From a virus: a DNA stretch of 64,000 nt. The stretch lies in IMG/VR virus record IMGVR_UViG_3300044970_001982, positions 32,001-96,000 of that record; one strand, given 5' to 3'. The translations under genes were made by a program, and so were the position numbers. The notes under the pieces were generated by a model. It saw nothing but the letters and a program-made list of their open reading frames with translations. It ran no database searches and was not told where the DNA came from. This document shows, piece after piece, positions 1 through 64,000 of the stretch; within the stretch, counting starts at the first letter, position 1; every line of letters begins with the position of its first letter.

Positions 1-294
1 AGCGCTGCTCATCCATACATCTGAGTTTAAAAGAGCTATAATATCAGATTCTCCAGAAGCCGCTAACTGATTGCAGGCGGCAGAATATCCTATATTGTCA
101 TTGTCATAGAATTTCTTTATTTTATATCTGCCATAATTATATTTTAACCAGTAAACACTATCATCTTTTGATCCATTATCCGCTATGTGCAAATTCCATA
201 CCTTAGGCGTTTCATGAAGATCATGATGGAGACAGTCTAGAAACCTATTTAATAATGGCCTAGTGCCATAGTTTACTACGCAAAGATCTATCAA
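1..294 (-). CDS. Family 2 glycosyltransferase (GT-A fold, WbbL-like), N-terminal 98 aa; runs off the left edge; absent from the ORF track
   Basis: Manual translation from TTG at 294 (GGTGA RBS-like sequence at 301-305): MIDLCVVNYGTRPLLNRFLDCL...WNLHIADNGSKDDS...NDNIGYSAACNQLAASGESDIIALLNSDVW. It has the GT2 hallmarks: N-terminal VVNY strand, DNGSxD, NxGxxxAxN and LLNxD. Frame is open to position 1. Confidence 0.9.
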   Translation of the reverse strand, partial: MIDLCVVNYGTRPLLNRFLDCLHHDLHETPKVWNLHIADNGSKDDSVYWLKYNYGRYKIKKFYDNDNIGYSAACNQLAASGESDIIALLNSDVWMSSA

Positions 295-300
295 ATTAAA

Positions 301-567
301 TCACCACTTTACAACTGTTTTAAATGCTTCTGATGGACTAAATCCAAAGTCTACTAGGGTAAGAAATTCATCCTCTATATAATCTAGTTGATATGTGGGA
401 TAAAATTCTATTAACCTATTTAAGTATTGGCCTATAGACGGATCTAATTCTTTTCTATCCAATTTTTTTCTAGAGTTTCTACTACCAATGCTAGCGCCCA
501 AGATAAACATGAACGTTATAAACGCTAGTTTATCACCATTCTTCATAGTTCTCTTCGGAATTGTCAA
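301..567 (-). CDS. Hypothetical protein with N-terminal hydrophobic anchor
   Basis: ORF track; LAFITFMFILGASIG hydrophobic segment; tightly packed with neighbours; true start may be the second Met. Confidence 0.6.
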   Translation of the reverse strand: MTIPKRTMKNGDKLAFITFMFILGASIGSRNSRKKLDRKELDPSIGQYLNRLIEFYPTYQLDYIEDEFLTLVDFGFSPSEAFKTVVKW

Positions 568-781
568 AATAGTTTTCGTATGCTTGATTACGGACCATAT
601 CTGCTACTGCCCTAAAAGAATCTGAATATTCATCTTCCTGTTGAGTCGCTAAATAATCATAGGTTTCAGCTATATGTAAAGCTGTATCATAGTCTACAAC
701 TATTGCCGTTTGACCATGAAGAAGTTTTACACTTAACTTCTTCTTATTATTCTGCTTCTTTGACATTATCTTCTTTCTCAC
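533..781 (-). CDS. Hypothetical protein (probable start at 766, MSKK)
   Basis: ORF track; overlaps with both neighbours in the co-oriented run. Confidence 0.6.
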   Translation of the reverse strand: MRKKIMSKKQNNKKKLSVKLLHGQTAIVVDYDTALHIAETYDYLATQQEDEYSDSFRAVADMVRNQAYENYFDNSEENYEEW

Positions 782-965
782 TATCTATTTTATAAAATGA
801 AATATTATCTGTATCTGGTTCAAATGTAATAAAAAATATATTCTTGTCTTCAGGTTTATATCCTTCTGGCGGTGGAGTTTCCACTGCTATCTTTTTAGAA
901 GAACAACCATATACTTGACTGTGATTTTTGTAGATTACTACATAATTAAGCTTTGATGCCGGCAT
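747..965 (-). CDS. Hypothetical protein
   Basis: ORF track; fits the gene packing between dCMP deaminase and the next ORF. Confidence 0.6.
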   Translation of the reverse strand: MPASKLNYVVIYKNHSQVYGCSSKKIAVETPPPEGYKPEDKNIFFITFEPDTDNISFYKIDSEKEDNVKEAE

Positions 966-1425
966 TTTGTACCTGTATTACCTCAATATTGTTTTGTCTT
1001 AAGAATTTTTTTACATCTTCCCATTGTGCGTAAGCGGTGTCTGCCATATAGTATATTGTACTTACGGTTGAATTAGCTATTAGCTTTGCACAGGAATAAC
1101 AGGGTGGTCCATTTATGTATATTTTTTTTGCCCTAGCAGAATAATCTGAGTGAAGTAGAGCGTTTGCTTCTGCATGAATCGCTATGCAGTTATCATAGTT
1201 GGATCCGTTTTCTGAATTTTGCAACAGTCTTGGACAACCGCCATCTTCACAATGAGTTGAGTTTCTTGGGCCACCATTATACCCCATTCCAACTATATGA
1301 CCTAGCTCATCCACTAATACTGCAGCGTATTTTCTTTTGCCACATGTAGAGAATATCTTAGATGCCTCAATACAAAGTTGCATGTATTGCATATCTTTTC
1401 TAGATACGTCTGGATAAAATCTCAT
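946..1425 (-). CDS. dCMP deaminase (zinc-dependent deoxycytidylate deaminase family)
   Basis: HAEANAL and PCYSC zinc-binding/catalytic motifs, STC..R and GYNG motifs; neighbours thyX and RNR. Confidence 0.92.
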   Translation of the reverse strand: MRFYPDVSRKDMQYMQLCIEASKIFSTCGKRKYAAVLVDELGHIVGMGYNGGPRNSTHCEDGGCPRLLQNSENGSNYDNCIAIHAEANALLHSDYSARAKKIYINGPPCYSCAKLIANSTVSTIYYMADTAYAQWEDVKKFLRQNNIEVIQVQNAGIKA

Positions 1426-1580
1426 AATACAACACTGGCAGCTGCTAGTGCTCCAGTCATAAGGGCTAAGAATACTGCTAACGATCTTTGTCTGCTATTT
1501 TTTAAATTTTGATTTAGCATTTGCATACTTATAGACCAGTTAATTAGAACTGTAAAAACAACTATTCTGAATATATCCAT
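1422..1580 (-). CDS. Small membrane protein (52 aa, two hydrophobic segments); below the ORF-track cutoff
   Basis: Manual translation MDIFRIVVFTVLINWSISMQMLNQNLKNSRQRSLAVFLALMTGALAAASVVL*. It fills the gap exactly, with a TAATG overlap with thyX and an ATGA overlap with the deaminase. Confidence 0.8.
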   Translation of the reverse strand: MDIFRIVVFTVLINWSISMQMLNQNLKNSRQRSLAVFLALMTGALAAASVVL

Positions 1581-2302
1581 TACTGCGTTTTCGTTAAGAG
1601 TTGAATTGAAACAGGGAACTTTTCCATTGCAAGAATACTAACTGCTTTAGCGTAGTCTTGTATTTCTTTTTGAGAATCTTCAGCCAATCTCTGACTTAGA
1701 AATAGGGCTACAGATTGCAAGCTACAAGACCACCTATATACCACGTGCATGGCATATGCTGGTAAAAACAGTCTAGCCTGCTCTGGTGCAACACCATTCT
1801 GCATGGCCATACTATATAGGGCTTCTCCCTGTTTAATATAATCTTGCAGTTCTTGTGTAATCAGAGATCCAGTCCATGGATCTATTGGACCGCCAGATCC
1901 CTGCTTCTTGTTGTCGGGGGCTAATCTCCACTGCTCACTTGTTGGTATATAAAATTCAGGTTCCATTGTTATGTATCTTCTACTAGATTCATTCCAGGAA
2001 TCCATGGTGTGATCTGAACCAACAACATATTTCCAGTGTTGACGTGCAACCATTAATGGAGCTTTAAATTCAAATGTCATAAAAGCATGTCTAAACGGCG
2101 ACATATGGTTTTCTCTAACCAAAAACTCTAGAAGTCTACCATCTTGAACAGACATTTCTTTTGACTCTTTTGCAAAAGAAGCCCTAGCAGCGTTGACTAC
2201 AGATAGGTCTGATCCCATCCAGTCAACTAATCTTACATATCCATTGTTCAATACTGTTATGATTCTATCTTCAGTAAAATCCGTCTCCGGTATCATCTTC
2301 AT
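1580..2302 (-). CDS. thyX: Flavin-dependent thymidylate synthase ThyX, variant motif
   Basis: GYVRLVDWMGSDLSVVNAARAS, HMSPF, FKAPLMVARQ, NESSRRY, APEQARLFLP, QKEIQDYA. The RHR motif is replaced by KYV. Start may be at 2296. Confidence 0.9.
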   Translation of the reverse strand: MKMIPETDFTEDRIITVLNNGYVRLVDWMGSDLSVVNAARASFAKESKEMSVQDGRLLEFLVRENHMSPFRHAFMTFEFKAPLMVARQHWKYVVGSDHTMDSWNESSRRYITMEPEFYIPTSEQWRLAPDNKKQGSGGPIDPWTGSLITQELQDYIKQGEALYSMAMQNGVAPEQARLFLPAYAMHVVYRWSCSLQSVALFLSQRLAEDSQKEIQDYAKAVSILAMEKFPVSIQLLTKTQ

Positions 2303-2666
2303 CCTCTATGTTCATCATATCATCATGATCATCTTCATCACAATCTTCATCTATTATAGCAAGTTCTACAAATTTATCCTGCATACAATCGTTGAAATCT
2401 TCTGATATTTTGTATATTGACGCTATCAACTCAGCAACCTCTCCCTCTGGATCCTTTAATAAACTTTCGTCTTGAAGGATTGATAGTATAATCTCACTTA
2501 TATGAGATACGCAGTCAGAAAGAGATTGCTGAACCAATACCAATTCTTTAATACCAAGTGTTATGTCAGATTTATAAGTTTCAGACATGTTTTTTAAATC
2601 TTCCGAATTAACTATTTCGGAAAATATTTTTTCAAAATCTTCGTTATCAAAGTTTTCTTTTGACAT
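2271..2666 (-). CDS. Acidic hypothetical protein
   Basis: ORF track; AAAGGA RBS upstream; very D/E-rich C-terminal tail. Confidence 0.7.
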   Translation of the reverse strand: MSKENFDNEDFEKIFSEIVNSEDLKNMSETYKSDITLGIKELVLVQQSLSDCVSHISEIILSILQDESLLKDPEGEVAELIASIYKISEDFNDCMQDKFVELAIIDEDCDEDDHDDMMNIEDEDDTGDGFY

Positions 2667-2687
2667 TGGGCGTCCTTTATCGTTAGA

Positions 2688-4622
2688 TTATTTTATTGGA
2701 CAATATCCACCTTCGCACTCCAGGCTATCAATTAAGTCAAGATTACTAGAATCTGTAAAGGTTAGATCTGATTTAATTTTTGACTTAAGTTTGAGATAAG
2801 TATCTGAATCAATCTCTTCATATGGAGCAAGATTGAAACCATGATCGCTATGAAGAAGGAAAGATACTGATTTGACCTTATTCTTATAGTTCTTTTTCAT
2901 CCACTCTTGAATTTCAGGAAGTTCTTCTTTTCTATAGTAAACTGTTACTGAAACATTGTTATCTGCCCATATTGACTGAGCTTTAACAACCCATTCCAAT
3001 TGCTGGATAGCTGTTAAGTCTTTTGCAAGAGTTGCATGCTCGGGTGTTTGACATGGGAACTCAACTACACATATGGTGTGATTTTCTTTTCCATCTAAAC
3101 CAATGTCGTATTGGACCTTATAACCTTTTTCTCTACAATAGTTAACGAGTGGATCATTAGATCCCATTCTAACTCGTCTAATGTAGTACTTGGCGTAGGC
3201 TGGATGAATTCCAGGCGTAACACCAGCTAGAAGACTTAAGGTTCCACTAGGCTTCACTGTTGTTAGTTTTATTGAAGGGTTAATATTGATATTTTTTGAC
3301 CAGTCAATATCAAAATTCTTTAAACTTTTATAAGCTTCATCAACCCAAGAAAGCTGTTCATCTGTTGCTTGCAACCACCCAGTAATACCCTGGCCTAGTC
3401 TTCTATTCTTTTCGATGACATCTTGACTCTTTTTATACGGATAAGATAGGGTTGTTATAGCCTTTTGAGTCTTGTACAAAAGCTTGCTAAGATCTAATAA
3501 TTCTTCTTTTGAAGATATATTAGGAAGGAATATCTCCGCTAGATTGCATGGTTCGCCATCCTCTAATCCAATTTCTCCACAAGGATTTGTTCCAATAACC
3601 TTGCTATCGTTTGCCTTTTCTCCTAAGCGACCATTCTTGCGAATCAGATTTCTATTAATAAGACCATAAGGCTCTCCTGATCCATCGTAGCCCTTCCAGA
3701 ACTCATCAATAATTTCTTCATAGGAGTCCGCATATATTGAATTATTTGAGTTGGCACGCCATGCTGGAATATCGCCCTTACCCCAATTCTTTGCTCTTAA
3801 GAAAAGAAAGTCATCAGGATCACCTATAGCTATTTGTGCTGATCTTCTAGCTGACCCTGCAACTACAATCTTTCCAATAATATTAGCTATGTCAAGCGCG
3901 TCAATAGATCTAATCTTTTTACCAATTCTTGAATCTAGTATGTCGCATATATTCTTTATGCCCTCAATTAATACCTCTGGTCCGGATGCTGTTCCGCCAA
4001 ATGTCTTTAGTGGAGCACCGTATCCTCTAATTAAAACTGTGCTATAGCTAAATGATTCACCTGTAAAGAAATAGCTATCCAGCACTCTACCAATTAGAGA
4101 TGACCAGCCTTTTCTAGAATCGGGAACAATAAAGTCTGCGTCATTTGATTTGATATGTTCAATTTTATCTACTTGTTTAACTTTTGGAAAATCATGGACG
4201 TTTGCTCTTTCAACAGTAAACCCTACTCCACCACCAACCATTAAGTGGTCCATTAAGAACTGAAAATCTTCTACCTTAGATATAGTTGTCATCCAACAAT
4301 TTACTAACGAAACCCCACTCATCTTCTCAACTAACGGAGTGCCTAACTGCCACAAGCAGCGTCCAGCAAAAATGCCCTTTAGATTGAAGATGTAATCAAA
4401 CAATCTTTCGGCTTCATCCTTAGTGTACCCAGCACCTATTGCCTGGGCTCCGTTTATGCAGCGTGCTATTGTTTCATGCCAATATTCTTTTCTGCCAAGA
4501 GACTCTATATCTCTAGAATATGTTCTTCTATAGACTATTTCTCCCAATCCATTAAAGCCCCATGGTGCGATTTTATCTGCGTAGGAATTTACAAACTCCT
4601 CAGAAAGAATATTGCTTTGCAT
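2688..4622 (-). CDS. nrdJ: Class II (adenosylcobalamin-dependent) ribonucleotide reductase, monomeric RTPR-like type
   Basis: YRRTYSR, NCW, RRSAQIAIG, TNPCGEI (thiyl Cys), CNLAEI, TTVKPSGT, C-terminal CEGGYCPIK redox pair; no small-subunit gene adjacent. Confidence 0.92.
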   Translation of the reverse strand: MQSNILSEEFVNSYADKIAPWGFNGLGEIVYRRTYSRDIESLGRKEYWHETIARCINGAQAIGAGYTKDEAERLFDYIFNLKGIFAGRCLWQLGTPLVEKMSGVSLVNCWMTTISKVEDFQFLMDHLMVGGGVGFTVERANVHDFPKVKQVDKIEHIKSNDADFIVPDSRKGWSSLIGRVLDSYFFTGESFSYSTVLIRGYGAPLKTFGGTASGPEVLIEGIKNICDILDSRIGKKIRSIDALDIANIIGKIVVAGSARRSAQIAIGDPDDFLFLRAKNWGKGDIPAWRANSNNSIYADSYEEIIDEFWKGYDGSGEPYGLINRNLIRKNGRLGEKANDSKVIGTNPCGEIGLEDGEPCNLAEIFLPNISSKEELLDLSKLLYKTQKAITTLSYPYKKSQDVIEKNRRLGQGITGWLQATDEQLSWVDEAYKSLKNFDIDWSKNININPSIKLTTVKPSGTLSLLAGVTPGIHPAYAKYYIRRVRMGSNDPLVNYCREKGYKVQYDIGLDGKENHTICVVEFPCQTPEHATLAKDLTAIQQLEWVVKAQSIWADNNVSVTVYYRKEELPEIQEWMKKNYKNKVKSVSFLLHSDHGFNLAPYEEIDSDTYLKLKSKIKSDLTFTDSSNLDLIDSLECEGGYCPIK

Positions 4623-5322
4623 TTTTTTCTCCTAAATTACTGATATATTTTTTGTTTGTTTTTAATAATTCTGCTGACTTAATCTTAACTATTTGATCTA
4701 TATTATATACCTTATGTATCTGCTTCTCAAAGAAATAGCCACTTCTCCAATTAAACACTTTATCTACATAAAGTTTGTGATTAATAAACACGTTACATAT
4801 AACTGCTCCGCCATATGCTTTAACTAAGTTTGCAAATTTTGTTTTTAAATCTGGTATATCAACATTTTCTAAATCTTCTAGATCTTCTGCTTTTCCATAG
4901 ATCCAGTTAAAAGCTTGTCTAGTAATAGGTGATATGTCTATTGGATCTATTACACCAATTGATATAACGCTACTTCTATTTTCGGAAATTTTTATATCTT
5001 CCTTTAAAACATCTATATACATAGAAAACCAGTCGTGCTGATCGAATTGCTTCCATCCAGTACACCAGAATAGTAAATTTTTTGGCTGTTCTGGTATTGG
5101 TGTTTTTTCTACAAATGGTAGTAGGGTTGCGCAAGCGATAGCTCTCTTAACATAGTTTTTTGCATCTTGTTCGTTTTTGAATTTATTTGTAGAATTCTTC
5201 CACAATGATGCTATGTGTTCTGACCAATCTATATTTGCTACATATAACTTTAGATACTTTTCAGCAACTGCGATTGATAGATTGTTTGTATCTACCACTT
5301 CTTTTGCTTGCTGTATAGACAT
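4600..5322 (-). CDS. Hypothetical protein, first gene of the nucleotide-metabolism block
   Basis: 240-aa ORF with AAGGGA RBS; no motif recognised. Confidence 0.75.
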   Translation of the reverse strand: MSIQQAKEVVDTNNLSIAVAEKYLKLYVANIDWSEHIASLWKNSTNKFKNEQDAKNYVKRAIACATLLPFVEKTPIPEQPKNLLFWCTGWKQFDQHDWFSMYIDVLKEDIKISENRSSVISIGVIDPIDISPITRQAFNWIYGKAEDLEDLENVDIPDLKTKFANLVKAYGGAVICNVFINHKLYVDKVFNWRSGYFFEKQIHKVYNIDQIVKIKSAELLKTNKKYISNLGEKNAKQYSF

Positions 5323-5376
5323 TGTAAATCCCTTATAAGTTCAGATAAAATTATGTAAACTTGTATACTAGTGTCA

Positions 5377-5416
5377 GAAAACAAGCAACCCCGTCTATTC
5401 TGACGGGGCAACTTGT
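5377..5416 (-). terminator. Intrinsic terminator between the structural/lysis genes and the metabolism block
   Basis: Minus strand ACAAGttgCCCCGTC-agaata-GACGGGGttgCTTGT followed by TTTCT; GC-rich stem in an AT-rich gap. Confidence 0.75.
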
Positions 5417-5428
5417 GTTCTAAGATCT

Positions 5429-5448
5429 CATGCTACCATTATAGCATG
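5429..5448 (-). promoter_or_regulatory. Extended -10 promoter (TGCTATAAT, 5446-5438) inside the inverted repeat CATGCTA-N6-TAGCATG
   Basis: Perfect TGnTATAAT in an intergenic gap, overlapped by a 7-bp inverted repeat. Confidence 0.5.
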
Positions 5449-5466
5449 GTCTTGAAGAAAATGTTG

Positions 5467-5667
5467 TTAGCTTTTGAGTGTAGCTGCAGATTCTGGGTTT
5501 CCAACTTTTGTAGCCACAAAACCCTTTATTACGCTTATGCCTGCTGCTACTGCTGCAGTCGCTGCTGACTTCAGTTCATCAACACCACCTACAGTATACA
5601 CTGCAATAAACGCCTGAGCTGCTGTCCATATTGCTCTTTCGATAATATCTTTGTGTAATTTTGTCAT
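5467..5667 (-). CDS. Holin, r1t-like family
   Basis: 66 aa; ERAIWTAAQAFIAV...AAVAAGISVIK matches the ERAxxTxAQ pattern of r1t-type holins common in actinophages; AAGGA RBS. Confidence 0.8.
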   Translation of the reverse strand: MTKLHKDIIERAIWTAAQAFIAVYTVGGVDELKSAATAAVAAGISVIKGFVATKVGNPESAATLKS

Positions 5668-5677
5668 TTATAATCCT

Positions 5678-5992
5678 TTACTTTGAAAAACTTTTTCTAA
5701 CCAGCTTCTCTATAAGAAGATGAAATGTTAAACCTAGCCACACTCCTGTAAAAATACTTCCTGATAATGGTTTTTCTGTTAATCTCCAAAAAGATCTAGT
5801 TAATGTTTCAATCTTTTTAGACTTTATAGCATAAATATCGTATGCTATAATTCCTAATGCCAACCCACCCCAGGCAATGGTGCCACTTTTCCTATCTTGT
5901 TTATCAAGAATTAGGGGAGTGGAGAGGGCATCAGAGAGCTTGTGCTGAAGGGACGCCATACCATTCTTGGACTTTTTCGCGACCATACTCAC
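5678..5992 (-). CDS. Membrane protein resembling a common actinobacteriophage family; start uncertain (possibly 5959)
   Basis: AWGGLALGIIAYD...ETLT...VWLGLTFHLL, two hydrophobic segments; adjacent to the holin. Confidence 0.65.
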   Translation of the reverse strand: MSMVAKKSKNGMASLQHKLSDALSTPLILDKQDRKSGTIAWGGLALGIIAYDIYAIKSKKIETLTRSFWRLTEKPLSGSIFTGVWLGLTFHLLIEKLVRKSFSK

Positions 5993-6557
5993 TCGTTACA
6001 TTAGCTTGACCATAATCAGCTGTGAATACAACTGAACTGGTGACGCCGTTATGACGAGCTGGCTGGAAGAATCCGAATGAACTAGGAGCTCCCTCTGCTT
6101 CAGTTCTTTGACCATGACCGGTGTTTGCAAAAACATTTGATGATGTAACACCGTCGAAAATATAATTGTTATAACTATAATCACTTGTTCTATCTGCATG
6201 ACCAAAGTCTGACGGGAAGGCCTTAGCTCCTGTTAATCCCTTAAACTCTAGTGGACGGAATCTTGCGCCTTCATAAGTTGCTGTACCATCAGCAAAAGTT
6301 CCTGATAGTGGATGAATGTATAGTGTAGATCCAACAAATATCTGTGACAAGAAACGATTACCAGGATGCTGACCAGTACCTGGTACATAGTGATTGTCTG
6401 GTGCACCGTCCAAAACATGGCTTGTGCTATACAAAGGATAGAATGAGTAAGTGCCTGTGCCCTTGCTCTTTCCAGTCATTGTGGTATATGGATTGACCAT
6501 TTCCGCAGTTGATCTGCCCTTTAGAACTGGTCTAGGTCCTACATAAAAAGTGGCCAT
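5931..6557 (-). CDS. Gly/Ser/Thr/aromatic-rich late protein of unknown function, with internal repeats
   Basis: 208 aa; strong AGGAG RBS; preceded by the candidate late promoter; repeats DGVTSSNVF / NGVTSSVVF. Confidence 0.75.
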   Translation of the reverse strand: MATFYVGPRPVLKGRSTAEMVNPYTTMTGKSKGTGTYSFYPLYSTSHVLDGAPDNHYVPGTGQHPGNRFLSQIFVGSTLYIHPLSGTFADGTATYEGARFRPLEFKGLTGAKAFPSDFGHADRTSDYSYNNYIFDGVTSSNVFANTGHGQRTEAEGAPSSFGFFQPARHNGVTSSVVFTADYGQANVTSEYGREKVQEWYGVPSAQAL

Positions 6558-6587
6558 TTTATTTCTCCTTATAAAAATATTGTATGG

Positions 6588-6619
6588 TTATAGTAATTAA
6601 AAATAAGATTTTTAAACTA
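6588..6619 (-). promoter_or_regulatory. Candidate phage late promoter TAGTT-N18-TTACTATAA
   Basis: Same two boxes with the same 18-nt spacer recur upstream of the tail sheath gene (58163-58194). Confidence 0.65.
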
Positions 6620-7882
6620 GTTATATTCAACAATTAAGTCTGACAAAATTGGTGGGGTACTGTCATTTGCCATATTTAAAGTAACCTCAATCCAAACATG
6701 GTTATTTGCACCGGGGTTTTCCAAAGAGTATGTTCCGCTGTCGTCGTATATTATTCGATAACTAAAAACATCATCGATTTGACTCAGGGGAACATTATAT
6801 ATCTTTGGTGTTACATTTGTAATTTCATTTATAATATCTCCAGAGGCGGGAGTATACTTAATTATTGTTCTTCCTGTTGGGAGGAACTTCTCATATCTTA
6901 TATCCAAATCTGAAAGACCATAGGTATAAATAAACTTACCTAGTTCTGTCATATAATTTCTTTGATTAAACTTTATTCTTATTGCAGTTATATCTGTTTC
7001 TGGAAATAGAAAATACAAAGGACCAGAATTTCTAACTGTATCAGATCCAGCCGTGTACCAACCACCAGGTGCAACTTTGCCAACAGCTGAAGTATCTGAA
7101 TCATAGTACGCATTTTTGTTTAGTGGTATCCAAGTATCCGAAGAAGATAGTGTAGGATTTGCTTTTGTTGTATATTCTATTGAATAAATATCGCATCCAA
7201 AAGCTGGATATGGATTTAGCTTAATCATGTTTGTTTTCAATGATCCAGCTAACTCAGCAGGTATTTTTATGTACAGCATCATTTGCGCACCAGTAGTTGG
7301 GTTTGTTTCAGAGATTACATTTCTTCTCCAAACCTTATCTGAGGCATCTAGTATTGCATTGTAGATTGGCGTTGTGTCTACGACTGCGCCAGTAGTGTCA
7401 ACTCCAGGGTATGATAGGTCTATTGTTGCCTTAAAATAGTCTGGAACTATTTGGCCTATTCCAGCTTGTCCAAACTTTAATTTTGAAAATGACCCACTGG
7501 ATACCCTGGGTAAAGATATTACATTATAGGTTGGATCAAAGCTTAACAGCTCTGTGCCAGCTACAGCAAAACTTGTTGAGATAAAACTTGAATAGTCCAA
7601 TTGAGAGAATGAATGTATGGAAAGATATCCGCTCGCCTGTTCTAATGCCGAGACTCTATCTCCAAGATCTTTTATGGCGTTTGTTAAATAAATATGATCT
7701 TTAAGTACTCGTTCAAAAACGGTACTTAATCTATTGTCTACAATGTTTGATTTATTATACAAGTATACTAAATCTTGATAATTTTCTTCTATCCTAGCAT
7801 TATAGTCTGAGCTATCTACTGGACCATTATATTTATAATCTCTTTTTTGAGTTCTGATTATATCAGCCATGTTATTCGCCAT
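6617..7882 (-). CDS. Peripheral baseplate/tail structural protein (paralogue family member)
   Basis: N-terminal coiled coil (SSDYN...QDLVYLY) followed by beta-rich domains; shares motifs with the three upstream large ORFs. Confidence 0.65.
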   Translation of the reverse strand: MANNMADIIRTQKRDYKYNGPVDSSDYNARIEENYQDLVYLYNKSNIVDNRLSTVFERVLKDHIYLTNAIKDLGDRVSALEQASGYLSIHSFSQLDYSSFISTSFAVAGTELLSFDPTYNVISLPRVSSGSFSKLKFGQAGIGQIVPDYFKATIDLSYPGVDTTGAVVDTTPIYNAILDASDKVWRRNVISETNPTTGAQMMLYIKIPAELAGSLKTNMIKLNPYPAFGCDIYSIEYTTKANPTLSSSDTWIPLNKNAYYDSDTSAVGKVAPGGWYTAGSDTVRNSGPLYFLFPETDITAIRIKFNQRNYMTELGKFIYTYGLSDLDIRYEKFLPTGRTIIKYTPASGDIINEITNVTPKIYNVPLSQIDDVFSYRIIYDDSGTYSLENPGANNHVWIEVTLNMANDSTPPILSDLIVEYN

Positions 7883-8264
7883 TCTCTAATCTGGTAACTT
7901 TATTGAATAATCTAGATAACTTACCACTTAATTTATCGGTGGCATCTATCTGTAGGTCTTGTAGTGATGCGCCATCTTCATCTATATATATTTGTATTCC
8001 ATCTATCTCAGTAGACACTCCATCTTCCAACTTAACTTGTTCGGTATAATTTGACAGATTTGCTATAAAATAATTTAATTTATCTAAAATAGATTCATCT
8101 ACTTGATTTAACTCATTTAGTATTCTAGTAAAATCTATTTTAAGTACATTTGTTTCCACATTCTCTAATAAGCTACTTCTATTAGATTTAAACTTTAGCC
8201 TATTTATTTGCATTAAGGGTTCTCTGGGCGGATTAGCACCCGGTTTCCTATAAGTTATTGACAT
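7872..8264 (-). CDS. Small coiled-coil structural protein
   Basis: 130 aa, helical; N-terminus resembles that of the neighbouring paralogues. Confidence 0.55.
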   Translation of the reverse strand: MSITYRKPGANPPREPLMQINRLKFKSNRSSLLENVETNVLKIDFTRILNELNQVDESILDKLNYFIANLSNYTEQVKLEDGVSTEIDGIQIYIDEDGASLQDLQIDATDKLSGKLSRLFNKVTRLENGE

Positions 8265-8265
8265 T

Positions 8266-10410
8266 CTAACCTTCTTCGTTATGCTTAAACTTTACTCTAA
8301 TACTGTCTATAGATGGAGATACTAATGGGTTATTGCCCCTGTATAAATCTGCTCTATACCTTACAGCTGTTATTGGATTTGATATTTCGCTAAAATACTT
8401 TATTTGAGATCTACCCTCTAGATACTTGGATGAAATAACATATCTTGATCCAAATACATTATCTATAGTAAATACAAAAGAATTATCTGACACACGCTGT
8501 CTAAATTCATATGGATCTAAATATGAAAAATAATTAATAAATAAAGTTCCATAATCTGATATATTTTTTCCAGACATAATATTAAAGGATACTAAACCTT
8601 CAAAATTCTTATCATAAGTTATTTTAATATAATTAATTCCAGTTTTAAAGTTCCATTCAATATCTCTAGATAAAGTTCCAGATGGAATATCTGCTATCAA
8701 AGTTTCATTTAAGTAGATCCCTAAATTAAAGTCAGATCTACTTTTTGAAACAGTGTGTATAACTGATATATCTCTATCACAAATTATTTTTCCATCTAAT
8801 AAACCAGAACAAATACCATTCAATCCAGGACTTATGGAACCTAACTGATTTTCTATTGTTGAAGAAACTAGAACATCAGATGAAGTTACTCCAGAAACTG
8901 ATTCCGCCCATACATTCAGTGATTTATATATTTCAACGGTATTTATACTAGACGACCTGACAATTGCATAATTCTTAAATGAATTCAATCCATTTAAAAT
9001 AAATGGTTGATTTATAACATCTTCTCCAACATTACAAATCTTATAAACAGTTTTTCCAGAATAAATAGATGTACTTGGATTCAAATCATTTATGTTTTGA
9101 GATGTTGTATTCAAATCTATTAATTCTAGGCCACCAACGATACTTGCTTGATCATATATTAGTTTAGAAATTCTATTAGTAGATTGAATATTTACTATTG
9201 TTGGATTTACATTATTATTTGCATTTGTTGGATCTATAGCTATCCAGTTGAAACCTTCTATGCCAGAAGCACCCGGTGTATCTGCTGCAACAAAGTAGTT
9301 TACTTCATAACCAGATCCAACTTGATGATCAACTTCTAGACTAACTGATTCTATTGATAATAACTTATTATCTTTTGTTGGTATTGTTATTGGTTGTGAC
9401 ACTATTGTAGATCTTTTATCGTGATACTTAGCGCCGATAAATAGATCTCTCAATCCAAAGGAGTACGAGTATGGCCTACTTGAATTATTTGAAACTTCAT
9501 CTGCTAAAGTTTTAAATAACGTTAGCCTAATACTTGAATATGTCAGAGGATTTAAAACAAAGGAAAATCTATCATAATCTTCGCGAGCATTTTTAAACTT
9601 TGTTTGAATTGGAAGATTTATATCTGACGGTGTTGCCTCTAGGATAACACCGCAGGGTGATGAAGTAAGTATGATGCCTTCAATTTTTGATACAGTTGCA
9701 TTCGATGCGACTGGTATACTAATTTGTATAGAAACAATCGAAGGACTTGAAGTGGTGTGGGTATAACTCCAGTAGGTGTCAGTTAAACCATCAAGAGCAT
9801 TATCAAAATTAGTTATTTGACTATTCTCAACAGCGGTTGTGCCATTTTCTACTACTGAAAATTTTGCTGAAGATATATTTAATATTGACGAACTGATCAT
9901 ATCAAAAACACCAGATGATATTTTTGGTATTGATGCGTTACCCATTTGGGTGTCTATATACGAACTTGTAAGATTTAAGTCAATGTTTTTTGTGGAGGAA
10001 AAATTTTCTACAAATGAATAAAAGAAACCATCAGTATTATTATTTGCAAATAGTAGTTGGTCTACTTTTCCTTCTAGTTCTCTTCTTTTTAGCTTTAAGT
10101 TTGACAACTTATTGTTAAGTGAAGTAATTGTAGACATAAGTTCATAATTGTTTTCATTTATACAATCATATAGAACTTCCATATTAAAGATGCTATTAAT
10201 CATTAATTCGTTAAGCATCATAGCGTCAACTACTTCTGAAAAATTGATTTCGTTATAATCTACTGGAAGTGGTTGTCCAAATTTATATCTAGAAAAATAT
10301 GAATTAAATATAGATCTAACAGATTGTTCTGATGGCCTTGATCCAGAAGAATAATATAGCTTATAAATATTGTTCAAAAATTTTCTTTTTTGTATAGTTG
10401 CTATATTCAT
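8266..10410 (-). CDS. Peripheral baseplate/tail structural protein with possible PA14-like sugar-binding insert
   Basis: Coiled coil, then ALDGLTDTYW discoidin-like start, YSFGLRDL, WIAIDP, then GIYLN...WNFKTGINYIKITY. Confidence 0.65.
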   Translation of the reverse strand: MNIATIQKRKFLNNIYKLYYSSGSRPSEQSVRSIFNSYFSRYKFGQPLPVDYNEINFSEVVDAMMLNELMINSIFNMEVLYDCINENNYELMSTITSLNNKLSNLKLKRRELEGKVDQLLFANNNTDGFFYSFVENFSSTKNIDLNLTSSYIDTQMGNASIPKISSGVFDMISSSILNISSAKFSVVENGTTAVENSQITNFDNALDGLTDTYWSYTHTTSSPSIVSIQISIPVASNATVSKIEGIILTSSPCGVILEATPSDINLPIQTKFKNAREDYDRFSFVLNPLTYSSIRLTLFKTLADEVSNNSSRPYSYSFGLRDLFIGAKYHDKRSTIVSQPITIPTKDNKLLSIESVSLEVDHQVGSGYEVNYFVAADTPGASGIEGFNWIAIDPTNANNNVNPTIVNIQSTNRISKLIYDQASIVGGLELIDLNTTSQNINDLNPSTSIYSGKTVYKICNVGEDVINQPFILNGLNSFKNYAIVRSSSINTVEIYKSLNVWAESVSGVTSSDVLVSSTIENQLGSISPGLNGICSGLLDGKIICDRDISVIHTVSKSRSDFNLGIYLNETLIADIPSGTLSRDIEWNFKTGINYIKITYDKNFEGLVSFNIMSGKNISDYGTLFINYFSYLDPYEFRQRVSDNSFVFTIDNVFGSRYVISSKYLEGRSQIKYFSEISNPITAVRYRADLYRGNNPLVSPSIDSIRVKFKHNEEG

Positions 10411-12608
10411 GATCTCTTTACCTTAGCTATTAATTGATATGAGTATATATTTGGTGTAAAATTTTTAGAAGAAGCTTTTCTTACTTTTATCTTAACTATT
10501 ATATTTTTAACTTCTTTTGGAATTCTTGGGTCGTTTGCATAAAAAGCTCCACTTAACTGAAACTCATTAACTGTTGATTGATTGAAGTAAATTACCTCTG
10601 GGGTACTGTTAAAGTCTAGTTGAATAGGAGAAATATCTATCCAACTAGATCCACCATCTACAGATATTTGAGACTGAACAGTGCAGTCTTTTAATAGCTG
10701 TTCATCCAAAGAGGATTCCAAGCTTAACATAACAGCTTCTACAGGAAGATCAAATAAAAATGGTAGTGATACAATTTCTAGTTCATCTTGGAAAACTTCT
10801 GAATATAATTCCACATCTCTAAGGCCTATCGCCCACCGTTTTGCAGAGTATAGTTCTTTTTCGGTTTTTACTGGTACTCTATAAGTTTTGACTCTTTCAA
10901 CTGGAGTAATCGTCTGTGAGATAACCTGTACTGCAGTAACTGTTCCACCAGAAGTAATACCTTCTATAGGGTTTATAACGTACGGCGTCTCGTTTAGATA
11001 TGTAGCTACTAATGAATCATAATCCTCTTGCGCATCTTCTTCAGTTGGATAATTTATTGTTTGAATTTCATCATCAGAAACAACAATATTTTTAGTAAAT
11101 AGAGCTGTCTTTATAACTATTGGATCATTATTTTCATCTCTACCAGATTCACTAAACCACTGCTGGAAATATATATTTTCAACAGGACCCTCTTCTGGAG
11201 TTATTGAAAACTGTATAACAAAAAAGTTTCTTGCAGTTGGCTTTTTCTTAATCGAAACATTTACTGTTTTAAAAATGTCTCCAGACTTTTTAAATTCCAC
11301 AGGATTAGCTGAAGTTGGAAGAAGAGAATATCTATTGTATTCAATGCTTTCATAAATATCCCTACTTAGGGCATCTGGATTAAATCTTTCTGCATCTACG
11401 AAGGGGTTGTTTGCGTTGGCCTCTGTTGGTTTCCAATATATATGCTGTATTTGTATATCGGAACTTTCTGATTGCTTAAATTTTATTTCTGCTTTTAGTA
11501 CTTCTCTCTCCCTAAATCTTATCGTAGCCTTATTGTAGTAATAATATTTAGCCATCTGAAGATTTATGGGAATTATAGATGATCCTATAAATATGGGATT
11601 GTCTATAACATTTTCCGAAGAACCAGATTTATCATATATATTAATTTCGCTTACTTCTATAAATTTACAAGAACCAAAATATGGAGTTATATCTATACTG
11701 TTTATTTTTCTCGGTGTTCTTGTTGACAATTGTAAATTCATTTCTAGCGGCTGATCTATATTGTGACTTGACCAATCTACTAATGTAGATTCATTGGTGC
11801 TAGAGTTGCTTGTTGATGACTTTATGTACTTGAATTCATTGTCCCTTGGCGGAATAGATGGAATCGGAGAAGCTGTTGTTTTATCAACGTTTATTGCTTC
11901 ATACTCAAAATATGTTAAAGGATTAGCGTCTCTAACACTATTAAGGTTATTTAATGTTTCGCTATTTTCAAAAACAAACTTATATTCACTAGATTGATCG
12001 TCATTTACCGATCTAATAACCTGATGACTATTTCCTATGAACCCGTTAGAATCCAATATTGAAATAGCACTTACTAACATTTTTTGAGCAGATGATACAG
12101 GGAGTGATGCGATTCCATTTTTTATTAATGGATTTAAACCCTTGGTTATTTTAGTATAATCAATTAGATCATCATTTTCAAAAGAATCACCTACGTAAAC
12201 TAAATCATCAGACGGACTACGTGAATACATCTGTAATATTTTTGCTTTAGATGCTATTCTTTCTGCAAACTTTTTTTCATTTTCTATTTCTCTATTGAAT
12301 AAATTAAAAACATCAACCGTTTTTGCATTCATTAGGTCTAACTGTCTAGCTATGATTGATATATCATCTTTGCAGCTTCTAAAGAAGTTATTCATCTTTG
12401 ATGATACTGGCGGCTCCCCGTTTATGAACGGGTCATATTTTGTTAGCGTAGAGCCCAAACTATTTTTTACATCGGTAATAAGTGAAGAATATTGTTCTGC
12501 TATTTCTTCTTTTGTTATTCCAGACCTCTGATTTAATATTAGTAGAAGCTTATTAACTTTTACTAAAAGCTGCTCATATGTAAGAAGGTTGGACGATAAT
12601 TGTGTCAT
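10407..12608 (-). CDS. Peripheral baseplate/tail structural protein (paralogue family member)
   Basis: Coiled-coil N-terminus; WAIGLRDV, SVDGGSSWIDISP, TPNIYSYQL. Confidence 0.65.
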   Translation of the reverse strand: MTQLSSNLLTYEQLLVKVNKLLLILNQRSGITKEEIAEQYSSLITDVKNSLGSTLTKYDPFINGEPPVSSKMNNFFRSCKDDISIIARQLDLMNAKTVDVFNLFNREIENEKKFAERIASKAKILQMYSRSPSDDLVYVGDSFENDDLIDYTKITKGLNPLIKNGIASLPVSSAQKMLVSAISILDSNGFIGNSHQVIRSVNDDQSSEYKFVFENSETLNNLNSVRDANPLTYFEYEAINVDKTTASPIPSIPPRDNEFKYIKSSTSNSSTNESTLVDWSSHNIDQPLEMNLQLSTRTPRKINSIDITPYFGSCKFIEVSEINIYDKSGSSENVIDNPIFIGSSIIPINLQMAKYYYYNKATIRFREREVLKAEIKFKQSESSDIQIQHIYWKPTEANANNPFVDAERFNPDALSRDIYESIEYNRYSLLPTSANPVEFKKSGDIFKTVNVSIKKKPTARNFFVIQFSITPEEGPVENIYFQQWFSESGRDENNDPIVIKTALFTKNIVVSDDEIQTINYPTEEDAQEDYDSLVATYLNETPYVINPIEGITSGGTVTAVQVISQTITPVERVKTYRVPVKTEKELYSAKRWAIGLRDVELYSEVFQDELEIVSLPFLFDLPVEAVMLSLESSLDEQLLKDCTVQSQISVDGGSSWIDISPIQLDFNSTPEVIYFNQSTVNEFQLSGAFYANDPRIPKEVKNIIVKIKVRKASSKNFTPNIYSYQLIAKVKRS

Positions 12609-12618
12609 AATATTCTCT

Positions 12619-15222
12619 TTAACTAATCGATGAATTTATTTTATCATAGTATGGATCATAGTTTAGTGTTTTCATTTTTAATATAACACTATCTATTGAT
12701 ATAGGATCATTTGTATCTAAAAAGTTCTTTCTTAAAATAAGTCTAAATCTTAAGTCATTTGGAGTATACTGATAATAAACCCTAAAAGGCGTGTTAATAT
12801 TTCTATTAAAAACAATCCCATTACCATTATGTATGAATAGAATATTGTTTGTGTTATAAAACTTAACGCTTTGAGTTCCAGTGGTATAGTTAGTTAGATT
12901 AACGGCGTAAGATCCATCTGACAGTTGTATTTTTACTGGAGAGTATCCGGAAAAATTACCGATAAAACTAGTTCCACCTATTGAGTTGTACACAGCCTGA
13001 GAGGCAGCTAGTTTATTAATATATGGAGTATAGCTTAGTTTAATGTATGAGTTTCTGTCAGTCTGAATGAATCGTTCGCCAGGTCCATCGGAAGATGTAT
13101 ATGACTTTATAGATTCTATATAAATATTTCTTTTAATAAAATCTATTTCATTTGGAGTATAATTCGAATAGTCTAACTTATAAGATGCCACAAATAGACT
13201 ATTAGGAGAATATACATTGTTTGATAATGTAATAGTTTTTAACTGAGGATTATATGAATAGTTTGCAGTTCCTCTAGTAACTAACATTCCATCTTTATAG
13301 ATGGTAATAGAGTCTGGTATTGCATGGAACCTAATTTCAGCTTTATTATTGCTTGAATTAACGAATAAAACTTCAGAATCAATATACTCCAAACCATAAG
13401 GGGTTATGGGAATCCAATCTTGCTCTTGATTAGGTACTGATTTGTTTGATACCGATAGTTCGTAAGACGCTAATATCTTTAAATCTTTATCAGCTCTTGA
13501 AACATCTACGGAGTTCAAACCACTATTAACCTTTGCCTTAACTGCTAATATTTGTCCGTCAACAGGTATCTTTCTACTTACATAAGCTGCTTTTGTCGTA
13601 TTTTGTGATAATGTTTCTATAAACTCTATAGAATTTAAAGAAAAAGAATATTCATAACTATTTTCAGATTCTTGTGTTAAAGTAGAACTAACTGAAGTGT
13701 ATTGACTGTTTGCAATAGTTGGAGCTATAGACTGTGTGTTATATCCACTTATGCTATTAGATCCATTTGATTTTATGAAAGATGGATCTGATAAAGAATT
13801 TGGCGCGCTGCCAGAACTTAGTCTTTCTATAAATTTTTCATTATTAAATAGATTTAACTTACCGGAAAAACTATCTAACATGTTGTTCATTAAGTTAATA
13901 AATATAGGTGTATTGGTGTAGATGTTTCTATCTTCAATAACTAAAGTATTAAAATCTTTTATTTGTTGACTCAAATTTGACAAATAACTATCAAATTCTT
14001 GAGGGAATCTATAGCTATAATAGTCAGTATCTGAATAGTTATTTTTTGAAATTCCTGAGATTGTATTTTTTTTCTTAAAGAACCAAAATACTACATCTTG
14101 ATATTTACTGAATCTAGTCTTTCTATCATCAATGATTGATCTGACAAATAGATCTAAAACTTTTGCGTTTAGTTCTGAACTAACCGGCGTTTTATTACTT
14201 CTAATATAATTAGACTGGTTAAATATAAAAGTAACTTTACTAATATTTCTTTTATCAAATTTAAGATCTAATGTACCATTTATAAGTGTTGGTGTTTGAA
14301 GTAATTTGTAATAATTTTCTGATGGGGTTAGATTGTTCGACTGTTGTGGAGAATCCGTGTATACAATAACTTGTAAGAGTTGTAAGTTATTTGAATAATT
14401 AGGATTAACTCTTATTGTATCAATAGATACCGGTCTTTCAAATTCAACCTCAGATAAAGTTGCTGCTCCTGATAATAATGTATAGTCATATCCAAGCAAG
14501 GACTTATACTCTTCTAGTTGCGCATTTAGTATTGCTGGCGACTTTACTGTGATCGTCCATGAGTCTGAAAAATTCTCATTAAATAGATTTTCAAAATCAG
14601 TTTTTGTCGTAATATAATTGTTGTAATTATTTTTTATTTTTATAGATTTTATATTTCTAATTACATTTTTTGAATCTTGAGTTTTACCAATTTTTAAAAC
14701 TCCAGCCTTACCATCTATGAAAGAATTTCCATTTTCTACAAAAGCAGCTCCGTCTCTATCTGGAATGGAAATAATTAAATTATCAAACTTATAATCATTA
14801 ACAAAACTATCGAACTTTTCTATATAATTAGAATTGTATAAATCATCTTTTCCTGAGATAAATTCATAATTATCTATAAATAGTTCTAGTTTGGAAAGAT
14901 CATTTTCAGCTTTTTCTATTTCAGAAGAAAATACATCCACCATAGAACTTAATGCTATACCTGTAGCATTTGCTGCTGAATAAAAACTTTGTAATCTCAA
15001 AAAGATATTTCTAAATGAGTCGATCATTATTTCTTTAGATAGGACAGAAAACATTGGAATGTTTGCTGCAGAGAAATTTTGGTCAACGACGGTATTAGAA
15101 ACTCTATTAACAAGAGTAGACAAATCAGATTTCCCAACCTTCATTTGTCTAATTAGTGAAGCGACTGTTGTTCTGGTTGAAGACGAGTATTGATTAATTG
15201 TTTCCGGCAAATAGTTTATCAT
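12619..15222 (-). CDS. Peripheral baseplate/tail structural protein (paralogue family member)
   Basis: Coiled-coil N-terminus; YSFSLNSI, WIPITP, PISIDSVILK. Confidence 0.65.
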   Translation of the reverse strand: MINYLPETINQYSSSTRTTVASLIRQMKVGKSDLSTLVNRVSNTVVDQNFSAANIPMFSVLSKEIMIDSFRNIFLRLQSFYSAANATGIALSSMVDVFSSEIEKAENDLSKLELFIDNYEFISGKDDLYNSNYIEKFDSFVNDYKFDNLIISIPDRDGAAFVENGNSFIDGKAGVLKIGKTQDSKNVIRNIKSIKIKNNYNNYITTKTDFENLFNENFSDSWTITVKSPAILNAQLEEYKSLLGYDYTLLSGAATLSEVEFERPVSIDTIRVNPNYSNNLQLLQVIVYTDSPQQSNNLTPSENYYKLLQTPTLINGTLDLKFDKRNISKVTFIFNQSNYIRSNKTPVSSELNAKVLDLFVRSIIDDRKTRFSKYQDVVFWFFKKKNTISGISKNNYSDTDYYSYRFPQEFDSYLSNLSQQIKDFNTLVIEDRNIYTNTPIFINLMNNMLDSFSGKLNLFNNEKFIERLSSGSAPNSLSDPSFIKSNGSNSISGYNTQSIAPTIANSQYTSVSSTLTQESENSYEYSFSLNSIEFIETLSQNTTKAAYVSRKIPVDGQILAVKAKVNSGLNSVDVSRADKDLKILASYELSVSNKSVPNQEQDWIPITPYGLEYIDSEVLFVNSSNNKAEIRFHAIPDSITIYKDGMLVTRGTANYSYNPQLKTITLSNNVYSPNSLFVASYKLDYSNYTPNEIDFIKRNIYIESIKSYTSSDGPGERFIQTDRNSYIKLSYTPYINKLAASQAVYNSIGGTSFIGNFSGYSPVKIQLSDGSYAVNLTNYTTGTQSVKFYNTNNILFIHNGNGIVFNRNINTPFRVYYQYTPNDLRFRLILRKNFLDTNDPISIDSVILKMKTLNYDPYYDKINSSIS

Positions 15223-15223
15223 A

Positions 15224-18200
15224 CTAGCTCCAAGAGTTTCCTTCTAGATCTTGTAGATCAAAAACCACTCCAGCTGTTAAGTTATTCCGAATAACATCAT
15301 AAATTTGTTTAGGATCAACAAAGTTTTCTTTTACTTCTTGTGGAATTTGAATAATCACGTAGCCACCTCTGTTATAAGTATTTCCCTGTGGTGGATAAAC
15401 GTCCCAATAAGATAGTACATCATATTCCTCTGTCAACGAGTTATTGTTTAGAGAATCTAAAATTTCCGAATTATCCAAATCACCTCTTAATCCGCCACCT
15501 CTAACTCTTAGGTCTACGAAGTTTGTTGCTATAGAATTTGGCTTATTGGTGACATAGATAACTGCTATTGTTAAAGCAAATGGATTATAGTTTATTGATG
15601 TGCTGTCGAAAATGGAAGAATCATATGTAAAGTTTATACCACTATTATATGAATAATCATCTATTTTTTCATAAGCTAAACTAGAAACTGGAATTCCATT
15701 TAAAAGCGATTCATTGTAGTTTGCGTATCTATATACGTTATTTGGAAGAATATAAATATAAAGTGGTTTATCAAAACGAATCGTTTCTTGATTAAGAAGC
15801 GGATTTAATGGAATTGGAAAACCATCCACTTCTCTTAATAGAAGGTTATTATTTTCTGTACTATAATTAACCTTTATTAATGATCTGCTAGATGGAACTA
15901 TAGCCTTTTTAAAACTAATTAATCCAGTATAACAATTTACATCCTTTATTATTGAATAATCTACTTCTACCCATGCACTAGATATGGATTCTCTTGTATA
16001 TATTTTTATTTCTGGCTTAATTATTCCAACTATAGAATTCAGATTATCTGTAGGATGATTCCATGCAACTATTGGAGCTCTTCTAACTTGAATTGTTTTT
16101 GTATCTATAATTGATGGATTTTCATCAACAACATCATAGTATCCATAGCCAAATACTGTTGACCAAGCTATGTTTGGTGTATCCAAAGTAGAATACTGGC
16201 CAACTAAACGTTGTCCCATATAATTCCACTTCCAATCGTGCCATTTAATATTTGGATCTATATATATTTCCTTATTAAAGGATCCGTTAGAAACTGGAAG
16301 CTCCCAAGTATCAAACTTAGAAATGTTTTGACTAATAGAGCCGACATTTATAGATGTATTTGATTTGTATTTAACAGAATATACAGGCACTAAGTATTTT
16401 AGTGGAACTCTTGATGGAATAAATGTATTTGTATTGTTTAAGCCAAAGAATTCACCATCTCCACTTTGTCCATCAGCATCTAGTGCGCATATAGCTATGT
16501 ATATGTTTGCTGAACTCCTAGAGAATGCTTCCCCTGACCTTGAATACAAATCAATATAGTTTATATAATTTCCTAAGAACTTTCTTTCGGAAACATCATA
16601 GAAGCCATATCTAATTCCATCATCTGGTAATTCGTTATAAACAGAGAAGTAACCATATCTTAGATCTGTTTCTTGAGAAGATATATTTTGGTAGGTCGAC
16701 GCATCAATTGCGGCTCTGATCTGCGAGTAAGTTGGTAGCCCAACTGGTGCGCCCGCGTCATTGCATAATAATAAAACGCCATCTCCATAATTAATAGTAT
16801 TCTTACCAGAAGGGAGAATGTTACCAGATAGTGTTTTGAGTCTAAAATTACTTGATAGATCTATTGGTTGAGTTCTAACCAAAGATGTTCCATAGTATGT
16901 TGCTGATGTGTCAAATGTTATTGTATTTGAAGTATTTGTGTATGAAACGGCGTTTGAAGAAACTTCTGCCCCAGTTGAAGTTCGTATGTTAGATACGGAA
17001 AGGTTGCTAAGAGTTACTGATCCAGTGCTATTTGTAAAAGACTCTACTTTGATTCTGGAGTTTTCAAAACCATCAGACCCAATTTCTAATTCACCTTCAT
17101 CTATCTCTATTGTGGAATTGCCAAAAGATAAAGAGGTAATATAATTAGATAATCTAGACAGCTCGTTAACGTTTCTTACATTTAAATTCTTTGGAACGCT
17201 TGGAGATAAATCAGATATAGAAGTACTAAAAACAACTTCTACATCTACAGATATTGGAGTATTTTCATCCTCATATCCAGTTTCTGTTCCACCATCAACT
17301 GTTCCATTAATTTTAATTCCAGAAATTCCGAAACCTTCACCTTGACCAAAGCCAGGAGAAATTGCCAAACCCTCTATTCCTACAATTATATATCTACAGC
17401 TATTTGCTTCTAGATTATTTATTGGTATATTTATATCTCCTGAGGCAGCCGATAGGTTAAGGGCTTCAAGTTTAGAATATTTAAATATATTTGTTTCAAA
17501 TGTTGGACCCCAGCCAACTGAAACTACTTTGAAGTTTCTCCATCTAGCGTCTTGTTGATCAGGGGTAATTGTTATCCCAGTAACATTTATCATTGAACTT
17601 GGAACTTGCATAAACAAGATGTCTGCTCCGAGTTTAGGTCCAACTGTTCCTGTGAAAGTTATCTTTCTGTATGGTCTTCCGGAGTTAACATCTGGCGCTA
17701 AAGACATTGTTTCAACTTTAGATATATATTTTCTTATGTCTGGAGTAGCAAATGCTTTCCAATCATCTAAAGCTTTTTGTCCCTCAAAAGCTCTTTTTAT
17801 TAACCACACAAGAGCTAAATACCATTTAGTCTCACTATCAACTTTGTAATCTTTAAATCTTTGATTATTAGCTACTTGGAAATTGTATACAGCCTGAGCA
17901 GTAACTGGCCCATATGATCCATCTATAGCCCCTTTATATTTCCCAGCTGCTGCTAAAGTATACTGTATATATTTTACATATTCATGTGTTGGCGAACCTT
18001 GAACCCAAATTCTAGGATCTCCATGTATATCTATATCACCTGTGTAAGGGAATATGTTTGAGGCATCTGCTACGTTAGTTGATCTACTGGTTTGATAGTC
18101 ATCGATTCCAGACTTTACATTTTCTGCGGGAAGTGTAGCTGGTTTTGGTCCAACAGGAATGTCTATTTCTTTTTTACCCTTGTATGTGGCGTTGACAGTG

Positions 18201-20695
18201 TAGTTTGCTTTTCCTGTAAAATTGAAGTTAAAGCTGTAAGGAACATCGCTTCCTTCATACATGGTATATAGGGACTTTAGTCTAAATGGATATGAATTAA
18301 ACCCTAAAGATGGACTTAATAAGTTTGTTAAAGATCTTGATGAACTACTATTAACTGGCCTTTCGAGCAATATATGTGGGCCCAAACCTAGTATTCTTGA
18401 CAACGATCTACTATATTTTTGCGTGTATGCATATAGTGGTCTTGTGGCTGGATTTGAAGAACTTGAAGTATTTATCTTATATAACGTATAAGAAGAAGGA
18501 ATATCTACAGAAGCAGAATTTGGATCAGCTACTTTTGTAGAGTCTTTAATTGTTACATCTGGATTAGTAATTTCAACATAGAATTCAATGTCGTCTACAG
18601 ATAATTCTTCTATTATTGACCTTTGGAATTGCGACATCTTTAATGTAAGCTGTGATTTAAAGTAGTCAAATATGCTTGTATTAGTAGATGCTGAATTTTT
18701 CGTTAAATTCCTTGCATAAAGAGACGTACTAGAGTTTATTGATATAAGATCAAAATCCGGCTTTTCACTGTCTTCAAGAGCTGAGGAATACATAACCCAA
18801 GAGGAAGACCAGTCTGTAATAAAATTGATTATTGAAGAGGCCAAACTTGTTTGTCTCATCGACAGAGCTTTGCAATACATGGCGTATGAGATGGAGTTAA
18901 ACAACAACTTGAATGGCCCTTCTATAACAGAAGAAAATAGAGTTGTACTACTATTAATTGTACCAAAATGTGATGTTCCATTATTAATATTTAATACTTT
19001 GTCTGGATTTGCAATATCATAAATACTGTTACAGTATGACATTAGCCCAAATGTTGTGGCTAATATATTTCCTTTTGTAAGGCTATCATTTTGACGCGGA
19101 TATGATAATAGAACGCCAATTGACTTAAGATCAGAAGAACTAGGTCCAGCTTTAACAAATGTATTTGAACTTACTGCATTAGCAAAGTACTTATAGCTTT
19201 TGGGTGAAACTCCATTTATTTTACTAGAGCCTATAACGCTATAATAATTTTTTTCAAATATTGTATCATTTATAGTCCATCCACCATTTTTTGTTGCATC
19301 AATACAGATACTGCTATCTATCATGTCAACATTATTGGCTACTACAGAAGATGTCATATTTAGTTGTCCTCCGGAGTTTACATTAGATGCATTAGGGCAG
19401 AAGGACAGGTCTAGGATAAGTGTTCCAAAATTATTGGCAACAAAGTTATTTATAAGACTAGCTTGACTAGAAGTTATTGTAGAGTCAGGAGACCAAAGAA
19501 GCACATCGAATTGACTTAACTGGGCTGAAGTAACTGAGTCTATATTTACTTTCCAATAATTAGCTAAAGATTTGTCTGTTAATGTCGTAAGTGGATTTTC
19601 AAATACAAGCTTAGTTAAATTAAATGGAGAATTTTCTAATCTATACAAAACGTATGGATTAATATTTTGATTTGTTGAGCCTGAATAAAGAATTCCAGCT
19701 TTGACAGTTCTTATTCTAACTGGAGAATCTGGATTAGAATCTATTTCATAATCTATGTCTTGTAAATTAATATTTCTTCTTATTTTTCCTATTATTCTCC
19801 AATTGAAAACTTCATAATTTCTATAGTCTTTAATTGCCTTGCTTGGTACAAGAGCTTGATATCCGTTTGTTATAGAAACATGACCTGTGTTTACACTGGA
19901 ATAATTTTCGTCAATCTTTTTAATTGAAAAATTTCTAGATCCATAATAATTAGGATCTATAACAAAAGACTCTTCTGGAATATTATTAAAGTATTTAACA
20001 GCATTTATAGTTTCTGTATATCTTAACTGTTGATTGCTAAATTTTCCGTTTTCATCAGATTCAACTTTATTGTACATTAACTTAAGGTTTAAAGGATAGG
20101 AGCTATCCAGTACAACTATAACTCTGTATGGTATTTCCTCTAGATTAACGTTTGCACTAGTTTTATATGGTTCTAATAGAATCTTATATTTTTTTCTATT
20201 TGTATTTAGATCAATATAATCTTTTCCAAATTCATCTAAAACCTTTATGCCAAGATTATATATTTGATCTTGGTCAGGAAGATTGTTGTAAGATGTAAAA
20301 TTAAAAATTGCAGGAGCGGCAGTAAAGTATCTACTTATATAAACATAGTGACCAAAATCGTTAGCGTTTATTTCGGTAGGATTCAGTGTTTCAGATACTG
20401 TTGGCCTGTGTAGAAATAGGTTACTTATCGTAATGTCATCAGTTGATAATACTGATGATCCGTTCATTCTTCTTAAGATTCCCAACTCATCTGCGTACAT
20501 TAGTTCTGCGTCATAGGATTCTTTTATTTTATTTTCTAGAATTGTTTCTGAAACATTTACTGTAACTATGTTATTTTTTGGAGAAATTGATTCTGATGTA
20601 TACCAAGATAAAACTGCTGCGTCTGCAGGAACGTTTGTTCCTATTTTGATTGCTTTTTCATTTTCGTTTGTAGTAATGTTGGTAAATTTTTTCAT
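15224..20695 (-). CDS. Large baseplate/tail protein with an internal peptidoglycan-binding domain
   Basis: 1823 aa, beta-rich; VKYIQYTLAAAG...IDGSYGPVTAQAVYNFQ...VDSET (~17815-17985) matches the three-helix PG_binding_1 pattern. Confidence 0.7.
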   Translation of the reverse strand: MKKFTNITTNENEKAIKIGTNVPADAAVLSWYTSESISPKNNIVTVNVSETILENKIKESYDAELMYADELGILRRMNGSSVLSTDDITISNLFLHRPTVSETLNPTEINANDFGHYVYISRYFTAAPAIFNFTSYNNLPDQDQIYNLGIKVLDEFGKDYIDLNTNRKKYKILLEPYKTSANVNLEEIPYRVIVVLDSSYPLNLKLMYNKVESDENGKFSNQQLRYTETINAVKYFNNIPEESFVIDPNYYGSRNFSIKKIDENYSSVNTGHVSITNGYQALVPSKAIKDYRNYEVFNWRIIGKIRRNINLQDIDYEIDSNPDSPVRIRTVKAGILYSGSTNQNINPYVLYRLENSPFNLTKLVFENPLTTLTDKSLANYWKVNIDSVTSAQLSQFDVLLWSPDSTITSSQASLINNFVANNFGTLILDLSFCPNASNVNSGGQLNMTSSVVANNVDMIDSSICIDATKNGGWTINDTIFEKNYYSVIGSSKINGVSPKSYKYFANAVSSNTFVKAGPSSSDLKSIGVLLSYPRQNDSLTKGNILATTFGLMSYCNSIYDIANPDKVLNINNGTSHFGTINSSTTLFSSVIEGPFKLLFNSISYAMYCKALSMRQTSLASSIINFITDWSSSWVMYSSALEDSEKPDFDLISINSSTSLYARNLTKNSASTNTSIFDYFKSQLTLKMSQFQRSIIEELSVDDIEFYVEITNPDVTIKDSTKVADPNSASVDIPSSYTLYKINTSSSSNPATRPLYAYTQKYSRSLSRILGLGPHILLERPVNSSSSRSLTNLLSPSLGFNSYPFRLKSLYTMYEGSDVPYSFNFNFTGKANYTVNATYKGKKEIDIPVGPKPATLPAENVKSGIDDYQTSRSTNVADASNIFPYTGDIDIHGDPRIWVQGSPTHEYVKYIQYTLAAAGKYKGAIDGSYGPVTAQAVYNFQVANNQRFKDYKVDSETKWYLALVWLIKRAFEGQKALDDWKAFATPDIRKYISKVETMSLAPDVNSGRPYRKITFTGTVGPKLGADILFMQVPSSMINVTGITITPDQQDARWRNFKVVSVGWGPTFETNIFKYSKLEALNLSAASGDINIPINNLEANSCRYIIVGIEGLAISPGFGQGEGFGISGIKINGTVDGGTETGYEDENTPISVDVEVVFSTSISDLSPSVPKNLNVRNVNELSRLSNYITSLSFGNSTIEIDEGELEIGSDGFENSRIKVESFTNSTGSVTLSNLSVSNIRTSTGAEVSSNAVSYTNTSNTITFDTSATYYGTSLVRTQPIDLSSNFRLKTLSGNILPSGKNTINYGDGVLLLCNDAGAPVGLPTYSQIRAAIDASTYQNISSQETDLRYGYFSVYNELPDDGIRYGFYDVSERKFLGNYINYIDLYSRSGEAFSRSSANIYIAICALDADGQSGDGEFFGLNNTNTFIPSRVPLKYLVPVYSVKYKSNTSINVGSISQNISKFDTWELPVSNGSFNKEIYIDPNIKWHDWKWNYMGQRLVGQYSTLDTPNIAWSTVFGYGYYDVVDENPSIIDTKTIQVRRAPIVAWNHPTDNLNSIVGIIKPEIKIYTRESISSAWVEVDYSIIKDVNCYTGLISFKKAIVPSSRSLIKVNYSTENNNLLLREVDGFPIPLNPLLNQETIRFDKPLYIYILPNNVYRYANYNESLLNGIPVSSLAYEKIDDYSYNSGINFTYDSSIFDSTSINYNPFALTIAVIYVTNKPNSIATNFVDLRVRGGGLRGDLDNSEILDSLNNNSLTEEYDVLSYWDVYPPQGNTYNRGGYVIIQIPQEVKENFVDPKQIYDVIRNNLTAGVVFDLQDLEGNSWS

Positions 20696-23600
20696 CAGTA
20701 TTCCTCATGATCCGGATGCAATAGCGAGTAGTCAACGACTATATTTGGAGTTGTTCCCATTATTCCCATCTGATACTGTGTATATTTATTTAACATAGTC
20801 CATACTGGGGGTTGCCAGTTTGGTGTTGTATCTAATGAATATAGTACCGATGGATTAGTGTGGTTGTAAACAAAATTAGGAGTTGCTATTAGCTCTGAAT
20901 TGTCTTGCTTGTTTACTGTATATATGTTTGGAAGCGGGATATCCGATTCATTGCTATATTGAATTGGGTCATAGGATTCATACCAATATATAACATCTCC
21001 AGCTATAGTAACGTCTGTTGAATCAACAGTTTCCCCATCTTCTTCTAAAAGATTTCGAACAATTTCATCATTAACTATATTAACTCTAGCAAACCAATAT
21101 CCTGGAGCGCCAACTTCCTGTGAAGTCATTGCAGTATCTATTTCAAAACTACCATCAGCCTGTGAGGTAATTAAATAATCTGGTGTTGCAGCAAAGAGGT
21201 CTTTTAGGGTTCTTGCCTTATTCCAAGCTATCTGAACTTCGTGGTTAAATGAATCATTTTTCCACAATATTTTTCCAGATATTCCTATTGAGCTAACTCC
21301 GTCGGCATTTACTATAAAATCTGTGGGAGCTGCTTTTATCCAAACTCTATTTGGTTCAGTTCTTCTAATATTAAAGGGTATACTTTCAACGTAAGATCCT
21401 GTCTGGCTATTAGATCCACCATTTGGTGTAGCCGATCCTATACCAGTAATGGTAATTGTTGAAGAAGTTACCTCGGCTGGCTGAGGACCTGTATATCTTA
21501 TGAGTGTTTTTGCTAATCCATTATCATTCGTTGTTACATAATTTGGTGTAGCTAATATTAGGTTACCTGAAATTTCAAAAGTTTGACCAGGCTTTATGTT
21601 ATCATTTTCATCATAAGAAACTATGGAGAGGTGCATTATGTCAGAGTATGCGTCGGAGATATACCCTGGAGATAGGTATGTTTCTGTATGAGAGAAATCA
21701 TATTCACTTAATGATACATAAACATACCCCTCATCAATGGGGTTAACATCTGGGCTTACATCTAAATCTATTGTCTGAGTATTGTCATTAATTGCTGATT
21801 CATATGTAATTGAATATATTTCTTCATAGTTAGGTGTTGTACTAAAGTAAATATATGTATTATATTCATCGTTTACAGAATCATAAACACGATTATCTAT
21901 ACTCCATGCCTGATTAACTGTATAAGTTACTTCATATTCTCTTCCAATAATTGATGGAGTTGACTGATCGAAGCACTCTAGCTTATTTGTTGCGGTTGAT
22001 AAATCTGAGAATAATATTTCGCCAGTATATTTATCTGCAACCGTAATATTAAATACATCTTCATAGGCTAAGTATAGCGAGTTGCCAAAATTCCCATAAA
22101 CAGACTCTGTATTTACAAAGGATAAATTACCAGGTGTTGCGCTATCTTCAAAAACTATATTTCTATACTGTGTTTCATGAACATTAACAATAATTGGAGA
22201 TCCGTTGGTAGGCGTAGAGTTCAACTTTATAGAGAAGAATTGACCATTAAATGTCTCTGTAACTGGTTCTGAATAAACGTAATATTCATCTTCATTTAAG
22301 AACAGATGGCCAGTGTGAATTGCTCTTCTCTTGGCCATTAGTGCAGCTGTGTCTTTTTTAGCATGCAAAGAGACTTCTATTGAATCAGAGTTTTCTACAG
22401 CGTTGTTTATGTTTTCAACTAGTTGATCCTTATTTTCTACGTATACAATAATATCATTTGTATCAGAAAGAAAGTTAATGTCTTTAATATCATATATATA
22501 TTCCAAGTTCAAATTAAAACTATTTGAATCTAAATTAATAGTCTTTAAAAATGTGTCTGAGTTGAAATAAGAAACTAAATATTGTTCCTCATTTTCATAA
22601 ACATTATCTAAAGAATCTATAAATCCACTGAACAACTGAGGTGTTGTTTGCGCTGAAAAAGAAAAATATTCCTCTCTATATAGAGGATAATAATTTCCAG
22701 ATGCCGACTCAAATTTAATATAACTTGGAGTAGATGAGAAGTTAATTGTTGCAGAATCAAAATACTGCGGAGTGGTTAGCTGAACTCCACTTTCATCATA
22801 AAATGAGTATAATATATTTGGCGAAGATGGAACAAGATATCTATTATTGTCTACAAAATCAACAACAGCACCACCAGCAGTGTTGTTAATTATATTGTCT
22901 GTGCCAAAGTAAGCCAACCCTACTGGTGCAGCAGAATTAATATACAAATACTCTGGAGTAGCGTTAGGTGGATATATGATTAGATCAACTAGATCATCTA
23001 CATATATAATTGGTGTTGTTAAACTCTGCTCAAACCTACTATTTCCTTCGTTCAAGTACACATAAGAAGATATTTGGTTAGTGTCTTGAATAAAGACATC
23101 ATCATTATATATGGTAGATCCTATTCTAAGATTAACATTATCTGCAGTTATATTTGGAGATGCTATAGATGTTTCTGTTCCAGCAGAAGGATTTACATAG
23201 TAGTTTGGAGTGGATAGATTAAATCCCCCCCAATAATCGCCAATGTCAATAGTTGTATCATAATCTTGAGTTAGATAATCCCAACCACCATTAGAAAATA
23301 CTATCTTAACTTGAGATACATCTTCTATAGATATAGAAGAGAAATTAGGGGATGATGGGTTGTTGTATACTTCATTGTATGTTTTATCTCTAAACTCAAT
23401 ATCATTTAAAGTATTACCTTCTTGCGTGAATATCTTAATAAGATTAAATTCTGGACTTGATACATGATCCTGTCCATATCTATTGTAAACATAAAAATCT
23501 TCTCTATTCAAATAGTTAAGATTTGCATAGAATGTCGATGGAGTGGCGTAATTTGCATGCGCTTTGGTTGTTACCTCATAGGTAAGCCCAACTCCACCAT

Positions 23601-25263
23601 CTATACTTTCTACTGAATAACTACTTGCTGTTTGCAAGTAAGATAGATACCAAGAAAAATCTAACTTAATTGGATTATAATAAGTTTTGTCAGCGCTTCT
23701 GTATACACCAGATATCTCAGCATAGCCGTCAAAAGATATGGTAGATTTTTCTACTGACTCAACTATAAGTCTTGCATCAGAGAAATCTCCAATACCAGGT
23801 TGATATAGATCTGTTAATGGAGAAGATGCCGCATCATATATTGCAGATATTCTAGATACGCCTTCATTTTCCATTCCAGCGTAATCCCAGATTCCCTCTT
23901 CCCATCTTACGTATCCAATATTTGTGGGATATCTTTTATTTATGTCTAATACTATGTCTTTAAATTTTTGAAGAGGTATTCCAGAATCACTAAAATATGG
24001 AGTTGATACTTCCATATCTGAAATTTCAATAATTTCTGGAGTTGCACCTGCGTAGTCAGAGTCTGGAGTAGCTCCATACGCTTTCCATATGTCCAGTTCT
24101 CGTCTTAAGGTTCTTTGAAGTGCTTCTTTGTATACTCCAGGTAAATTTCTGTAAACGTCTAATATTCTCTTTTTATATCTCGAATTATCTTCAAGGAATA
24201 ATCTTGGCAGACCGACTCTGACTCCAAACTCATCAAAAATATTAAAAACATTTGTTGGATATTGATCAAACGCAATTCCATTAACCAATAAAGAATCATA
24301 TTGTCTAATGGTTAAAATTTGCTTATCTATAGGATTATAGAAATACGCATGATCTGTTGGTTTTAAGTTGTAAAAATAACCAAGATCATGAACTGCAGAT
24401 AGCTTTACGCCATCTCCAACTACACCAATTACATTGACGGGAATATTATACGAAACATAAACCCAGGTTAATATTTCCTCATTCGCGCTTGCTATATAAT
24501 TATTTATATTTTGTAAATCTATTTTAGTTACAAATTGATCTATAGAATCTTGCAAAAGTGCTGAAAGGAACTTTCCTCCAGAAGAATTTGGAGTAGCTGT
24601 ACTTGGTGTAGCATTTTCTTCTGAGTCTTCAAAAAGCGAAGTCCATGTAGGGAATCTTCTTAATATATTTTTAGTATTTTGAGATACTACAGGAGACGTA
24701 ATATCGTGAATGCCAATCTCTAAATAAAATAGCAAACCTAAGTCAGATGTATTTCCAGTTTCTGTAAATATTTCTAACTCAATTTTAATCCAAGGCTTAG
24801 AGTTTCTAATAAATATTGCATTAGAATCAAAGGAAACTTTAGACTGAAGCCATGGACCATTTTCTTCGTCTGATTCATATATTTGAATATTAAAAGTTGG
24901 GACTTCGTCTCCGGCAACATTGGTAAATGTATGCTTATAGGCTAAGATATCTATTCTAGAACTTGTATCTACGAACCTGAGTAAGTCAGGGGTTGCAGCA
25001 TCATATATAACTTCTCCGGCATCTGTCATATAAACAGAGTTCTGGACTAATGGTGTTGCGTGGTCTTCCGAGAAAGAGGGGGAGGTTAACTCTATTCCGG
25101 TATAAATATTGTCACCAATAAGGTTTAAGCCATATCTAGACCGAGTGTATGAATAGTTGGTATAAGCTGTATTATGGTACAGGTTAATTGGATTACTGGT
25201 CCAGACATTACTGGACTTATTAAAATCTGAACTTCTCAGAAGTAACAAATATTGTTTCATCAA
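20695..25263 (-). CDS. Large baseplate wedge protein (gpI/gp7-like core plus Ig-like domains), rich in [AST]TP motifs
   Basis: Follows the baseplate J gene; FDEFGVRVGLPRLFLEDNSRYKKRIL wedge-type motif; C-terminal Ig-like VTTNDNGLA; very acidic. Confidence 0.7.
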   Translation of the reverse strand: MMKQYLLLLRSSDFNKSSNVWTSNPINLYHNTAYTNYSYTRSRYGLNLIGDNIYTGIELTSPSFSEDHATPLVQNSVYMTDAGEVIYDAATPDLLRFVDTSSRIDILAYKHTFTNVAGDEVPTFNIQIYESDEENGPWLQSKVSFDSNAIFIRNSKPWIKIELEIFTETGNTSDLGLLFYLEIGIHDITSPVVSQNTKNILRRFPTWTSLFEDSEENATPSTATPNSSGGKFLSALLQDSIDQFVTKIDLQNINNYIASANEEILTWVYVSYNIPVNVIGVVGDGVKLSAVHDLGYFYNLKPTDHAYFYNPIDKQILTIRQYDSLLVNGIAFDQYPTNVFNIFDEFGVRVGLPRLFLEDNSRYKKRILDVYRNLPGVYKEALQRTLRRELDIWKAYGATPDSDYAGATPEIIEISDMEVSTPYFSDSGIPLQKFKDIVLDINKRYPTNIGYVRWEEGIWDYAGMENEGVSRISAIYDAASSPLTDLYQPGIGDFSDARLIVESVEKSTISFDGYAEISGVYRSADKTYYNPIKLDFSWYLSYLQTASSYSVESIDGGVGLTYEVTTKAHANYATPSTFYANLNYLNREDFYVYNRYGQDHVSSPEFNLIKIFTQEGNTLNDIEFRDKTYNEVYNNPSSPNFSSISIEDVSQVKIVFSNGGWDYLTQDYDTTIDIGDYWGGFNLSTPNYYVNPSAGTETSIASPNITADNVNLRIGSTIYNDDVFIQDTNQISSYVYLNEGNSRFEQSLTTPIIYVDDLVDLIIYPPNATPEYLYINSAAPVGLAYFGTDNIINNTAGGAVVDFVDNNRYLVPSSPNILYSFYDESGVQLTTPQYFDSATINFSSTPSYIKFESASGNYYPLYREEYFSFSAQTTPQLFSGFIDSLDNVYENEEQYLVSYFNSDTFLKTINLDSNSFNLNLEYIYDIKDINFLSDTNDIIVYVENKDQLVENINNAVENSDSIEVSLHAKKDTAALMAKRRAIHTGHLFLNEDEYYVYSEPVTETFNGQFFSIKLNSTPTNGSPIIVNVHETQYRNIVFEDSATPGNLSFVNTESVYGNFGNSLYLAYEDVFNITVADKYTGEILFSDLSTATNKLECFDQSTPSIIGREYEVTYTVNQAWSIDNRVYDSVNDEYNTYIYFSTTPNYEEIYSITYESAINDNTQTIDLDVSPDVNPIDEGYVYVSLSEYDFSHTETYLSPGYISDAYSDIMHLSIVSYDENDNIKPGQTFEISGNLILATPNYVTTNDNGLAKTLIRYTGPQPAEVTSSTITITGIGSATPNGGSNSQTGSYVESIPFNIRRTEPNRVWIKAAPTDFIVNADGVSSIGISGKILWKNDSFNHEVQIAWNKARTLKDLFAATPDYLITSQADGSFEIDTAMTSQEVGAPGYWFARVNIVNDEIVRNLLEEDGETVDSTDVTIAGDVIYWYESYDPIQYSNESDIPLPNIYTVNKQDNSELIATPNFVYNHTNPSVLYSLDTTPNWQPPVWTMLNKYTQYQMGIMGTTPNIVVDYSLLHPDHEEY

Positions 25264-25276
25264 TTAACCTTAATTT

Positions 25277-26446
25277 TTAATAAACTGAAGTACCCATTAT
25301 AACAGAATTTACCGTTATAGTTCCAGCTGCTAAGTATTTTTTAACACCATCTGGAGTATAATCTGTCAAAGGAATTTCTCTTCCATCAGCTGTCATTGCA
25401 GTTATTACTACACCCCTAATGTAGTCGGAAGCTGTCTTTATTTGACGCTCTAACTCACCAACGGAGAGAGTTTCTCCAACAGATAGAGAATTTAAATACC
25501 TTTTAACGAATAGCACAGATTGATTTCGTATACCAGCTGCCAATGTTTCGTTTACTCCCATAGGAATTCTTATTGTATAAGACAATCCTATCCCAACTTT
25601 TTCGGCTATTCTTACATTAAATTTAACACCAACTGGTTTTACTTGTGAAGTTGCAAGTATGATGTTTTGAGGTAAATTTGATAAGGCTGAAGAATTTTCA
25701 GGAACAACAATAATGTCACAAGAACCAACCCCATAAGATCCTTCTCTAATTTTTACATCCCTAACACCTCTAACAGACAAGGCTGCGAAGCGTACGGACT
25801 CAACTGTTCCAACAGCTTTAGACTTTATAGATGCTACTATTCTTCTTCTATAATTAGAATCTGACTCTGAATTTACATTTGAATAAACTTCTTTTGGATT
25901 ATTACAAAACAGTATTACTCCAGCTGGAGAAAAAAAGCTATGTTTAGTTAGCGAATTAACTGGTGCAACGTAGGCATTGTCAGTGAAATTTGGCTCTACT
26001 CTACCATAAGCTTTTAGATTTCCCCTGGCGATAGTGACGTCTCCAACTAGCTTAAATGAATACTGTTTTGTAACAAAGTTGCTAACATCATTGTAAACAA
26101 GTGTTCCGCTAGGAATTAGTACATCAGAGCTGTGAGCTTTATTTATAAAAAATTCTATATTGAAAGACTGTCTATCTTCTGCGGAATAATCTGTTATAGT
26201 TTTTCTTTGTATCCCATAAAGATCGCCAATAAGGTCTAAATTTTTTCCAGAAGCTGTCAGTAAGTTATTTTGATTAATATTAAATCTAAGAGACTCATAA
26301 AGGTCAGATATTTCAGAAGTAAATGCCTCAGCAAACGCTCTAGCTATCGACCCTGGATATATCGCAGTAATTCCTGCGTCTTTCTGGAGTGAGTTTAGTA
26401 CATTTACTAAAATATCAGACTTATTTTTAATACCGTATACAGTCAT
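25277..26446 (-). CDS. Baseplate J-like wedge protein
   Basis: PGSIARAFAEA, ASGKNLDLIGDLYGIQR, IPSGTLV, ESDSNYRRRI, GTVESVRFAALSVRGV, KPVGVK. Confidence 0.9.
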   Translation of the reverse strand: MTVYGIKNKSDILVNVLNSLQKDAGITAIYPGSIARAFAEAFTSEISDLYESLRFNINQNNLLTASGKNLDLIGDLYGIQRKTITDYSAEDRQSFNIEFFINKAHSSDVLIPSGTLVYNDVSNFVTKQYSFKLVGDVTIARGNLKAYGRVEPNFTDNAYVAPVNSLTKHSFFSPAGVILFCNNPKEVYSNVNSESDSNYRRRIVASIKSKAVGTVESVRFAALSVRGVRDVKIREGSYGVGSCDIIVVPENSSALSNLPQNIILATSQVKPVGVKFNVRIAEKVGIGLSYTIRIPMGVNETLAAGIRNQSVLFVKRYLNSLSVGETLSVGELERQIKTASDYIRGVVITAMTADGREIPLTDYTPDGVKKYLAAGTITVNSVIMGTSVY

Positions 26447-26447
26447 T

Positions 26448-26828
26448 TTAATCTCCTAAATTTTGACTGACAGATAGCATGATTGGTTCATCTATATCGG
26501 ATATAATATGTATATCAAATCTTATTGTATCTGGACTTGTTGGAACTGCTTTTATTTGAATATTTCTTCCCTTAAAAAGACCTTCCCTCTGTATCCCAGC
26601 TCTAATTAGAGCTTTTCCAAACTCTGCCGTTTCTCTAGACTGTGGCATTCCGTATAGCCTGGATAAGTCTATTCCTAACTGTGGATATATATAAAAATCT
26701 CCTGGCTCTGTCATCATCCTTAAGTATATTTGCTGAATGTCTTCATGCATAGATGAAGGAGCTAACGCTATATCTTTTAATCCAGATATAACAATATCTC
26801 CATCTAAAGTAAAATATAAATCACTCAT
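26448..26828 (-). CDS. Baseplate wedge/sheath initiator (gp25/gpW-like)
   Basis: 126 aa directly upstream of J; QQIYLRMMTEPGDFYIYPQLGIDL pattern. Confidence 0.8.
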   Translation of the reverse strand: MSDLYFTLDGDIVISGLKDIALAPSSMHEDIQQIYLRMMTEPGDFYIYPQLGIDLSRLYGMPQSRETAEFGKALIRAGIQREGLFKGRNIQIKAVPTSPDTIRFDIHIISDIDEPIMLSVSQNLGD

Positions 26829-27468
26829 TACTTTCCCTTAAAGCGGTGATGTGTGCCTCCTCAAAAGTAAGGCCTGTTTTTATTAAATCGACTACTCGTA
26901 GAATATGTTCTGGGGAATAGTCTGTTCTATAAGCCTCTATAAGTTTTATTTGCTCTTCTGTCAAACCATCAGTGCTATATTTGGATATATAATCCTGTGT
27001 AGGAACTGTTTGATTGTCTGAAGATAATCTATAGTCACCAGTAATAGTAATGGGAGTTTGGCTTTGTTCTTGTTCATTTTCAATAATAGCTTGAAGATAA
27101 TGTGTTACTCCATTTTGGGATGAATGGATAAGTTTGTTATTTAATTTAACTAAAGTAGGCTCCACATATGTAGAGGCAGAGTAGTTAAAATTAAAACTAT
27201 TCCATCTCAATCCGTCTTCTTTTGTAAACATTTTGATAGAGTCTGCAAATAATGATATTGACTTTCCTTTTGCACTGATTATTATTCCAATTCCAGGAGC
27301 TGCAAATATTTCAATGTCTCCGTCATCCGTAAGACGAATAAAGCTACTTAAATCTGGATGAGTCAATCCGACTTCTCTGTCAGAGAATTCTTTTCTTTTT
27401 TTTATTTCAGAAGAAACTGGGTAGGTTTTTTGCTGATAATTTATTCTATCTATAGAGTCTTTAGTCAT
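26821..27468 (-). CDS. Probable spike beta-helix portion
   Basis: LTHPDLSSFIRLTDDGDIEIFA...GIIISAKGKSISLFADSIK, short alternating strands as in gpV/gp138 C-terminal regions; position between the OB-fold gene and the gp25-like gene. Confidence 0.5.
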   Translation of the reverse strand: MTKDSIDRINYQQKTYPVSSEIKKRKEFSDREVGLTHPDLSSFIRLTDDGDIEIFAAPGIGIIISAKGKSISLFADSIKMFTKEDGLRWNSFNFNYSASTYVEPTLVKLNNKLIHSSQNGVTHYLQAIIENEQEQSQTPITITGDYRLSSDNQTVPTQDYISKYSTDGLTEEQIKLIEAYRTDYSPEHILRVVDLIKTGLTFEEAHITALRESNE

Positions 27469-27836
27469 CAGTACACCATAAATTTCGGTATTCCAGTATT
27501 AAGAGTATAATTATAATTGTAGTTAGCGTTAGATCCAAGATCTTGATAGATATTTATAATATAAGGTTTTGCCTCATTATTATCTCTAAATCCTACTAAA
27601 CATCTTTCTCCAGGAACTGGAGAAACAAATTGGACTCCTCTAGTATAAGGGCACGCAACATTTTTGATTACATTTCCTACACTGTCAGAGTACTGATCTT
27701 CTAAAACTACTATTGCAGTATTTGTTACTTTATCATAAGACATAATAACACCAGGCCTTGTTCTAGCCTTCTGCATTTCTGTTGTTGTTATTTGGTCTTG
27801 TATTTTTTTGTCAAATTTTGGATAATTTACTGGCAT
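27468..27836 (-). CDS. Spike N-terminal OB-fold protein (gpV/gp138-like)
   Basis: RPGVIMSYDKVTNTAIV...IKNVACP...PVPGERCLVGFRDNN..PYII. Confidence 0.7.
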   Translation of the reverse strand: MPVNYPKFDKKIQDQITTTEMQKARTRPGVIMSYDKVTNTAIVVLEDQYSDSVGNVIKNVACPYTRGVQFVSPVPGERCLVGFRDNNEAKPYIINIYQDLGSNANYNYNYTLNTGIPKFMVY

Positions 27837-27850
27837 ATGCTTCTCCTTAA

Positions 27851-30130
27851 TTACGGATTAGTAAACAATTGACCATTCAGCCATTGATCAATGTATGGCC
27901 TAGACCAAACTGTATCTCCAAATGTAGCTGGGTCATCACGATAAACGGCTTTGACCCATTCTTTAAGATCATTTTCTGTTTTTCCTATAGTTTTATAAAC
28001 CTCTACACAATGCACAAACTGTACACCGCTTATCCATCCATAAGGTTGCTTCCCCCTATAGTCTCCCCATGCCCCAAATTGATAACCATTAGAAGGTTGG
28101 GTTCCCAATCTCTGTAGGCCAAACTGAGGAGGCTGTCCAGTTCTAAATGTATATAAAGCCCATGCCTGATTAATCGGTATCCAAAATCTATGATCAACCA
28201 ACTCTCTCATGATCTCTACAGTTGCATTGTAACTTCCTGTATAAAATCTTAGTGTTTCATATTTTTCTGTCATAACTCTATTGTAGTTATCTATGGTTGG
28301 TTTTGTTTCTCCAGGAAAAACAGTGTCCCAGTTTTTAATTGCAATTTGCCAACCTTGAAGAAGTTCTTTACCATTAGAATCTGTTAATTCATATGTTTTT
28401 TTTCCATGAGCTGCTCCAGATGAGGCGCTGGTGCTAACTTCACCTTGTCTATTTTTTCTATAACCACCAACTCCCATGTTTATTTGAAAAATACCTAAAG
28501 ACATAAAGTCTCCACTAAGTGCATTTGGATTGCATGATGTTGGGTGGCCATTACTTTCTCTAACTATAATTCCAGCAAATATAGCAGCTACTTCATCAGA
28601 GAAAGCTGTTGTCCTTAACATATTAAATACATCTAAACGAGTTAGCTCAGCACCCCAGTCACCATAATAATTTTTTCTTATATTCTCTGGAGTTGGATTA
28701 TATGGAACAACGCCTATTCCTGGAATTTCCACATTTATAGTCCCATACGTAGATGTCCCTCCTGATGTTCCTGTACCAGTATTCGTTCCAGCAATTGCCA
28801 TTGCTCCTCCAGGGCCAACATATCTACCAGATCTCATACCGCTAAAACTAAGGTGTATGTGATTTCTATGGTCAGCATCTCCCATAAAGTTAATATACTC
28901 TAGATATGGTTTATTTAACTTTAAAGCAGATGTCATTGGTTCAAGGCCAGAATCAAGAAGTCCATAATCAGAAATTAAATCACTACTAACAACAACCAGA
29001 TCTGGCAATAGATATTGGGGAACCTCAGCCAAAGCTTCAATTAATATTTGAACAGCCTTATCGTAGGTTTCTTTTGGCGGAATAGTAGATAGTTCTATTA
29101 TTTCTCCATTTATTTTTCCAACCCGCTTAATATCTATTGCTCTACCAAAAACATGATCGCTTAAAAATGTCCTGTCTTTTCCTGCTGCAACAGCTTTGTC
29201 ATAATATCTTTGCGGACTTCTTCCAGCATCTAAGCCACCACCTATGTATATATTTTTTTCATGCATAAGTAACAAAAATTCTATTAAGGCTGGGCATATA
29301 TATGCGTTTGCTCCGCCACCAGGTGAGTCTAAAATTACATCACTTGATAAAAATCTTTCTTCACTAGGAATTTTTGCGTCAGGGAAGAATGTATCTTCGC
29401 CATTACCTATTCTTATTGGTCCATTCGCCCATTCATTTGGAATGTCAAATCTAAATCCACCTATTTTAGCGTTGTCTGAAATAACTGACTCATATTTACT
29501 TCTAAGAAGTGTTAATCTTTCTTGAAACCAGGCGTTTTCTTCTGCTGACAATTCTGATATATATGCAACATTTCTTTTTCCAGCGCTTTGCATTTCTGCA
29601 CTTGGCTGACCTGCATTTCCGTTTTTAGAGTTATTTCCACTATCGCCAGTTGCTGCAGATTCTCCAAGTTTTCTTTCAATTTCAATCTGCTGCATATTTT
29701 GTATGGACTGATCTACGAATGAGGCTCCTAGGTTTTTTCCGGCTATAGATTGAGCTATTATTCTATTATAGGCTGCGGCACCAGTTAATTTTATACTATC
29801 TTCACTTTCATATTGTGTTTCAGGATTGTTAACGGGTTGATCAAAAGATTCGCTAGCAACAGATGCTCCACCAGTTATTAGTGTATTAAGTGAAGTAGAC
29901 ACAGACATACTTAAAGCTTTTGTTGCGTATTTTGGATGCCTATTAAAGATATCTCCATTTATCATGGAGCTAACAGTTGAGGTACTTAAGGTTCTACCTA
30001 AAACTGGAGCAGCTTTTGAAGCGCTTGTATTTTTTACTGGAGACTTTCCACCAGGATAATAATCATTAAATACTGTATTTGCAAAAGATACAGAATCAGA
30101 CAGAGCTGCATTATTAATATTAAAACTCAC
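27851..30130 (-). CDS. Tail-associated peptidoglycan hydrolase: M15-like Zn peptidase plus lysozyme-like transglycosylase domain
   Basis: SDHVFGRAIDI (SxHxxGxAxD) and NHIHLSF zinc ligands; IIVRESNG...SLGIFQIN (ES and GxFQ motifs); GTG start with AAGGAG RBS. Confidence 0.8.
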   Translation of the reverse strand: MSFNINNAALSDSVSFANTVFNDYYPGGKSPVKNTSASKAAPVLGRTLSTSTVSSMINGDIFNRHPKYATKALSMSVSTSLNTLITGGASVASESFDQPVNNPETQYESEDSIKLTGAAAYNRIIAQSIAGKNLGASFVDQSIQNMQQIEIERKLGESAATGDSGNNSKNGNAGQPSAEMQSAGKRNVAYISELSAEENAWFQERLTLLRSKYESVISDNAKIGGFRFDIPNEWANGPIRIGNGEDTFFPDAKIPSEERFLSSDVILDSPGGGANAYICPALIEFLLLMHEKNIYIGGGLDAGRSPQRYYDKAVAAGKDRTFLSDHVFGRAIDIKRVGKINGEIIELSTIPPKETYDKAVQILIEALAEVPQYLLPDLVVVSSDLISDYGLLDSGLEPMTSALKLNKPYLEYINFMGDADHRNHIHLSFSGMRSGRYVGPGGAMAIAGTNTGTGTSGGTSTYGTINVEIPGIGVVPYNPTPENIRKNYYGDWGAELTRLDVFNMLRTTAFSDEVAAIFAGIIVRESNGHPTSCNPNALSGDFMSLGIFQINMGVGGYRKNRQGEVSTSASSGAAHGKKTYELTDSNGKELLQGWQIAIKNWDTVFPGETKPTIDNYNRVMTEKYETLRFYTGSYNATVEIMRELVDHRFWIPINQAWALYTFRTGQPPQFGLQRLGTQPSNGYQFGAWGDYRGKQPYGWISGVQFVHCVEVYKTIGKTENDLKEWVKAVYRDDPATFGDTVWSRPYIDQWLNGQLFTNP

Positions 30131-33100
30131 TAGATCACTCTCCTTGGCATAAGGGCTGATTCTTCTGCAGAAATAACAGACTCAGATTCTATCTGCACTT
30201 GCTTAGCGTATACTTGAGCTAAATTATTGGATACTAGTTCCCAGTTTAATGTAACTGGATATCCATCTTCATAATATTCATCCCAGAATATAGTAGGCCA
30301 TTCGCTTGTTTTTTCGTAAGTTGCGTTTAAGATTCTGTATGCAACTAGAGCATTATACAGTTTAACTACGTCATCTTCAGATATTCCATAATTGGTCTGA
30401 GCGTTGTCTCTTAAATATTCGGGAGCAAAGTAAGACAATTTACTATTAATAATTTCATTATATATTGAAAGTTTCTTTACATTCATTGGAGAATCTTCGT
30501 AAATTCCCTTAAAGAACTCTAAACATATAAGATTATTAATTGAGTCTACACTTCCTATATTTTTTTCTTTATTCTTTATAAAGCAGGATGTAACAAATTG
30601 TTCGGCCTGTTGAACAACTGATTCGGGCTGGTAATACCAAATTGTGCCCAAAACTCTTTCTGATGCGGTGACGTCCTTGGCATAATTTGCCACTGTATTT
30701 TCATTTGCACCGGGTTGAAATTGTTGCTCAAATATAACATCATCAGTTGCTGAGTTACTTATTTTTGTTCTAAGAACAAATATTCTATTCTTAAGCTTTT
30801 CTTCTGTATAGAGTTTTGCCCTTCCACCAGGAGTACTTATTGAAGTAAGCTGCGTTTGATTATCTTGATTACCTGGTTCATTTGGAATGCCGCCAACTCT
30901 AATTGTATTAGTTTCTCCAGTATTTATTCCATCAAATCTAACCTTAAATGTAGATCCAGAAATTATATCTTGAACCCAGAAAGTGTCACCGTCAATAAAT
31001 TCGGTAACTTTTACGATCACCCTGAATAGTGATGGTTGGAGATCTGCTTTTTCTGGACCAAGACCGCTTAATTGCAAAACTCTTGCGTGTGTTATTGCAT
31101 TTTCATAGTCTATATGTCTAACTAAATCTTTTATTTCTACTTCTTGCCAGCCAAGACTCTTTAATAAATCGTCACTTCTAATGAATACATTTCCTTCTGG
31201 AGTTTTTACTTTAGTTCTTGCTCCCAACAAACCTGGAAGAAGTGCCTTGGAATGATATCTACCTACAACCATGCCTTGATTATATGACAAGCCGGCATCC
31301 ATTGGCTGGCCATTCTTATTTAGGTATTGTATATAACAACCATGCTGATCAAGTACGTTGTCCCTAATCCATTTCCAGCCCTTCCAAGCTAGCTGTCCAA
31401 CTATAGGAAGTGCAATTGCTGCGGCTGCTCCGCCTGCTGCAGCTGCTATTAGGCCAGAACCAGCTATTAATCCACCAGCAACTGCCTTAAATCCAGTATC
31501 TGAACCACTCTTATTTGCGTCAATTAACTGTTGAGCTTTTTGTGGTAATGTTAATGCAGTTTGATTAGCCATAATATCTTTAACTAAAGATGTAGATCCA
31601 TGCGTATATTCAATTCCACCCATCATTTGTGGCATTAGGGCATCTGATAGGGCGTCTACTGATATATCACCGCCAACATTTATTCCAGTATTTGACGCCA
31701 TAATATTGTCTATATAGAATCTAGTATCATTTCTAATATTTTGTAGCCCCAGCCAGGATCTTAACCATGAAGATAGGAACCAGCGCGATGGGTCATTAAC
31801 AGTAACTAAAGCGTTGGGTGTAATTGATGTTATGTAGCCCATTTCCGGAGTAAAGTGATGAACAACCTGTTCAACTTCAAATAGTCCATACATTCTTTCA
31901 TAGACGTCTGAGAGATATACTAGGTCATGCGGTCTAATATCTGCATTTCCTATGATGATTAGTTCGCCACCATAAATATCTTTAATAGATTCTTTTAGGT
32001 GTGCTAGTGCTATTCTTCTAGCAGACAATTCATCTGGTGTACCTTGAGCATTTTTTGCCACTCCTCTAAATGTTTCAAGGGGATGCATTAATGGGTGCAG
32101 TACTCCAAGGAATCCAGAACCAATCATATTGTCATAATATATTCCTGTTTCAACAGTTATTTCAGTTTGACGTTCTGGTGGCGCACCTTTATCAAGAGCG
32201 ACTGTAACCGGATGCTTTCCATCTGATACCGCAGTAACTACAGTTGCTACGTTATTTAGATTCTCTTGTATTTGATTTGAAATAATATGCGAGAAAGAAC
32301 TAACGTAATGTAGTCGCTGAAATGGCTGTCGTACTTCTAGTACTGGTTCGCCATATTCTCTTGTGAATGGATTATCTACTGCTCTTAATAAAGTGCCAGG
32401 TCTACCCAAGGAATAATAAATTGAATCATTTAAAACCTTATTTAAGATATGTGCTTGTTTTCCAAAGTTTCCAACTTCAGATATAGCGTAACCCATCTGC
32501 ATCATGTTTAATTTAAACATTCCGAGAAGTCCACTAAGACCATCCCCAATTGCAGTAAATATTGGTCCTATATTTCTTTGATAGAAGTCAGATACGTCTT
32601 CACCTATTCCACCTATCCAAGTTGAAGAATTGCTACCCTCTGAAGCGGTAGAAACTAGTAGCTGTAGGAATTTTTCGCTACCTTTTGCATACTGCGAATA
32701 TGGACTTATGAATGCTTCGAAAACCTTATCTACTGGCTTAAATGACCAAGAGCCTTCTGAGCCCTTACCGTTTCCAAAAGGACCTTTCTTTCTGTCTGGC
32801 TTGAGAACTAACCAAGCTCTACCATAAGCTGTGCTCCAAAGTTTTTGCCTAAACAATCCAACCATTAATAAGAATAACTGCTTAGGTGTTTTTATTTGAT
32901 CCGATAACTTTATTGCCTCACTCTGATTATCGGTATTCTCAATAGAATACTGCAGTAGGTTATTTATTATTTGGTTTTCAAAAAAGTTAACTCTAATATT
33001 ATCTAAAGATTTAGATATAACATTATTAAAGTATTCAATGACACCAGCATCTCCGCTTATTCCCTGACTTGTTGCATCAATGTAATTTGTTCTTATAAAT

Positions 33101-36100
33101 TCTATTGTTTGCTTCCTGGCTTCTAATTGAGAAGTTCCTTGTTGCGTACCTTGCCTATTAGAGTCTGTAAAGAAATCTGCGCCTAACAAGATTACTAGTT
33201 CATCAACACCAGTATTTTCTATATTTCCTACATTTTCTAATCCAGGTACATCTACAGTATTATCTGAAAAATTAGAAAATATTTTTGAATTAGTTTTATC
33301 TAAAATTCTCTTGAATTCTTCAGGGAACTCTGTAGTGTCGTCAGGATCTAAACCATATGTTTTTGCAAATATATTTTTTACACTTTCGTATGTGTGGTAA
33401 CCAAATCTAAATTGATCCCATATATCATTAGCCTGTGATAGAGTTCTGCCGTTTCCGGCTATAACAGATACGTTTGGATCAAAATTTTCATCATAGAATG
33501 ATCGCGCCTCAACACTAACAGAATCCATCATGGAATAAACTGGAGCAAATCCAACTCTTCCAGAACCAGTATCGTCGTCTCCAGTTGTATATAGTTCGCC
33601 ATCTAATCTGTCATACAAAGTACTTCTACTTAAAACATCTGTATCATTAGATATTTTTGTAATATCTAATATGGCTTCAAAATATCCCAGGTCATCACCG
33701 CTCTTAAGAACATTTCCACCATATGTATAATCAATATCGGAAATACTTGCATTAGATGCTGACCACTCTGCAAATATTCCACTTGATTCTGCTAATTGTC
33801 TTTCTAAACTATCAGCTGAACCTGTTAGCTGTTTTCTTTGAGCAGTTAGAGTTTCTCCATTTGTTGCCGTGTAGTTTCCAAATCCAATAATATACTCTTC
33901 ATTAACAGCTTTATCATCGCCAACTAAAAATCTCTTTACTGGCGCTAATTCAGAAGATACTACTCCAACTGGAACATCATCCGGAACAAACGCAAAGAAG
34001 CAATCTACTAGCCTTGGTTGAATTGCAATTCCACTAGACTCTTCTAATGTATATAGTGGATTTCTAGAATCGCCGCCAGAATGTTTAAAATTTATAGAAA
34101 CGTCTTCTGATTCAGTTGATCCGATACTAGCCCAATTTGGTAAATTATTTTTTAATTCATCAGGAACTTTATCTACTAAACTAGAGACAAGTGAGCCTAA
34201 GTACCAGGCGGCATCGGGAGAGACCACGGCAGCAACGTCTTCATCTGAATCTTCACCCCACATAAAGTATGCTGGTGCGCATACAACTGCCCTTTGAGTT
34301 AATGGGCTAAATACTAAAACTTTTCTATTTTTATAGTCTTCCGCAGTACCATAGAGGTTTACAAAACCATACTGTTCCTTAAACTTTTCTAGAGATTCTC
34401 CTTGTATTAATTTATCAGAAGAACCTGGTTTATATGGCCATTTCATAGCAATATAAAACTGCTCTTCCAATAGACCCTTAGGAGAACCCCATTCTTGATA
34501 CGATATCTGCTCATTTAATTCATATTCAAAAGAATAATCATCTGCATTTTCAGCAGCGTCTATCGTTGTTACTGTTAACGCTCCAATATCATTTTCTCCA
34601 CCACTAGCAAATATTGATACTGATGGTAGTGGCATTCTTACTATGTTTATTTCTCCAAATAAACTTTGTTCACCAAGATTTAATTGATCTGTTAAACTAG
34701 CTAGACCTAAAGGTCTATCTAATTCATAGGTAATTTCAGAAGATGGTATAATCGTTATGGAGTTTTCTTTTATAAAATTAATTTCCTCTTGCATCAATGC
34801 AAGAATGCCCTTTGTAAACTCCAGCCCTCCCGATACGCCTGTTTTTACAGTATCTCCATCTTCTACATATCTATCTATTAAATCATCGGTAGCTATTTCA
34901 ACTGAGCCTACCTTAAGAGAAACTGGGAAACCTTGTGTATCTGCACGAAGATCTATATATGTTCCTTCTAATAATCCACCATCTCGAATCTCTGTTGAGT
35001 ACTTATTGAGTATTACATTTTCATTAACAGTATAAAATGGGTATCTAAATCTTATTGGAAGGTTGTCTATTTGAGCATGACCCTGAGCATTGTCGTTTCC
35101 TCTGTCTGCAAATGTTTTAGTTGGATCTCCTACGGGTAAGTGAAATCCCATTCTAACTTTTCCAACATTTACTGGTAATTTACAAACTACGTTATAAACT
35201 CCATTCTCATTTCTTTCCGAATAAGAAGATGCCAAATTAGAATTAAAGTTAATCAATCTACCATTAACAGATGCAGTTGGGGCATATATTCCTCTGGAAT
35301 TAACCTGATCTTGCACCAAATCAGATATAACATCTGAAAGTTCAGTTGATCTCTTAAAGGCCTCATAATCTGCTAAAGAGTTGGTTTGTGAACTTACTTG
35401 ATTAATAATATTTTCTATATCATTATTTGGCTGAACTATCTTTGGATATCCAGGAAGATTTAGCTGAGCCGCTTTTTCGTCACTTGGAAAACCCGTTGTT
35501 ACTGGAACTACACCAGAAGTATATAGCCAATGTGGTTTTCCGTAGAAAATTGTTGATCTATCTTCAAATGGTCTAACTGCAACTATGTAGTTTGGAAGTA
35601 GACGTGCACAGGTTTGGAATAAATCCCAAACAGTTCTCATGTATGTTTGAGCCCTAAAGGATACCTCATCAAATCCCTGCAAATCATCGTCAGCGTTGGG
35701 CGATATAATTCCCATAGTTCTAAATAAGTTGTTTCCACCACGCCCCCTTAGAAGACCAAATAGTCCTGCACCAGCTACTGCGCCAGCTACTGGATTTAGT
35801 GCTGCAAGGCCTATTGTTGCAGCACCTTTAAGGACACCTGCGACCAATCCAGCTCTACCTTCAGCGGAAACTAACTTATTGTCTTCTACTAAGTTTTCTA
35901 TTGTTTGAGTAGATGCGGTTGAACCAAGTTCTGCTTCTACTATTAAGCGGTTCCAAGATCTATCTGTAGCGGATTCAATATATCTTTGGCCAGCAAGTCT
36001 AAGACTATCAGTTGAATCCTGTGAAAATGAAGAAGCTGTAGACCAACCATCATCAAGGTCTCCTCCAAGGAATTGAGCAAAGCCCGTTCCATTTCCTGGA

Positions 36101-39100
36101 TAAATATTTCTCTTAAATAATTCTAGGTCTACATCAGAGCAATAGTTAGAGACTAGTTGACCCATACTAGTCATTAAGCTACCATTGCCGAATAGTCCAC
36201 TAACGGGATCTCTACTGAAAACATTAGAAATTCTAAATGCTGCGGAGTTAGCTGCTCCTCCAATATTTAGTTCAGAAAGATTATTATAAACTCCGGCAAC
36301 TGTTTGTCTAATTCCATCTGCACGAGCTCTTTCTATATCATTAAGTGGCTCATACAACATTGTGCCGAAGTGTCTAATGCCGAATCTATTTTCAGAAAAT
36401 ACGGTTCCGTTAGTTGCTCTTGCATAGGCTTCCTTAAATCTACTGGCACCCATGCTAAGAAGTCTAACCATAAGATCTCGTGGCTCCGATAGATACATTC
36501 CAGTATCTACTCCACCATCTATTTTTCCAGTATCTCCCTTTTTATTAGTTGAGTTAACTACAGCGCCTAGCTCAATTGCATCTGATTGAGCAGTGATTGT
36601 TACAATCTCTCCCTGCTCAACATTTGTTATCACTCCATTGAAAACGGTTTGCAAAGAATTTGGATTTGCTCCATATCCACATCTTAAGTGAACTCTAACT
36701 CCTGGCTTGAGTCTTATATTGTTGATATCAACAACATAGTTATTTCTCATTCCAGAAATAATATTTCTAGCGACATTTAATGTTCTATCAAGTATTGCAC
36801 TTATGCCATCGGTTAGATTCAAAGGATCATTGCTGAATTCATCATTATTTGCATTAAATATTTCTGTGGATGGCCGAGTTGTTAACTTAGAATACATATT
36901 TGACATTCTTAAAATAAGAGTGTCACCCAAAAGATCTTCAGAACTTACAACAGAAAAATCAACAATAGATTGTAGTCCGTAGAAATTATCAAATAATTTA
37001 ACACCTGCAAACATTCCACCTTCATCTATTAACCACAGCATGTAAGTTGGAAAGGCTCTAAGCATTCTTCCGGAGATGTCGCGATACTGAATATCATTTA
37101 ACATTTTCTCCATATGGCCGTTAAAGTCACCGCTATATGCTTGCTGATATTGATTCAGTGAACTAACTCCAGCTACTCCTGTTAGAGAGTTTGTGCATCC
37201 CCTATCTGGTGTTTGTGTATCTTCTACGAAATTAGATTGTAACTTTATTTTTGTTCCATTAGAACTATTCTCATCATTTTCTATAGTTACATTGGATCCA
37301 TCTATTGTTAGATAAAATCTTCCATTTTCTTTATTGATATATCCAAAATGAGTTCCAAGTGCAGTCTGCATAAAAGCTGGGATTTCATTTGGATTCTGTT
37401 CTTCTGGATCCATTCCGGGAATTATTGTTATTACTTTATGAAACTCTACTTCATCAGGATCAAAGCTAACTTGGGTTTCATTTTCTAAATGAGAATTAGC
37501 TAAAATATATTTTATTAGATCTTCTGTAGATGTATTTGTTACGCCAACGTTTCCCACTAAATATGGAGCACCGTTTATGTCTTCAAATATTTGCAAATCT
37601 TCACTTGAAGAAGCTGATAAAAAGATAAAATCAGTCAGCAGTGCTTGTTTCCTTACTGATGACTGCCCTTCTGTATTTGCAGAAACAACATCCTGAAATA
37701 TGCTTACAAAATTGTGGACACTAATTCCAGTACTCTGAACATAGTCAATCATTTCGTTTATTAACTGCTCATTAGTAAGTGCCCTTTGCTCTCGGGCATC
37801 TTGGTTATTAGCGTTTGTATAGGAATATCTTGTAATAAAATCTAATATTGTATTTCTAACTGATTGTATTTTTCTCTCTAAGTTATCAGATGTCCCCAAT
37901 GCCCAGTCATCTGAATTATCAAATTCAAACTTTTCAGTTAGATCTAATTGTATTTTTGTATTGTTAATAATATCAGAATCAAACATTGAGAAACTTCTAA
38001 AATAGAAGTCTGGATCTAGATTACCTACAACGCCCCCGTCCTTGTCTTTTATGGACAAAGGAAGATCTGGATACGCATTGAAAGATCCCCACATCTGCTT
38101 AATTCTTAAGAATGGATTTCTTTTTGTTCCAAAATGTTCTATTAATTTTGTTTGTTGGTCTGATGATATCTTCTCTCTTTTTTGCTGGAATATATCAAAG
38201 TCAACAAAACTTAACTGAACAGAATAAACATGTGGATAGTTGGGTATTGTATCTACTCTATAGTTAAGAGGTAATACATACTTAACTCCAGCTAAAGCTG
38301 ATATGATATTTTTAATTCCTAGGAAACCTATAACACCGGTAGAGTGCTCTAATCTAGCTAAACCATTTGCATGATCGAAAATATTCTTTATTTTAATTAA
38401 TTCTTTTTCACCAAAAACAGTTAAAGAAATATTTATATATGTATCTTTGCCACCTATAAATTGATAAGTTGGTTCGTCCTGCATTTGAACTTGCAGCTTT
38501 GCCAAATTGTTACCCATAGTAACGCTTACACCATTAACAATGGCCTCTTTAGGGTTTAGGTCAACTCTAGTCATAGGAACTTCCCATTCGTTAAAATGGT
38601 AGTCACCTTCTCTTAATCGAACTGCTTCCATTAAGTTCTTTACGAATCCATCCTTAAAGAATCTTTCATATAGATTTACCTGGAAAGCGTCAGTTATTTG
38701 TTGACGAATTTTATCTTGATCTACTTCAGTAATACCAGTGCTCTTTTGTTGACGAAGAACTTCTTGATTAACCAATTCATCTACTATTGATCCAGAGGCA
38801 GACGACTCATTGTAAATAGAGTACTTAATATAATTAAGACTTGCGTTATCTCCTTCTGGATTTTTAACAATCTCATTATTTCTATAATAAGATTCAGAAC
38901 CAATTGTTGGATATTGATTAAAATGAAGAGATGGAATTGCATTTTCGCCAGGATAATTTCTTAACCAACTTGCTTGTTCTGAATCTATTCTAGTTATATT
39001 TTCTGAAATAAATGATTGTACTTTATACGCATATACTTTTTCTCTAAAGTCGTCAGTACTGGTGCCTGCTGTCATAATGTCAATTGCTTGACGAACAAAC

Positions 39101-41367
39101 TTTTTAGTGGATAATGGATAAGTTGATTCTAACGAAAGAGAAGATATGTCATTAATATCTTTTATTAATGGTGTAAGACTTGTACGATCAATTCCAAAAT
39201 TTTCTAGAATTCTATCCCAAAGACCAGAACTAGTTTCGTTTAATATTTTTTCTTGCTCACTTCTAAAAGAAGTGCTGTCTGGTAGGAATATTTTTGTTTG
39301 TGTCTCTGCTGGAACAAACAAAGTTAGATTGCTTCCATCTTTCCATTGAGTAACTATATTTGTAGACAGTACATCATTATCGTAAGTGTTAACATATTCT
39401 AAGTTTTCTGCCAAGATGCCATCTTCATCAGTTGTATCTACTGGCATTGCGCCGTATGGACTAACCTCATACGTATCCGCTTGATTTGTAGCTTTATCAT
39501 CTGATGTCTTTAATAAAAACGCCTCACTAACATATCTATGCATTTCTCCTGCGGCTTTGCCCATATATTGACGATATTTACCCCAGTGAATAGCCTGATT
39601 AAAATCTTTAATCATTGGCAAGAATGGCTTGTGATTATAACTGTATAATTCTAAGTCAACTACTAATGCAAATGGATAACTTGGTATTGTTGATATAGAC
39701 ATAGCGGATAGTGCAACAGCTGTAATTCCGTGCACAGAGTTTATATACTGATTCTTGATTGGTAGAATTGGAGAATACTTAAACGCTGCAATTAATCCTC
39801 TGAGTGAGGATAAGAACTTATCTATTTTATCTTCTGAGTCTCCACCATTTTTGAAATCTATAGTAAAGTTTTCATTTAAATCTAAGCTAGAAGCGTCGTC
39901 TATTGAGAGACCCCATATTTCTTCATAGTTAGGGAAAAATAATCTTAACGATACCGTGGTTTCTTTGTATCCAGCATTAAACTTTGGAGTGTTTCTTTGA
40001 CGTATTGCACCACCTGTAAGGGATCCAGTTTTAAATGCAGAATTAACACTAACAGAAACTGGTGGAACATAAAAGTTTGCAGCTCCTAGTCTTAAATGAA
40101 AGATATCTGGTTTTCTAGGTGGTATATTTGCCCTGAATGGAAAATCTTGTAAAGCTTTTTTAATTCTTTCTGAAGTTGTATAAAACTTTTCTGTGCCAGC
40201 TAAAGTAAATATTGGCTTACCAGATTGACTAACGCCAAATGCTTTTTCTAGCGAAAGAATAGCGTCTGCCATATTATTAAGAGTATCCTCTTGGCCTCCA
40301 CCCTTTCCGTTATTTGAATAGTCGCCAACAACAGCTATAGCATCAAAAACAAACGTCAGCAATGATGGGAAATAGTGGTTTATTATAGAGAATGAAATAG
40401 GATCTTGCTGAAGACTATAAACAACTTGACTTAGTTGTTGTAACCATGGAGTATCTACCGATGGATCTATAAAATCATTTGCAGATTTTTTAACTGTTGC
40501 TATATTTTGCAATCTTTTCTTAGCGAACTCTCCTATTTCATAGGCATAGGATGCCAGGTAGATTAAACCCGTAGATTCTAACCTGGAATATATACTTCTA
40601 GCTAAAGTTTCTTCTTCTGAAGTATTTAAAAGATTTTTAATATCTATGCCAAAAACCCTCGAAGTTGCTCTTACATTTTTTTCTGTAATTTCATCTTTTC
40701 TTGTCTTTTGGAAAAATTCTTCCATTGGGTCTACTTGAGTTCCGTCGTTGGCGCCAAAATATATTAAACTAAAGAACCTCTGAACTTGGTAAATTGCTTC
40801 ATCTTCTTCATAATTTTTTTCGTCTTCTACTGTTTCTTCGGAAACCAATCTTTCTTCAAATGCAAGAAGCTGCTCTAGCATTTCATCATTAATGCCAACA
40901 TCTATAGATGTTTCATACCATATTGTTATTCTTTCCAATATTTTAGATGCTAAAAATTTAGTTACCTTTTCATCCGCATCCGTATATGCATAGTTTGTTA
41001 CAAAGTGATTTATTATATCTGCTTCAGTAGAAAGACCTGGATTTTGCAAAACCCCAAATCTAGCGCTTATAACACTAAGATATTCATCTAATACTAAAGA
41101 CGTATTTATTGCTGTTCCAGATATAAAAATCGATACAGATTTTTTGTATAAGGCTAAAGAATATTTATCATTAAAGTCTAAATTAATTAACTGTGAACCG
41201 GTTATATCTGGAGTAGATAAATCTACGTTATCGCCAAACTGAAGGAACGCAGATAGGCTAGATGTAGAAACGGACTGATCTGATAGATAGGCACTTAGGG
41301 TAGTATAGTCTAAGTCGCTTTCAGCTATATATGTAAGAGCTTGTCGTGCTATTGAATTTATTGCCAT
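30130..41367 (-). CDS. Giant baseplate hub fusion: tube-like modules, gp27/gp44-like hub, RlpA-like barrel, hydrophobic helices, C-terminal thermonuclease domain
   Basis: GVRVHLRCGYG...VFNGVITNV and GELIIIGNADIRPHDLVYL...FEVEQVVHHF hub motifs; YIAMKWPY...VSPDAAWYLG; FIDGDT...VRFDGINTGE...LNWELVSNNLAQVY SNase motifs. Confidence 0.75.
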   Translation of the reverse strand: MAINSIARQALTYIAESDLDYTTLSAYLSDQSVSTSSLSAFLQFGDNVDLSTPDITGSQLINLDFNDKYSLALYKKSVSIFISGTAINTSLVLDEYLSVISARFGVLQNPGLSTEADIINHFVTNYAYTDADEKVTKFLASKILERITIWYETSIDVGINDEMLEQLLAFEERLVSEETVEDEKNYEEDEAIYQVQRFFSLIYFGANDGTQVDPMEEFFQKTRKDEITEKNVRATSRVFGIDIKNLLNTSEEETLARSIYSRLESTGLIYLASYAYEIGEFAKKRLQNIATVKKSANDFIDPSVDTPWLQQLSQVVYSLQQDPISFSIINHYFPSLLTFVFDAIAVVGDYSNNGKGGGQEDTLNNMADAILSLEKAFGVSQSGKPIFTLAGTEKFYTTSERIKKALQDFPFRANIPPRKPDIFHLRLGAANFYVPPVSVSVNSAFKTGSLTGGAIRQRNTPKFNAGYKETTVSLRLFFPNYEEIWGLSIDDASSLDLNENFTIDFKNGGDSEDKIDKFLSSLRGLIAAFKYSPILPIKNQYINSVHGITAVALSAMSISTIPSYPFALVVDLELYSYNHKPFLPMIKDFNQAIHWGKYRQYMGKAAGEMHRYVSEAFLLKTSDDKATNQADTYEVSPYGAMPVDTTDEDGILAENLEYVNTYDNDVLSTNIVTQWKDGSNLTLFVPAETQTKIFLPDSTSFRSEQEKILNETSSGLWDRILENFGIDRTSLTPLIKDINDISSLSLESTYPLSTKKFVRQAIDIMTAGTSTDDFREKVYAYKVQSFISENITRIDSEQASWLRNYPGENAIPSLHFNQYPTIGSESYYRNNEIVKNPEGDNASLNYIKYSIYNESSASGSIVDELVNQEVLRQQKSTGITEVDQDKIRQQITDAFQVNLYERFFKDGFVKNLMEAVRLREGDYHFNEWEVPMTRVDLNPKEAIVNGVSVTMGNNLAKLQVQMQDEPTYQFIGGKDTYINISLTVFGEKELIKIKNIFDHANGLARLEHSTGVIGFLGIKNIISALAGVKYVLPLNYRVDTIPNYPHVYSVQLSFVDFDIFQQKREKISSDQQTKLIEHFGTKRNPFLRIKQMWGSFNAYPDLPLSIKDKDGGVVGNLDPDFYFRSFSMFDSDIINNTKIQLDLTEKFEFDNSDDWALGTSDNLERKIQSVRNTILDFITRYSYTNANNQDAREQRALTNEQLINEMIDYVQSTGISVHNFVSIFQDVVSANTEGQSSVRKQALLTDFIFLSASSSEDLQIFEDINGAPYLVGNVGVTNTSTEDLIKYILANSHLENETQVSFDPDEVEFHKVITIIPGMDPEEQNPNEIPAFMQTALGTHFGYINKENGRFYLTIDGSNVTIENDENSSNGTKIKLQSNFVEDTQTPDRGCTNSLTGVAGVSSLNQYQQAYSGDFNGHMEKMLNDIQYRDISGRMLRAFPTYMLWLIDEGGMFAGVKLFDNFYGLQSIVDFSVVSSEDLLGDTLILRMSNMYSKLTTRPSTEIFNANNDEFSNDPLNLTDGISAILDRTLNVARNIISGMRNNYVVDINNIRLKPGVRVHLRCGYGANPNSLQTVFNGVITNVEQGEIVTITAQSDAIELGAVVNSTNKKGDTGKIDGGVDTGMYLSEPRDLMVRLLSMGASRFKEAYARATNGTVFSENRFGIRHFGTMLYEPLNDIERARADGIRQTVAGVYNNLSELNIGGAANSAAFRISNVFSRDPVSGLFGNGSLMTSMGQLVSNYCSDVDLELFKRNIYPGNGTGFAQFLGGDLDDGWSTASSFSQDSTDSLRLAGQRYIESATDRSWNRLIVEAELGSTASTQTIENLVEDNKLVSAEGRAGLVAGVLKGAATIGLAALNPVAGAVAGAGLFGLLRGRGGNNLFRTMGIISPNADDDLQGFDEVSFRAQTYMRTVWDLFQTCARLLPNYIVAVRPFEDRSTIFYGKPHWLYTSGVVPVTTGFPSDEKAAQLNLPGYPKIVQPNNDIENIINQVSSQTNSLADYEAFKRSTELSDVISDLVQDQVNSRGIYAPTASVNGRLINFNSNLASSYSERNENGVYNVVCKLPVNVGKVRMGFHLPVGDPTKTFADRGNDNAQGHAQIDNLPIRFRYPFYTVNENVILNKYSTEIRDGGLLEGTYIDLRADTQGFPVSLKVGSVEIATDDLIDRYVEDGDTVKTGVSGGLEFTKGILALMQEEINFIKENSITIIPSSEITYELDRPLGLASLTDQLNLGEQSLFGEINIVRMPLPSVSIFASGGENDIGALTVTTIDAAENADDYSFEYELNEQISYQEWGSPKGLLEEQFYIAMKWPYKPGSSDKLIQGESLEKFKEQYGFVNLYGTAEDYKNRKVLVFSPLTQRAVVCAPAYFMWGEDSDEDVAAVVSPDAAWYLGSLVSSLVDKVPDELKNNLPNWASIGSTESEDVSINFKHSGGDSRNPLYTLEESSGIAIQPRLVDCFFAFVPDDVPVGVVSSELAPVKRFLVGDDKAVNEEYIIGFGNYTATNGETLTAQRKQLTGSADSLERQLAESSGIFAEWSASNASISDIDYTYGGNVLKSGDDLGYFEAILDITKISNDTDVLSRSTLYDRLDGELYTTGDDDTGSGRVGFAPVYSMMDSVSVEARSFYDENFDPNVSVIAGNGRTLSQANDIWDQFRFGYHTYESVKNIFAKTYGLDPDDTTEFPEEFKRILDKTNSKIFSNFSDNTVDVPGLENVGNIENTGVDELVILLGADFFTDSNRQGTQQGTSQLEARKQTIEFIRTNYIDATSQGISGDAGVIEYFNNVISKSLDNIRVNFFENQIINNLLQYSIENTDNQSEAIKLSDQIKTPKQLFLLMVGLFRQKLWSTAYGRAWLVLKPDRKKGPFGNGKGSEGSWSFKPVDKVFEAFISPYSQYAKGSEKFLQLLVSTASEGSNSSTWIGGIGEDVSDFYQRNIGPIFTAIGDGLSGLLGMFKLNMMQMGYAISEVGNFGKQAHILNKVLNDSIYYSLGRPGTLLRAVDNPFTREYGEPVLEVRQPFQRLHYVSSFSHIISNQIQENLNNVATVVTAVSDGKHPVTVALDKGAPPERQTEITVETGIYYDNMIGSGFLGVLHPLMHPLETFRGVAKNAQGTPDELSARRIALAHLKESIKDIYGGELIIIGNADIRPHDLVYLSDVYERMYGLFEVEQVVHHFTPEMGYITSITPNALVTVNDPSRWFLSSWLRSWLGLQNIRNDTRFYIDNIMASNTGINVGGDISVDALSDALMPQMMGGIEYTHGSTSLVKDIMANQTALTLPQKAQQLIDANKSGSDTGFKAVAGGLIAGSGLIAAAAGGAAAAIALPIVGQLAWKGWKWIRDNVLDQHGCYIQYLNKNGQPMDAGLSYNQGMVVGRYHSKALLPGLLGARTKVKTPEGNVFIRSDDLLKSLGWQEVEIKDLVRHIDYENAITHARVLQLSGLGPEKADLQPSLFRVIVKVTEFIDGDTFWVQDIISGSTFKVRFDGINTGETNTIRVGGIPNEPGNQDNQTQLTSISTPGGRAKLYTEEKLKNRIFVLRTKISNSATDDVIFEQQFQPGANENTVANYAKDVTASERVLGTIWYYQPESVVQQAEQFVTSCFIKNKEKNIGSVDSINNLICLEFFKGIYEDSPMNVKKLSIYNEIINSKLSYFAPEYLRDNAQTNYGISEDDVVKLYNALVAYRILNATYEKTSEWPTIFWDEYYEDGYPVTLNWELVSNNLAQVYAKQVQIESESVISAEESALMPRRVI

Positions 41368-41372
41368 AAAGC

Positions 41373-41819
41373 CTACTTAAACATCATGTTATTTCTAATA
41401 ATAGTTTTTAATCTATCGCTGGAAGAATCCTTCATAGTTGAAGAACTGTAGTTATTAATTATACTAGATTTTGTTTCCAAATTAAAGGAATTTTGAATAA
41501 AATTTGCATTTACTCTGTTGCTGACATCTTTTGAATACCTGGCTTTTTGTTGAGATTTATTATCATAGCCAGTACCATTCATTTGTATATAGGTAGAAGA
41601 TGAGTTGTCCATTCCTTCAAATGAACCTTTAAGCTTGTCAGACTTACCTGTAGCTTGTATCTTTTGTCTAGAATCAGAGACTACATTTCTTGCCGGTGAT
41701 TTAGAAGATGATATTTTAGCTGCGTACTTATTGGCAGTGAGAGTTCTATGAGAGGTGTCTTTAGGCTGTTTTCCAGCAGCGCTTAGTGCTTTATTTTGAT
41801 CTTTTACACCTAAAATCAT
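41373..41819 (-). CDS. Basic, K/S-rich low-complexity protein
   Basis: 148 aa ORF with GGA RBS filling the gap between two large genes. Confidence 0.65.
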   Translation of the reverse strand: MILGVKDQNKALSAAGKQPKDTSHRTLTANKYAAKISSSKSPARNVVSDSRQKIQATGKSDKLKGSFEGMDNSSSTYIQMNGTGYDNKSQQKARYSKDVSNRVNANFIQNSFNLETKSSIINNYSSSTMKDSSSDRLKTIIRNNMMFK

Positions 41820-41830
41820 AGTTAATTATC

Positions 41831-44800
41831 CTAAAAAGATCCGGCAATTTCCTGGTACGGATTTGAAGCTACATCAGGGATTCTATTATACATAGTACTG
41901 TTAATATTTCCATTAGTAAGTCCTGAAGCAGCTTGTCTAAAACTTTCTACCTGATCTCTATTTCCATAGAGGGAAACTTTATAATTCATACCTGGATTAT
42001 AGCTTTTTCCTGACATTGCAGCAATTTCTGATAACTTTCTAGGATAGTCTGATTCATATGCAGATCCTCCAGGTAGTAGTGGTGGACCACTTATATCCTC
42101 AGCAGTTCTATCCTTAGACCCTTGATATATAAAACTTGCAGCTACGGCAAGTCCTGTTCCAATAGCAATATTTCTAACAGTGGGCTTAGCTAACTGTTCC
42201 GATAAGTATTCTTTAGTAATCCTTTGGAATCTTGCCTTTTTTGTCGGAGATCTTTCATCTGAAAGAGCTCGAAGAGTATCTGCAACTACGTCTGGTGTAT
42301 CATCAGCGATTTGATCAGCCGACCTTAATACATTCCCTGATGCATTTGATCCATTAACAAAGGCAGCTGCTTTAGAGTCATTTATTTGAGCTTGCTCATA
42401 AACAACCCTTGCCCTAATCGCACTACTAATTTGAACCTCTTGTGCGGTTGCCTCTGCAGCTTCTTTATCTAATAGTAAGCTCTTAATGACATCAGCCCTG
42501 CCATACTGTTCTCCATTTGAGGAGAAAAATCCATCTACAAAATCAAAATCCATAGAGGTATTTAATATGCCGGCTCTTTGTTCTGGGCTAAAAGTTAATG
42601 ATTCAATAAAATCTTTTAATGCAACATTTGAAGTTGCTCGTTGATAATTTCTTCTTTTTTGCGCCATATCTAAGTATCTATGTAGAGTATGTGCCCTTTC
42701 AACACCATCTCCAATCAAAGTTGTGTCTGGTAGTTTTTCTAATAAACCAAGTGGATATTTTCTTTGAGAAGAAACATATTCCAAAGAGCTAATTAATTCA
42801 TAGCCACTTATGCCCATGGTCCTACTTACATCTTCCATGTCTGCAAGAAGTCTGTCACCAAGTTGGAACTTTAAATTTTCCATACGATACTTGGCCATTT
42901 CTTCTAAGTTTGCATCACCTTGTTGATCCATTATTTCTTTTATAGAGGAAATAATTTGACTATTGCGATCTAAGATATTTTCTGCAGCTATTCTAGACTC
43001 TCTAGTAATATCTGCTGCTAATAGTTGTTCTTGTGATGCGCTTCTTGTCGAATATAGCTTAAATAGTGCGCTACTGTATCTTTCTGATATGTTTGCTGCT
43101 GCTTCCATTTCTGATAGTTTTCCAACACCTATAAATCCTCTTGATCTTAGTAGCTTCTCAACTTCTTCGTGACCACCAGCAACTGCGTCATTAAACTGCT
43201 TAATATCTTCAGCGTTTGCACCGCCTTCAACCATTCCTTGAGAAATTCCTTCAGCGATTATTGTTAGATCTGATTTACTCAATTTTCCACTGGATAATAG
43301 AACTTCATCAATCTTTGCATCAAAGCCTTGATATTGAGATAGAAAGCCAAATAACTTTCCGTACTGGCGCATTGTTGTTTCTCCAAATTGTCCTAAATTA
43401 AGAGCTTGTTGTCCATATATTCTTTCTAAAGCTGTTTTTGCTATACTTGGATCAGATGCAGCGAGTTCAGAAGTATGCTTTAATATTAAACGTCCAGAGG
43501 TAAACGTTTGAGTCATGTCAATTGCGGTTTCAGCTGGAAGCAAGCCAAGCATTATGTTTTTTTGTTTTAATATTTCCTCTATATTTGCAGGCAGTTTATT
43601 TCCTTTAAACATTTGCTCAAATTCATATAAACCTTGACCAATAACAGTAGACCTATTGACATATACGCCAAGTATATTTTCATTTTCTATTGCAGTTTGA
43701 ACACTTCTCTTTAAGAAATCTTCAGACACTACTTGATTAAGTATCTTGTAGTCTATAGAGCTTACTGCCTTATAGAGTGCTTCGGAATCGCCTGCTTTTG
43801 CAAGATCTTTCATTGACTGTATTTGAGTCGCAGACAAATGTGGAGATAGCTTATTAAATAACTCATCAGCAACTTGCATGGTCTCCACTTCTGCCTTTAA
43901 TCTTTGGAAACCTAATGACATAAGCATTGGGTCTTCAGCACCACGTGCAATTAATTGTGTTGCTGAAAGATTTTCTGATGCCGTTCTTCCAAGTCTTTGA
44001 AGAAAAGCGGCGTCAAATTTTCTTCCTTTATTTTGATATAGTTGATCCCAGACTCTTATAGCAGTTTGTTCTATATTATTCATATCAAACATATCATCTA
44101 TAAAATCTTTACCAGTTAATGCTGTTTTTAAAGTAGATAAATCTGAATCACTACTAGCAACTAACATTTCATCTAATTGACGCATAAATAGTTTATTATT
44201 GCCAAATAATTCCTGATAAGTTTCAAGGTCACTAAATCTAGTTAAGCCTATTAATTCTCCAGCTGCTGTTGGTTGACGAGCCATCGCAGCTGCAAATCTT
44301 CTTTTACCACCTGATTCAAAGGTGCCTAAAATTGGCAAACCCTTGTCGTCAAGGTCGAATCCACCTAGGGCATGGTAAAATCTTCTGATGTCATTTTCAT
44401 GGAATAAAATATTATGATTAGATATTCTAAACTTGGCCATCTCAACATTTGTTCCACCAATGTCAAATGCTTCAGCGGTTCCAGAAAGAATGTTCATATT
44501 ACCCTTAACTCCGGTCATAGCATTAGCTTCTGAGTTAATTGCATATCTATAAACTTCTGGAAGAACTGGAAGTTTCATTCCCTTTCTGCTTACAAATAAT
44601 TCTGAATCATAATATACTTTTAATAAGTTTAAATACTCATTTGAATCTCTAATTGAAACTCCACTTTGATGAAGTTCAAGAACTCTTTTTGCCCAGTCTC
44701 TGTTTAACATCTTACTAAATTGTTGCTCTTCAGGTAAGGCATCTATATCCTGTGAGGAAATTTTTCTAATTGCCTTCATGACATTATGGTCTTCATTAAT

Positions 44801-46480
44801 TCTTCCTCTTGCTAAAAGAGCTTCAAATTCATCAAGAACTCCTTTTCTATATTTTTCTATCATAGCAAGTTCTTCTGGTTCGCCAAAAATAGATTGATGA
44901 AAAGCTGTTAACATTGGATCAGAGTAGACTCTACTTGTAGATTCTGCTGCACCGCTGAAGTTTAGAATTGCAGTACCTGCTGCAATTGATGTATCTCTTT
45001 TCAATCCAGCTACACTTGTTATAATTCCATACTTATCAAAACGATCTAGAAAATCAACAACTTGTGCGGCTGATTTATAGTTAACGTCTCTATTGCCTAT
45101 TCTTACAGAACCACGAACAGTCATTTGAGACATCTGTTCGTTTAACTGAGTTAATTGTCTGTCTATTTCTATTCTTCTAGTTATTGAATCTTCATCAAAT
45201 TTTGTAGCTAAACTACTTTTTTCTTTTCTTAATTGAGCTTTAAGATTATTAATATTTTTTCTATTAATTAAAGAAGAACCGTCATATCCCTTTTCAATTT
45301 CATCAAATAAATTACCAATAATACCTTTTTCTGATGAACTAAATGATTTAGACTCTTTTAATTTCTTCTTTGCTATATCTATTCCATATTCACCGGTTGC
45401 AGCATCTATTTGACCAGAATTTGCTATTTCATTTATAAAAGTTTTTAACCTATTCTGAACATCATCTATGTCCAATAAAGCTTTTCCTTCTGCAGCAAGT
45501 TTGCTATTTTCAACATCTATTAATTCTGATAAAGGTGATTTAATTACAGAAAGAGCATCAGCTTGAGATCTATTTGTTCTTATATATGACATTACGTCGG
45601 CCTGTTTTCCAACAGAAGATAACAATCTAGTATCGTTTTCTTCAAAAGCGTAAGCCATTATTTCGAATACATTATCAACATTTAAAGTAGCGTTTGCTAG
45701 AGCAGTCATTCTACTAACAGAATTTGCTGCGCCAGTTGGGTCTAGGAAATTAAATCCTAAAAATGAATCAATTAAAGATCCAGAAAGAGATACATCTCTA
45801 GGAGACAAAACACCCTTGAGTCGTTTTGGCAATTTTGCAAACAATTTGCTTAGACCTTTGTCACCTTGTGATATAGCCCTAAGTAATTCTTCTTCTTCAA
45901 AAAGCCCTCTTCCAGTATCTTGTAAAACTTCTATCGCTTCAGATGTGCTAAGAACTTTATCTCCCAATATAAAATTAAGAGCCATTCCACCTTCATCTGT
46001 AGGGAAAACGAAACCAGTTCCATTGTCGGTCATGCTTTTTAGGAAGTCACCTATAGATTTACTTCCTTGTCTAGCTTTGTGAATTGCTATCTGAGCACTT
46101 AGTGTTTTGCCTTTATATCTATTATTAGTTTTTAGCGCGCTATTCATTTCTGCGAGAACTTGCTCATAACCCCTAAATGTAGATGGGCTTAGTTCGTCTG
46201 CAAAGTTTATATTTGCTAACTCTGTTATTCCAAAACCAGAAACATACGTTGCAGCTTCGTCTACTGTAGAAAATACTTGTTGTGCCGATATTCCTGGAAT
46301 ACCAGATAGTTTTGGATTAAAATAACTTGCCTTAAATTTTAATCTTCCGTCTTCAACAACTGGTTCTATTAATCTTTTTTGTCCAAAATATGTTTTAGAT
46401 AGCGATTGTTTTGCGATCAACATTTGCCTGTCTATTGACAGGTTATTCAAATAAGATGTAACATCTATTATCGGTTCCAC
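41831..46480 (-). CDS. Putative virion-packaged single-chain double-barrel (DPBB) RNA polymerase, with C-terminal hydrophobic helix
   Basis: Ordered motifs GYDGSSLIN, QMTVRG...YKSAAQVV, GIITSVAGLKR, KLPVLPEVYRYAINSE, NILFH...LGGFDLDDK, AMARQPTAAGEL; coupled to the tape measure gene by a TAG/GTG overlap. Confidence 0.6.
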   Translation of the reverse strand: MEPIIDVTSYLNNLSIDRQMLIAKQSLSKTYFGQKRLIEPVVEDGRLKFKASYFNPKLSGIPGISAQQVFSTVDEAATYVSGFGITELANINFADELSPSTFRGYEQVLAEMNSALKTNNRYKGKTLSAQIAIHKARQGSKSIGDFLKSMTDNGTGFVFPTDEGGMALNFILGDKVLSTSEAIEVLQDTGRGLFEEEELLRAISQGDKGLSKLFAKLPKRLKGVLSPRDVSLSGSLIDSFLGFNFLDPTGAANSVSRMTALANATLNVDNVFEIMAYAFEENDTRLLSSVGKQADVMSYIRTNRSQADALSVIKSPLSELIDVENSKLAAEGKALLDIDDVQNRLKTFINEIANSGQIDAATGEYGIDIAKKKLKESKSFSSSEKGIIGNLFDEIEKGYDGSSLINRKNINNLKAQLRKEKSSLATKFDEDSITRRIEIDRQLTQLNEQMSQMTVRGSVRIGNRDVNYKSAAQVVDFLDRFDKYGIITSVAGLKRDTSIAAGTAILNFSGAAESTSRVYSDPMLTAFHQSIFGEPEELAMIEKYRKGVLDEFEALLARGRINEDHNVMKAIRKISSQDIDALPEEQQFSKMLNRDWAKRVLELHQSGVSIRDSNEYLNLLKVYYDSELFVSRKGMKLPVLPEVYRYAINSEANAMTGVKGNMNILSGTAEAFDIGGTNVEMAKFRISNHNILFHENDIRRFYHALGGFDLDDKGLPILGTFESGGKRRFAAAMARQPTAAGELIGLTRFSDLETYQELFGNNKLFMRQLDEMLVASSDSDLSTLKTALTGKDFIDDMFDMNNIEQTAIRVWDQLYQNKGRKFDAAFLQRLGRTASENLSATQLIARGAEDPMLMSLGFQRLKAEVETMQVADELFNKLSPHLSATQIQSMKDLAKAGDSEALYKAVSSIDYKILNQVVSEDFLKRSVQTAIENENILGVYVNRSTVIGQGLYEFEQMFKGNKLPANIEEILKQKNIMLGLLPAETAIDMTQTFTSGRLILKHTSELAASDPSIAKTALERIYGQQALNLGQFGETTMRQYGKLFGFLSQYQGFDAKIDEVLLSSGKLSKSDLTIIAEGISQGMVEGGANAEDIKQFNDAVAGGHEEVEKLLRSRGFIGVGKLSEMEAAANISERYSSALFKLYSTRSASQEQLLAADITRESRIAAENILDRNSQIISSIKEIMDQQGDANLEEMAKYRMENLKFQLGDRLLADMEDVSRTMGISGYELISSLEYVSSQRKYPLGLLEKLPDTTLIGDGVERAHTLHRYLDMAQKRRNYQRATSNVALKDFIESLTFSPEQRAGILNTSMDFDFVDGFFSSNGEQYGRADVIKSLLLDKEAAEATAQEVQISSAIRARVVYEQAQINDSKAAAFVNGSNASGNVLRSADQIADDTPDVVADTLRALSDERSPTKKARFQRITKEYLSEQLAKPTVRNIAIGTGLAVAASFIYQGSKDRTAEDISGPPLLPGGSAYESDYPRKLSEIAAMSGKSYNPGMNYKVSLYGNRDQVESFRQAASGLTNGNINSTMYNRIPDVASNPYQEIAGSF

Positions 46481-49400
46481 TATCTAACACCTGCGCTTAT
46501 ATCAATTTGCTGAGAACCAAAAGGATTCATTACTGGAGTAACTGTTCCTGTTACGCCCATCCCATTCATTAGCGACCTTAACTGATAGGCTATGTCAGCC
46601 CCAGAATTGGATTGTCCAAATTTTGGATAACTTGGGTTTGTAAGATTTGCTTCTTGTATCTGTTGTGGATAGTAACCCATTTGCGACATTTGTAGACCCA
46701 TTGATTGACCCATCTTAATTTTTACTTGATCCATATTGGTATTTGGGTGCCAACCCTCCCAATGTTCAGCAGGTAGTTCGTGTCTGCTAAAGTAATCCAC
46801 TAAGTCTGGTCTACGTTCTACATTCATTCCCCAAGCAGCCTGATATATTCTTCTTTCTAGTCTCCCGGCTGTAGAAAGTATTTGTTGACGTTCTTCAACC
46901 GGAGCATTTATCATCGCTTTAAAGTGTTCTCTTTTTCTTTTTGGAATAGCTAAAGATAAACTTTCTATATCAGTTCCATATTTACCGGAATTAATATCTT
47001 CTATAGGAGCTCCATACATTGTTCTTTTTGCTGCAGATCTAAATTGGAAAGCTGCGCCTCTGTCGCCAGAAGCCTCTGCCATATTTGCCAACCTAGTATT
47101 CTTTACATATGTTAATATGTCTGCATACTCTTCTAGTGCTAGTTCCTTTTTTCTAGTTTCTGGAATAAATTTTTCTCCAGTTATTGCTTCTTTAGCTTGA
47201 TTAAAAGAAGAAACAACTAAACCTGTAATTGCTCCTACTGCAGATGAGATTAACTTTCCTTTTGCAGTTTTGCCAAAAAATGTTCCCGTAACTGCTAAAG
47301 CAGAGGCTGCTGCTAATGGATTTCTATTTGCAGCTTTGTTGATCATTGGTTCTATGAAGCTTTCTACTGGCCTTTGCCATTCTGGGAAAGTTGCCCCATA
47401 AACATTGTTTCTTTCCCAATCCTCAACAGCAGTAGTTTTGTTTAAAAATTTTCTATTTATAAAAGTATCTCTGTGAGCTATATATTCGGCTGCTCTTCCA
47501 AGCGCATATGGCAGTGGATGAGACCCTGCCTCTTGGGCTGATTGATATCTATATTTATAATCTGTAAATTGACGTTTCTGCTGTGCTGCCAATGTTCTTT
47601 CCCTAAGATCTTGAACATATATACGATCAGCAGGGTCATTAACCATCGTGTCAATTTTTTTATCTAAAGCTCTATACTGCCTAGAGTAAGGAGCAACATC
47701 TCCTAATATTTTATATTGATCCAATAGCCCGTATCTACCAGTTTCATCAGACCTAAGTCTATTTAATCTTTCGTACGCAACTCCGGGTAGTCTTAGTTCG
47801 CCTTCTTGAACTTTGGCAAATGGGTCACCGGTCGTAAAGTCTGTAAAATACTCAGGTCCTGGCAAGAATGGATATTGTTGTCCCATAAGATTTCTTATTG
47901 GATTAATGTAATTAACGTCTGTTCTTTCTTTCGGTATGAATCTTCTTGTTACTTCAGAAAATTCTAAAGACCCTACTTGAGAACCAGACATAAGTGGGAT
48001 ATCTCCCAATCCACCAAGATTAAGATCCCAAAATTGACGACTTGTACCATAAGCTTTAGATGCTGCCTGCAAAACAGATCTTTGTGGAGCAAAATCTGAT
48101 TGTCCATATCCAAAATTTTCACGCAAAGTACCTATTCCGAAACCATAAATACCTAGCATTTCTTGAGTTCTATAGCCTAGCTCCTGTGACTGAACCTGAA
48201 CATTTCCAACACTTAGAGGAGCTCCTGCTGGTATTATTCTTTGTGGCATTACGCCAGATACCTTGCTTGGACCATAGGCCATCTGCAAATATTGGTTATT
48301 AATACTTGATATTGTATTTCTTGTATCTGCTTGAGCCGTATTTAAGGCCCCAGCTCGTCCTGCTAACATTGCATTTGTAGATGCTTGCATTCCGCCAGCT
48401 CCACTAGATGATACTCCTCCGACTGGGATTGGCATTCCTGATCCAAGTGGTCCTCCTGGAACTGATCCCTGAGTCATTCCACCAGATATATAGGCTGCTG
48501 CATTATATGCTCCGGACTGGCCAGCTGGAGCATAATTAGCTAATCCGGCTGCTAACTCTCTTTCGTGCATTAGGGTTTCTGGTTTTAGAATTCTTCCAAC
48601 TGTTGCATTTAGGGCCGGGACTAGAGGTCCAAATGGACCACTAAAGTATTCTCCAGTTACAGGGTATGGTCTATCGACAAAGTGTTTTCTTTCAAATCTA
48701 TAAGGATCAAATGGTCTAAGTGGAGATATGTCAGTATAAAATAAAGCTTTTTCTATTGGGCTTCCATATGTATCTGAGGTAAACATTGCCCCAGCTTCTA
48801 TCTTTCTATAGATGCTCGGACGATAATACATAATCTTTCCGCCCATAAATGGCGTATTACCCAATGGCCAGAAACGTCCTTGGCGAATAGCTACTTCACC
48901 TTCAAATAATTGTTCTTTTTTCTCTTGAAAATTCATTCCACCAGGAGTTATTCCAGCCCCAAGTGCATGTAGATTTCCGGCTACTTTAGCTGCACCACCG
49001 ATAAAGAATGGAGAGTATACTCTTTCTCCCCTTTCATCTTTTTCATTAACCATTCCGCCAATAGTTCTATCTACTGTCATTATTCCTGTTCCGGCGGCGT
49101 ATATTGGAAGAACTCTTTTTCCAACCATGCCAGAAGCAAATAGACTTAATGGAGATGAGTATTTATTTACATCAAGCTGCAGTCCAAGTGTACCAAAATA
49201 TTTATTTAATCTTTCCACTCCATGAGAGATAGCTGCTGATGCACTTGAATAACCTTGGGTATTATTAAATGTGTTTATGCCTAGAACACTCTTTATTGCT
49301 GCAAAAGGGTCTCTACCAAAAACAGTGCCAAACGTAGGCGTTAATAACACGTCTGCGCCGGGTCCTCTTGTAGAGCCTAAGGCATCTGAAGCAAAGTCTG

Positions 49401-52400
49401 ACATTGAATATGGCGCTGTGCTGAGCTTTGGATATAAGAATTGCTTGAATAAGCCAGACTTTCCAATTTCACCTATTCTAGCTGTCGTTCCTTTGACGTA
49501 TGGATCCAAAAGTTTTTCGACACCAGATACACCCTTTTCTGCGTTACCTCTTATTATAGAAGCTGCTTCTCTTACAGAGCCTCTTTGTACTGCCAGGTTA
49601 CTAAGGTTGCTTCTATTGGCCCTGAATGAACTTAGGTTTAGCAAGGTAGAAAAGGCCGCAGCTTGTGCTTCCGCTAATTGACCAGCTGGTAATTGTCCGG
49701 CCATTTCTGATATTGCCTGGTTAATCTGTATAAATGCATTTCCATAAGATCTACCAGTTGCACCTGCCGCCCCTTGTGCAAGTAGTTCATCTCTTTGTAT
49801 TAAGTATCTAAATATCTCATTTTTTAACTGATCTTCTCTAGTTAAAATAGTCGGGCTTTTTGCTCTAATATGCGAACCAGACATCAAGTCTGCTTCTTCT
49901 AGCATCTTTCTGATTCTACTACCCATCATGTAGAAGGTGTCGGTATCAAAGCCTCTACTTCTTAATTGTGCTGCGTCGTCTGTAGATCTAGCCAGAATTC
50001 TTTGAGCAAACGCTATGGTATCTTGAACATTATTTAATTCTGAAGTTCTTTGACCATAAAATGTGCCTACTCCACGATCCTCTATTGACTTCATTACTTT
50101 TCTCGGCATTGCTGTGCCAAAAGTGGACTTTCTAAATCTTTCAAAAGCCCTTAAAAATTCTCCCTCAGAAATCATTTCTGCGCCAGAATCATCAACTATT
50201 CTTACAGCGCTACTTGCTTCAGCTCCAACATCTAATTTGTAGTTTTTTCCTTTTACGTTTACTGTTTCGCCTTTTAGTATTCTTGCAAAAAAAGCTGGAT
50301 TGTCTACATCTGTTTTTCTTTGGGCAAATCTTTTTAATAGACCTGGTAGTGAATTTGGTTGCTCAAAGTCAATGTCAAATTTTTCTCTAAACTGTAATTC
50401 TTTTTGTGGAGAAACTCTTAGAGCCTTAAATAACTTAGATCTATTTATGGGGTTTCCATTTTCGTCTAATTTAAGAGCGTTTAATTGATTTAGAGATTTC
50501 ACATCTCTTTCTGAGGCTGCATTTCTAGCTTGCCTTGAGAGCATTTCTGAACTAGTTCTTGATAAAGGTCTATAGAATCCTTCTAATTGCCTGGATTGAT
50601 ATTGTCCAGTCATAGCCTCTCTATTAAAGGCCATAACCTGTCCCTTAGTTCTTCCTCCACTAAAGAATAAGTAGAAATCAGCTGCTTGATCAGTTTCACT
50701 TAAAAATGGTTGAGCCACTTTTCCTTGAACAATTTGAAATGGTGCTCGACCAGCCATTTCATCAAAAGAACCTTTGCCCAACATTTGCGCTGGGTTAAAG
50801 TTAAGAATAGGAATTTTCAAATCTCTTGCAAAGAAATTTCCTACATTACTTATGGATTGTCTTATTCCAGAAAAGTCTAATACATTTCCGGACCTAGTAA
50901 CATAGGTGTCTCTTAATACTGAAACGCTAGCAGAAGTTGTTGTTGGATCTTGAAGTGCTACTCTTTTTCCAATATCTCTAATTATATTTTGACTATCGTC
51001 TGTTAAATTGGAGAATATTCCTTTTTCAAATCCCTCGTCTAATGTCATTGGCCTAAGGCCAAGGATGTTATACCCTCCAGCAAATATGCCTGAGCTTATT
51101 TGTTTTTCTCTAACTAGAAATGACCTCATCTGAAGTAAGTTGGAGGTATCTATTCCTAGACCGGCTAATCGATTTGATAAAACTGCCTCTGAAACGTCTC
51201 TACCATCAGAATGTTTTAGCTGAACACCCATTCTTTGAGCTGATCTTTTTATTAAGAAGTCTCTTTTAGCGCTGGTTAAATTATTTAAATCGCTAAAATC
51301 TTCAAAAGATGCTTTTTTAGTTTTTAGTATCTTTGATGCAACTGCGGGAAAACCCTGATCTGACACAGCTGACCAAGCTTTTTCGGCCCTTCTTCTCAAT
51401 TGGGCTTGAAATTCTCTACCTTCAAAAACTCTGGTAGCGTCATCAATGGATGATCTTAGGGCATCAGTAGTTAAGAATCCTCCTGGAATATTTGTGTTTG
51501 CAGTACCAGAGAATCTTGTTAATATTTCTTCAAAAGCTTCATCGCCTTCTTTCAATATTTTTGTTTTGCCAATAGTAATTTTTCTACTGACTTCAGTTAC
51601 GCCTCTTTCAACGTGAATCTGATTAACAAAATTATTGGTTAGCTTTTCAAAAGCTTCATCATTTGTTCTTCCTGCATTTTTTAATATTGCTCTTTGCAAT
51701 ACTTCTTTGTAGGCAGATTGTTCTTGCCCTCTAAAAAATTCAGAAGTATAAAAAGATCCAGATCCTACTCCACCACCACCAGTGGACTCTATCTTTTGTG
51801 CCAATCTGGACATTCTATTTCCATATCCAGATTGAATTCTTTTGATAACTGAAGTTAAATCACTAGCGTCTGATATTATTCCCCTGGATGCACCAGAACG
51901 AACCATGGTATCAAATTCAACAGATCTGTTAATTACATCGTAGCCTGCACCGACTTTTCTAAATTCATTTATACCCTGACGAACAGAAGATCCTAGACCC
52001 CTTAGTCCGGGAAGTAGATCTATATATCCAAAGCTCCCATCTGCTCCATCACCAAATGCTAATCTTCTACCAAATGTAGCTGCTCTTTTTAAGGTGTTTT
52101 GTCCTGATGAGGCGGCCCATGCCTCTCTAGCTCTAGTATTTCTTGCTGCTGATAATATAGCAGGTAAGTTTGGCCTGTCTGCGTAGTATTGCTTAGTAGC
52201 TGCCTGTATGCCACCAGAGGTTTGTGCAGATATTTTTAAAGCTTGATTAGCTATCTTACTAAGATCGTGTCCAACTTCAGATAAAACATCGCTTAAATCT
52301 ACAAACTTTTGTGCTGCTCGTGTCTTAAATGTATTTACACCCATTGACCTGGTAACATCACCCATTGACTGCCTGAAGGTCATTATAGAGTGACGAGCAT

Positions 52401-53142
52401 TACCAGCAGCTGCGCCGGCTGCCTCAAATGGCAGCATCATTGTTACTAGGGCGGTGCTTGATTCTTTAACAAAGTCTGTAACTACGTCTACTGGATTATA
52501 CCAATTAACCTTAGCCTTATCTTCACGACCACCAAATATTGGGTCTACTAATGCTTTTTGTCCGACATAAAGTGCTGGCAATTCATAGGGAAGCCTTCTG
52601 GCAGATTTGACCATTCTAGCTTGAAATGAATCTCTTGCAGACCATATGGCAGCTGGTTCATATTCTGTACCTTTACCTGCCTGAGCTAATTCATTTTTTG
52701 TAAAATACTGATTGTTTTTTATTGTTCCAGTTGTTAATTTTCCGCCACGCTCAAAAACAAGTTGACTATACGGATCCAACTGATTTGGATCAACGCCATC
52801 AATACTTCTTGATACACCTTCTAGTGCATCTAACTCTCTTCGGAATTCAGTTAAGCTACGAAGAGCTCTTGAAGAAAGTCCATCAGGTTTTACTGATGCC
52901 TGGTCTTGTAAAGTCTTTGCAAGTCTTAAACCACCCTGTTTGGTGACTTTACTGAGCACAAACATGCTACCCATTGTGGCAGCAGCGGTTCCCAGGAATC
53001 TCAGGACTGGGTGGTTATTTAAAGCTCTACTGACAAATGTAGAATTGGGAGCGTCTCCACGCTCTTCATCCTGAGTATTAGGAATATCCCTTGAGGTTAC
53101 ACTGTAGCCTAAATTTTTAATTGGGCCAGGATCTCTTATCAA
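46480..53142 (-). CDS. Tail tape measure protein
   Basis: 2220 aa, Ala/Gly-rich and helical with hydrophobic segments; lies immediately after the tube and chaperone genes; TTG start. Confidence 0.8.
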   Translation of the reverse strand: MIRDPGPIKNLGYSVTSRDIPNTQDEERGDAPNSTFVSRALNNHPVLRFLGTAAATMGSMFVLSKVTKQGGLRLAKTLQDQASVKPDGLSSRALRSLTEFRRELDALEGVSRSIDGVDPNQLDPYSQLVFERGGKLTTGTIKNNQYFTKNELAQAGKGTEYEPAAIWSARDSFQARMVKSARRLPYELPALYVGQKALVDPIFGGREDKAKVNWYNPVDVVTDFVKESSTALVTMMLPFEAAGAAAGNARHSIMTFRQSMGDVTRSMGVNTFKTRAAQKFVDLSDVLSEVGHDLSKIANQALKISAQTSGGIQAATKQYYADRPNLPAILSAARNTRAREAWAASSGQNTLKRAATFGRRLAFGDGADGSFGYIDLLPGLRGLGSSVRQGINEFRKVGAGYDVINRSVEFDTMVRSGASRGIISDASDLTSVIKRIQSGYGNRMSRLAQKIESTGGGGVGSGSFYTSEFFRGQEQSAYKEVLQRAILKNAGRTNDEAFEKLTNNFVNQIHVERGVTEVSRKITIGKTKILKEGDEAFEEILTRFSGTANTNIPGGFLTTDALRSSIDDATRVFEGREFQAQLRRRAEKAWSAVSDQGFPAVASKILKTKKASFEDFSDLNNLTSAKRDFLIKRSAQRMGVQLKHSDGRDVSEAVLSNRLAGLGIDTSNLLQMRSFLVREKQISSGIFAGGYNILGLRPMTLDEGFEKGIFSNLTDDSQNIIRDIGKRVALQDPTTTSASVSVLRDTYVTRSGNVLDFSGIRQSISNVGNFFARDLKIPILNFNPAQMLGKGSFDEMAGRAPFQIVQGKVAQPFLSETDQAADFYLFFSGGRTKGQVMAFNREAMTGQYQSRQLEGFYRPLSRTSSEMLSRQARNAASERDVKSLNQLNALKLDENGNPINRSKLFKALRVSPQKELQFREKFDIDFEQPNSLPGLLKRFAQRKTDVDNPAFFARILKGETVNVKGKNYKLDVGAEASSAVRIVDDSGAEMISEGEFLRAFERFRKSTFGTAMPRKVMKSIEDRGVGTFYGQRTSELNNVQDTIAFAQRILARSTDDAAQLRSRGFDTDTFYMMGSRIRKMLEEADLMSGSHIRAKSPTILTREDQLKNEIFRYLIQRDELLAQGAAGATGRSYGNAFIQINQAISEMAGQLPAGQLAEAQAAAFSTLLNLSSFRANRSNLSNLAVQRGSVREAASIIRGNAEKGVSGVEKLLDPYVKGTTARIGEIGKSGLFKQFLYPKLSTAPYSMSDFASDALGSTRGPGADVLLTPTFGTVFGRDPFAAIKSVLGINTFNNTQGYSSASAAISHGVERLNKYFGTLGLQLDVNKYSSPLSLFASGMVGKRVLPIYAAGTGIMTVDRTIGGMVNEKDERGERVYSPFFIGGAAKVAGNLHALGAGITPGGMNFQEKKEQLFEGEVAIRQGRFWPLGNTPFMGGKIMYYRPSIYRKIEAGAMFTSDTYGSPIEKALFYTDISPLRPFDPYRFERKHFVDRPYPVTGEYFSGPFGPLVPALNATVGRILKPETLMHERELAAGLANYAPAGQSGAYNAAAYISGGMTQGSVPGGPLGSGMPIPVGGVSSSGAGGMQASTNAMLAGRAGALNTAQADTRNTISSINNQYLQMAYGPSKVSGVMPQRIIPAGAPLSVGNVQVQSQELGYRTQEMLGIYGFGIGTLRENFGYGQSDFAPQRSVLQAASKAYGTSRQFWDLNLGGLGDIPLMSGSQVGSLEFSEVTRRFIPKERTDVNYINPIRNLMGQQYPFLPGPEYFTDFTTGDPFAKVQEGELRLPGVAYERLNRLRSDETGRYGLLDQYKILGDVAPYSRQYRALDKKIDTMVNDPADRIYVQDLRERTLAAQQKRQFTDYKYRYQSAQEAGSHPLPYALGRAAEYIAHRDTFINRKFLNKTTAVEDWERNNVYGATFPEWQRPVESFIEPMINKAANRNPLAAASALAVTGTFFGKTAKGKLISSAVGAITGLVVSSFNQAKEAITGEKFIPETRKKELALEEYADILTYVKNTRLANMAEASGDRGAAFQFRSAAKRTMYGAPIEDINSGKYGTDIESLSLAIPKRKREHFKAMINAPVEERQQILSTAGRLERRIYQAAWGMNVERRPDLVDYFSRHELPAEHWEGWHPNTNMDQVKIKMGQSMGLQMSQMGYYPQQIQEANLTNPSYPKFGQSNSGADIAYQLRSLMNGMGVTGTVTPVMNPFGSQQIDISAGVR

Positions 53143-53155
53143 GGTTTTGTCCTAT

Positions 53156-53785
53156 CTAACCTACACCCCACAACTTACGAGCAATGGGGTCTTCATATTT
53201 TGCTTCTCCATCTTTAATGGACATATTGTGGCGAGCTGCTCTAATCTTCTCTTTTTCTTCTTCTTCTTCAGGATCTATTAATTGCAAAGTAAGATTTGTT
53301 GGCTCTATACCATTTATTCCTTGTTTAATTTCTATGATTTTTTCTGCTAGTGCAACTTTTTCAGCTAATTCAGAAAATGTCATTTCATCTAAATTTTCAG
53401 GAGTATATGTACTTATAGTAGCGAGAACAAAGGCTTTCATTAAATTTTTAACTTCTGTTGCTTCAAATCTTTTTGATTCTAAAGTAGCCTTCGCTACTTT
53501 TACGCTAAAGAATCCAGATATATCTAATATCTCTTGAGCTAAAGAAGATACTGCTCCTGGAGGAATTCTCATTGTATCAAATTGCTCTGGGTATATTATG
53601 GCAAAAGATAATATTAGATCTTCCATATCAGCTGATGAAAAATCTTCTAATTCTTGCAAATAAAGAATTTTATTATATTCTTTAAATGTCAACTCTCTAA
53701 ATATAAGAGTCTGCCCTTTGATATCAACGCTATAGATATTTCCATATTTGTTTTTTAAAGCAAAAACTAAATCTGAATCTATCAT
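53156..53785 (-). CDS. Tail assembly chaperone 2 (paralogue of upstream gene with C-terminal extension)
   Basis: LKNKYGNIY...FRELTFKEY...YP...SLAQEILDISGF aligns with the upstream ORF; directly before the tape measure gene. Confidence 0.75.
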   Translation of the reverse strand: MIDSDLVFALKNKYGNIYSVDIKGQTLIFRELTFKEYNKILYLQELEDFSSADMEDLILSFAIIYPEQFDTMRIPPGAVSSLAQEILDISGFFSVKVAKATLESKRFEATEVKNLMKAFVLATISTYTPENLDEMTFSELAEKVALAEKIIEIKQGINGIEPTNLTLQLIDPEEEEEKEKIRAARHNMSIKDGEAKYEDPIARKLWGVG

Positions 53786-53788
53786 TTC

Positions 53789-54331
53789 TTATAACTGTCT
53801 TACCTCTAAAGCCACGAATCCAGAAGCCTCTAAAACCTCTTGGGCGATTAGCGATGGCAATCCTGCCATAAATCCAGTGGAGTTATTCTTATCAAATTTT
53901 GGATACAACATGCATAGCTCTGCAATTGTCTCTTCATTCCAGAGATTTGCCTCAGCAGTTGAAAGCTGTCCAGCCTGAACTAACTGTTCCATCTTTTTGA
54001 CAATTTGCTTATACTCTGCTCTATTTAATACTCTCCATACAACATGCTTATCATATGTAATAGAGGTTACATATATGTCGCCATATTGCTTTTTCCAGTC
54101 TTTGACCAGGCCAGCCTTTGGTCCATTTTCCCAGATTTCTTCATCATCGGGAACGTCTTCAATGTCTTTATAATCTGCTTCATCGTCAGAATCCATTGAC
54201 TCTTCAACGAAAGAGATATCGTCATTCAAGTTACTAACGTCCTCTAAAGATAGGTCAATTGTTGCTGTTTTAGAATCTTCATTTGATTCAATGTCTATAT
54301 TCGAAACTACAACTTTTCTTTTATTATCCAT
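53789..54331 (-). CDS. Tail assembly chaperone 1
   Basis: WKKQYGDIY...WRVLNRAEY...YP...LIAQEVLEASGF; acidic N-terminus; AAGGAG RBS; position between tube and tape measure genes. Confidence 0.75.
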   Translation of the reverse strand: MDNKRKVVVSNIDIESNEDSKTATIDLSLEDVSNLNDDISFVEESMDSDDEADYKDIEDVPDDEEIWENGPKAGLVKDWKKQYGDIYVTSITYDKHVVWRVLNRAEYKQIVKKMEQLVQAGQLSTAEANLWNEETIAELCMLYPKFDKNNSTGFMAGLPSLIAQEVLEASGFVALEVRQL

Positions 54332-54360
54332 AACATGTTCTCCTTTGTCAGAACTAAATT

Positions 54361-54389
54361 ATTATATCACATTACATTTTTCTATACAA
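54361..54389 (-). promoter_or_regulatory. Sigma70/SigA-type promoter TTGTAT-N17-TATAAT with extended TG
   Basis: Minus strand TTGTAT (54389-54384), 17-nt spacer ending TGA, TATAAT (54366-54361), in the gap before chaperone 1. Confidence 0.65.
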
Positions 54390-55361
54390 CTAGAAACTTA
54401 AATTTTGACCATTCTGCTGCTGAAAATCTTGCCAATTGCTTGTTGAGCTAACTGGAACCTGCGACTGAGTCTGCCTTGCAGAATTGGGGGTATTTGATGC
54501 TACAAATGTAGTACTTGTCTTTATTAAGTCATCAGGAACTTCAGAGAAATAATGATCTCTTGCTATAAACTGATATGTTTCAGCTAAAGCCTGACCACCT
54601 GGGGTATAAACCATAGACATATTCATTAAGTTAACTTCTTGAATAATAATTTTCATGGGGGTTGTTAAATTACTTGATTTAACGGTTCTTTGATTATAAT
54701 CTGAAATCATCATTTGATCTGTTAGATCTGTCCTTTTTTCATCCTGATTTTGAAATGCGTTTGTAGGTGTAAGGGCAATTTCTTCTAATCCATAGACTAT
54801 AACAAAATTAAATGGTGGGTGGGCGCTAAAGATGTTTCTATTTGAATTTTGAACATTCTTAGCAAAGGGGTCCTGACTGACTCTATCTAGTTGACTACGC
54901 GCCCAGTATTTATCCATCAATCTTTCGTCTTCTTCGTTTTCAAATGTAGAGCGTAAGTTTGATGCTATTTTATTTGGAGAATTTTTATCTTTGGCAGCAG
55001 CTACTCTCATTTGTGCTGCAATTTCTAGAAGTTCTGTCATTCTTCTGGGATATCTTGTGAAGATAGTTATTTCTCCATTTATAATTCTTGAACCATACAT
55101 CATGGCGTCATAATTGTATGACCAAAATCCATATAAAGGCTGCTTTTCTTGTCTGACATTAAAGCCAAATGTTGCGATGTCTAATTCGTATTCTGGAGCA
55201 AATAGTCCATCAATATAGACTCGAATATCTTCGCCACTAAAATAATAGTCGTAATAATTAGTAAACCTTAGGTCATTCTTTGCTCCACCACCCCATACCA
55301 AATCTAGCTTTTCATGAAGTGGGTCAAACTCTCTTATTCCATCATTATTTCTTATCGTCAT
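54390..55361 (-). CDS. Tail tube paralogue (tube-initiator-like)
   Basis: YFSGEDIRVYI, VRQEKQPLYGF, GSRIINGEI, PPFNFVIVYG, ETYQFIARD parallel the major tube motifs. Confidence 0.75.
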   Translation of the reverse strand: MTIRNNDGIREFDPLHEKLDLVWGGGAKNDLRFTNYYDYYFSGEDIRVYIDGLFAPEYELDIATFGFNVRQEKQPLYGFWSYNYDAMMYGSRIINGEITIFTRYPRRMTELLEIAAQMRVAAAKDKNSPNKIASNLRSTFENEEDERLMDKYWARSQLDRVSQDPFAKNVQNSNRNIFSAHPPFNFVIVYGLEEIALTPTNAFQNQDEKRTDLTDQMMISDYNQRTVKSSNLTTPMKIIIQEVNLMNMSMVYTPGGQALAETYQFIARDHYFSEVPDDLIKTSTTFVASNTPNSARQTQSQVPVSSTSNWQDFQQQNGQNLSF

Positions 55362-56119
55362 ATTGGCTTAACTTCTTTAGTCTTAGTCACCTTGTTATAC
55401 TTTTGATTATAGTATTCGGCCTCATTTAACTGAGCTAATTCATCTATAATTAAATCGCCAAACACATTGGTGCTTATTTGATCTCGGGCTTTCATTTCAT
55501 CAGTATAAGAATCATCCCTAGAAACAAGAGCATCATCTGGCATCTTGATGAGTGGCTGTATTCCTCTTGCCATATATGTATATGTTTGCTCTGTAATCAA
55601 GTCATCAATAGATAGAGTTTGACCTTCATCTACTATAGTAACTCCATACAGTTTCATTTTTGCACCTAATCCATACTCATTAAAAAATGTAATGACTATA
55701 TCAAAGGGTGGCAACATATCTGCAAGAGGAGCAAAGAATCCCTTTTTTCTTGATAGATATTCTTTGAACTGCTTTATTCTATAGAACGCATATTCATTAA
55801 ACACTGTGAATATTAGGCTGCCGGCGATTGTTCTTCCACCTTTTACGAAACCTTTTACGTTTACATGTCCAAGAGTTCTTATTGGCGAGTTTTCTCTATG
55901 TATAGAGTATGATATTGTCTGCAATTCACCTAAGGTAATTACATCTCCAGATCCATCTATGTTTCCATCTTTGCCAATTACTGGAATAATGATTGTTGCG
56001 ACTGCGTCAGCCCCAGAAAATGACATTGTTGATAAAAATTTATCTGGATCAAATAAATCATTTTTTTGATTTTCTATTTTTTTATTTTCGCTTAAACTGA
56101 ATATTTTTGGACCTACCAT
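55358..56119 (-). CDS. Tail tube paralogue (tube-initiator-like)
   Basis: FSGADAVATI, GGRTIAGSLIFTVF, LPPFDIVITFFNEYG, DDLITEQTYTYMAR closely match the 220-aa tube. Confidence 0.8.
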   Translation of the reverse strand: MVGPKIFSLSENKKIENQKNDLFDPDKFLSTMSFSGADAVATIIIPVIGKDGNIDGSGDVITLGELQTISYSIHRENSPIRTLGHVNVKGFVKGGRTIAGSLIFTVFNEYAFYRIKQFKEYLSRKKGFFAPLADMLPPFDIVITFFNEYGLGAKMKLYGVTIVDEGQTLSIDDLITEQTYTYMARGIQPLIKMPDDALVSRDDSYTDEMKARDQISTNVFGDLIIDELAQLNEAEYYNQKYNKVTKTKEVKPI

Positions 56120-56136
56120 ATTATTCTCCTATAACT

Positions 56137-56171
56137 AAAAAGGTGCACGGAATATACATCCATGCACCTTT
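56137..56171 (-). terminator. Intrinsic terminator after the major tail tube gene
   Basis: Minus strand AAAGGTGCATGGA-tgtatat-TCCGTGCACCTTTTT: long stem plus U-tract. Confidence 0.85.
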
Positions 56172-56191
56172 GTTAGAGAGTGATAAAACTA

Positions 56192-56854
56192 TCAGGGTCT
56201 GATAATTGTAGTATTAAGACCTTCTGGTGTTATTCCTACAAGATTAGTGGGATCAACCATGCTATCGTTTCTGATGGTATACATAGGCCCTAATTCGCGA
56301 GCTACATATGTCATTGTTTCTTCGATAACGATGTCATCCATCGATGCACCTGAACCTTCATTAAGAAGTTCTACACCATAGATTGATCTTACTGCTGCTT
56401 GACCATACTCATTGGCAAAGGTTACTGTAATATCGAATGGGGGAATTTGGTCAGCGTAGAAAGGAACTTTTCTTACCACACCAGTCTTCTGCTCATTAAC
56501 ATCTACAATACCTCTCTTGTGACCGGGATCACCAGGAAGTGTGTTACTGGTTCTTGTATAGAAGTCCATTGGTCTTTCATTGGTATAGTTCTGTTCCAAC
56601 ATCTTGTATAGTGCTGGACGATCAAAAACTGTAAATATTAGTGATCCAGCAATACCTCTTTTTCCTCTTGAGAAAGAACGAGGGTTGGGTGAACCCATTG
56701 TGTAGATGGGTGCCTTTTCTCTTGTTACTGAGAAAGTAATTCCAGAAAGTGCACCTATTTCAACTCCACCAAATGTAGCTACAATATCTGCTCCAGAGAA
56801 TGTAGTATAGGTGTTGAGATATTTATTTACTGATGTGTATTCTTCGGCTGCCAT
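56192..56854 (-). CDS. Major tail tube protein
   Basis: 220 aa directly after the sheath; GGAGG RBS; followed by a terminator; SRGKRGIAGSLIFTVFDR, PPFDITVTFANEYG. Confidence 0.85.
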   Translation of the reverse strand: MAAEEYTSVNKYLNTYTTFSGADIVATFGGVEIGALSGITFSVTREKAPIYTMGSPNPRSFSRGKRGIAGSLIFTVFDRPALYKMLEQNYTNERPMDFYTRTSNTLPGDPGHKRGIVDVNEQKTGVVRKVPFYADQIPPFDITVTFANEYGQAAVRSIYGVELLNEGSGASMDDIVIEETMTYVARELGPMYTIRNDSMVDPTNLVGITPEGLNTTIIRP

Positions 56855-56881
56855 TTAAGTTACCCTCCTAATCGGTAATTA

Positions 56882-58117
56882 TTATAGATTAATGGCTACT
56901 CTGACTTCGATTTCTTTGAGCTCGAAGGCAGGTGTTAAAATGAGGTCTACAATCGCCTTATTTTCGTTTGGTATATAAGAGACTGTAAAGTCACTACCAA
57001 GTAAGGCTCCTACTATTTGCATTCCTCTCAAGCCAGATGTTATTGCTGTTTCCATTGCATTGCGTGTTTGAATGTTTGATGGCTCACCAACAAATCTCTG
57101 GCAGGCTTGTCTTACAACTGATGTTGCGTCGTCAACAATTCTCTTTGTTGAGAGACGTGTGTAATCTGATGTTGACCAAGCAAATGTTAGGCCTTCACCA
57201 AATACTGGAATCTTGTTAAAGTTTATAATTACAGAGTTAACGCCCTTTGTTCCCAAAGCTGCCTGCTGAGTTCTTGTTGGAGCGTAGCGAACAGAATCTA
57301 TGTTGTACAAAGGCTTATTAACTACTGAGCTATAAGAAGGATTTAGGCTCATAGTTGCAGCTAAGTTAGCTGCACCATTTGAGTATCCAAATTCTGTTGT
57401 GCCAGATACATAATTAACTGGCTTAACCTCTGATGCTACGATTGTAACATATGGTCCAACTTCCTTAAGAAGATCACTGGCGTCACGATCTGGCAATGAG
57501 CTAACAGCTAAGTGTGAGTTAACCTGACCAGGAGTCATTGTTTCTGAAGCTCCTGTATAGGGCTTGATTCCCATAACGGCGACGCATGGGTTAATATTCT
57601 CTGAAATGTCCTTAACCTTAGCTGCTACCTTATAGGCCCAGTTGCTAGTTACTGTGGCACTATTATCTGCATAGAAACCAAATTCTGGAGAACTTGGAGT
57701 AGCTGCCCATTCATCTGGATGAGCGCCTCTTCCCCATGGAATAATAACATCAGGAATAACAGCTTCAGCTGCAATGAATGCAGCGTCAAAAACACTGCCG
57801 CCATATGAGCTACTTGTTACTGTTCCGGTACTATGGGTCCATGTTGTATCGCTTGGCAACGGAACAATATACACTCTGCCGGCACCAGCTAAAATAAGTT
57901 CTAGGTAGGCGCGGTGAGCATCTGAGCCATCGCCAAATGCAGTGATAACATCAGCCTCATTAGAGGCTCTAACGACATCAAGATCAGCTACAGAACCTGT
58001 GCCACTGGCGGTACTACGCTTGGCAATCGCAACGATTCTGGGACCAACTGGTGTGTCCTGACGTGAGACGCTATAGAAGCGATCTCTTATTAAAGTTTTT
58101 ACTCCAGGTGTAGCCAT
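56882..58117 (-). CDS. Tail sheath protein (compact)
   Basis: MATPGVKT N-terminal arm; C-terminal RLSTKRIVD...FVGEPSN...AIVDLILTPAFELKEIEVRV; GGAGG RBS. Confidence 0.88.
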   Translation of the reverse strand: MATPGVKTLIRDRFYSVSRQDTPVGPRIVAIAKRSTASGTGSVADLDVVRASNEADVITAFGDGSDAHRAYLELILAGAGRVYIVPLPSDTTWTHSTGTVTSSSYGGSVFDAAFIAAEAVIPDVIIPWGRGAHPDEWAATPSSPEFGFYADNSATVTSNWAYKVAAKVKDISENINPCVAVMGIKPYTGASETMTPGQVNSHLAVSSLPDRDASDLLKEVGPYVTIVASEVKPVNYVSGTTEFGYSNGAANLAATMSLNPSYSSVVNKPLYNIDSVRYAPTRTQQAALGTKGVNSVIINFNKIPVFGEGLTFAWSTSDYTRLSTKRIVDDATSVVRQACQRFVGEPSNIQTRNAMETAITSGLRGMQIVGALLGSDFTVSYIPNENKAIVDLILTPAFELKEIEVRVAINL

Positions 58118-58162
58118 GTTGTATTTTATCCTCCAAATTAAAAGACGTATTTGAATCTTTCT

Positions 58163-58194
58163 TTATAGTAACACCTAAGTTATAAAAACAACTA
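58163..58194 (-). promoter_or_regulatory. Candidate phage late promoter TAGTT-N18-TTACTATAA
   Basis: Identical boxes and spacing to 6588-6619; lies 46 nt upstream of the sheath start. Confidence 0.65.
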
Positions 58195-58231
58195 CATACT
58201 TAAATTGACTATCTTCAGAATATATAGGCTT

Positions 58232-59194
58232 TTATGTATTGGGTGTTGCATTTTGGAATAGATCAACTATATTTCCAGTTGTTCCTTCAATATTTGGTGT
58301 AGCCAATTGATTTCTTAATAGATCTCGTTCATATGCCATCCACATTCTTGCATCTACAGCTATCGACTCTATTCTTTCATTCTTAATTGCATACGTCTTT
58401 TCTGTTGTTAACATATATGTAACAGTTCTTTTGTGTATGTCACTTCCAGCTCTATTAATTTCTGAGTCAGCCAATCTTCTAGAATAGAATAACTCCGATG
58501 CTCCAGCTGCTTTAAATATTGGAGTATACTCAATCATAAAATCTTCAAATGCCTCAATAATCTGATCACACAAAACTGCAGCGTCTAGATCGTCTCTTGT
58601 TGTTGTTTCTCCATTAAATCCCTGAAAAGTTCCAACTTTAGCCATTACAGTAAAGCCAATTACATTTTGAAATCTTTGGCCATAAATTGTGTAATGATTA
58701 TTAGCTGAACTAACAATATTTTGTCTCATTCTTGGTTTTGGTTCTGTTGTATGAGATTTTCTTAACTCTAGGTGATATCCAATTATTGCTGGATATTCAC
58801 CAATATTTGGAACGGTATCATTTGGTGCGGAAGAAATATCTGACACACCTGATGATGAATTAAATCCGACTCCAGATGTTGAACCCTGAGAATATAAGTC
58901 TCCATCTCCTAGTGTCTTTGCTTGCCAAACATTTGTTGAGTCTTGATAAGAAACGCTTGACTCACGATTTATTGACATTGGCAAAATGGGTATTAATGGA
59001 TTTGAATCTTCCCATAGTTTTTTAACTAAACTAATAAATTCTAAGTATGTTAAATTACCAGAATAGATTTCTTCAATTCCATCTTCATCTACTCTTCTAT
59101 AACCGGGAGCTTGCAATGATTCGACTCCAAACTGTCTTTGAACACCATAGAAGTGAGTTTGATAAGTGGGAAAGCCTCTGTTTATATAAACCAT
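58232..59194 (-). CDS. Probable tail completion/terminator-type neck protein
   Basis: Position just before the sheath; GQRFQNVIGFTV...IIEAFEDFMIEY...RTVTYML; ends with two ATPN motifs. Confidence 0.55.
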   Translation of the reverse strand: MVYINRGFPTYQTHFYGVQRQFGVESLQAPGYRRVDEDGIEEIYSGNLTYLEFISLVKKLWEDSNPLIPILPMSINRESSVSYQDSTNVWQAKTLGDGDLYSQGSTSGVGFNSSSGVSDISSAPNDTVPNIGEYPAIIGYHLELRKSHTTEPKPRMRQNIVSSANNHYTIYGQRFQNVIGFTVMAKVGTFQGFNGETTTRDDLDAAVLCDQIIEAFEDFMIEYTPIFKAAGASELFYSRRLADSEINRAGSDIHKRTVTYMLTTEKTYAIKNERIESIAVDARMWMAYERDLLRNQLATPNIEGTTGNIVDLFQNATPNT

Positions 59195-59195
59195 T

Positions 59196-60815
59196 TTATG
59201 CTCCGGGTCCTGCTGCTAAACTAAAGTTTACCCTCTTTAATCCAAGAGAAGAAATTAGTTCAATTTCAAATATTAATTTTCCTGAATTTATTTCACTAGT
59301 GTCTATTCCAAGTGAAAAATCTATAATTATATTTTTATTCTTTAAACTCAATAAGAATAGTTTAGTGTCAGAAATTATTCTGTCATAATTAATCATGTCA
59401 AAATTTGACAAACATATACCTTTTACTTCACTAACGACTAAAGAAACTAATCTCATCTGCGCAGTTTTTGAAAAAACAGAATCTGGACTAGCCATTGTGT
59501 ATTCATTGGTTAAATATACTTCAAATGGAACTGCTCTTCTTGTCTTCTTTCCTCTGTATAGAGTATTGATACCAAGCTGTTCTAATTGCTCATACTCTGA
59601 GAAAGTTAAATCAGCTCCATATAAAGACATTGCTCCGGGAATTCTTGTTCTTATTAAAGACTTATTTAAGCTTGCTGATGCTAACATTCCAGCAACAGCG
59701 GTAGCAGCAGTTGAGGTATAACTAACCTTAAGTTGAGGATGCTGAAAAACAAGTTCTCCATAAACTGGAATAACATATCTTCCTTTATCAGAAATTATTT
59801 GAGTACCGTAAGCGTACTGAGTGAGTTTATCTGTAAAAATATAATCTTCTTTTAAAAGATCTATATCTGATGATTTTATTCCGTTTGAACGAGAGCCAAT
59901 AATTCCCATCTGAACATTTCCTGTTGTATTATGAAAATTATTTAGATAATCTGCTAACTGTATAATAAAATCAACATCTCCAGTATTTATAATAGACGTT
60001 TCTAGTGGAACTATTATGTCTATAAAATCTAAATTAATAATAGATTCATAGGTTTCTGCTAACCGATCATAATATCTCTCGTAAAAGTTTTGAGAACTGG
60101 GGGTTGCATCATTTAAACTAAATAAAGTTGTTTCTATTAATCGATTATCGTATTTATCTACATACTCTATCATTGGCGCAGCAGCGCATATCATAATGTC
60201 TCTAGCTCCACAAGAGTATGCGTCTAATACACCTCTTAATAATGGACTATTAATATTTCCATTTAACAGATCAATTGCGTGCTGAATGGAATTTATTTTT
60301 ACTGGAAAATTTAATTCTATTCCATCTGCGTGGCCTACTAAAAGTATCGTATTTGTATTAGATCTATTTAATTGCTCATATGTTGGATTATAATTTATAA
60401 TACCAGATTTAGGAGCAACAACTGAAGTTGGAGATAATGAAGATGTTCCAGCTTTTACCTGAAAAGGTGAGGCTACATTAATTGTTTGTACCTCAGAAGA
60501 TGTTCTTGCTATTACTGAATATTTATATTCAAATAAACTTTGAGGAACTGTGTAATGAAAAGTATATTCTCCAGCAGAAATTCGTTCTATTCTATTTCCA
60601 GTTTCTTCTGGATCCTGATTCAAAAGAGAGTATGGCCCATCTATTAGTGCGCCACCTGCGGACTCACCTCTCAAAACATATACTACTACATCTACTGGGG
60701 TAGCTAATCCTGCTGGATCGTATATACTTCCATCATAATCTGTAAATATGAATTTGAACTGAGCGGATTGTCCCTTAGTTAAAACTAACATATTACTTCT
60801 CTCTTGTAGCGCCAA
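59196..60815 (-). CDS. Second sheath-like protein with N-terminal Ig-like domain
   Basis: PVKINSIQHAIDLL...LLRGVLDAYSCGARDI, LEQLGINTL, QMRLVSLVV, FEIELISSLGLKRV are sheath-type; N-terminal SAGEYTFHYTVP is Ig-like. Confidence 0.7.
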   Translation of the reverse strand: MALQERSNMLVLTKGQSAQFKFIFTDYDGSIYDPAGLATPVDVVVYVLRGESAGGALIDGPYSLLNQDPEETGNRIERISAGEYTFHYTVPQSLFEYKYSVIARTSSEVQTINVASPFQVKAGTSSLSPTSVVAPKSGIINYNPTYEQLNRSNTNTILLVGHADGIELNFPVKINSIQHAIDLLNGNINSPLLRGVLDAYSCGARDIMICAAAPMIEYVDKYDNRLIETTLFSLNDATPSSQNFYERYYDRLAETYESIINLDFIDIIVPLETSIINTGDVDFIIQLADYLNNFHNTTGNVQMGIIGSRSNGIKSSDIDLLKEDYIFTDKLTQYAYGTQIISDKGRYVIPVYGELVFQHPQLKVSYTSTAATAVAGMLASASLNKSLIRTRIPGAMSLYGADLTFSEYEQLEQLGINTLYRGKKTRRAVPFEVYLTNEYTMASPDSVFSKTAQMRLVSLVVSEVKGICLSNFDMINYDRIISDTKLFLLSLKNKNIIIDFSLGIDTSEINSGKLIFEIELISSLGLKRVNFSLAAGPGA

Positions 60816-61200
60816 CTACCCAATAATTAATTTTCCCCTGACGACCCCTTACTGCTGTAACTGCGTCTATTCTAAATAAGGTGTAATTCTTAGATGCTTT
60901 TAAGGAGAAGTTTTCGTATATTCTATCTCCTTCTTTGGGATATATGTGATCCTCAAAATAATAAACGGCGTCATAATTAGTGTAAAGACCTTCTGGAAAT
61001 TCTTGAGAAGCGTTGGCGTTTGATGTTCCTGATTGACCTACCTGTCTGGTGGTCACTCTTTCAAATTGATTAGCGTGGTTGCCATTAGCCAATATTCTTT
61101 GAACATAAACGTCATGACCCCATTCACGAAGTATTTTCTTAAATGATCTTCTAATATCAATCATACTTCTTGAACCCTCTCTTAGGCATCGGGTCATCAT
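60793..61200 (-). CDS. Probable head-closure/neck protein (likely start MIDIRR at 61164)
   Basis: LREWGHDVYVQR...YYFEDHIYPKEGDRI...RGRQGKINYW; position in the neck region. Confidence 0.6.
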   Translation of the reverse strand: MMTRCLREGSRSMIDIRRSFKKILREWGHDVYVQRILANGNHANQFERVTTRQVGQSGTSNANASQEFPEGLYTNYDAVYYFEDHIYPKEGDRIYENFSLKASKNYTLFRIDAVTAVRGRQGKINYWVVGATREK

Positions 61201-62044
61201 TTAGTGATGTTGTTGTTCCATTCGGATCGTAAAGTTCTCTTCCGGAAGGATAAACAATTTTATCATTTAGTTTGCTATCATAAATAGAAAGTCCTGGAAG
61301 ACTCTTAGGTTGAAAGCCTTTTGGACCGACCTTACCTGCTAATATTTCTTTTCTCAATGATGCCGCTATTTGACACCAGGTTGTGGCATTGTCTCTTGTT
61401 ACCTTATTTCTTGGCATTGATCTATTCATGATCGATAGATCACCCAATCTTACTGATACTTCGTCATCTCCACCAAATCCATATGTTCTACTTAATTCAC
61501 ATGCAGTAGCAGCTTTGATGTATTCTAAAACTGTAAAAGATAGGTTACTTCCATCTTCTTCATCTAACAGATTATATAAAGCCTTAACTTCATTAGAATA
61601 ATTGTGTATTATCTCTCCTATTTCAAGCAGGGAGGCATCCGGAAAATAAGGAATGAGCGACTCTGGATCAAGGTATAGTGGATCAACGTCAGGCGCAAAA
61701 GCTATAATTTCTTCTGTTTTTAATATAACTGTTGGCTTAAATTCTTCTTCTAAAGAAGAAACATATAATTTTTGCTGAACTATTACATTATTTCCAGAAT
61801 CTAATGTCCCAGTAAATTTTACACTGTATGTATCAGCTGATGTTGGCGTATAATCATAGTACCATACAGATGGTGTTAATTCTTCCGCGCTTTCAGATAT
61901 AAGCTGGTTATTGTCAGAGTCATATATCTTAACATTTACAGCGGCTGGATATATATCAACTTGTTCGCCAGTTGTGGGATCTGTATCTACAAACTTAACC
62001 CGAATTCTTACTGTATCATTAACCAATATTTTTTCTGTAGACAT
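61157..62044 (-). CDS. Probable head-tail adaptor with N-terminal Ig-like domain
   Basis: N-terminal beta domain (WYYDYTP...YSVKFTG), then helical region and SVRLGDLSI hairpin typical of adaptors. Confidence 0.55.
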   Translation of the reverse strand: MSTEKILVNDTVRIRVKFVDTDPTTGEQVDIYPAAVNVKIYDSDNNQLISESAEELTPSVWYYDYTPTSADTYSVKFTGTLDSGNNVIVQQKLYVSSLEEEFKPTVILKTEEIIAFAPDVDPLYLDPESLIPYFPDASLLEIGEIIHNYSNEVKALYNLLDEEDGSNLSFTVLEYIKAATACELSRTYGFGGDDEVSVRLGDLSIMNRSMPRNKVTRDNATTWCQIAASLRKEILAGKVGPKGFQPKSLPGLSIYDSKLNDKIVYPSGRELYDPNGTTTSLNDDPMPKRGFKKYD

Positions 62045-62058
62045 ATTTAACCTCTATC

Positions 62059-62436
62059 TTAAGCAGTTGGTATTATAGTAACGTCTACAGTGCCAGCTGA
62101 ATTTTCACTTAAAATAATTGTCTCTGCTTGAGATATAGCAAACGCGTCATCTTCCAAGACATTGAATACAATAAAACCCTCTTGATTATTTAATGTACTA
62201 AAACTCATTGATGAAGTTGAATTAGTGATATCAACTAATCCAGTAGAGGAAACTATATTGTGAGTACTTACAAATACAAGTGTAGAATTAATACTTTCTG
62301 GAGATATTAATAATACACCTAATATTTTAGGATTATTAAGTACAGCTGTTGGGCCGAATGATTCTGGAGCTACTACCCTTATTCCATTATATTGGAAATA
62401 AGGTTCATTATAATTAATTTCTCCATTATAAATCAT
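62059..62436 (-). CDS. Hypothetical structural protein
   Basis: 125 aa; N-terminal YNGEINYNEPYFQYNG tyrosine repeat. Confidence 0.55.
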   Translation of the reverse strand: MIYNGEINYNEPYFQYNGIRVVAPESFGPTAVLNNPKILGVLLISPESINSTLVFVSTHNIVSSTGLVDITNSTSSMSFSTLNNQEGFIVFNVLEDDAFAISQAETIILSENSAGTVDVTIIPTA

Positions 62437-62451
62437 CTAAGTATCTCTCTA

Positions 62452-64000
62452 TTAGAAAGAACCGCCATCTATTGTAACGTTATCTATGCTTCCACCAGTA
62501 ATAGACACATTGTTTGAATTTTGTGTAGCTATTGTTCCCAAACCTAATGTTGTTCTAGCTGTCGAAGCATCAGCGTCATCTACTAGTGACCGACCAAAGG
62601 AGGTAAATGTGGCAAGAGCTGCTGTTCCACTTCCAGTGAAGTATGGCAATTTATCAGTTGCCGATGCAAGACCTGCTATTGCAGCAAGCTCTGCATCGTA
62701 AGCCTGAACATCTGTTCCGATTACCAAACCTAGATTTGATCTAGCTGTTGATGCGTCTGTTGCTCCGGTTCCACCATTTGCTATAGCAATGGTTGTACCA
62801 TTCCATGTACCAGTAGTAATTGTACCCAGTGTCGTGATACTTGACTGTCCAGCGTATGTTGATGCAATATCTATTGCGTCTGATGTAACGCTTATTCTAT
62901 CTGAGGTACCACCAATTGCAATAACACCATTTGAAAATGTTAAACCATTTCCAGCTATTGTGCTATTTACCTGAAGTTCATCTGAAGTTATAAGTAGTCC
63001 ACTATTAGATGCTAGATTAATATTAAAGGTAGAACCATCTAATACTAATCCGCTTCCAGGAAGGTATGTTCCTGCACCAGAGAACTGAATCCAGTTTACT
63101 GCGTCTGTTCCAACAGTTCCAACTTCGTCTGCAGTAACCCAGCCAGTATTACCATAATTATCTCCGCTATCAACGAAAACAAAGTCTCCACCAGCAATTT
63201 CTGCTGCTGTATCAAAGTCAGTAGCTCTTGTTAATACTGTACCGCCTGTTGCCCATGTGTAAATACCGTTATGAGCTGCAGTTGCTTGATTCTTAACTAG
63301 GATTCTGTCTCCATTTTGGAGGTTATAGTTATCAAGTGCAGTTAATGCTGTACCTAGAGTAAGAGTAGCTCCAACTCCATCGGTTCCATTGCTATATGTA
63401 ACAGAGCCACCAGTTATGCTGGCTAAAGTAGCTCCAGTTGCTGCCTTAACGGTGGCATGAATGTGTAGTCCTTGAGTAGCTGAATCTACATAAGCTTTTG
63501 TTGCAGCGTCTTGTGGATTTTCTGGATTTGCAAGATTTTCTATTCTTGCACTATTAACAGAAATGTGACCTGTTCCGTTTGGATCTAATGAAATTCCACC
63601 GTTTGTATCTGTTGCAGAAATTGTATTTCCATCTATTCTAATATTATCAACATCTAGCTGCTGTAGTCCAGCTAAAGTGTTGCTAGTAGCTCCAAGTGCT
63701 GTTGAAGTTGTACCAATTGTTATAGATGAATTTGTAAGTGAACCATTTCCAATATTTGTAATTGTGTTATTTGAACCACTAATTGTCTTATTAGTTAATG
63801 TATCAGTTGTTGCTTTACCGACGAGAGTGTCAGTTGCAGCAGGTAATGTTAGAATTCCTGATGCGGTTGCACTAGCAATAACATTGGTTGTTCCAGATGT
63901 AGAACCAGTGAAGTACATACCAGTACCAGTGGTATAAAGGTTTGTAATGGTTGGACTGGATGAAAGGACTACATTAGCGCCAGAACCAACATATGAAGTA
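62452..64000 (-). CDS. Fibre/appendage protein, 5'-truncated (frame open to the window edge, so Met 63918 is internal)
   Basis: Gly/Thr/Ser-rich fibre repeats [27 protein letters not shown]...[29 protein letters not shown]; upstream frame reads [27 protein letters not shown] with no stop. Confidence 0.85.

Follow-up and report, generated by a model that had tools for sequence, protein, structure and literature searches.

A putative tail-delivered RNA polymerase family with a D-x-D-D metal-binding loop and an R-x-P motif downstream of it

We know of no two-barrel RNA polymerase that lacks a D-x-D-x-D metal-binding loop with an R-x-P segment before it; from bacterial enzymes to those of RNAi and of phage virions, the loop and the gate that precedes it are, to our knowledge, regarded as universal. 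An open reading frame of an uncultured large myovirus, P0001, which adjoins a tape-measure-like gene, raises the question of what to make of a polymerase-like protein with neither arrangement. It lies in the 64,000-nucleotide stretch analysed here (the window; positions 32,001 to 96,000 of IMG/VR record IMGVR_UViG_3300044970_001982), and its features are collected in Table 1. The first-pass annotation had called P0001 a putative RNA polymerase with a circularly permuted or strand-transposed catalytic barrel, and hence either a new polymerase subclass or a degenerate enzyme kept for a structural role. The reading that we favour, at slightly better than even confidence, is that P0001 is a single-chain two-barrel RNA polymerase homologue, probably carried in the virion, with a catalytic centre remodelled without circular permutation.

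Table 1. Features of P0001 and its neighbours (window coordinates; residue numbers of P0001)
Feature	Position	Strand	Remarks
P0001	41831..46480	(-)	ORF, 1549 aa, GTG start; putative single-chain two-barrel RNA polymerase
2220-aa gene, upstream of P0001	46480..53142	(-)	tape-measure-like by position only
148-aa gene, downstream of P0001	41373..41819	(-)	next to polymerase-like gene in all 18 loci inspected
Giant tail or hub-like protein, 3745 aa	30130..41367	(-)	phrog_20474, E 3.7e-121
D400-G401, invariant	45278..45283	(-)	D in 244/244 rows; possible counterpart of QDE-1 D709
First barrel, DPBB-B-like, predicted, aa ~450-515	44936..45133	(-)	strands at model 74-130
Helical connector between barrels, aa ~522-628	44597..44917	(-)	helices at model 143-249
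Catalytic barrel, DPBB-A-like, predicted, aa 629-748	44237..44596	(-)	strand and helix order of model
Segment 643-651 (V-Y-R645-Y-A-I-N-S-E651)	44528..44554	(-)	strand 646-650 in canonical R-x-P slot
Metal-binding loop LGGFDLDDKG, aa 705-714 (D709, D711, D712)	44339..44368	(-)	invariant D-x-D-D
R735-Q736-P737, only conserved R-x-P of core	44270..44278	(-)	R, P 286/286 rows, X variable
E742, five residues C-terminal to P737	44255..44257	(-)	286/286 rows
Long helix aa 936-959, invariant G938, N942, R943	43604..43675	(-)	helix at model 557-580
D988 (A-I-D), invariant	43517..43519	(-)	264/264 rows
Conserved C-terminal module, aa ~1440-1549 (GPPLLPGGSAYE ... TMYNRIP)	41834..42163	(-)	conservation 0.56-0.64 per 30-residue window

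Conservation of the acidic loop and of R-x-P

The gene runs on the minus strand, with LGGFDLDDK at residues 705-713 (nt 44342-44368) and RQPT at residues 735-738; the latter occupies nt 44267-44278, after the loop, exactly as annotated at first pass, and R735 is 23 residues past D712, with 22 residues between them. A first set of 102 homologues, found through shared words, had both LGGFDLDDKG and RQP invariant. A profile search of 1.84 billion representatives, which used no word index, yielded 230 clusters at E<=1e-3; here each of the 222 aligned rows with residues at these positions had G-[GT]-[FYHM]-D-x-D-D as its loop, and R-x-P appeared as RQP (200 rows), RDP (17), RTP (3) and RAP, RRP or RGP (1 each). 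The merged family set of 292 unique metagenomic sequences extends down to 15% identity, with the motifs still present at 15-20% core identity. In this set D709, D711 and D712 were found in 285/285 rows and R735, P737 and E742 in 286/286; a D-x-D-x-D variant of the loop was found in none of 285 sequences, all of them having D-x-D-D. The description of the acidic loop as non-canonical, being neither DxDGD nor DxDxD, is thus borne out, and a survey of homologues for GFDLDD followed by RQP, which had been proposed as a check, found D-x-D-D and R-x-P kept. No conserved R-x-P was detected upstream of the loop, where the best candidate occurred in only 22 of the 292 sequences. The observations named beforehand as refuting the first-pass reading, an R-x-P equivalent ahead of the loop or an RQPT that varies or lies far from the aspartates, were not made; by the hairpin register described below, RQP would face D712-G714.

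The opposite order holds in known enzymes, as stated at first pass. A sequence check of four reference enzymes placed R-x-P 35-39 residues before the Asp loop (arginine and first aspartate, respectively: R1322 and D1361 in crAss phi14:2 gp66, R288 and D326 in P23-45 gp64, R741 and D779 in P23-45 gp96, R425 and D460 in E. coli β'). In QDE-1, according to the published account, R962-x-P964 precedes D1007 by 45 residues and forms the NTP-reading "Pro-Gate" loop, the signature of which is an invariant R and P with a free X (PMC9508822). The motif order of P0001 appears in none of these five enzymes. We also considered RQP as a canonical gate serving an alternative metal loop, and rejected this because there is no conserved acidic motif 35-45 residues downstream.

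Conservation extends beyond the two motifs. R645 is present in 278/285 rows of the merged set and E651 in 238/285, and R685 is highly conserved, like R645. In the first barrel the basic residues R456 (246/262 rows), K469 (240/257) and K494 (267/268), together with D400, are invariant or nearly so and fall in the region expected for the basic residues of DPBB-B that hold NTP and the 3' end of the RNA, and for its acidic residue close to metal B. Since the structural alignment described below begins with model residue 10 opposite residue 700 of the chain, D400 (model residue 21) comes within about 2 residues of D709 of QDE-1, the DPBB1 aspartate that helps to bind cation B, and, from these alignment ranges, is possibly its counterpart. 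The helix at residues 936-959 is a candidate equivalent of the bridge helix. That the motifs stay unchanged down to 15% identity speaks for a working enzyme and against the degenerate one raised as an alternative at first pass.

The family is so far metagenomic. Three relatives are present in BFVD (A0A6J5NTF7, A0A6J5M9G6, A0A6J5MEC6), and the profile search had about 80 further, weaker matches besides those analysed here. No tblastn match to P0001 was obtained among 50,697 phage records, DnaE as a route to a cultured relative gave matches of only ~38%, to unrelated phages, and a second word-based search, from the distant member P0220, returned close relatives only and no bridge to canonical RNA polymerases.

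Likeness to RNA polymerases in the predicted fold

No sequence method ties the P0001 family to any RNA polymerase. Searches of P0001 and its neighbours against Pfam and PHROGs gave nothing relevant, and Pfam searches at E<=10 with the full set of 39 core sequences found no RNA polymerase family. The PDB, searched by phmmer and with the profile (hmmsearch), returned noise only, and the ESM Atlas contained no usable match. Aligning the family profile by hhalign with gp66, gp64 and an 80-sequence β' alignment gave nothing, the best result being a 6-residue 'GLP' match; genomic β' loci were 83-100% alike, too similar for a useful profile.

The predicted structure is more informative. An AlphaFold2 model of the P0001 core (pLDDT 77, pTM 0.73) had QDE-1, RDR2 and gp64 as its top Foldseek matches, with weak E-values. 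When Foldseek's matches were aligned with VIA-align, the ten best rows were all single-chain two-barrel RNA polymerases, with 319-360 residues aligned over a 670-residue span. QDE-1 came first (Z 7.6, 356 residues), followed by RDR2 (Z 7.5) and then by P32 gp64, P23-45 gp96 and crAss gp66. Rows for proteins other than RNA polymerases aligned only about 50-60 helical residues. A Z-score of ~7.5 is in the 'middling' range by the tool's own scale, and VIA-align with all representative chains gave QDE-1 Z 6.8 (355 aligned), P74 gp62 Z 5.4, ZmRDR2 Z 5.3 and P23-45 gp96 Z 4.6. The sequential alignments pair model residues 10-684 with QDE-1 700-1148 and RDR2 546-945, and the predicted first barrel falls inside the stretch so aligned. 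The domains of the model follow one another as DPBB-B, connector and DPBB-A, as in QDE-1. The connectors of QDE-1 and gp66 have ~130-140 residues (bioRxiv 10.1101/2020.03.07.982082), and that of P0001 resembles them in position. The Asp loop sits between a helix and a strand, as DFDGD does in known enzymes, and by hand count 32 residues separate the start of the strand hairpin from the first Asp, against about 27-31 in β', gp96, gp64 and gp66. By its predicted fold, then, P0001 resembles the RNA polymerases of the single-chain two-barrel kind, which supports the identity proposed at first pass.

The catalytic barrel in isolation gave less. Foldseek returned noise, and structural alignment gave gp96 (Z 3.0, 73 aligned), plastid β' (Z 2.5, 49 residues, rmsd 2.1) and UFD1 (Z 2.0), which are all double-psi barrels and all weak matches; residues 386-508 of the plastid chain (8W9Z chain C) were mapped onto E. 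coli 349-471 as a guess. This Z of only 3, together with the absence of both the defining D-x-D-x-D and the upstream R-x-P, counts against a polymerase. P0001 might then be a tail protein, ejected or structural, that retains a relic barrel, or some other metal-dependent enzyme, its likeness to RNA polymerases being an artefact of a model of moderate confidence. Such a reading would fit the lack of a sequence-level link, the missing signatures, Z-scores of 7.6 at most and the location of the gene among structural genes. We consider it very unlikely, since acidic and basic residues that are invariant at 15% identity are hard to explain without catalysis, and since the long structural matches are all to two-barrel RNA polymerases and extend in order over first barrel, connector and second barrel.

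Strand order in the catalytic barrel

In the model, RQP stands at the end of a strand that folds back, as a hairpin, along the strand by which the chain leaves the Asp loop; the register suggested by DSSP and coevolution would put R735 opposite G714 and P737 opposite D712. On the upstream side lies strand 646-650, which ends in S/T-E, not in R-x-P. Coevolution sets this strand beside strand 690-693, the usual slot of the R-x-P strand: the pair 649-690 scores 3.59, more than 9 SD over the mean. The pairs 650-689, 648-693, 643-715, 731-748 and 733-746 also stand out; coevolution apart from 649-690 is weak, and in the segment table known hairpins do no better than background. Because 646-650 lies beside 690-693, the RQP strand is not simply the canonical R-x-P strand moved to a new place.

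This pairing bears directly on the permutation proposed at first pass, under which the barrel is circularly permuted, or its R-x-P strand transposed to follow the loop, so that RQP is homologous to NRAPTLH/RNP and fills the same slot. Several observations agree with it: R-Q-P-[ST] matches the Rpb1 motif letter for letter, no R-x-P remains upstream, and, by DSSP and register, the RQP strand is antiparallel to the strand leaving the loop, with R-x-P at its loop-proximal end as in canonical barrels. The slot in question, however, is held by strand 646-650, and the RQP strand couples to 743-748 rather than to 690-693. In the sequential alignments to canonical barrels, the matched stretch starts near residue 642 and includes the loop. 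Circular permutation in particular is unlikely because a strand-strand-helix-strand half barrel does not fit into the 22 residues from D712 to R735, and because the sequential alignments run through DPBB-B, connector and DPBB-A as in QDE-1; a barrel with its second half before its first was not what the model contained. We rate permutation or transposition as quite unlikely.

Alternatively, the barrel could be canonical: strands 629-632 and 635-639 would form its first hairpin, and 713-748 would be an added hairpin arm. RQP would then hold nucleic acid or brace the loop instead of gating NTPs, and the enzyme would have either no Pro-Gate or R645 or R685 in its stead. Both arginines are highly conserved, a hairpin does occur at 629-639 before strand 646-650, and the 643-715 contact fits a psi-loop crossing. 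We nevertheless find this arrangement unlikely: an R-x-P in which R and P are fixed while X varies is the Pro-Gate signature, the hairpin 713-723/726-736 is fully paired in the model and leaves no free edge for 635-639, and the structural alignments leave out 629-639. A further possibility, which we hold only tentatively, is that the catalytic barrel is truly rewired, strands 726-736 and 743-748 closing it in place of the ancestral N-terminal hairpin to give a single psi-loop, with R-x-P and the third Asp moved together across the metal loop.

For a polymerase remodelled without permutation, the reading that we favour, the following scheme can be proposed. From its N-terminal region the chain would pass through a first barrel, in which Arg and Lys are conserved, to the helical connector, the catalytic barrel and a helical C-terminal part. 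The triad D709-x-D711-D712 would bind Mg2+ from the usual place between the helix and the next strand. The usual slot of the Pro-Gate strand would be taken by strand 646-650, ending in S/T-E, and R735-x-P737, at the base of the β-hairpin and adjoining D712-G714, may take over the NTP gating of the missing Pro-Gate from the other side of the loop.

The tail module and known polymerases

P0001 is encoded inside a structural module in which sheath, tube-like and baseplate-wedge genes were recognised, between the sheath and tube genes and those of the baseplate, as virion-delivered RNA polymerases are. The 2220-aa gene, the stop of which overlaps the start of P0001, comes after the sheath gene, the tube-like gene and two paralogous small genes; it has no family match in Pfam or PHROGs, and its position was kept in 18/18 related loci inspected. 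The same 18 loci all had the order tube, ~175 aa, 209 aa, ~2210 aa, P0001 homologue, ~148 aa and giant gene, so that the position of the giant hub-like gene is likewise conserved. The site between the tape-measure-like and giant hub-like genes makes a virion-carried role the most likely one. Given this gene position, P0001 may be carried in the virion, ejected with the DNA and used to transcribe the first phage genes. The contig is ~52% complete, and other polymerases may therefore be encoded elsewhere. A membrane helix in P0001 was considered and rejected, the Kyte-Doolittle mean never exceeding 1.6 in any 19-residue window, and the C-terminal module had no Pfam or PHROG matches.

Virion-delivered phage RNA polymerases include N4 gp50, crAss gp66 and P23-45 gp96. 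The P0001 family is new, large and known only from uncultured phages; its members are putative RNA polymerases, tail-delivered and with their catalytic centre remodelled. To the RNA polymerases delivered by tail or virion it would add a third lineage, independent of the others, in widespread uncultured myoviruses of 100-200 kb. If active, its hundreds of members show that the catalytic centre can be rebuilt, and would serve as a natural experiment in the reading of Mg2+ and of the NTP 2'-OH. Should the barrel prove to be rewired, P0001 would be the first two-barrel polymerase in nature to work with both signatures rearranged, and would connect double-psi barrels with simpler cradle-loop barrels. 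GGFDLDD ... RQP also provides a simple annotation motif for family members, at present all 'hypothetical'.

Among known systems, the best structural matches are the QDE-1/RDR-type RNAi polymerases (PDB 2J7N, 7Y7P, 7EU1, 7RQS; Z 7.0-7.6 over about 318-360 residues). Like P0001 in its predicted form, they have first barrel, helical connector and catalytic barrel in the same order on a single chain, with an Asp-rich loop between helix and strand. Sequence similarity is undetectable, their loop reads D-[LY]-D-G-D in contrast to D-x-D-D, and R-x-P comes 45 residues before the first Asp in QDE-1 but 26 after it in P0001, which in addition has large extra N- and C-terminal parts and is encoded in a phage tail module.

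A second group consists of the phage two-barrel enzymes P23-45 gp96 and gp64, P74 gp62 and P32 gp64 (PDB 8H2N, 8F5M, 8F72; Z 4.6-5.7 against P0001). The virion RNA polymerase gp96 is fused to the tape measure and delivered through the tail (PMC10770324), whereas P0001 is a separate gene abutting a tape-measure-like one, and P23-45 is a siphovirus while the source of P0001 is a myovirus. In both gp96 and gp64, DFDGD/DYDGD is retained and RNP/RRP lies 38 residues before it; P0001 has neither. The giant single-chain two-barrel RNA polymerase gp66 of crAss phi14:2 (PDB 6VR4) is packaged in the virion and encoded among structural genes (bioRxiv 10.1101/2020.03.07.982082), as P0001 also is encoded; its match is weak (Z 3.6), though 390 residues align. 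Its loop, DFDID, departs from the Gly of DFDGD, and G-F-D-L-D of P0001 can be read against D-F-D-I-D, but gp66, unlike P0001, retains an Asp at each of i, i+2 and i+4 as well as the upstream R1322-I-P. With the catalytic barrel of β'/Rpb1 (NRAPTLH ... NADFDGD), finally, P0001 would share strand hairpin, helix, Asp loop, strand and spacing; β'/Rpb1 enzymes use two subunits where P0001 has one chain, and in P0001 the Asp triad is compressed and the putative gate motif lies across the loop.

Conservation of the putative catalytic motifs

By sequence, the 1549-aa product of the ORF P0001, a putative single-chain two-barrel (DPBB) RNA polymerase, had no match in Pfam, PHROG or PDB, and none was found by tblastn against 50,697 phage records. 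Among 5.8 billion proteins, a search seeded by shared words returned 102 metagenomic homologues, which are about 1050-1800 aa long, lie on contigs reaching 209 kb and are without exception unannotated and unnamed; LGGFDLDDKG and RQP were unchanged in 102/102. Since this search and a scan of IMG/VR for the pattern GGFDLDD (105 confirmed loci, 80 kept) may be motif-biased, we added a core profile search without a word index against 1.84 billion cluster representatives, which gave 230 clusters at E<=1e-3, of which 166 reached E<=1e-30. Among the matches listed, the Asp loop reads G-[GT]-[FYHM]-D-x-D-D-[KHST] (226 aligned sequences), and the downstream motif is RQP (200 rows), RDP (17), RTP (3) or RAP, RRP or RGP (1 each); these variants come from the best 150 of the 230 matches, and rarer forms are possible among the weakest relatives.

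Across the 292 unique sequences of the combined set (totals are the rows aligned at each residue), D709, D711 and D712 are kept in 285/285 rows, R735, P737 and E742 in 286/286, D400 in 244/244, D988 in 264/264, K494 in 267/268 and R645 in 278/285; even the members at 15-20% core identity retain all of these residues. The first-pass annotation had described a non-canonical acidic loop with RQPT about 20 residues behind it; both lie where it placed them, with 22 residues between D712 and R735. A canonical R-x-P ahead of the loop was also sought by sequence, and none is conserved there (best position, 22/292 sequences). The D-x-D-D loop with a downstream R-x-P is real and under strong selection.

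The C-terminal ~110 residues of P0001 (aa ~1440-1549, window 41834-42163; GPPLLPGGSAYE ... TMYNRIP) are among its best-conserved parts, belong to no known family and could serve as a module for packaging or for anchoring in the tail lumen. The polymerase-like gene is divided into two ORFs in several related IMG/VR contigs: one subclade has the break ~70 aa past the DxDD/RxP block (for example, 754 + 762 aa), whereas other contigs have it close to the N-terminus (257 + 1329 aa; 338 + 1426 aa). That splits recur in independent contigs suggests that they are real, as in β/β′, and not sequencing errors.

Coordinates of P0001, its catalytic barrel and its neighbours (tail module in order along the minus strand; nt in the window unless a locus is named, aa in P0001; barrel elements from DSSP on predicted models)
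Feature	Position	Strand	Remarks
Tail sheath	56882-58117	minus	first in the order
Two tube-like genes	55358-56854	minus	after the sheath
209-aa and 180-aa genes	53156-53785 and 53789-54331	minus	paralogues, blastp E 1e-6
2220-aa gene	between the small paralogues and P0001	minus	no family match; tape-measure-like by position only
P0001	41831-46480	minus	1549 aa; GTG start overlapping stop of preceding gene
LGGFDLDDK	aa 705-713, nt 44342-44368	minus	in P0001
RQPT	aa 735-738, nt 44267-44278	minus	in P0001
148-aa gene	after P0001, before the 3745-aa gene	minus	
3745-aa giant protein	30130-41367	minus	phrog_20474, E 3.7e-121 (1954-position 'endolysin' family)
759-aa gene	after the 3745-aa gene	minus	
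Baseplate wedge gene	25277-26446	minus	after the 759-aa gene; further large virion proteins beyond
Beta-rich region	aa ~450-515		conserved R456, K469, K494; core model
Helical stretch	aa 522-628		about 107 residues; core model
Second beta-rich domain	aa 629-748		carries Asp loop; core model
Strand	aa 629-632		
Strand	aa 635-639		
Single beta-bridge	aa 643		
Strand	aa 646-650		
Variable insertion	aa 652-676		
Strand	aa 677-687		
Strand	aa 690-693		
Helix	aa 695-705		
Loop GGFDLDD	aa 706-712		
Strand	aa 713-723		
Two-residue turn	aa 724-725		
Strand	aa 726-736		R735-Q at its end
Loop P-T-A-A-G-E	aa 737-742		
Strand	aa 743-748		
Split polymerase-like gene, related loci	L035:8948-13604; L036:8951-13724; L038; L042; L047; L024:8908-13741; L078:8719-14017		

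Fold of the core

An AlphaFold2 model of aa 380-1110, built from a 67-sequence alignment, had a mean pLDDT of 77 and a pTM of 0.73. Foldseek against PDB gave weak E-values, with QDE-1, RDR2 and the phage P32 gp64 RNA polymerase in the top rows. VIA-align against 48,161 representative chains, on whose own scale the Z values of the core model are middling, placed QDE-1 first (Z 6.8, 355 aligned, model 10-681 against chain 700-1148), followed among long alignments by P74 gp62 (Z 5.4, 285), maize RDR2 (Z 5.3, 324) and P23-45 gp96 (Z 4.6, 236). When the Foldseek matches were re-examined, the ten best rows were all single-chain two-barrel RNA polymerases; the matches included 2J7N (Z 7.6, 356 aligned), 7EU1_M (Z 7.5, 319 aligned, rmsd 4.5), 7RQS (Z 7.0), 8F72 (Z 5.7) and crAss gp66 (6VR4; Z 3.6, 390 aligned), and every non-polymerase row aligned only about 50-60 helical residues. 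Because every long match is to one enzyme class and runs in order through the two barrels and the connector between them, P0001 is probably a two-barrel polymerase homologue. The predicted layout, two beta-rich regions joined by a helical stretch, fits this class, in which QDE-1 and gp66 have a connector of 130-140 residues (bioRxiv 10.1101/2020.03.07.982082).

In BFVD, the core model matched three uncharacterised proteins of uncultured Caudovirales (A0A6J5NTF7, A0A6J5M9G6 and A0A6J5MEC6; Foldseek E 3e-8 to 3e-5, 13-15% identity), which may be more distant relatives with intermediate motif arrangements; crAss-like proteins followed as weaker matches.

Strand order in the predicted catalytic barrel

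The order and spacing of strand hairpin, helix, Asp loop and strand in P0001 are the same as in E. coli β′, gp96, gp64 and gp66. In these four enzymes R-x-P stands 35, 38, 38 and 39 residues ahead of the first Asp, respectively, an order that the first-pass annotation had given for β′/Rpb1 and RdRPs, and in QDE-1 R962-x-P964, the 'Pro-Gate loop', likewise stands ahead of D1007 (PMC9508822). P0001 has the opposite order: R735 comes 26 residues past D709.

The isolated barrel (aa 615-775, pLDDT 70) gave weak structural matches, the best being DPBB domains: gp96 (Z 3.0, 73 of 87 model residues, model 28-114 against chain 680-794, which includes R741 and DFDGD 779-783), plastid β′ (Z 2.5, 49 residues, rmsd 2.1, model 29-106) and UFD1 (Z 2.0). 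These sequential alignments begin just ahead of strand 646-650 and stop just past the strand leaving the Asp loop, a span that puts D-x-D-D at the place of DFDGD and the upstream strand in the barrel. The loop can be read in two ways: either D709 and D711 are the first two canonical Asp and D712 occupies the Gly position, or G-F-D-L-D-D corresponds to crAss D-F-D-I-D, with the first Asp lost and one added after the third.

Mean-field DCA of aa 622-765 (282 sequences, Meff 150) scored pair 649-690 at 3.59, >9 SD over the mean, and pairs 650-689 and 648-693 both over the 99.9th percentile, which show that strands 646-650 and 690-693 pair antiparallel. We derive from the published description of the double-psi barrel, whose parallel strands form two psi structures, that on the side not taken by its hairpin partner the latter strand is flanked by the one ending in R-x-P. 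On this topology the canonical R-x-P slot is filled by the upstream strand 646-650, which ends in S/T650-E651 instead. Weaker pairs fit segment 643-650 lying alongside the Asp loop and the first residues of 713-723 (643-715, 1.70), and strand 726-736 pairing with 743-748 (731-748, 1.76; 733-746, 1.42), itself close to 677-687 (680-747, 1.46); since known hairpins score no higher than these, only the 646-650/690-693 pairing is safe.

The first-pass annotation had taken the reversed order to mean that the R-x-P strand was transposed or the barrel circularly permuted. We consider this improbable: the domains follow the canonical order overall, the slot beside 690-693 is filled from upstream, and the 22 residues between D712 and R735 make one strand and a turn, with no space for a strand-strand-helix-strand half barrel. 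Strands 726-736 and 743-748 may have taken the place of the barrel's ancestral first hairpin, or they may be an arm added to it. We lean slightly to the substitution, because in the predicted model hairpin 713-723/726-736 is paired over its full length, so that strand 635-639 would find no edge to pair with, and because segment 629-639 falls outside the structural alignments of the isolated barrel.

The register of this hairpin, from DSSP (11 + 2 + 11 residues) and couplings 718-731/732, 720-730 and 722-726/727 (sums ~1449), places Q736 opposite K713, R735 opposite G714 and P737 opposite D712 in the model, so that R-x-P would lie at the same barrel end as the Asp loop, beside its C-terminal end. 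The canonical gate is beside the N-terminal end, on the other flank. The invariant residues of this domain (E651, D709, D711, D712, K713, R735, P737 and E742) would all be at this barrel end. In the Pro-Gate of QDE-1, the Arg contacts the 2'-OH groups of the NTP and the Pro inspects the minor groove, and a P964A mutant is nearly dead (PMC9508822). The P0001 motif has the Pro-Gate signature (R and P invariant, middle residue free, then S or T), and in the simplest functional reading it would do the Pro-Gate's job from a new position.

Gene neighbourhood and proposed role

The source is a single IMG/VR virus contig of 109,100 bp (35.5% G+C) with nearly all genes on one strand. PHROG and Pfam scans placed a myovirus tail module around P0001; elsewhere are a DnaE-type Pol III alpha, a DnaB-like helicase, a Cas4-like nuclease and a ribonucleotide reductase. 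No canonical β′-type domain (PF00623) was found on this contig, which is ~52% complete (CheckV). The order tube, ~175 aa, 209 aa, ~2210 aa, P0001-type gene, ~148 aa, giant gene recurs in 18/18 diverse IMG/VR loci inspected.

The two small paralogues directly upstream of the 2220-aa gene, where tail-assembly chaperones are expected, are kept in all related loci. The 3745-aa product, a giant tail or hub-like protein of several domains, contains two strongly hydrophobic stretches rich in Gly and Ala (aa 1839-1873 and 3300-3327). At the contig start, outside the window (G000:C1:1-280), an exact copy of the initial 100 nt stands at offset 177, making a tandem direct repeat that could be an in-gene repeat or an assembly artefact. 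Also outside the window, a 286-aa protein (L085:16910-17770, a stretch of the same contig) weakly matches sigma-70 region-4/LuxR-type HTH (E 7e-5, under the Pfam cut-off) and is a candidate phage sigma-like factor; speculatively, its presence would agree with the host polymerase taking over later.

A full-text literature search, partly aimed at this family, found no published description of it. On the predicted model, the family is best filed as two-barrel RNA polymerases that keep the fold and fail two defining sequence signatures. From gene position and analogy, P0001 is a putative virion-carried polymerase that would be ejected upon infection to transcribe early genes; that the whole holds, a two-barrel homologue with a remodelled centre in this role, seems on balance probable. 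The role is proposed because of the rigid synteny and two precedents: P23-45 gp96, a two-barrel RNA polymerase within the tape measure, is delivered through the tail and transcribes pre-early genes (PMC10770324), and crAss gp66, a packaged giant enzyme, is delivered in the same way (bioRxiv 10.1101/2020.03.07.982082).
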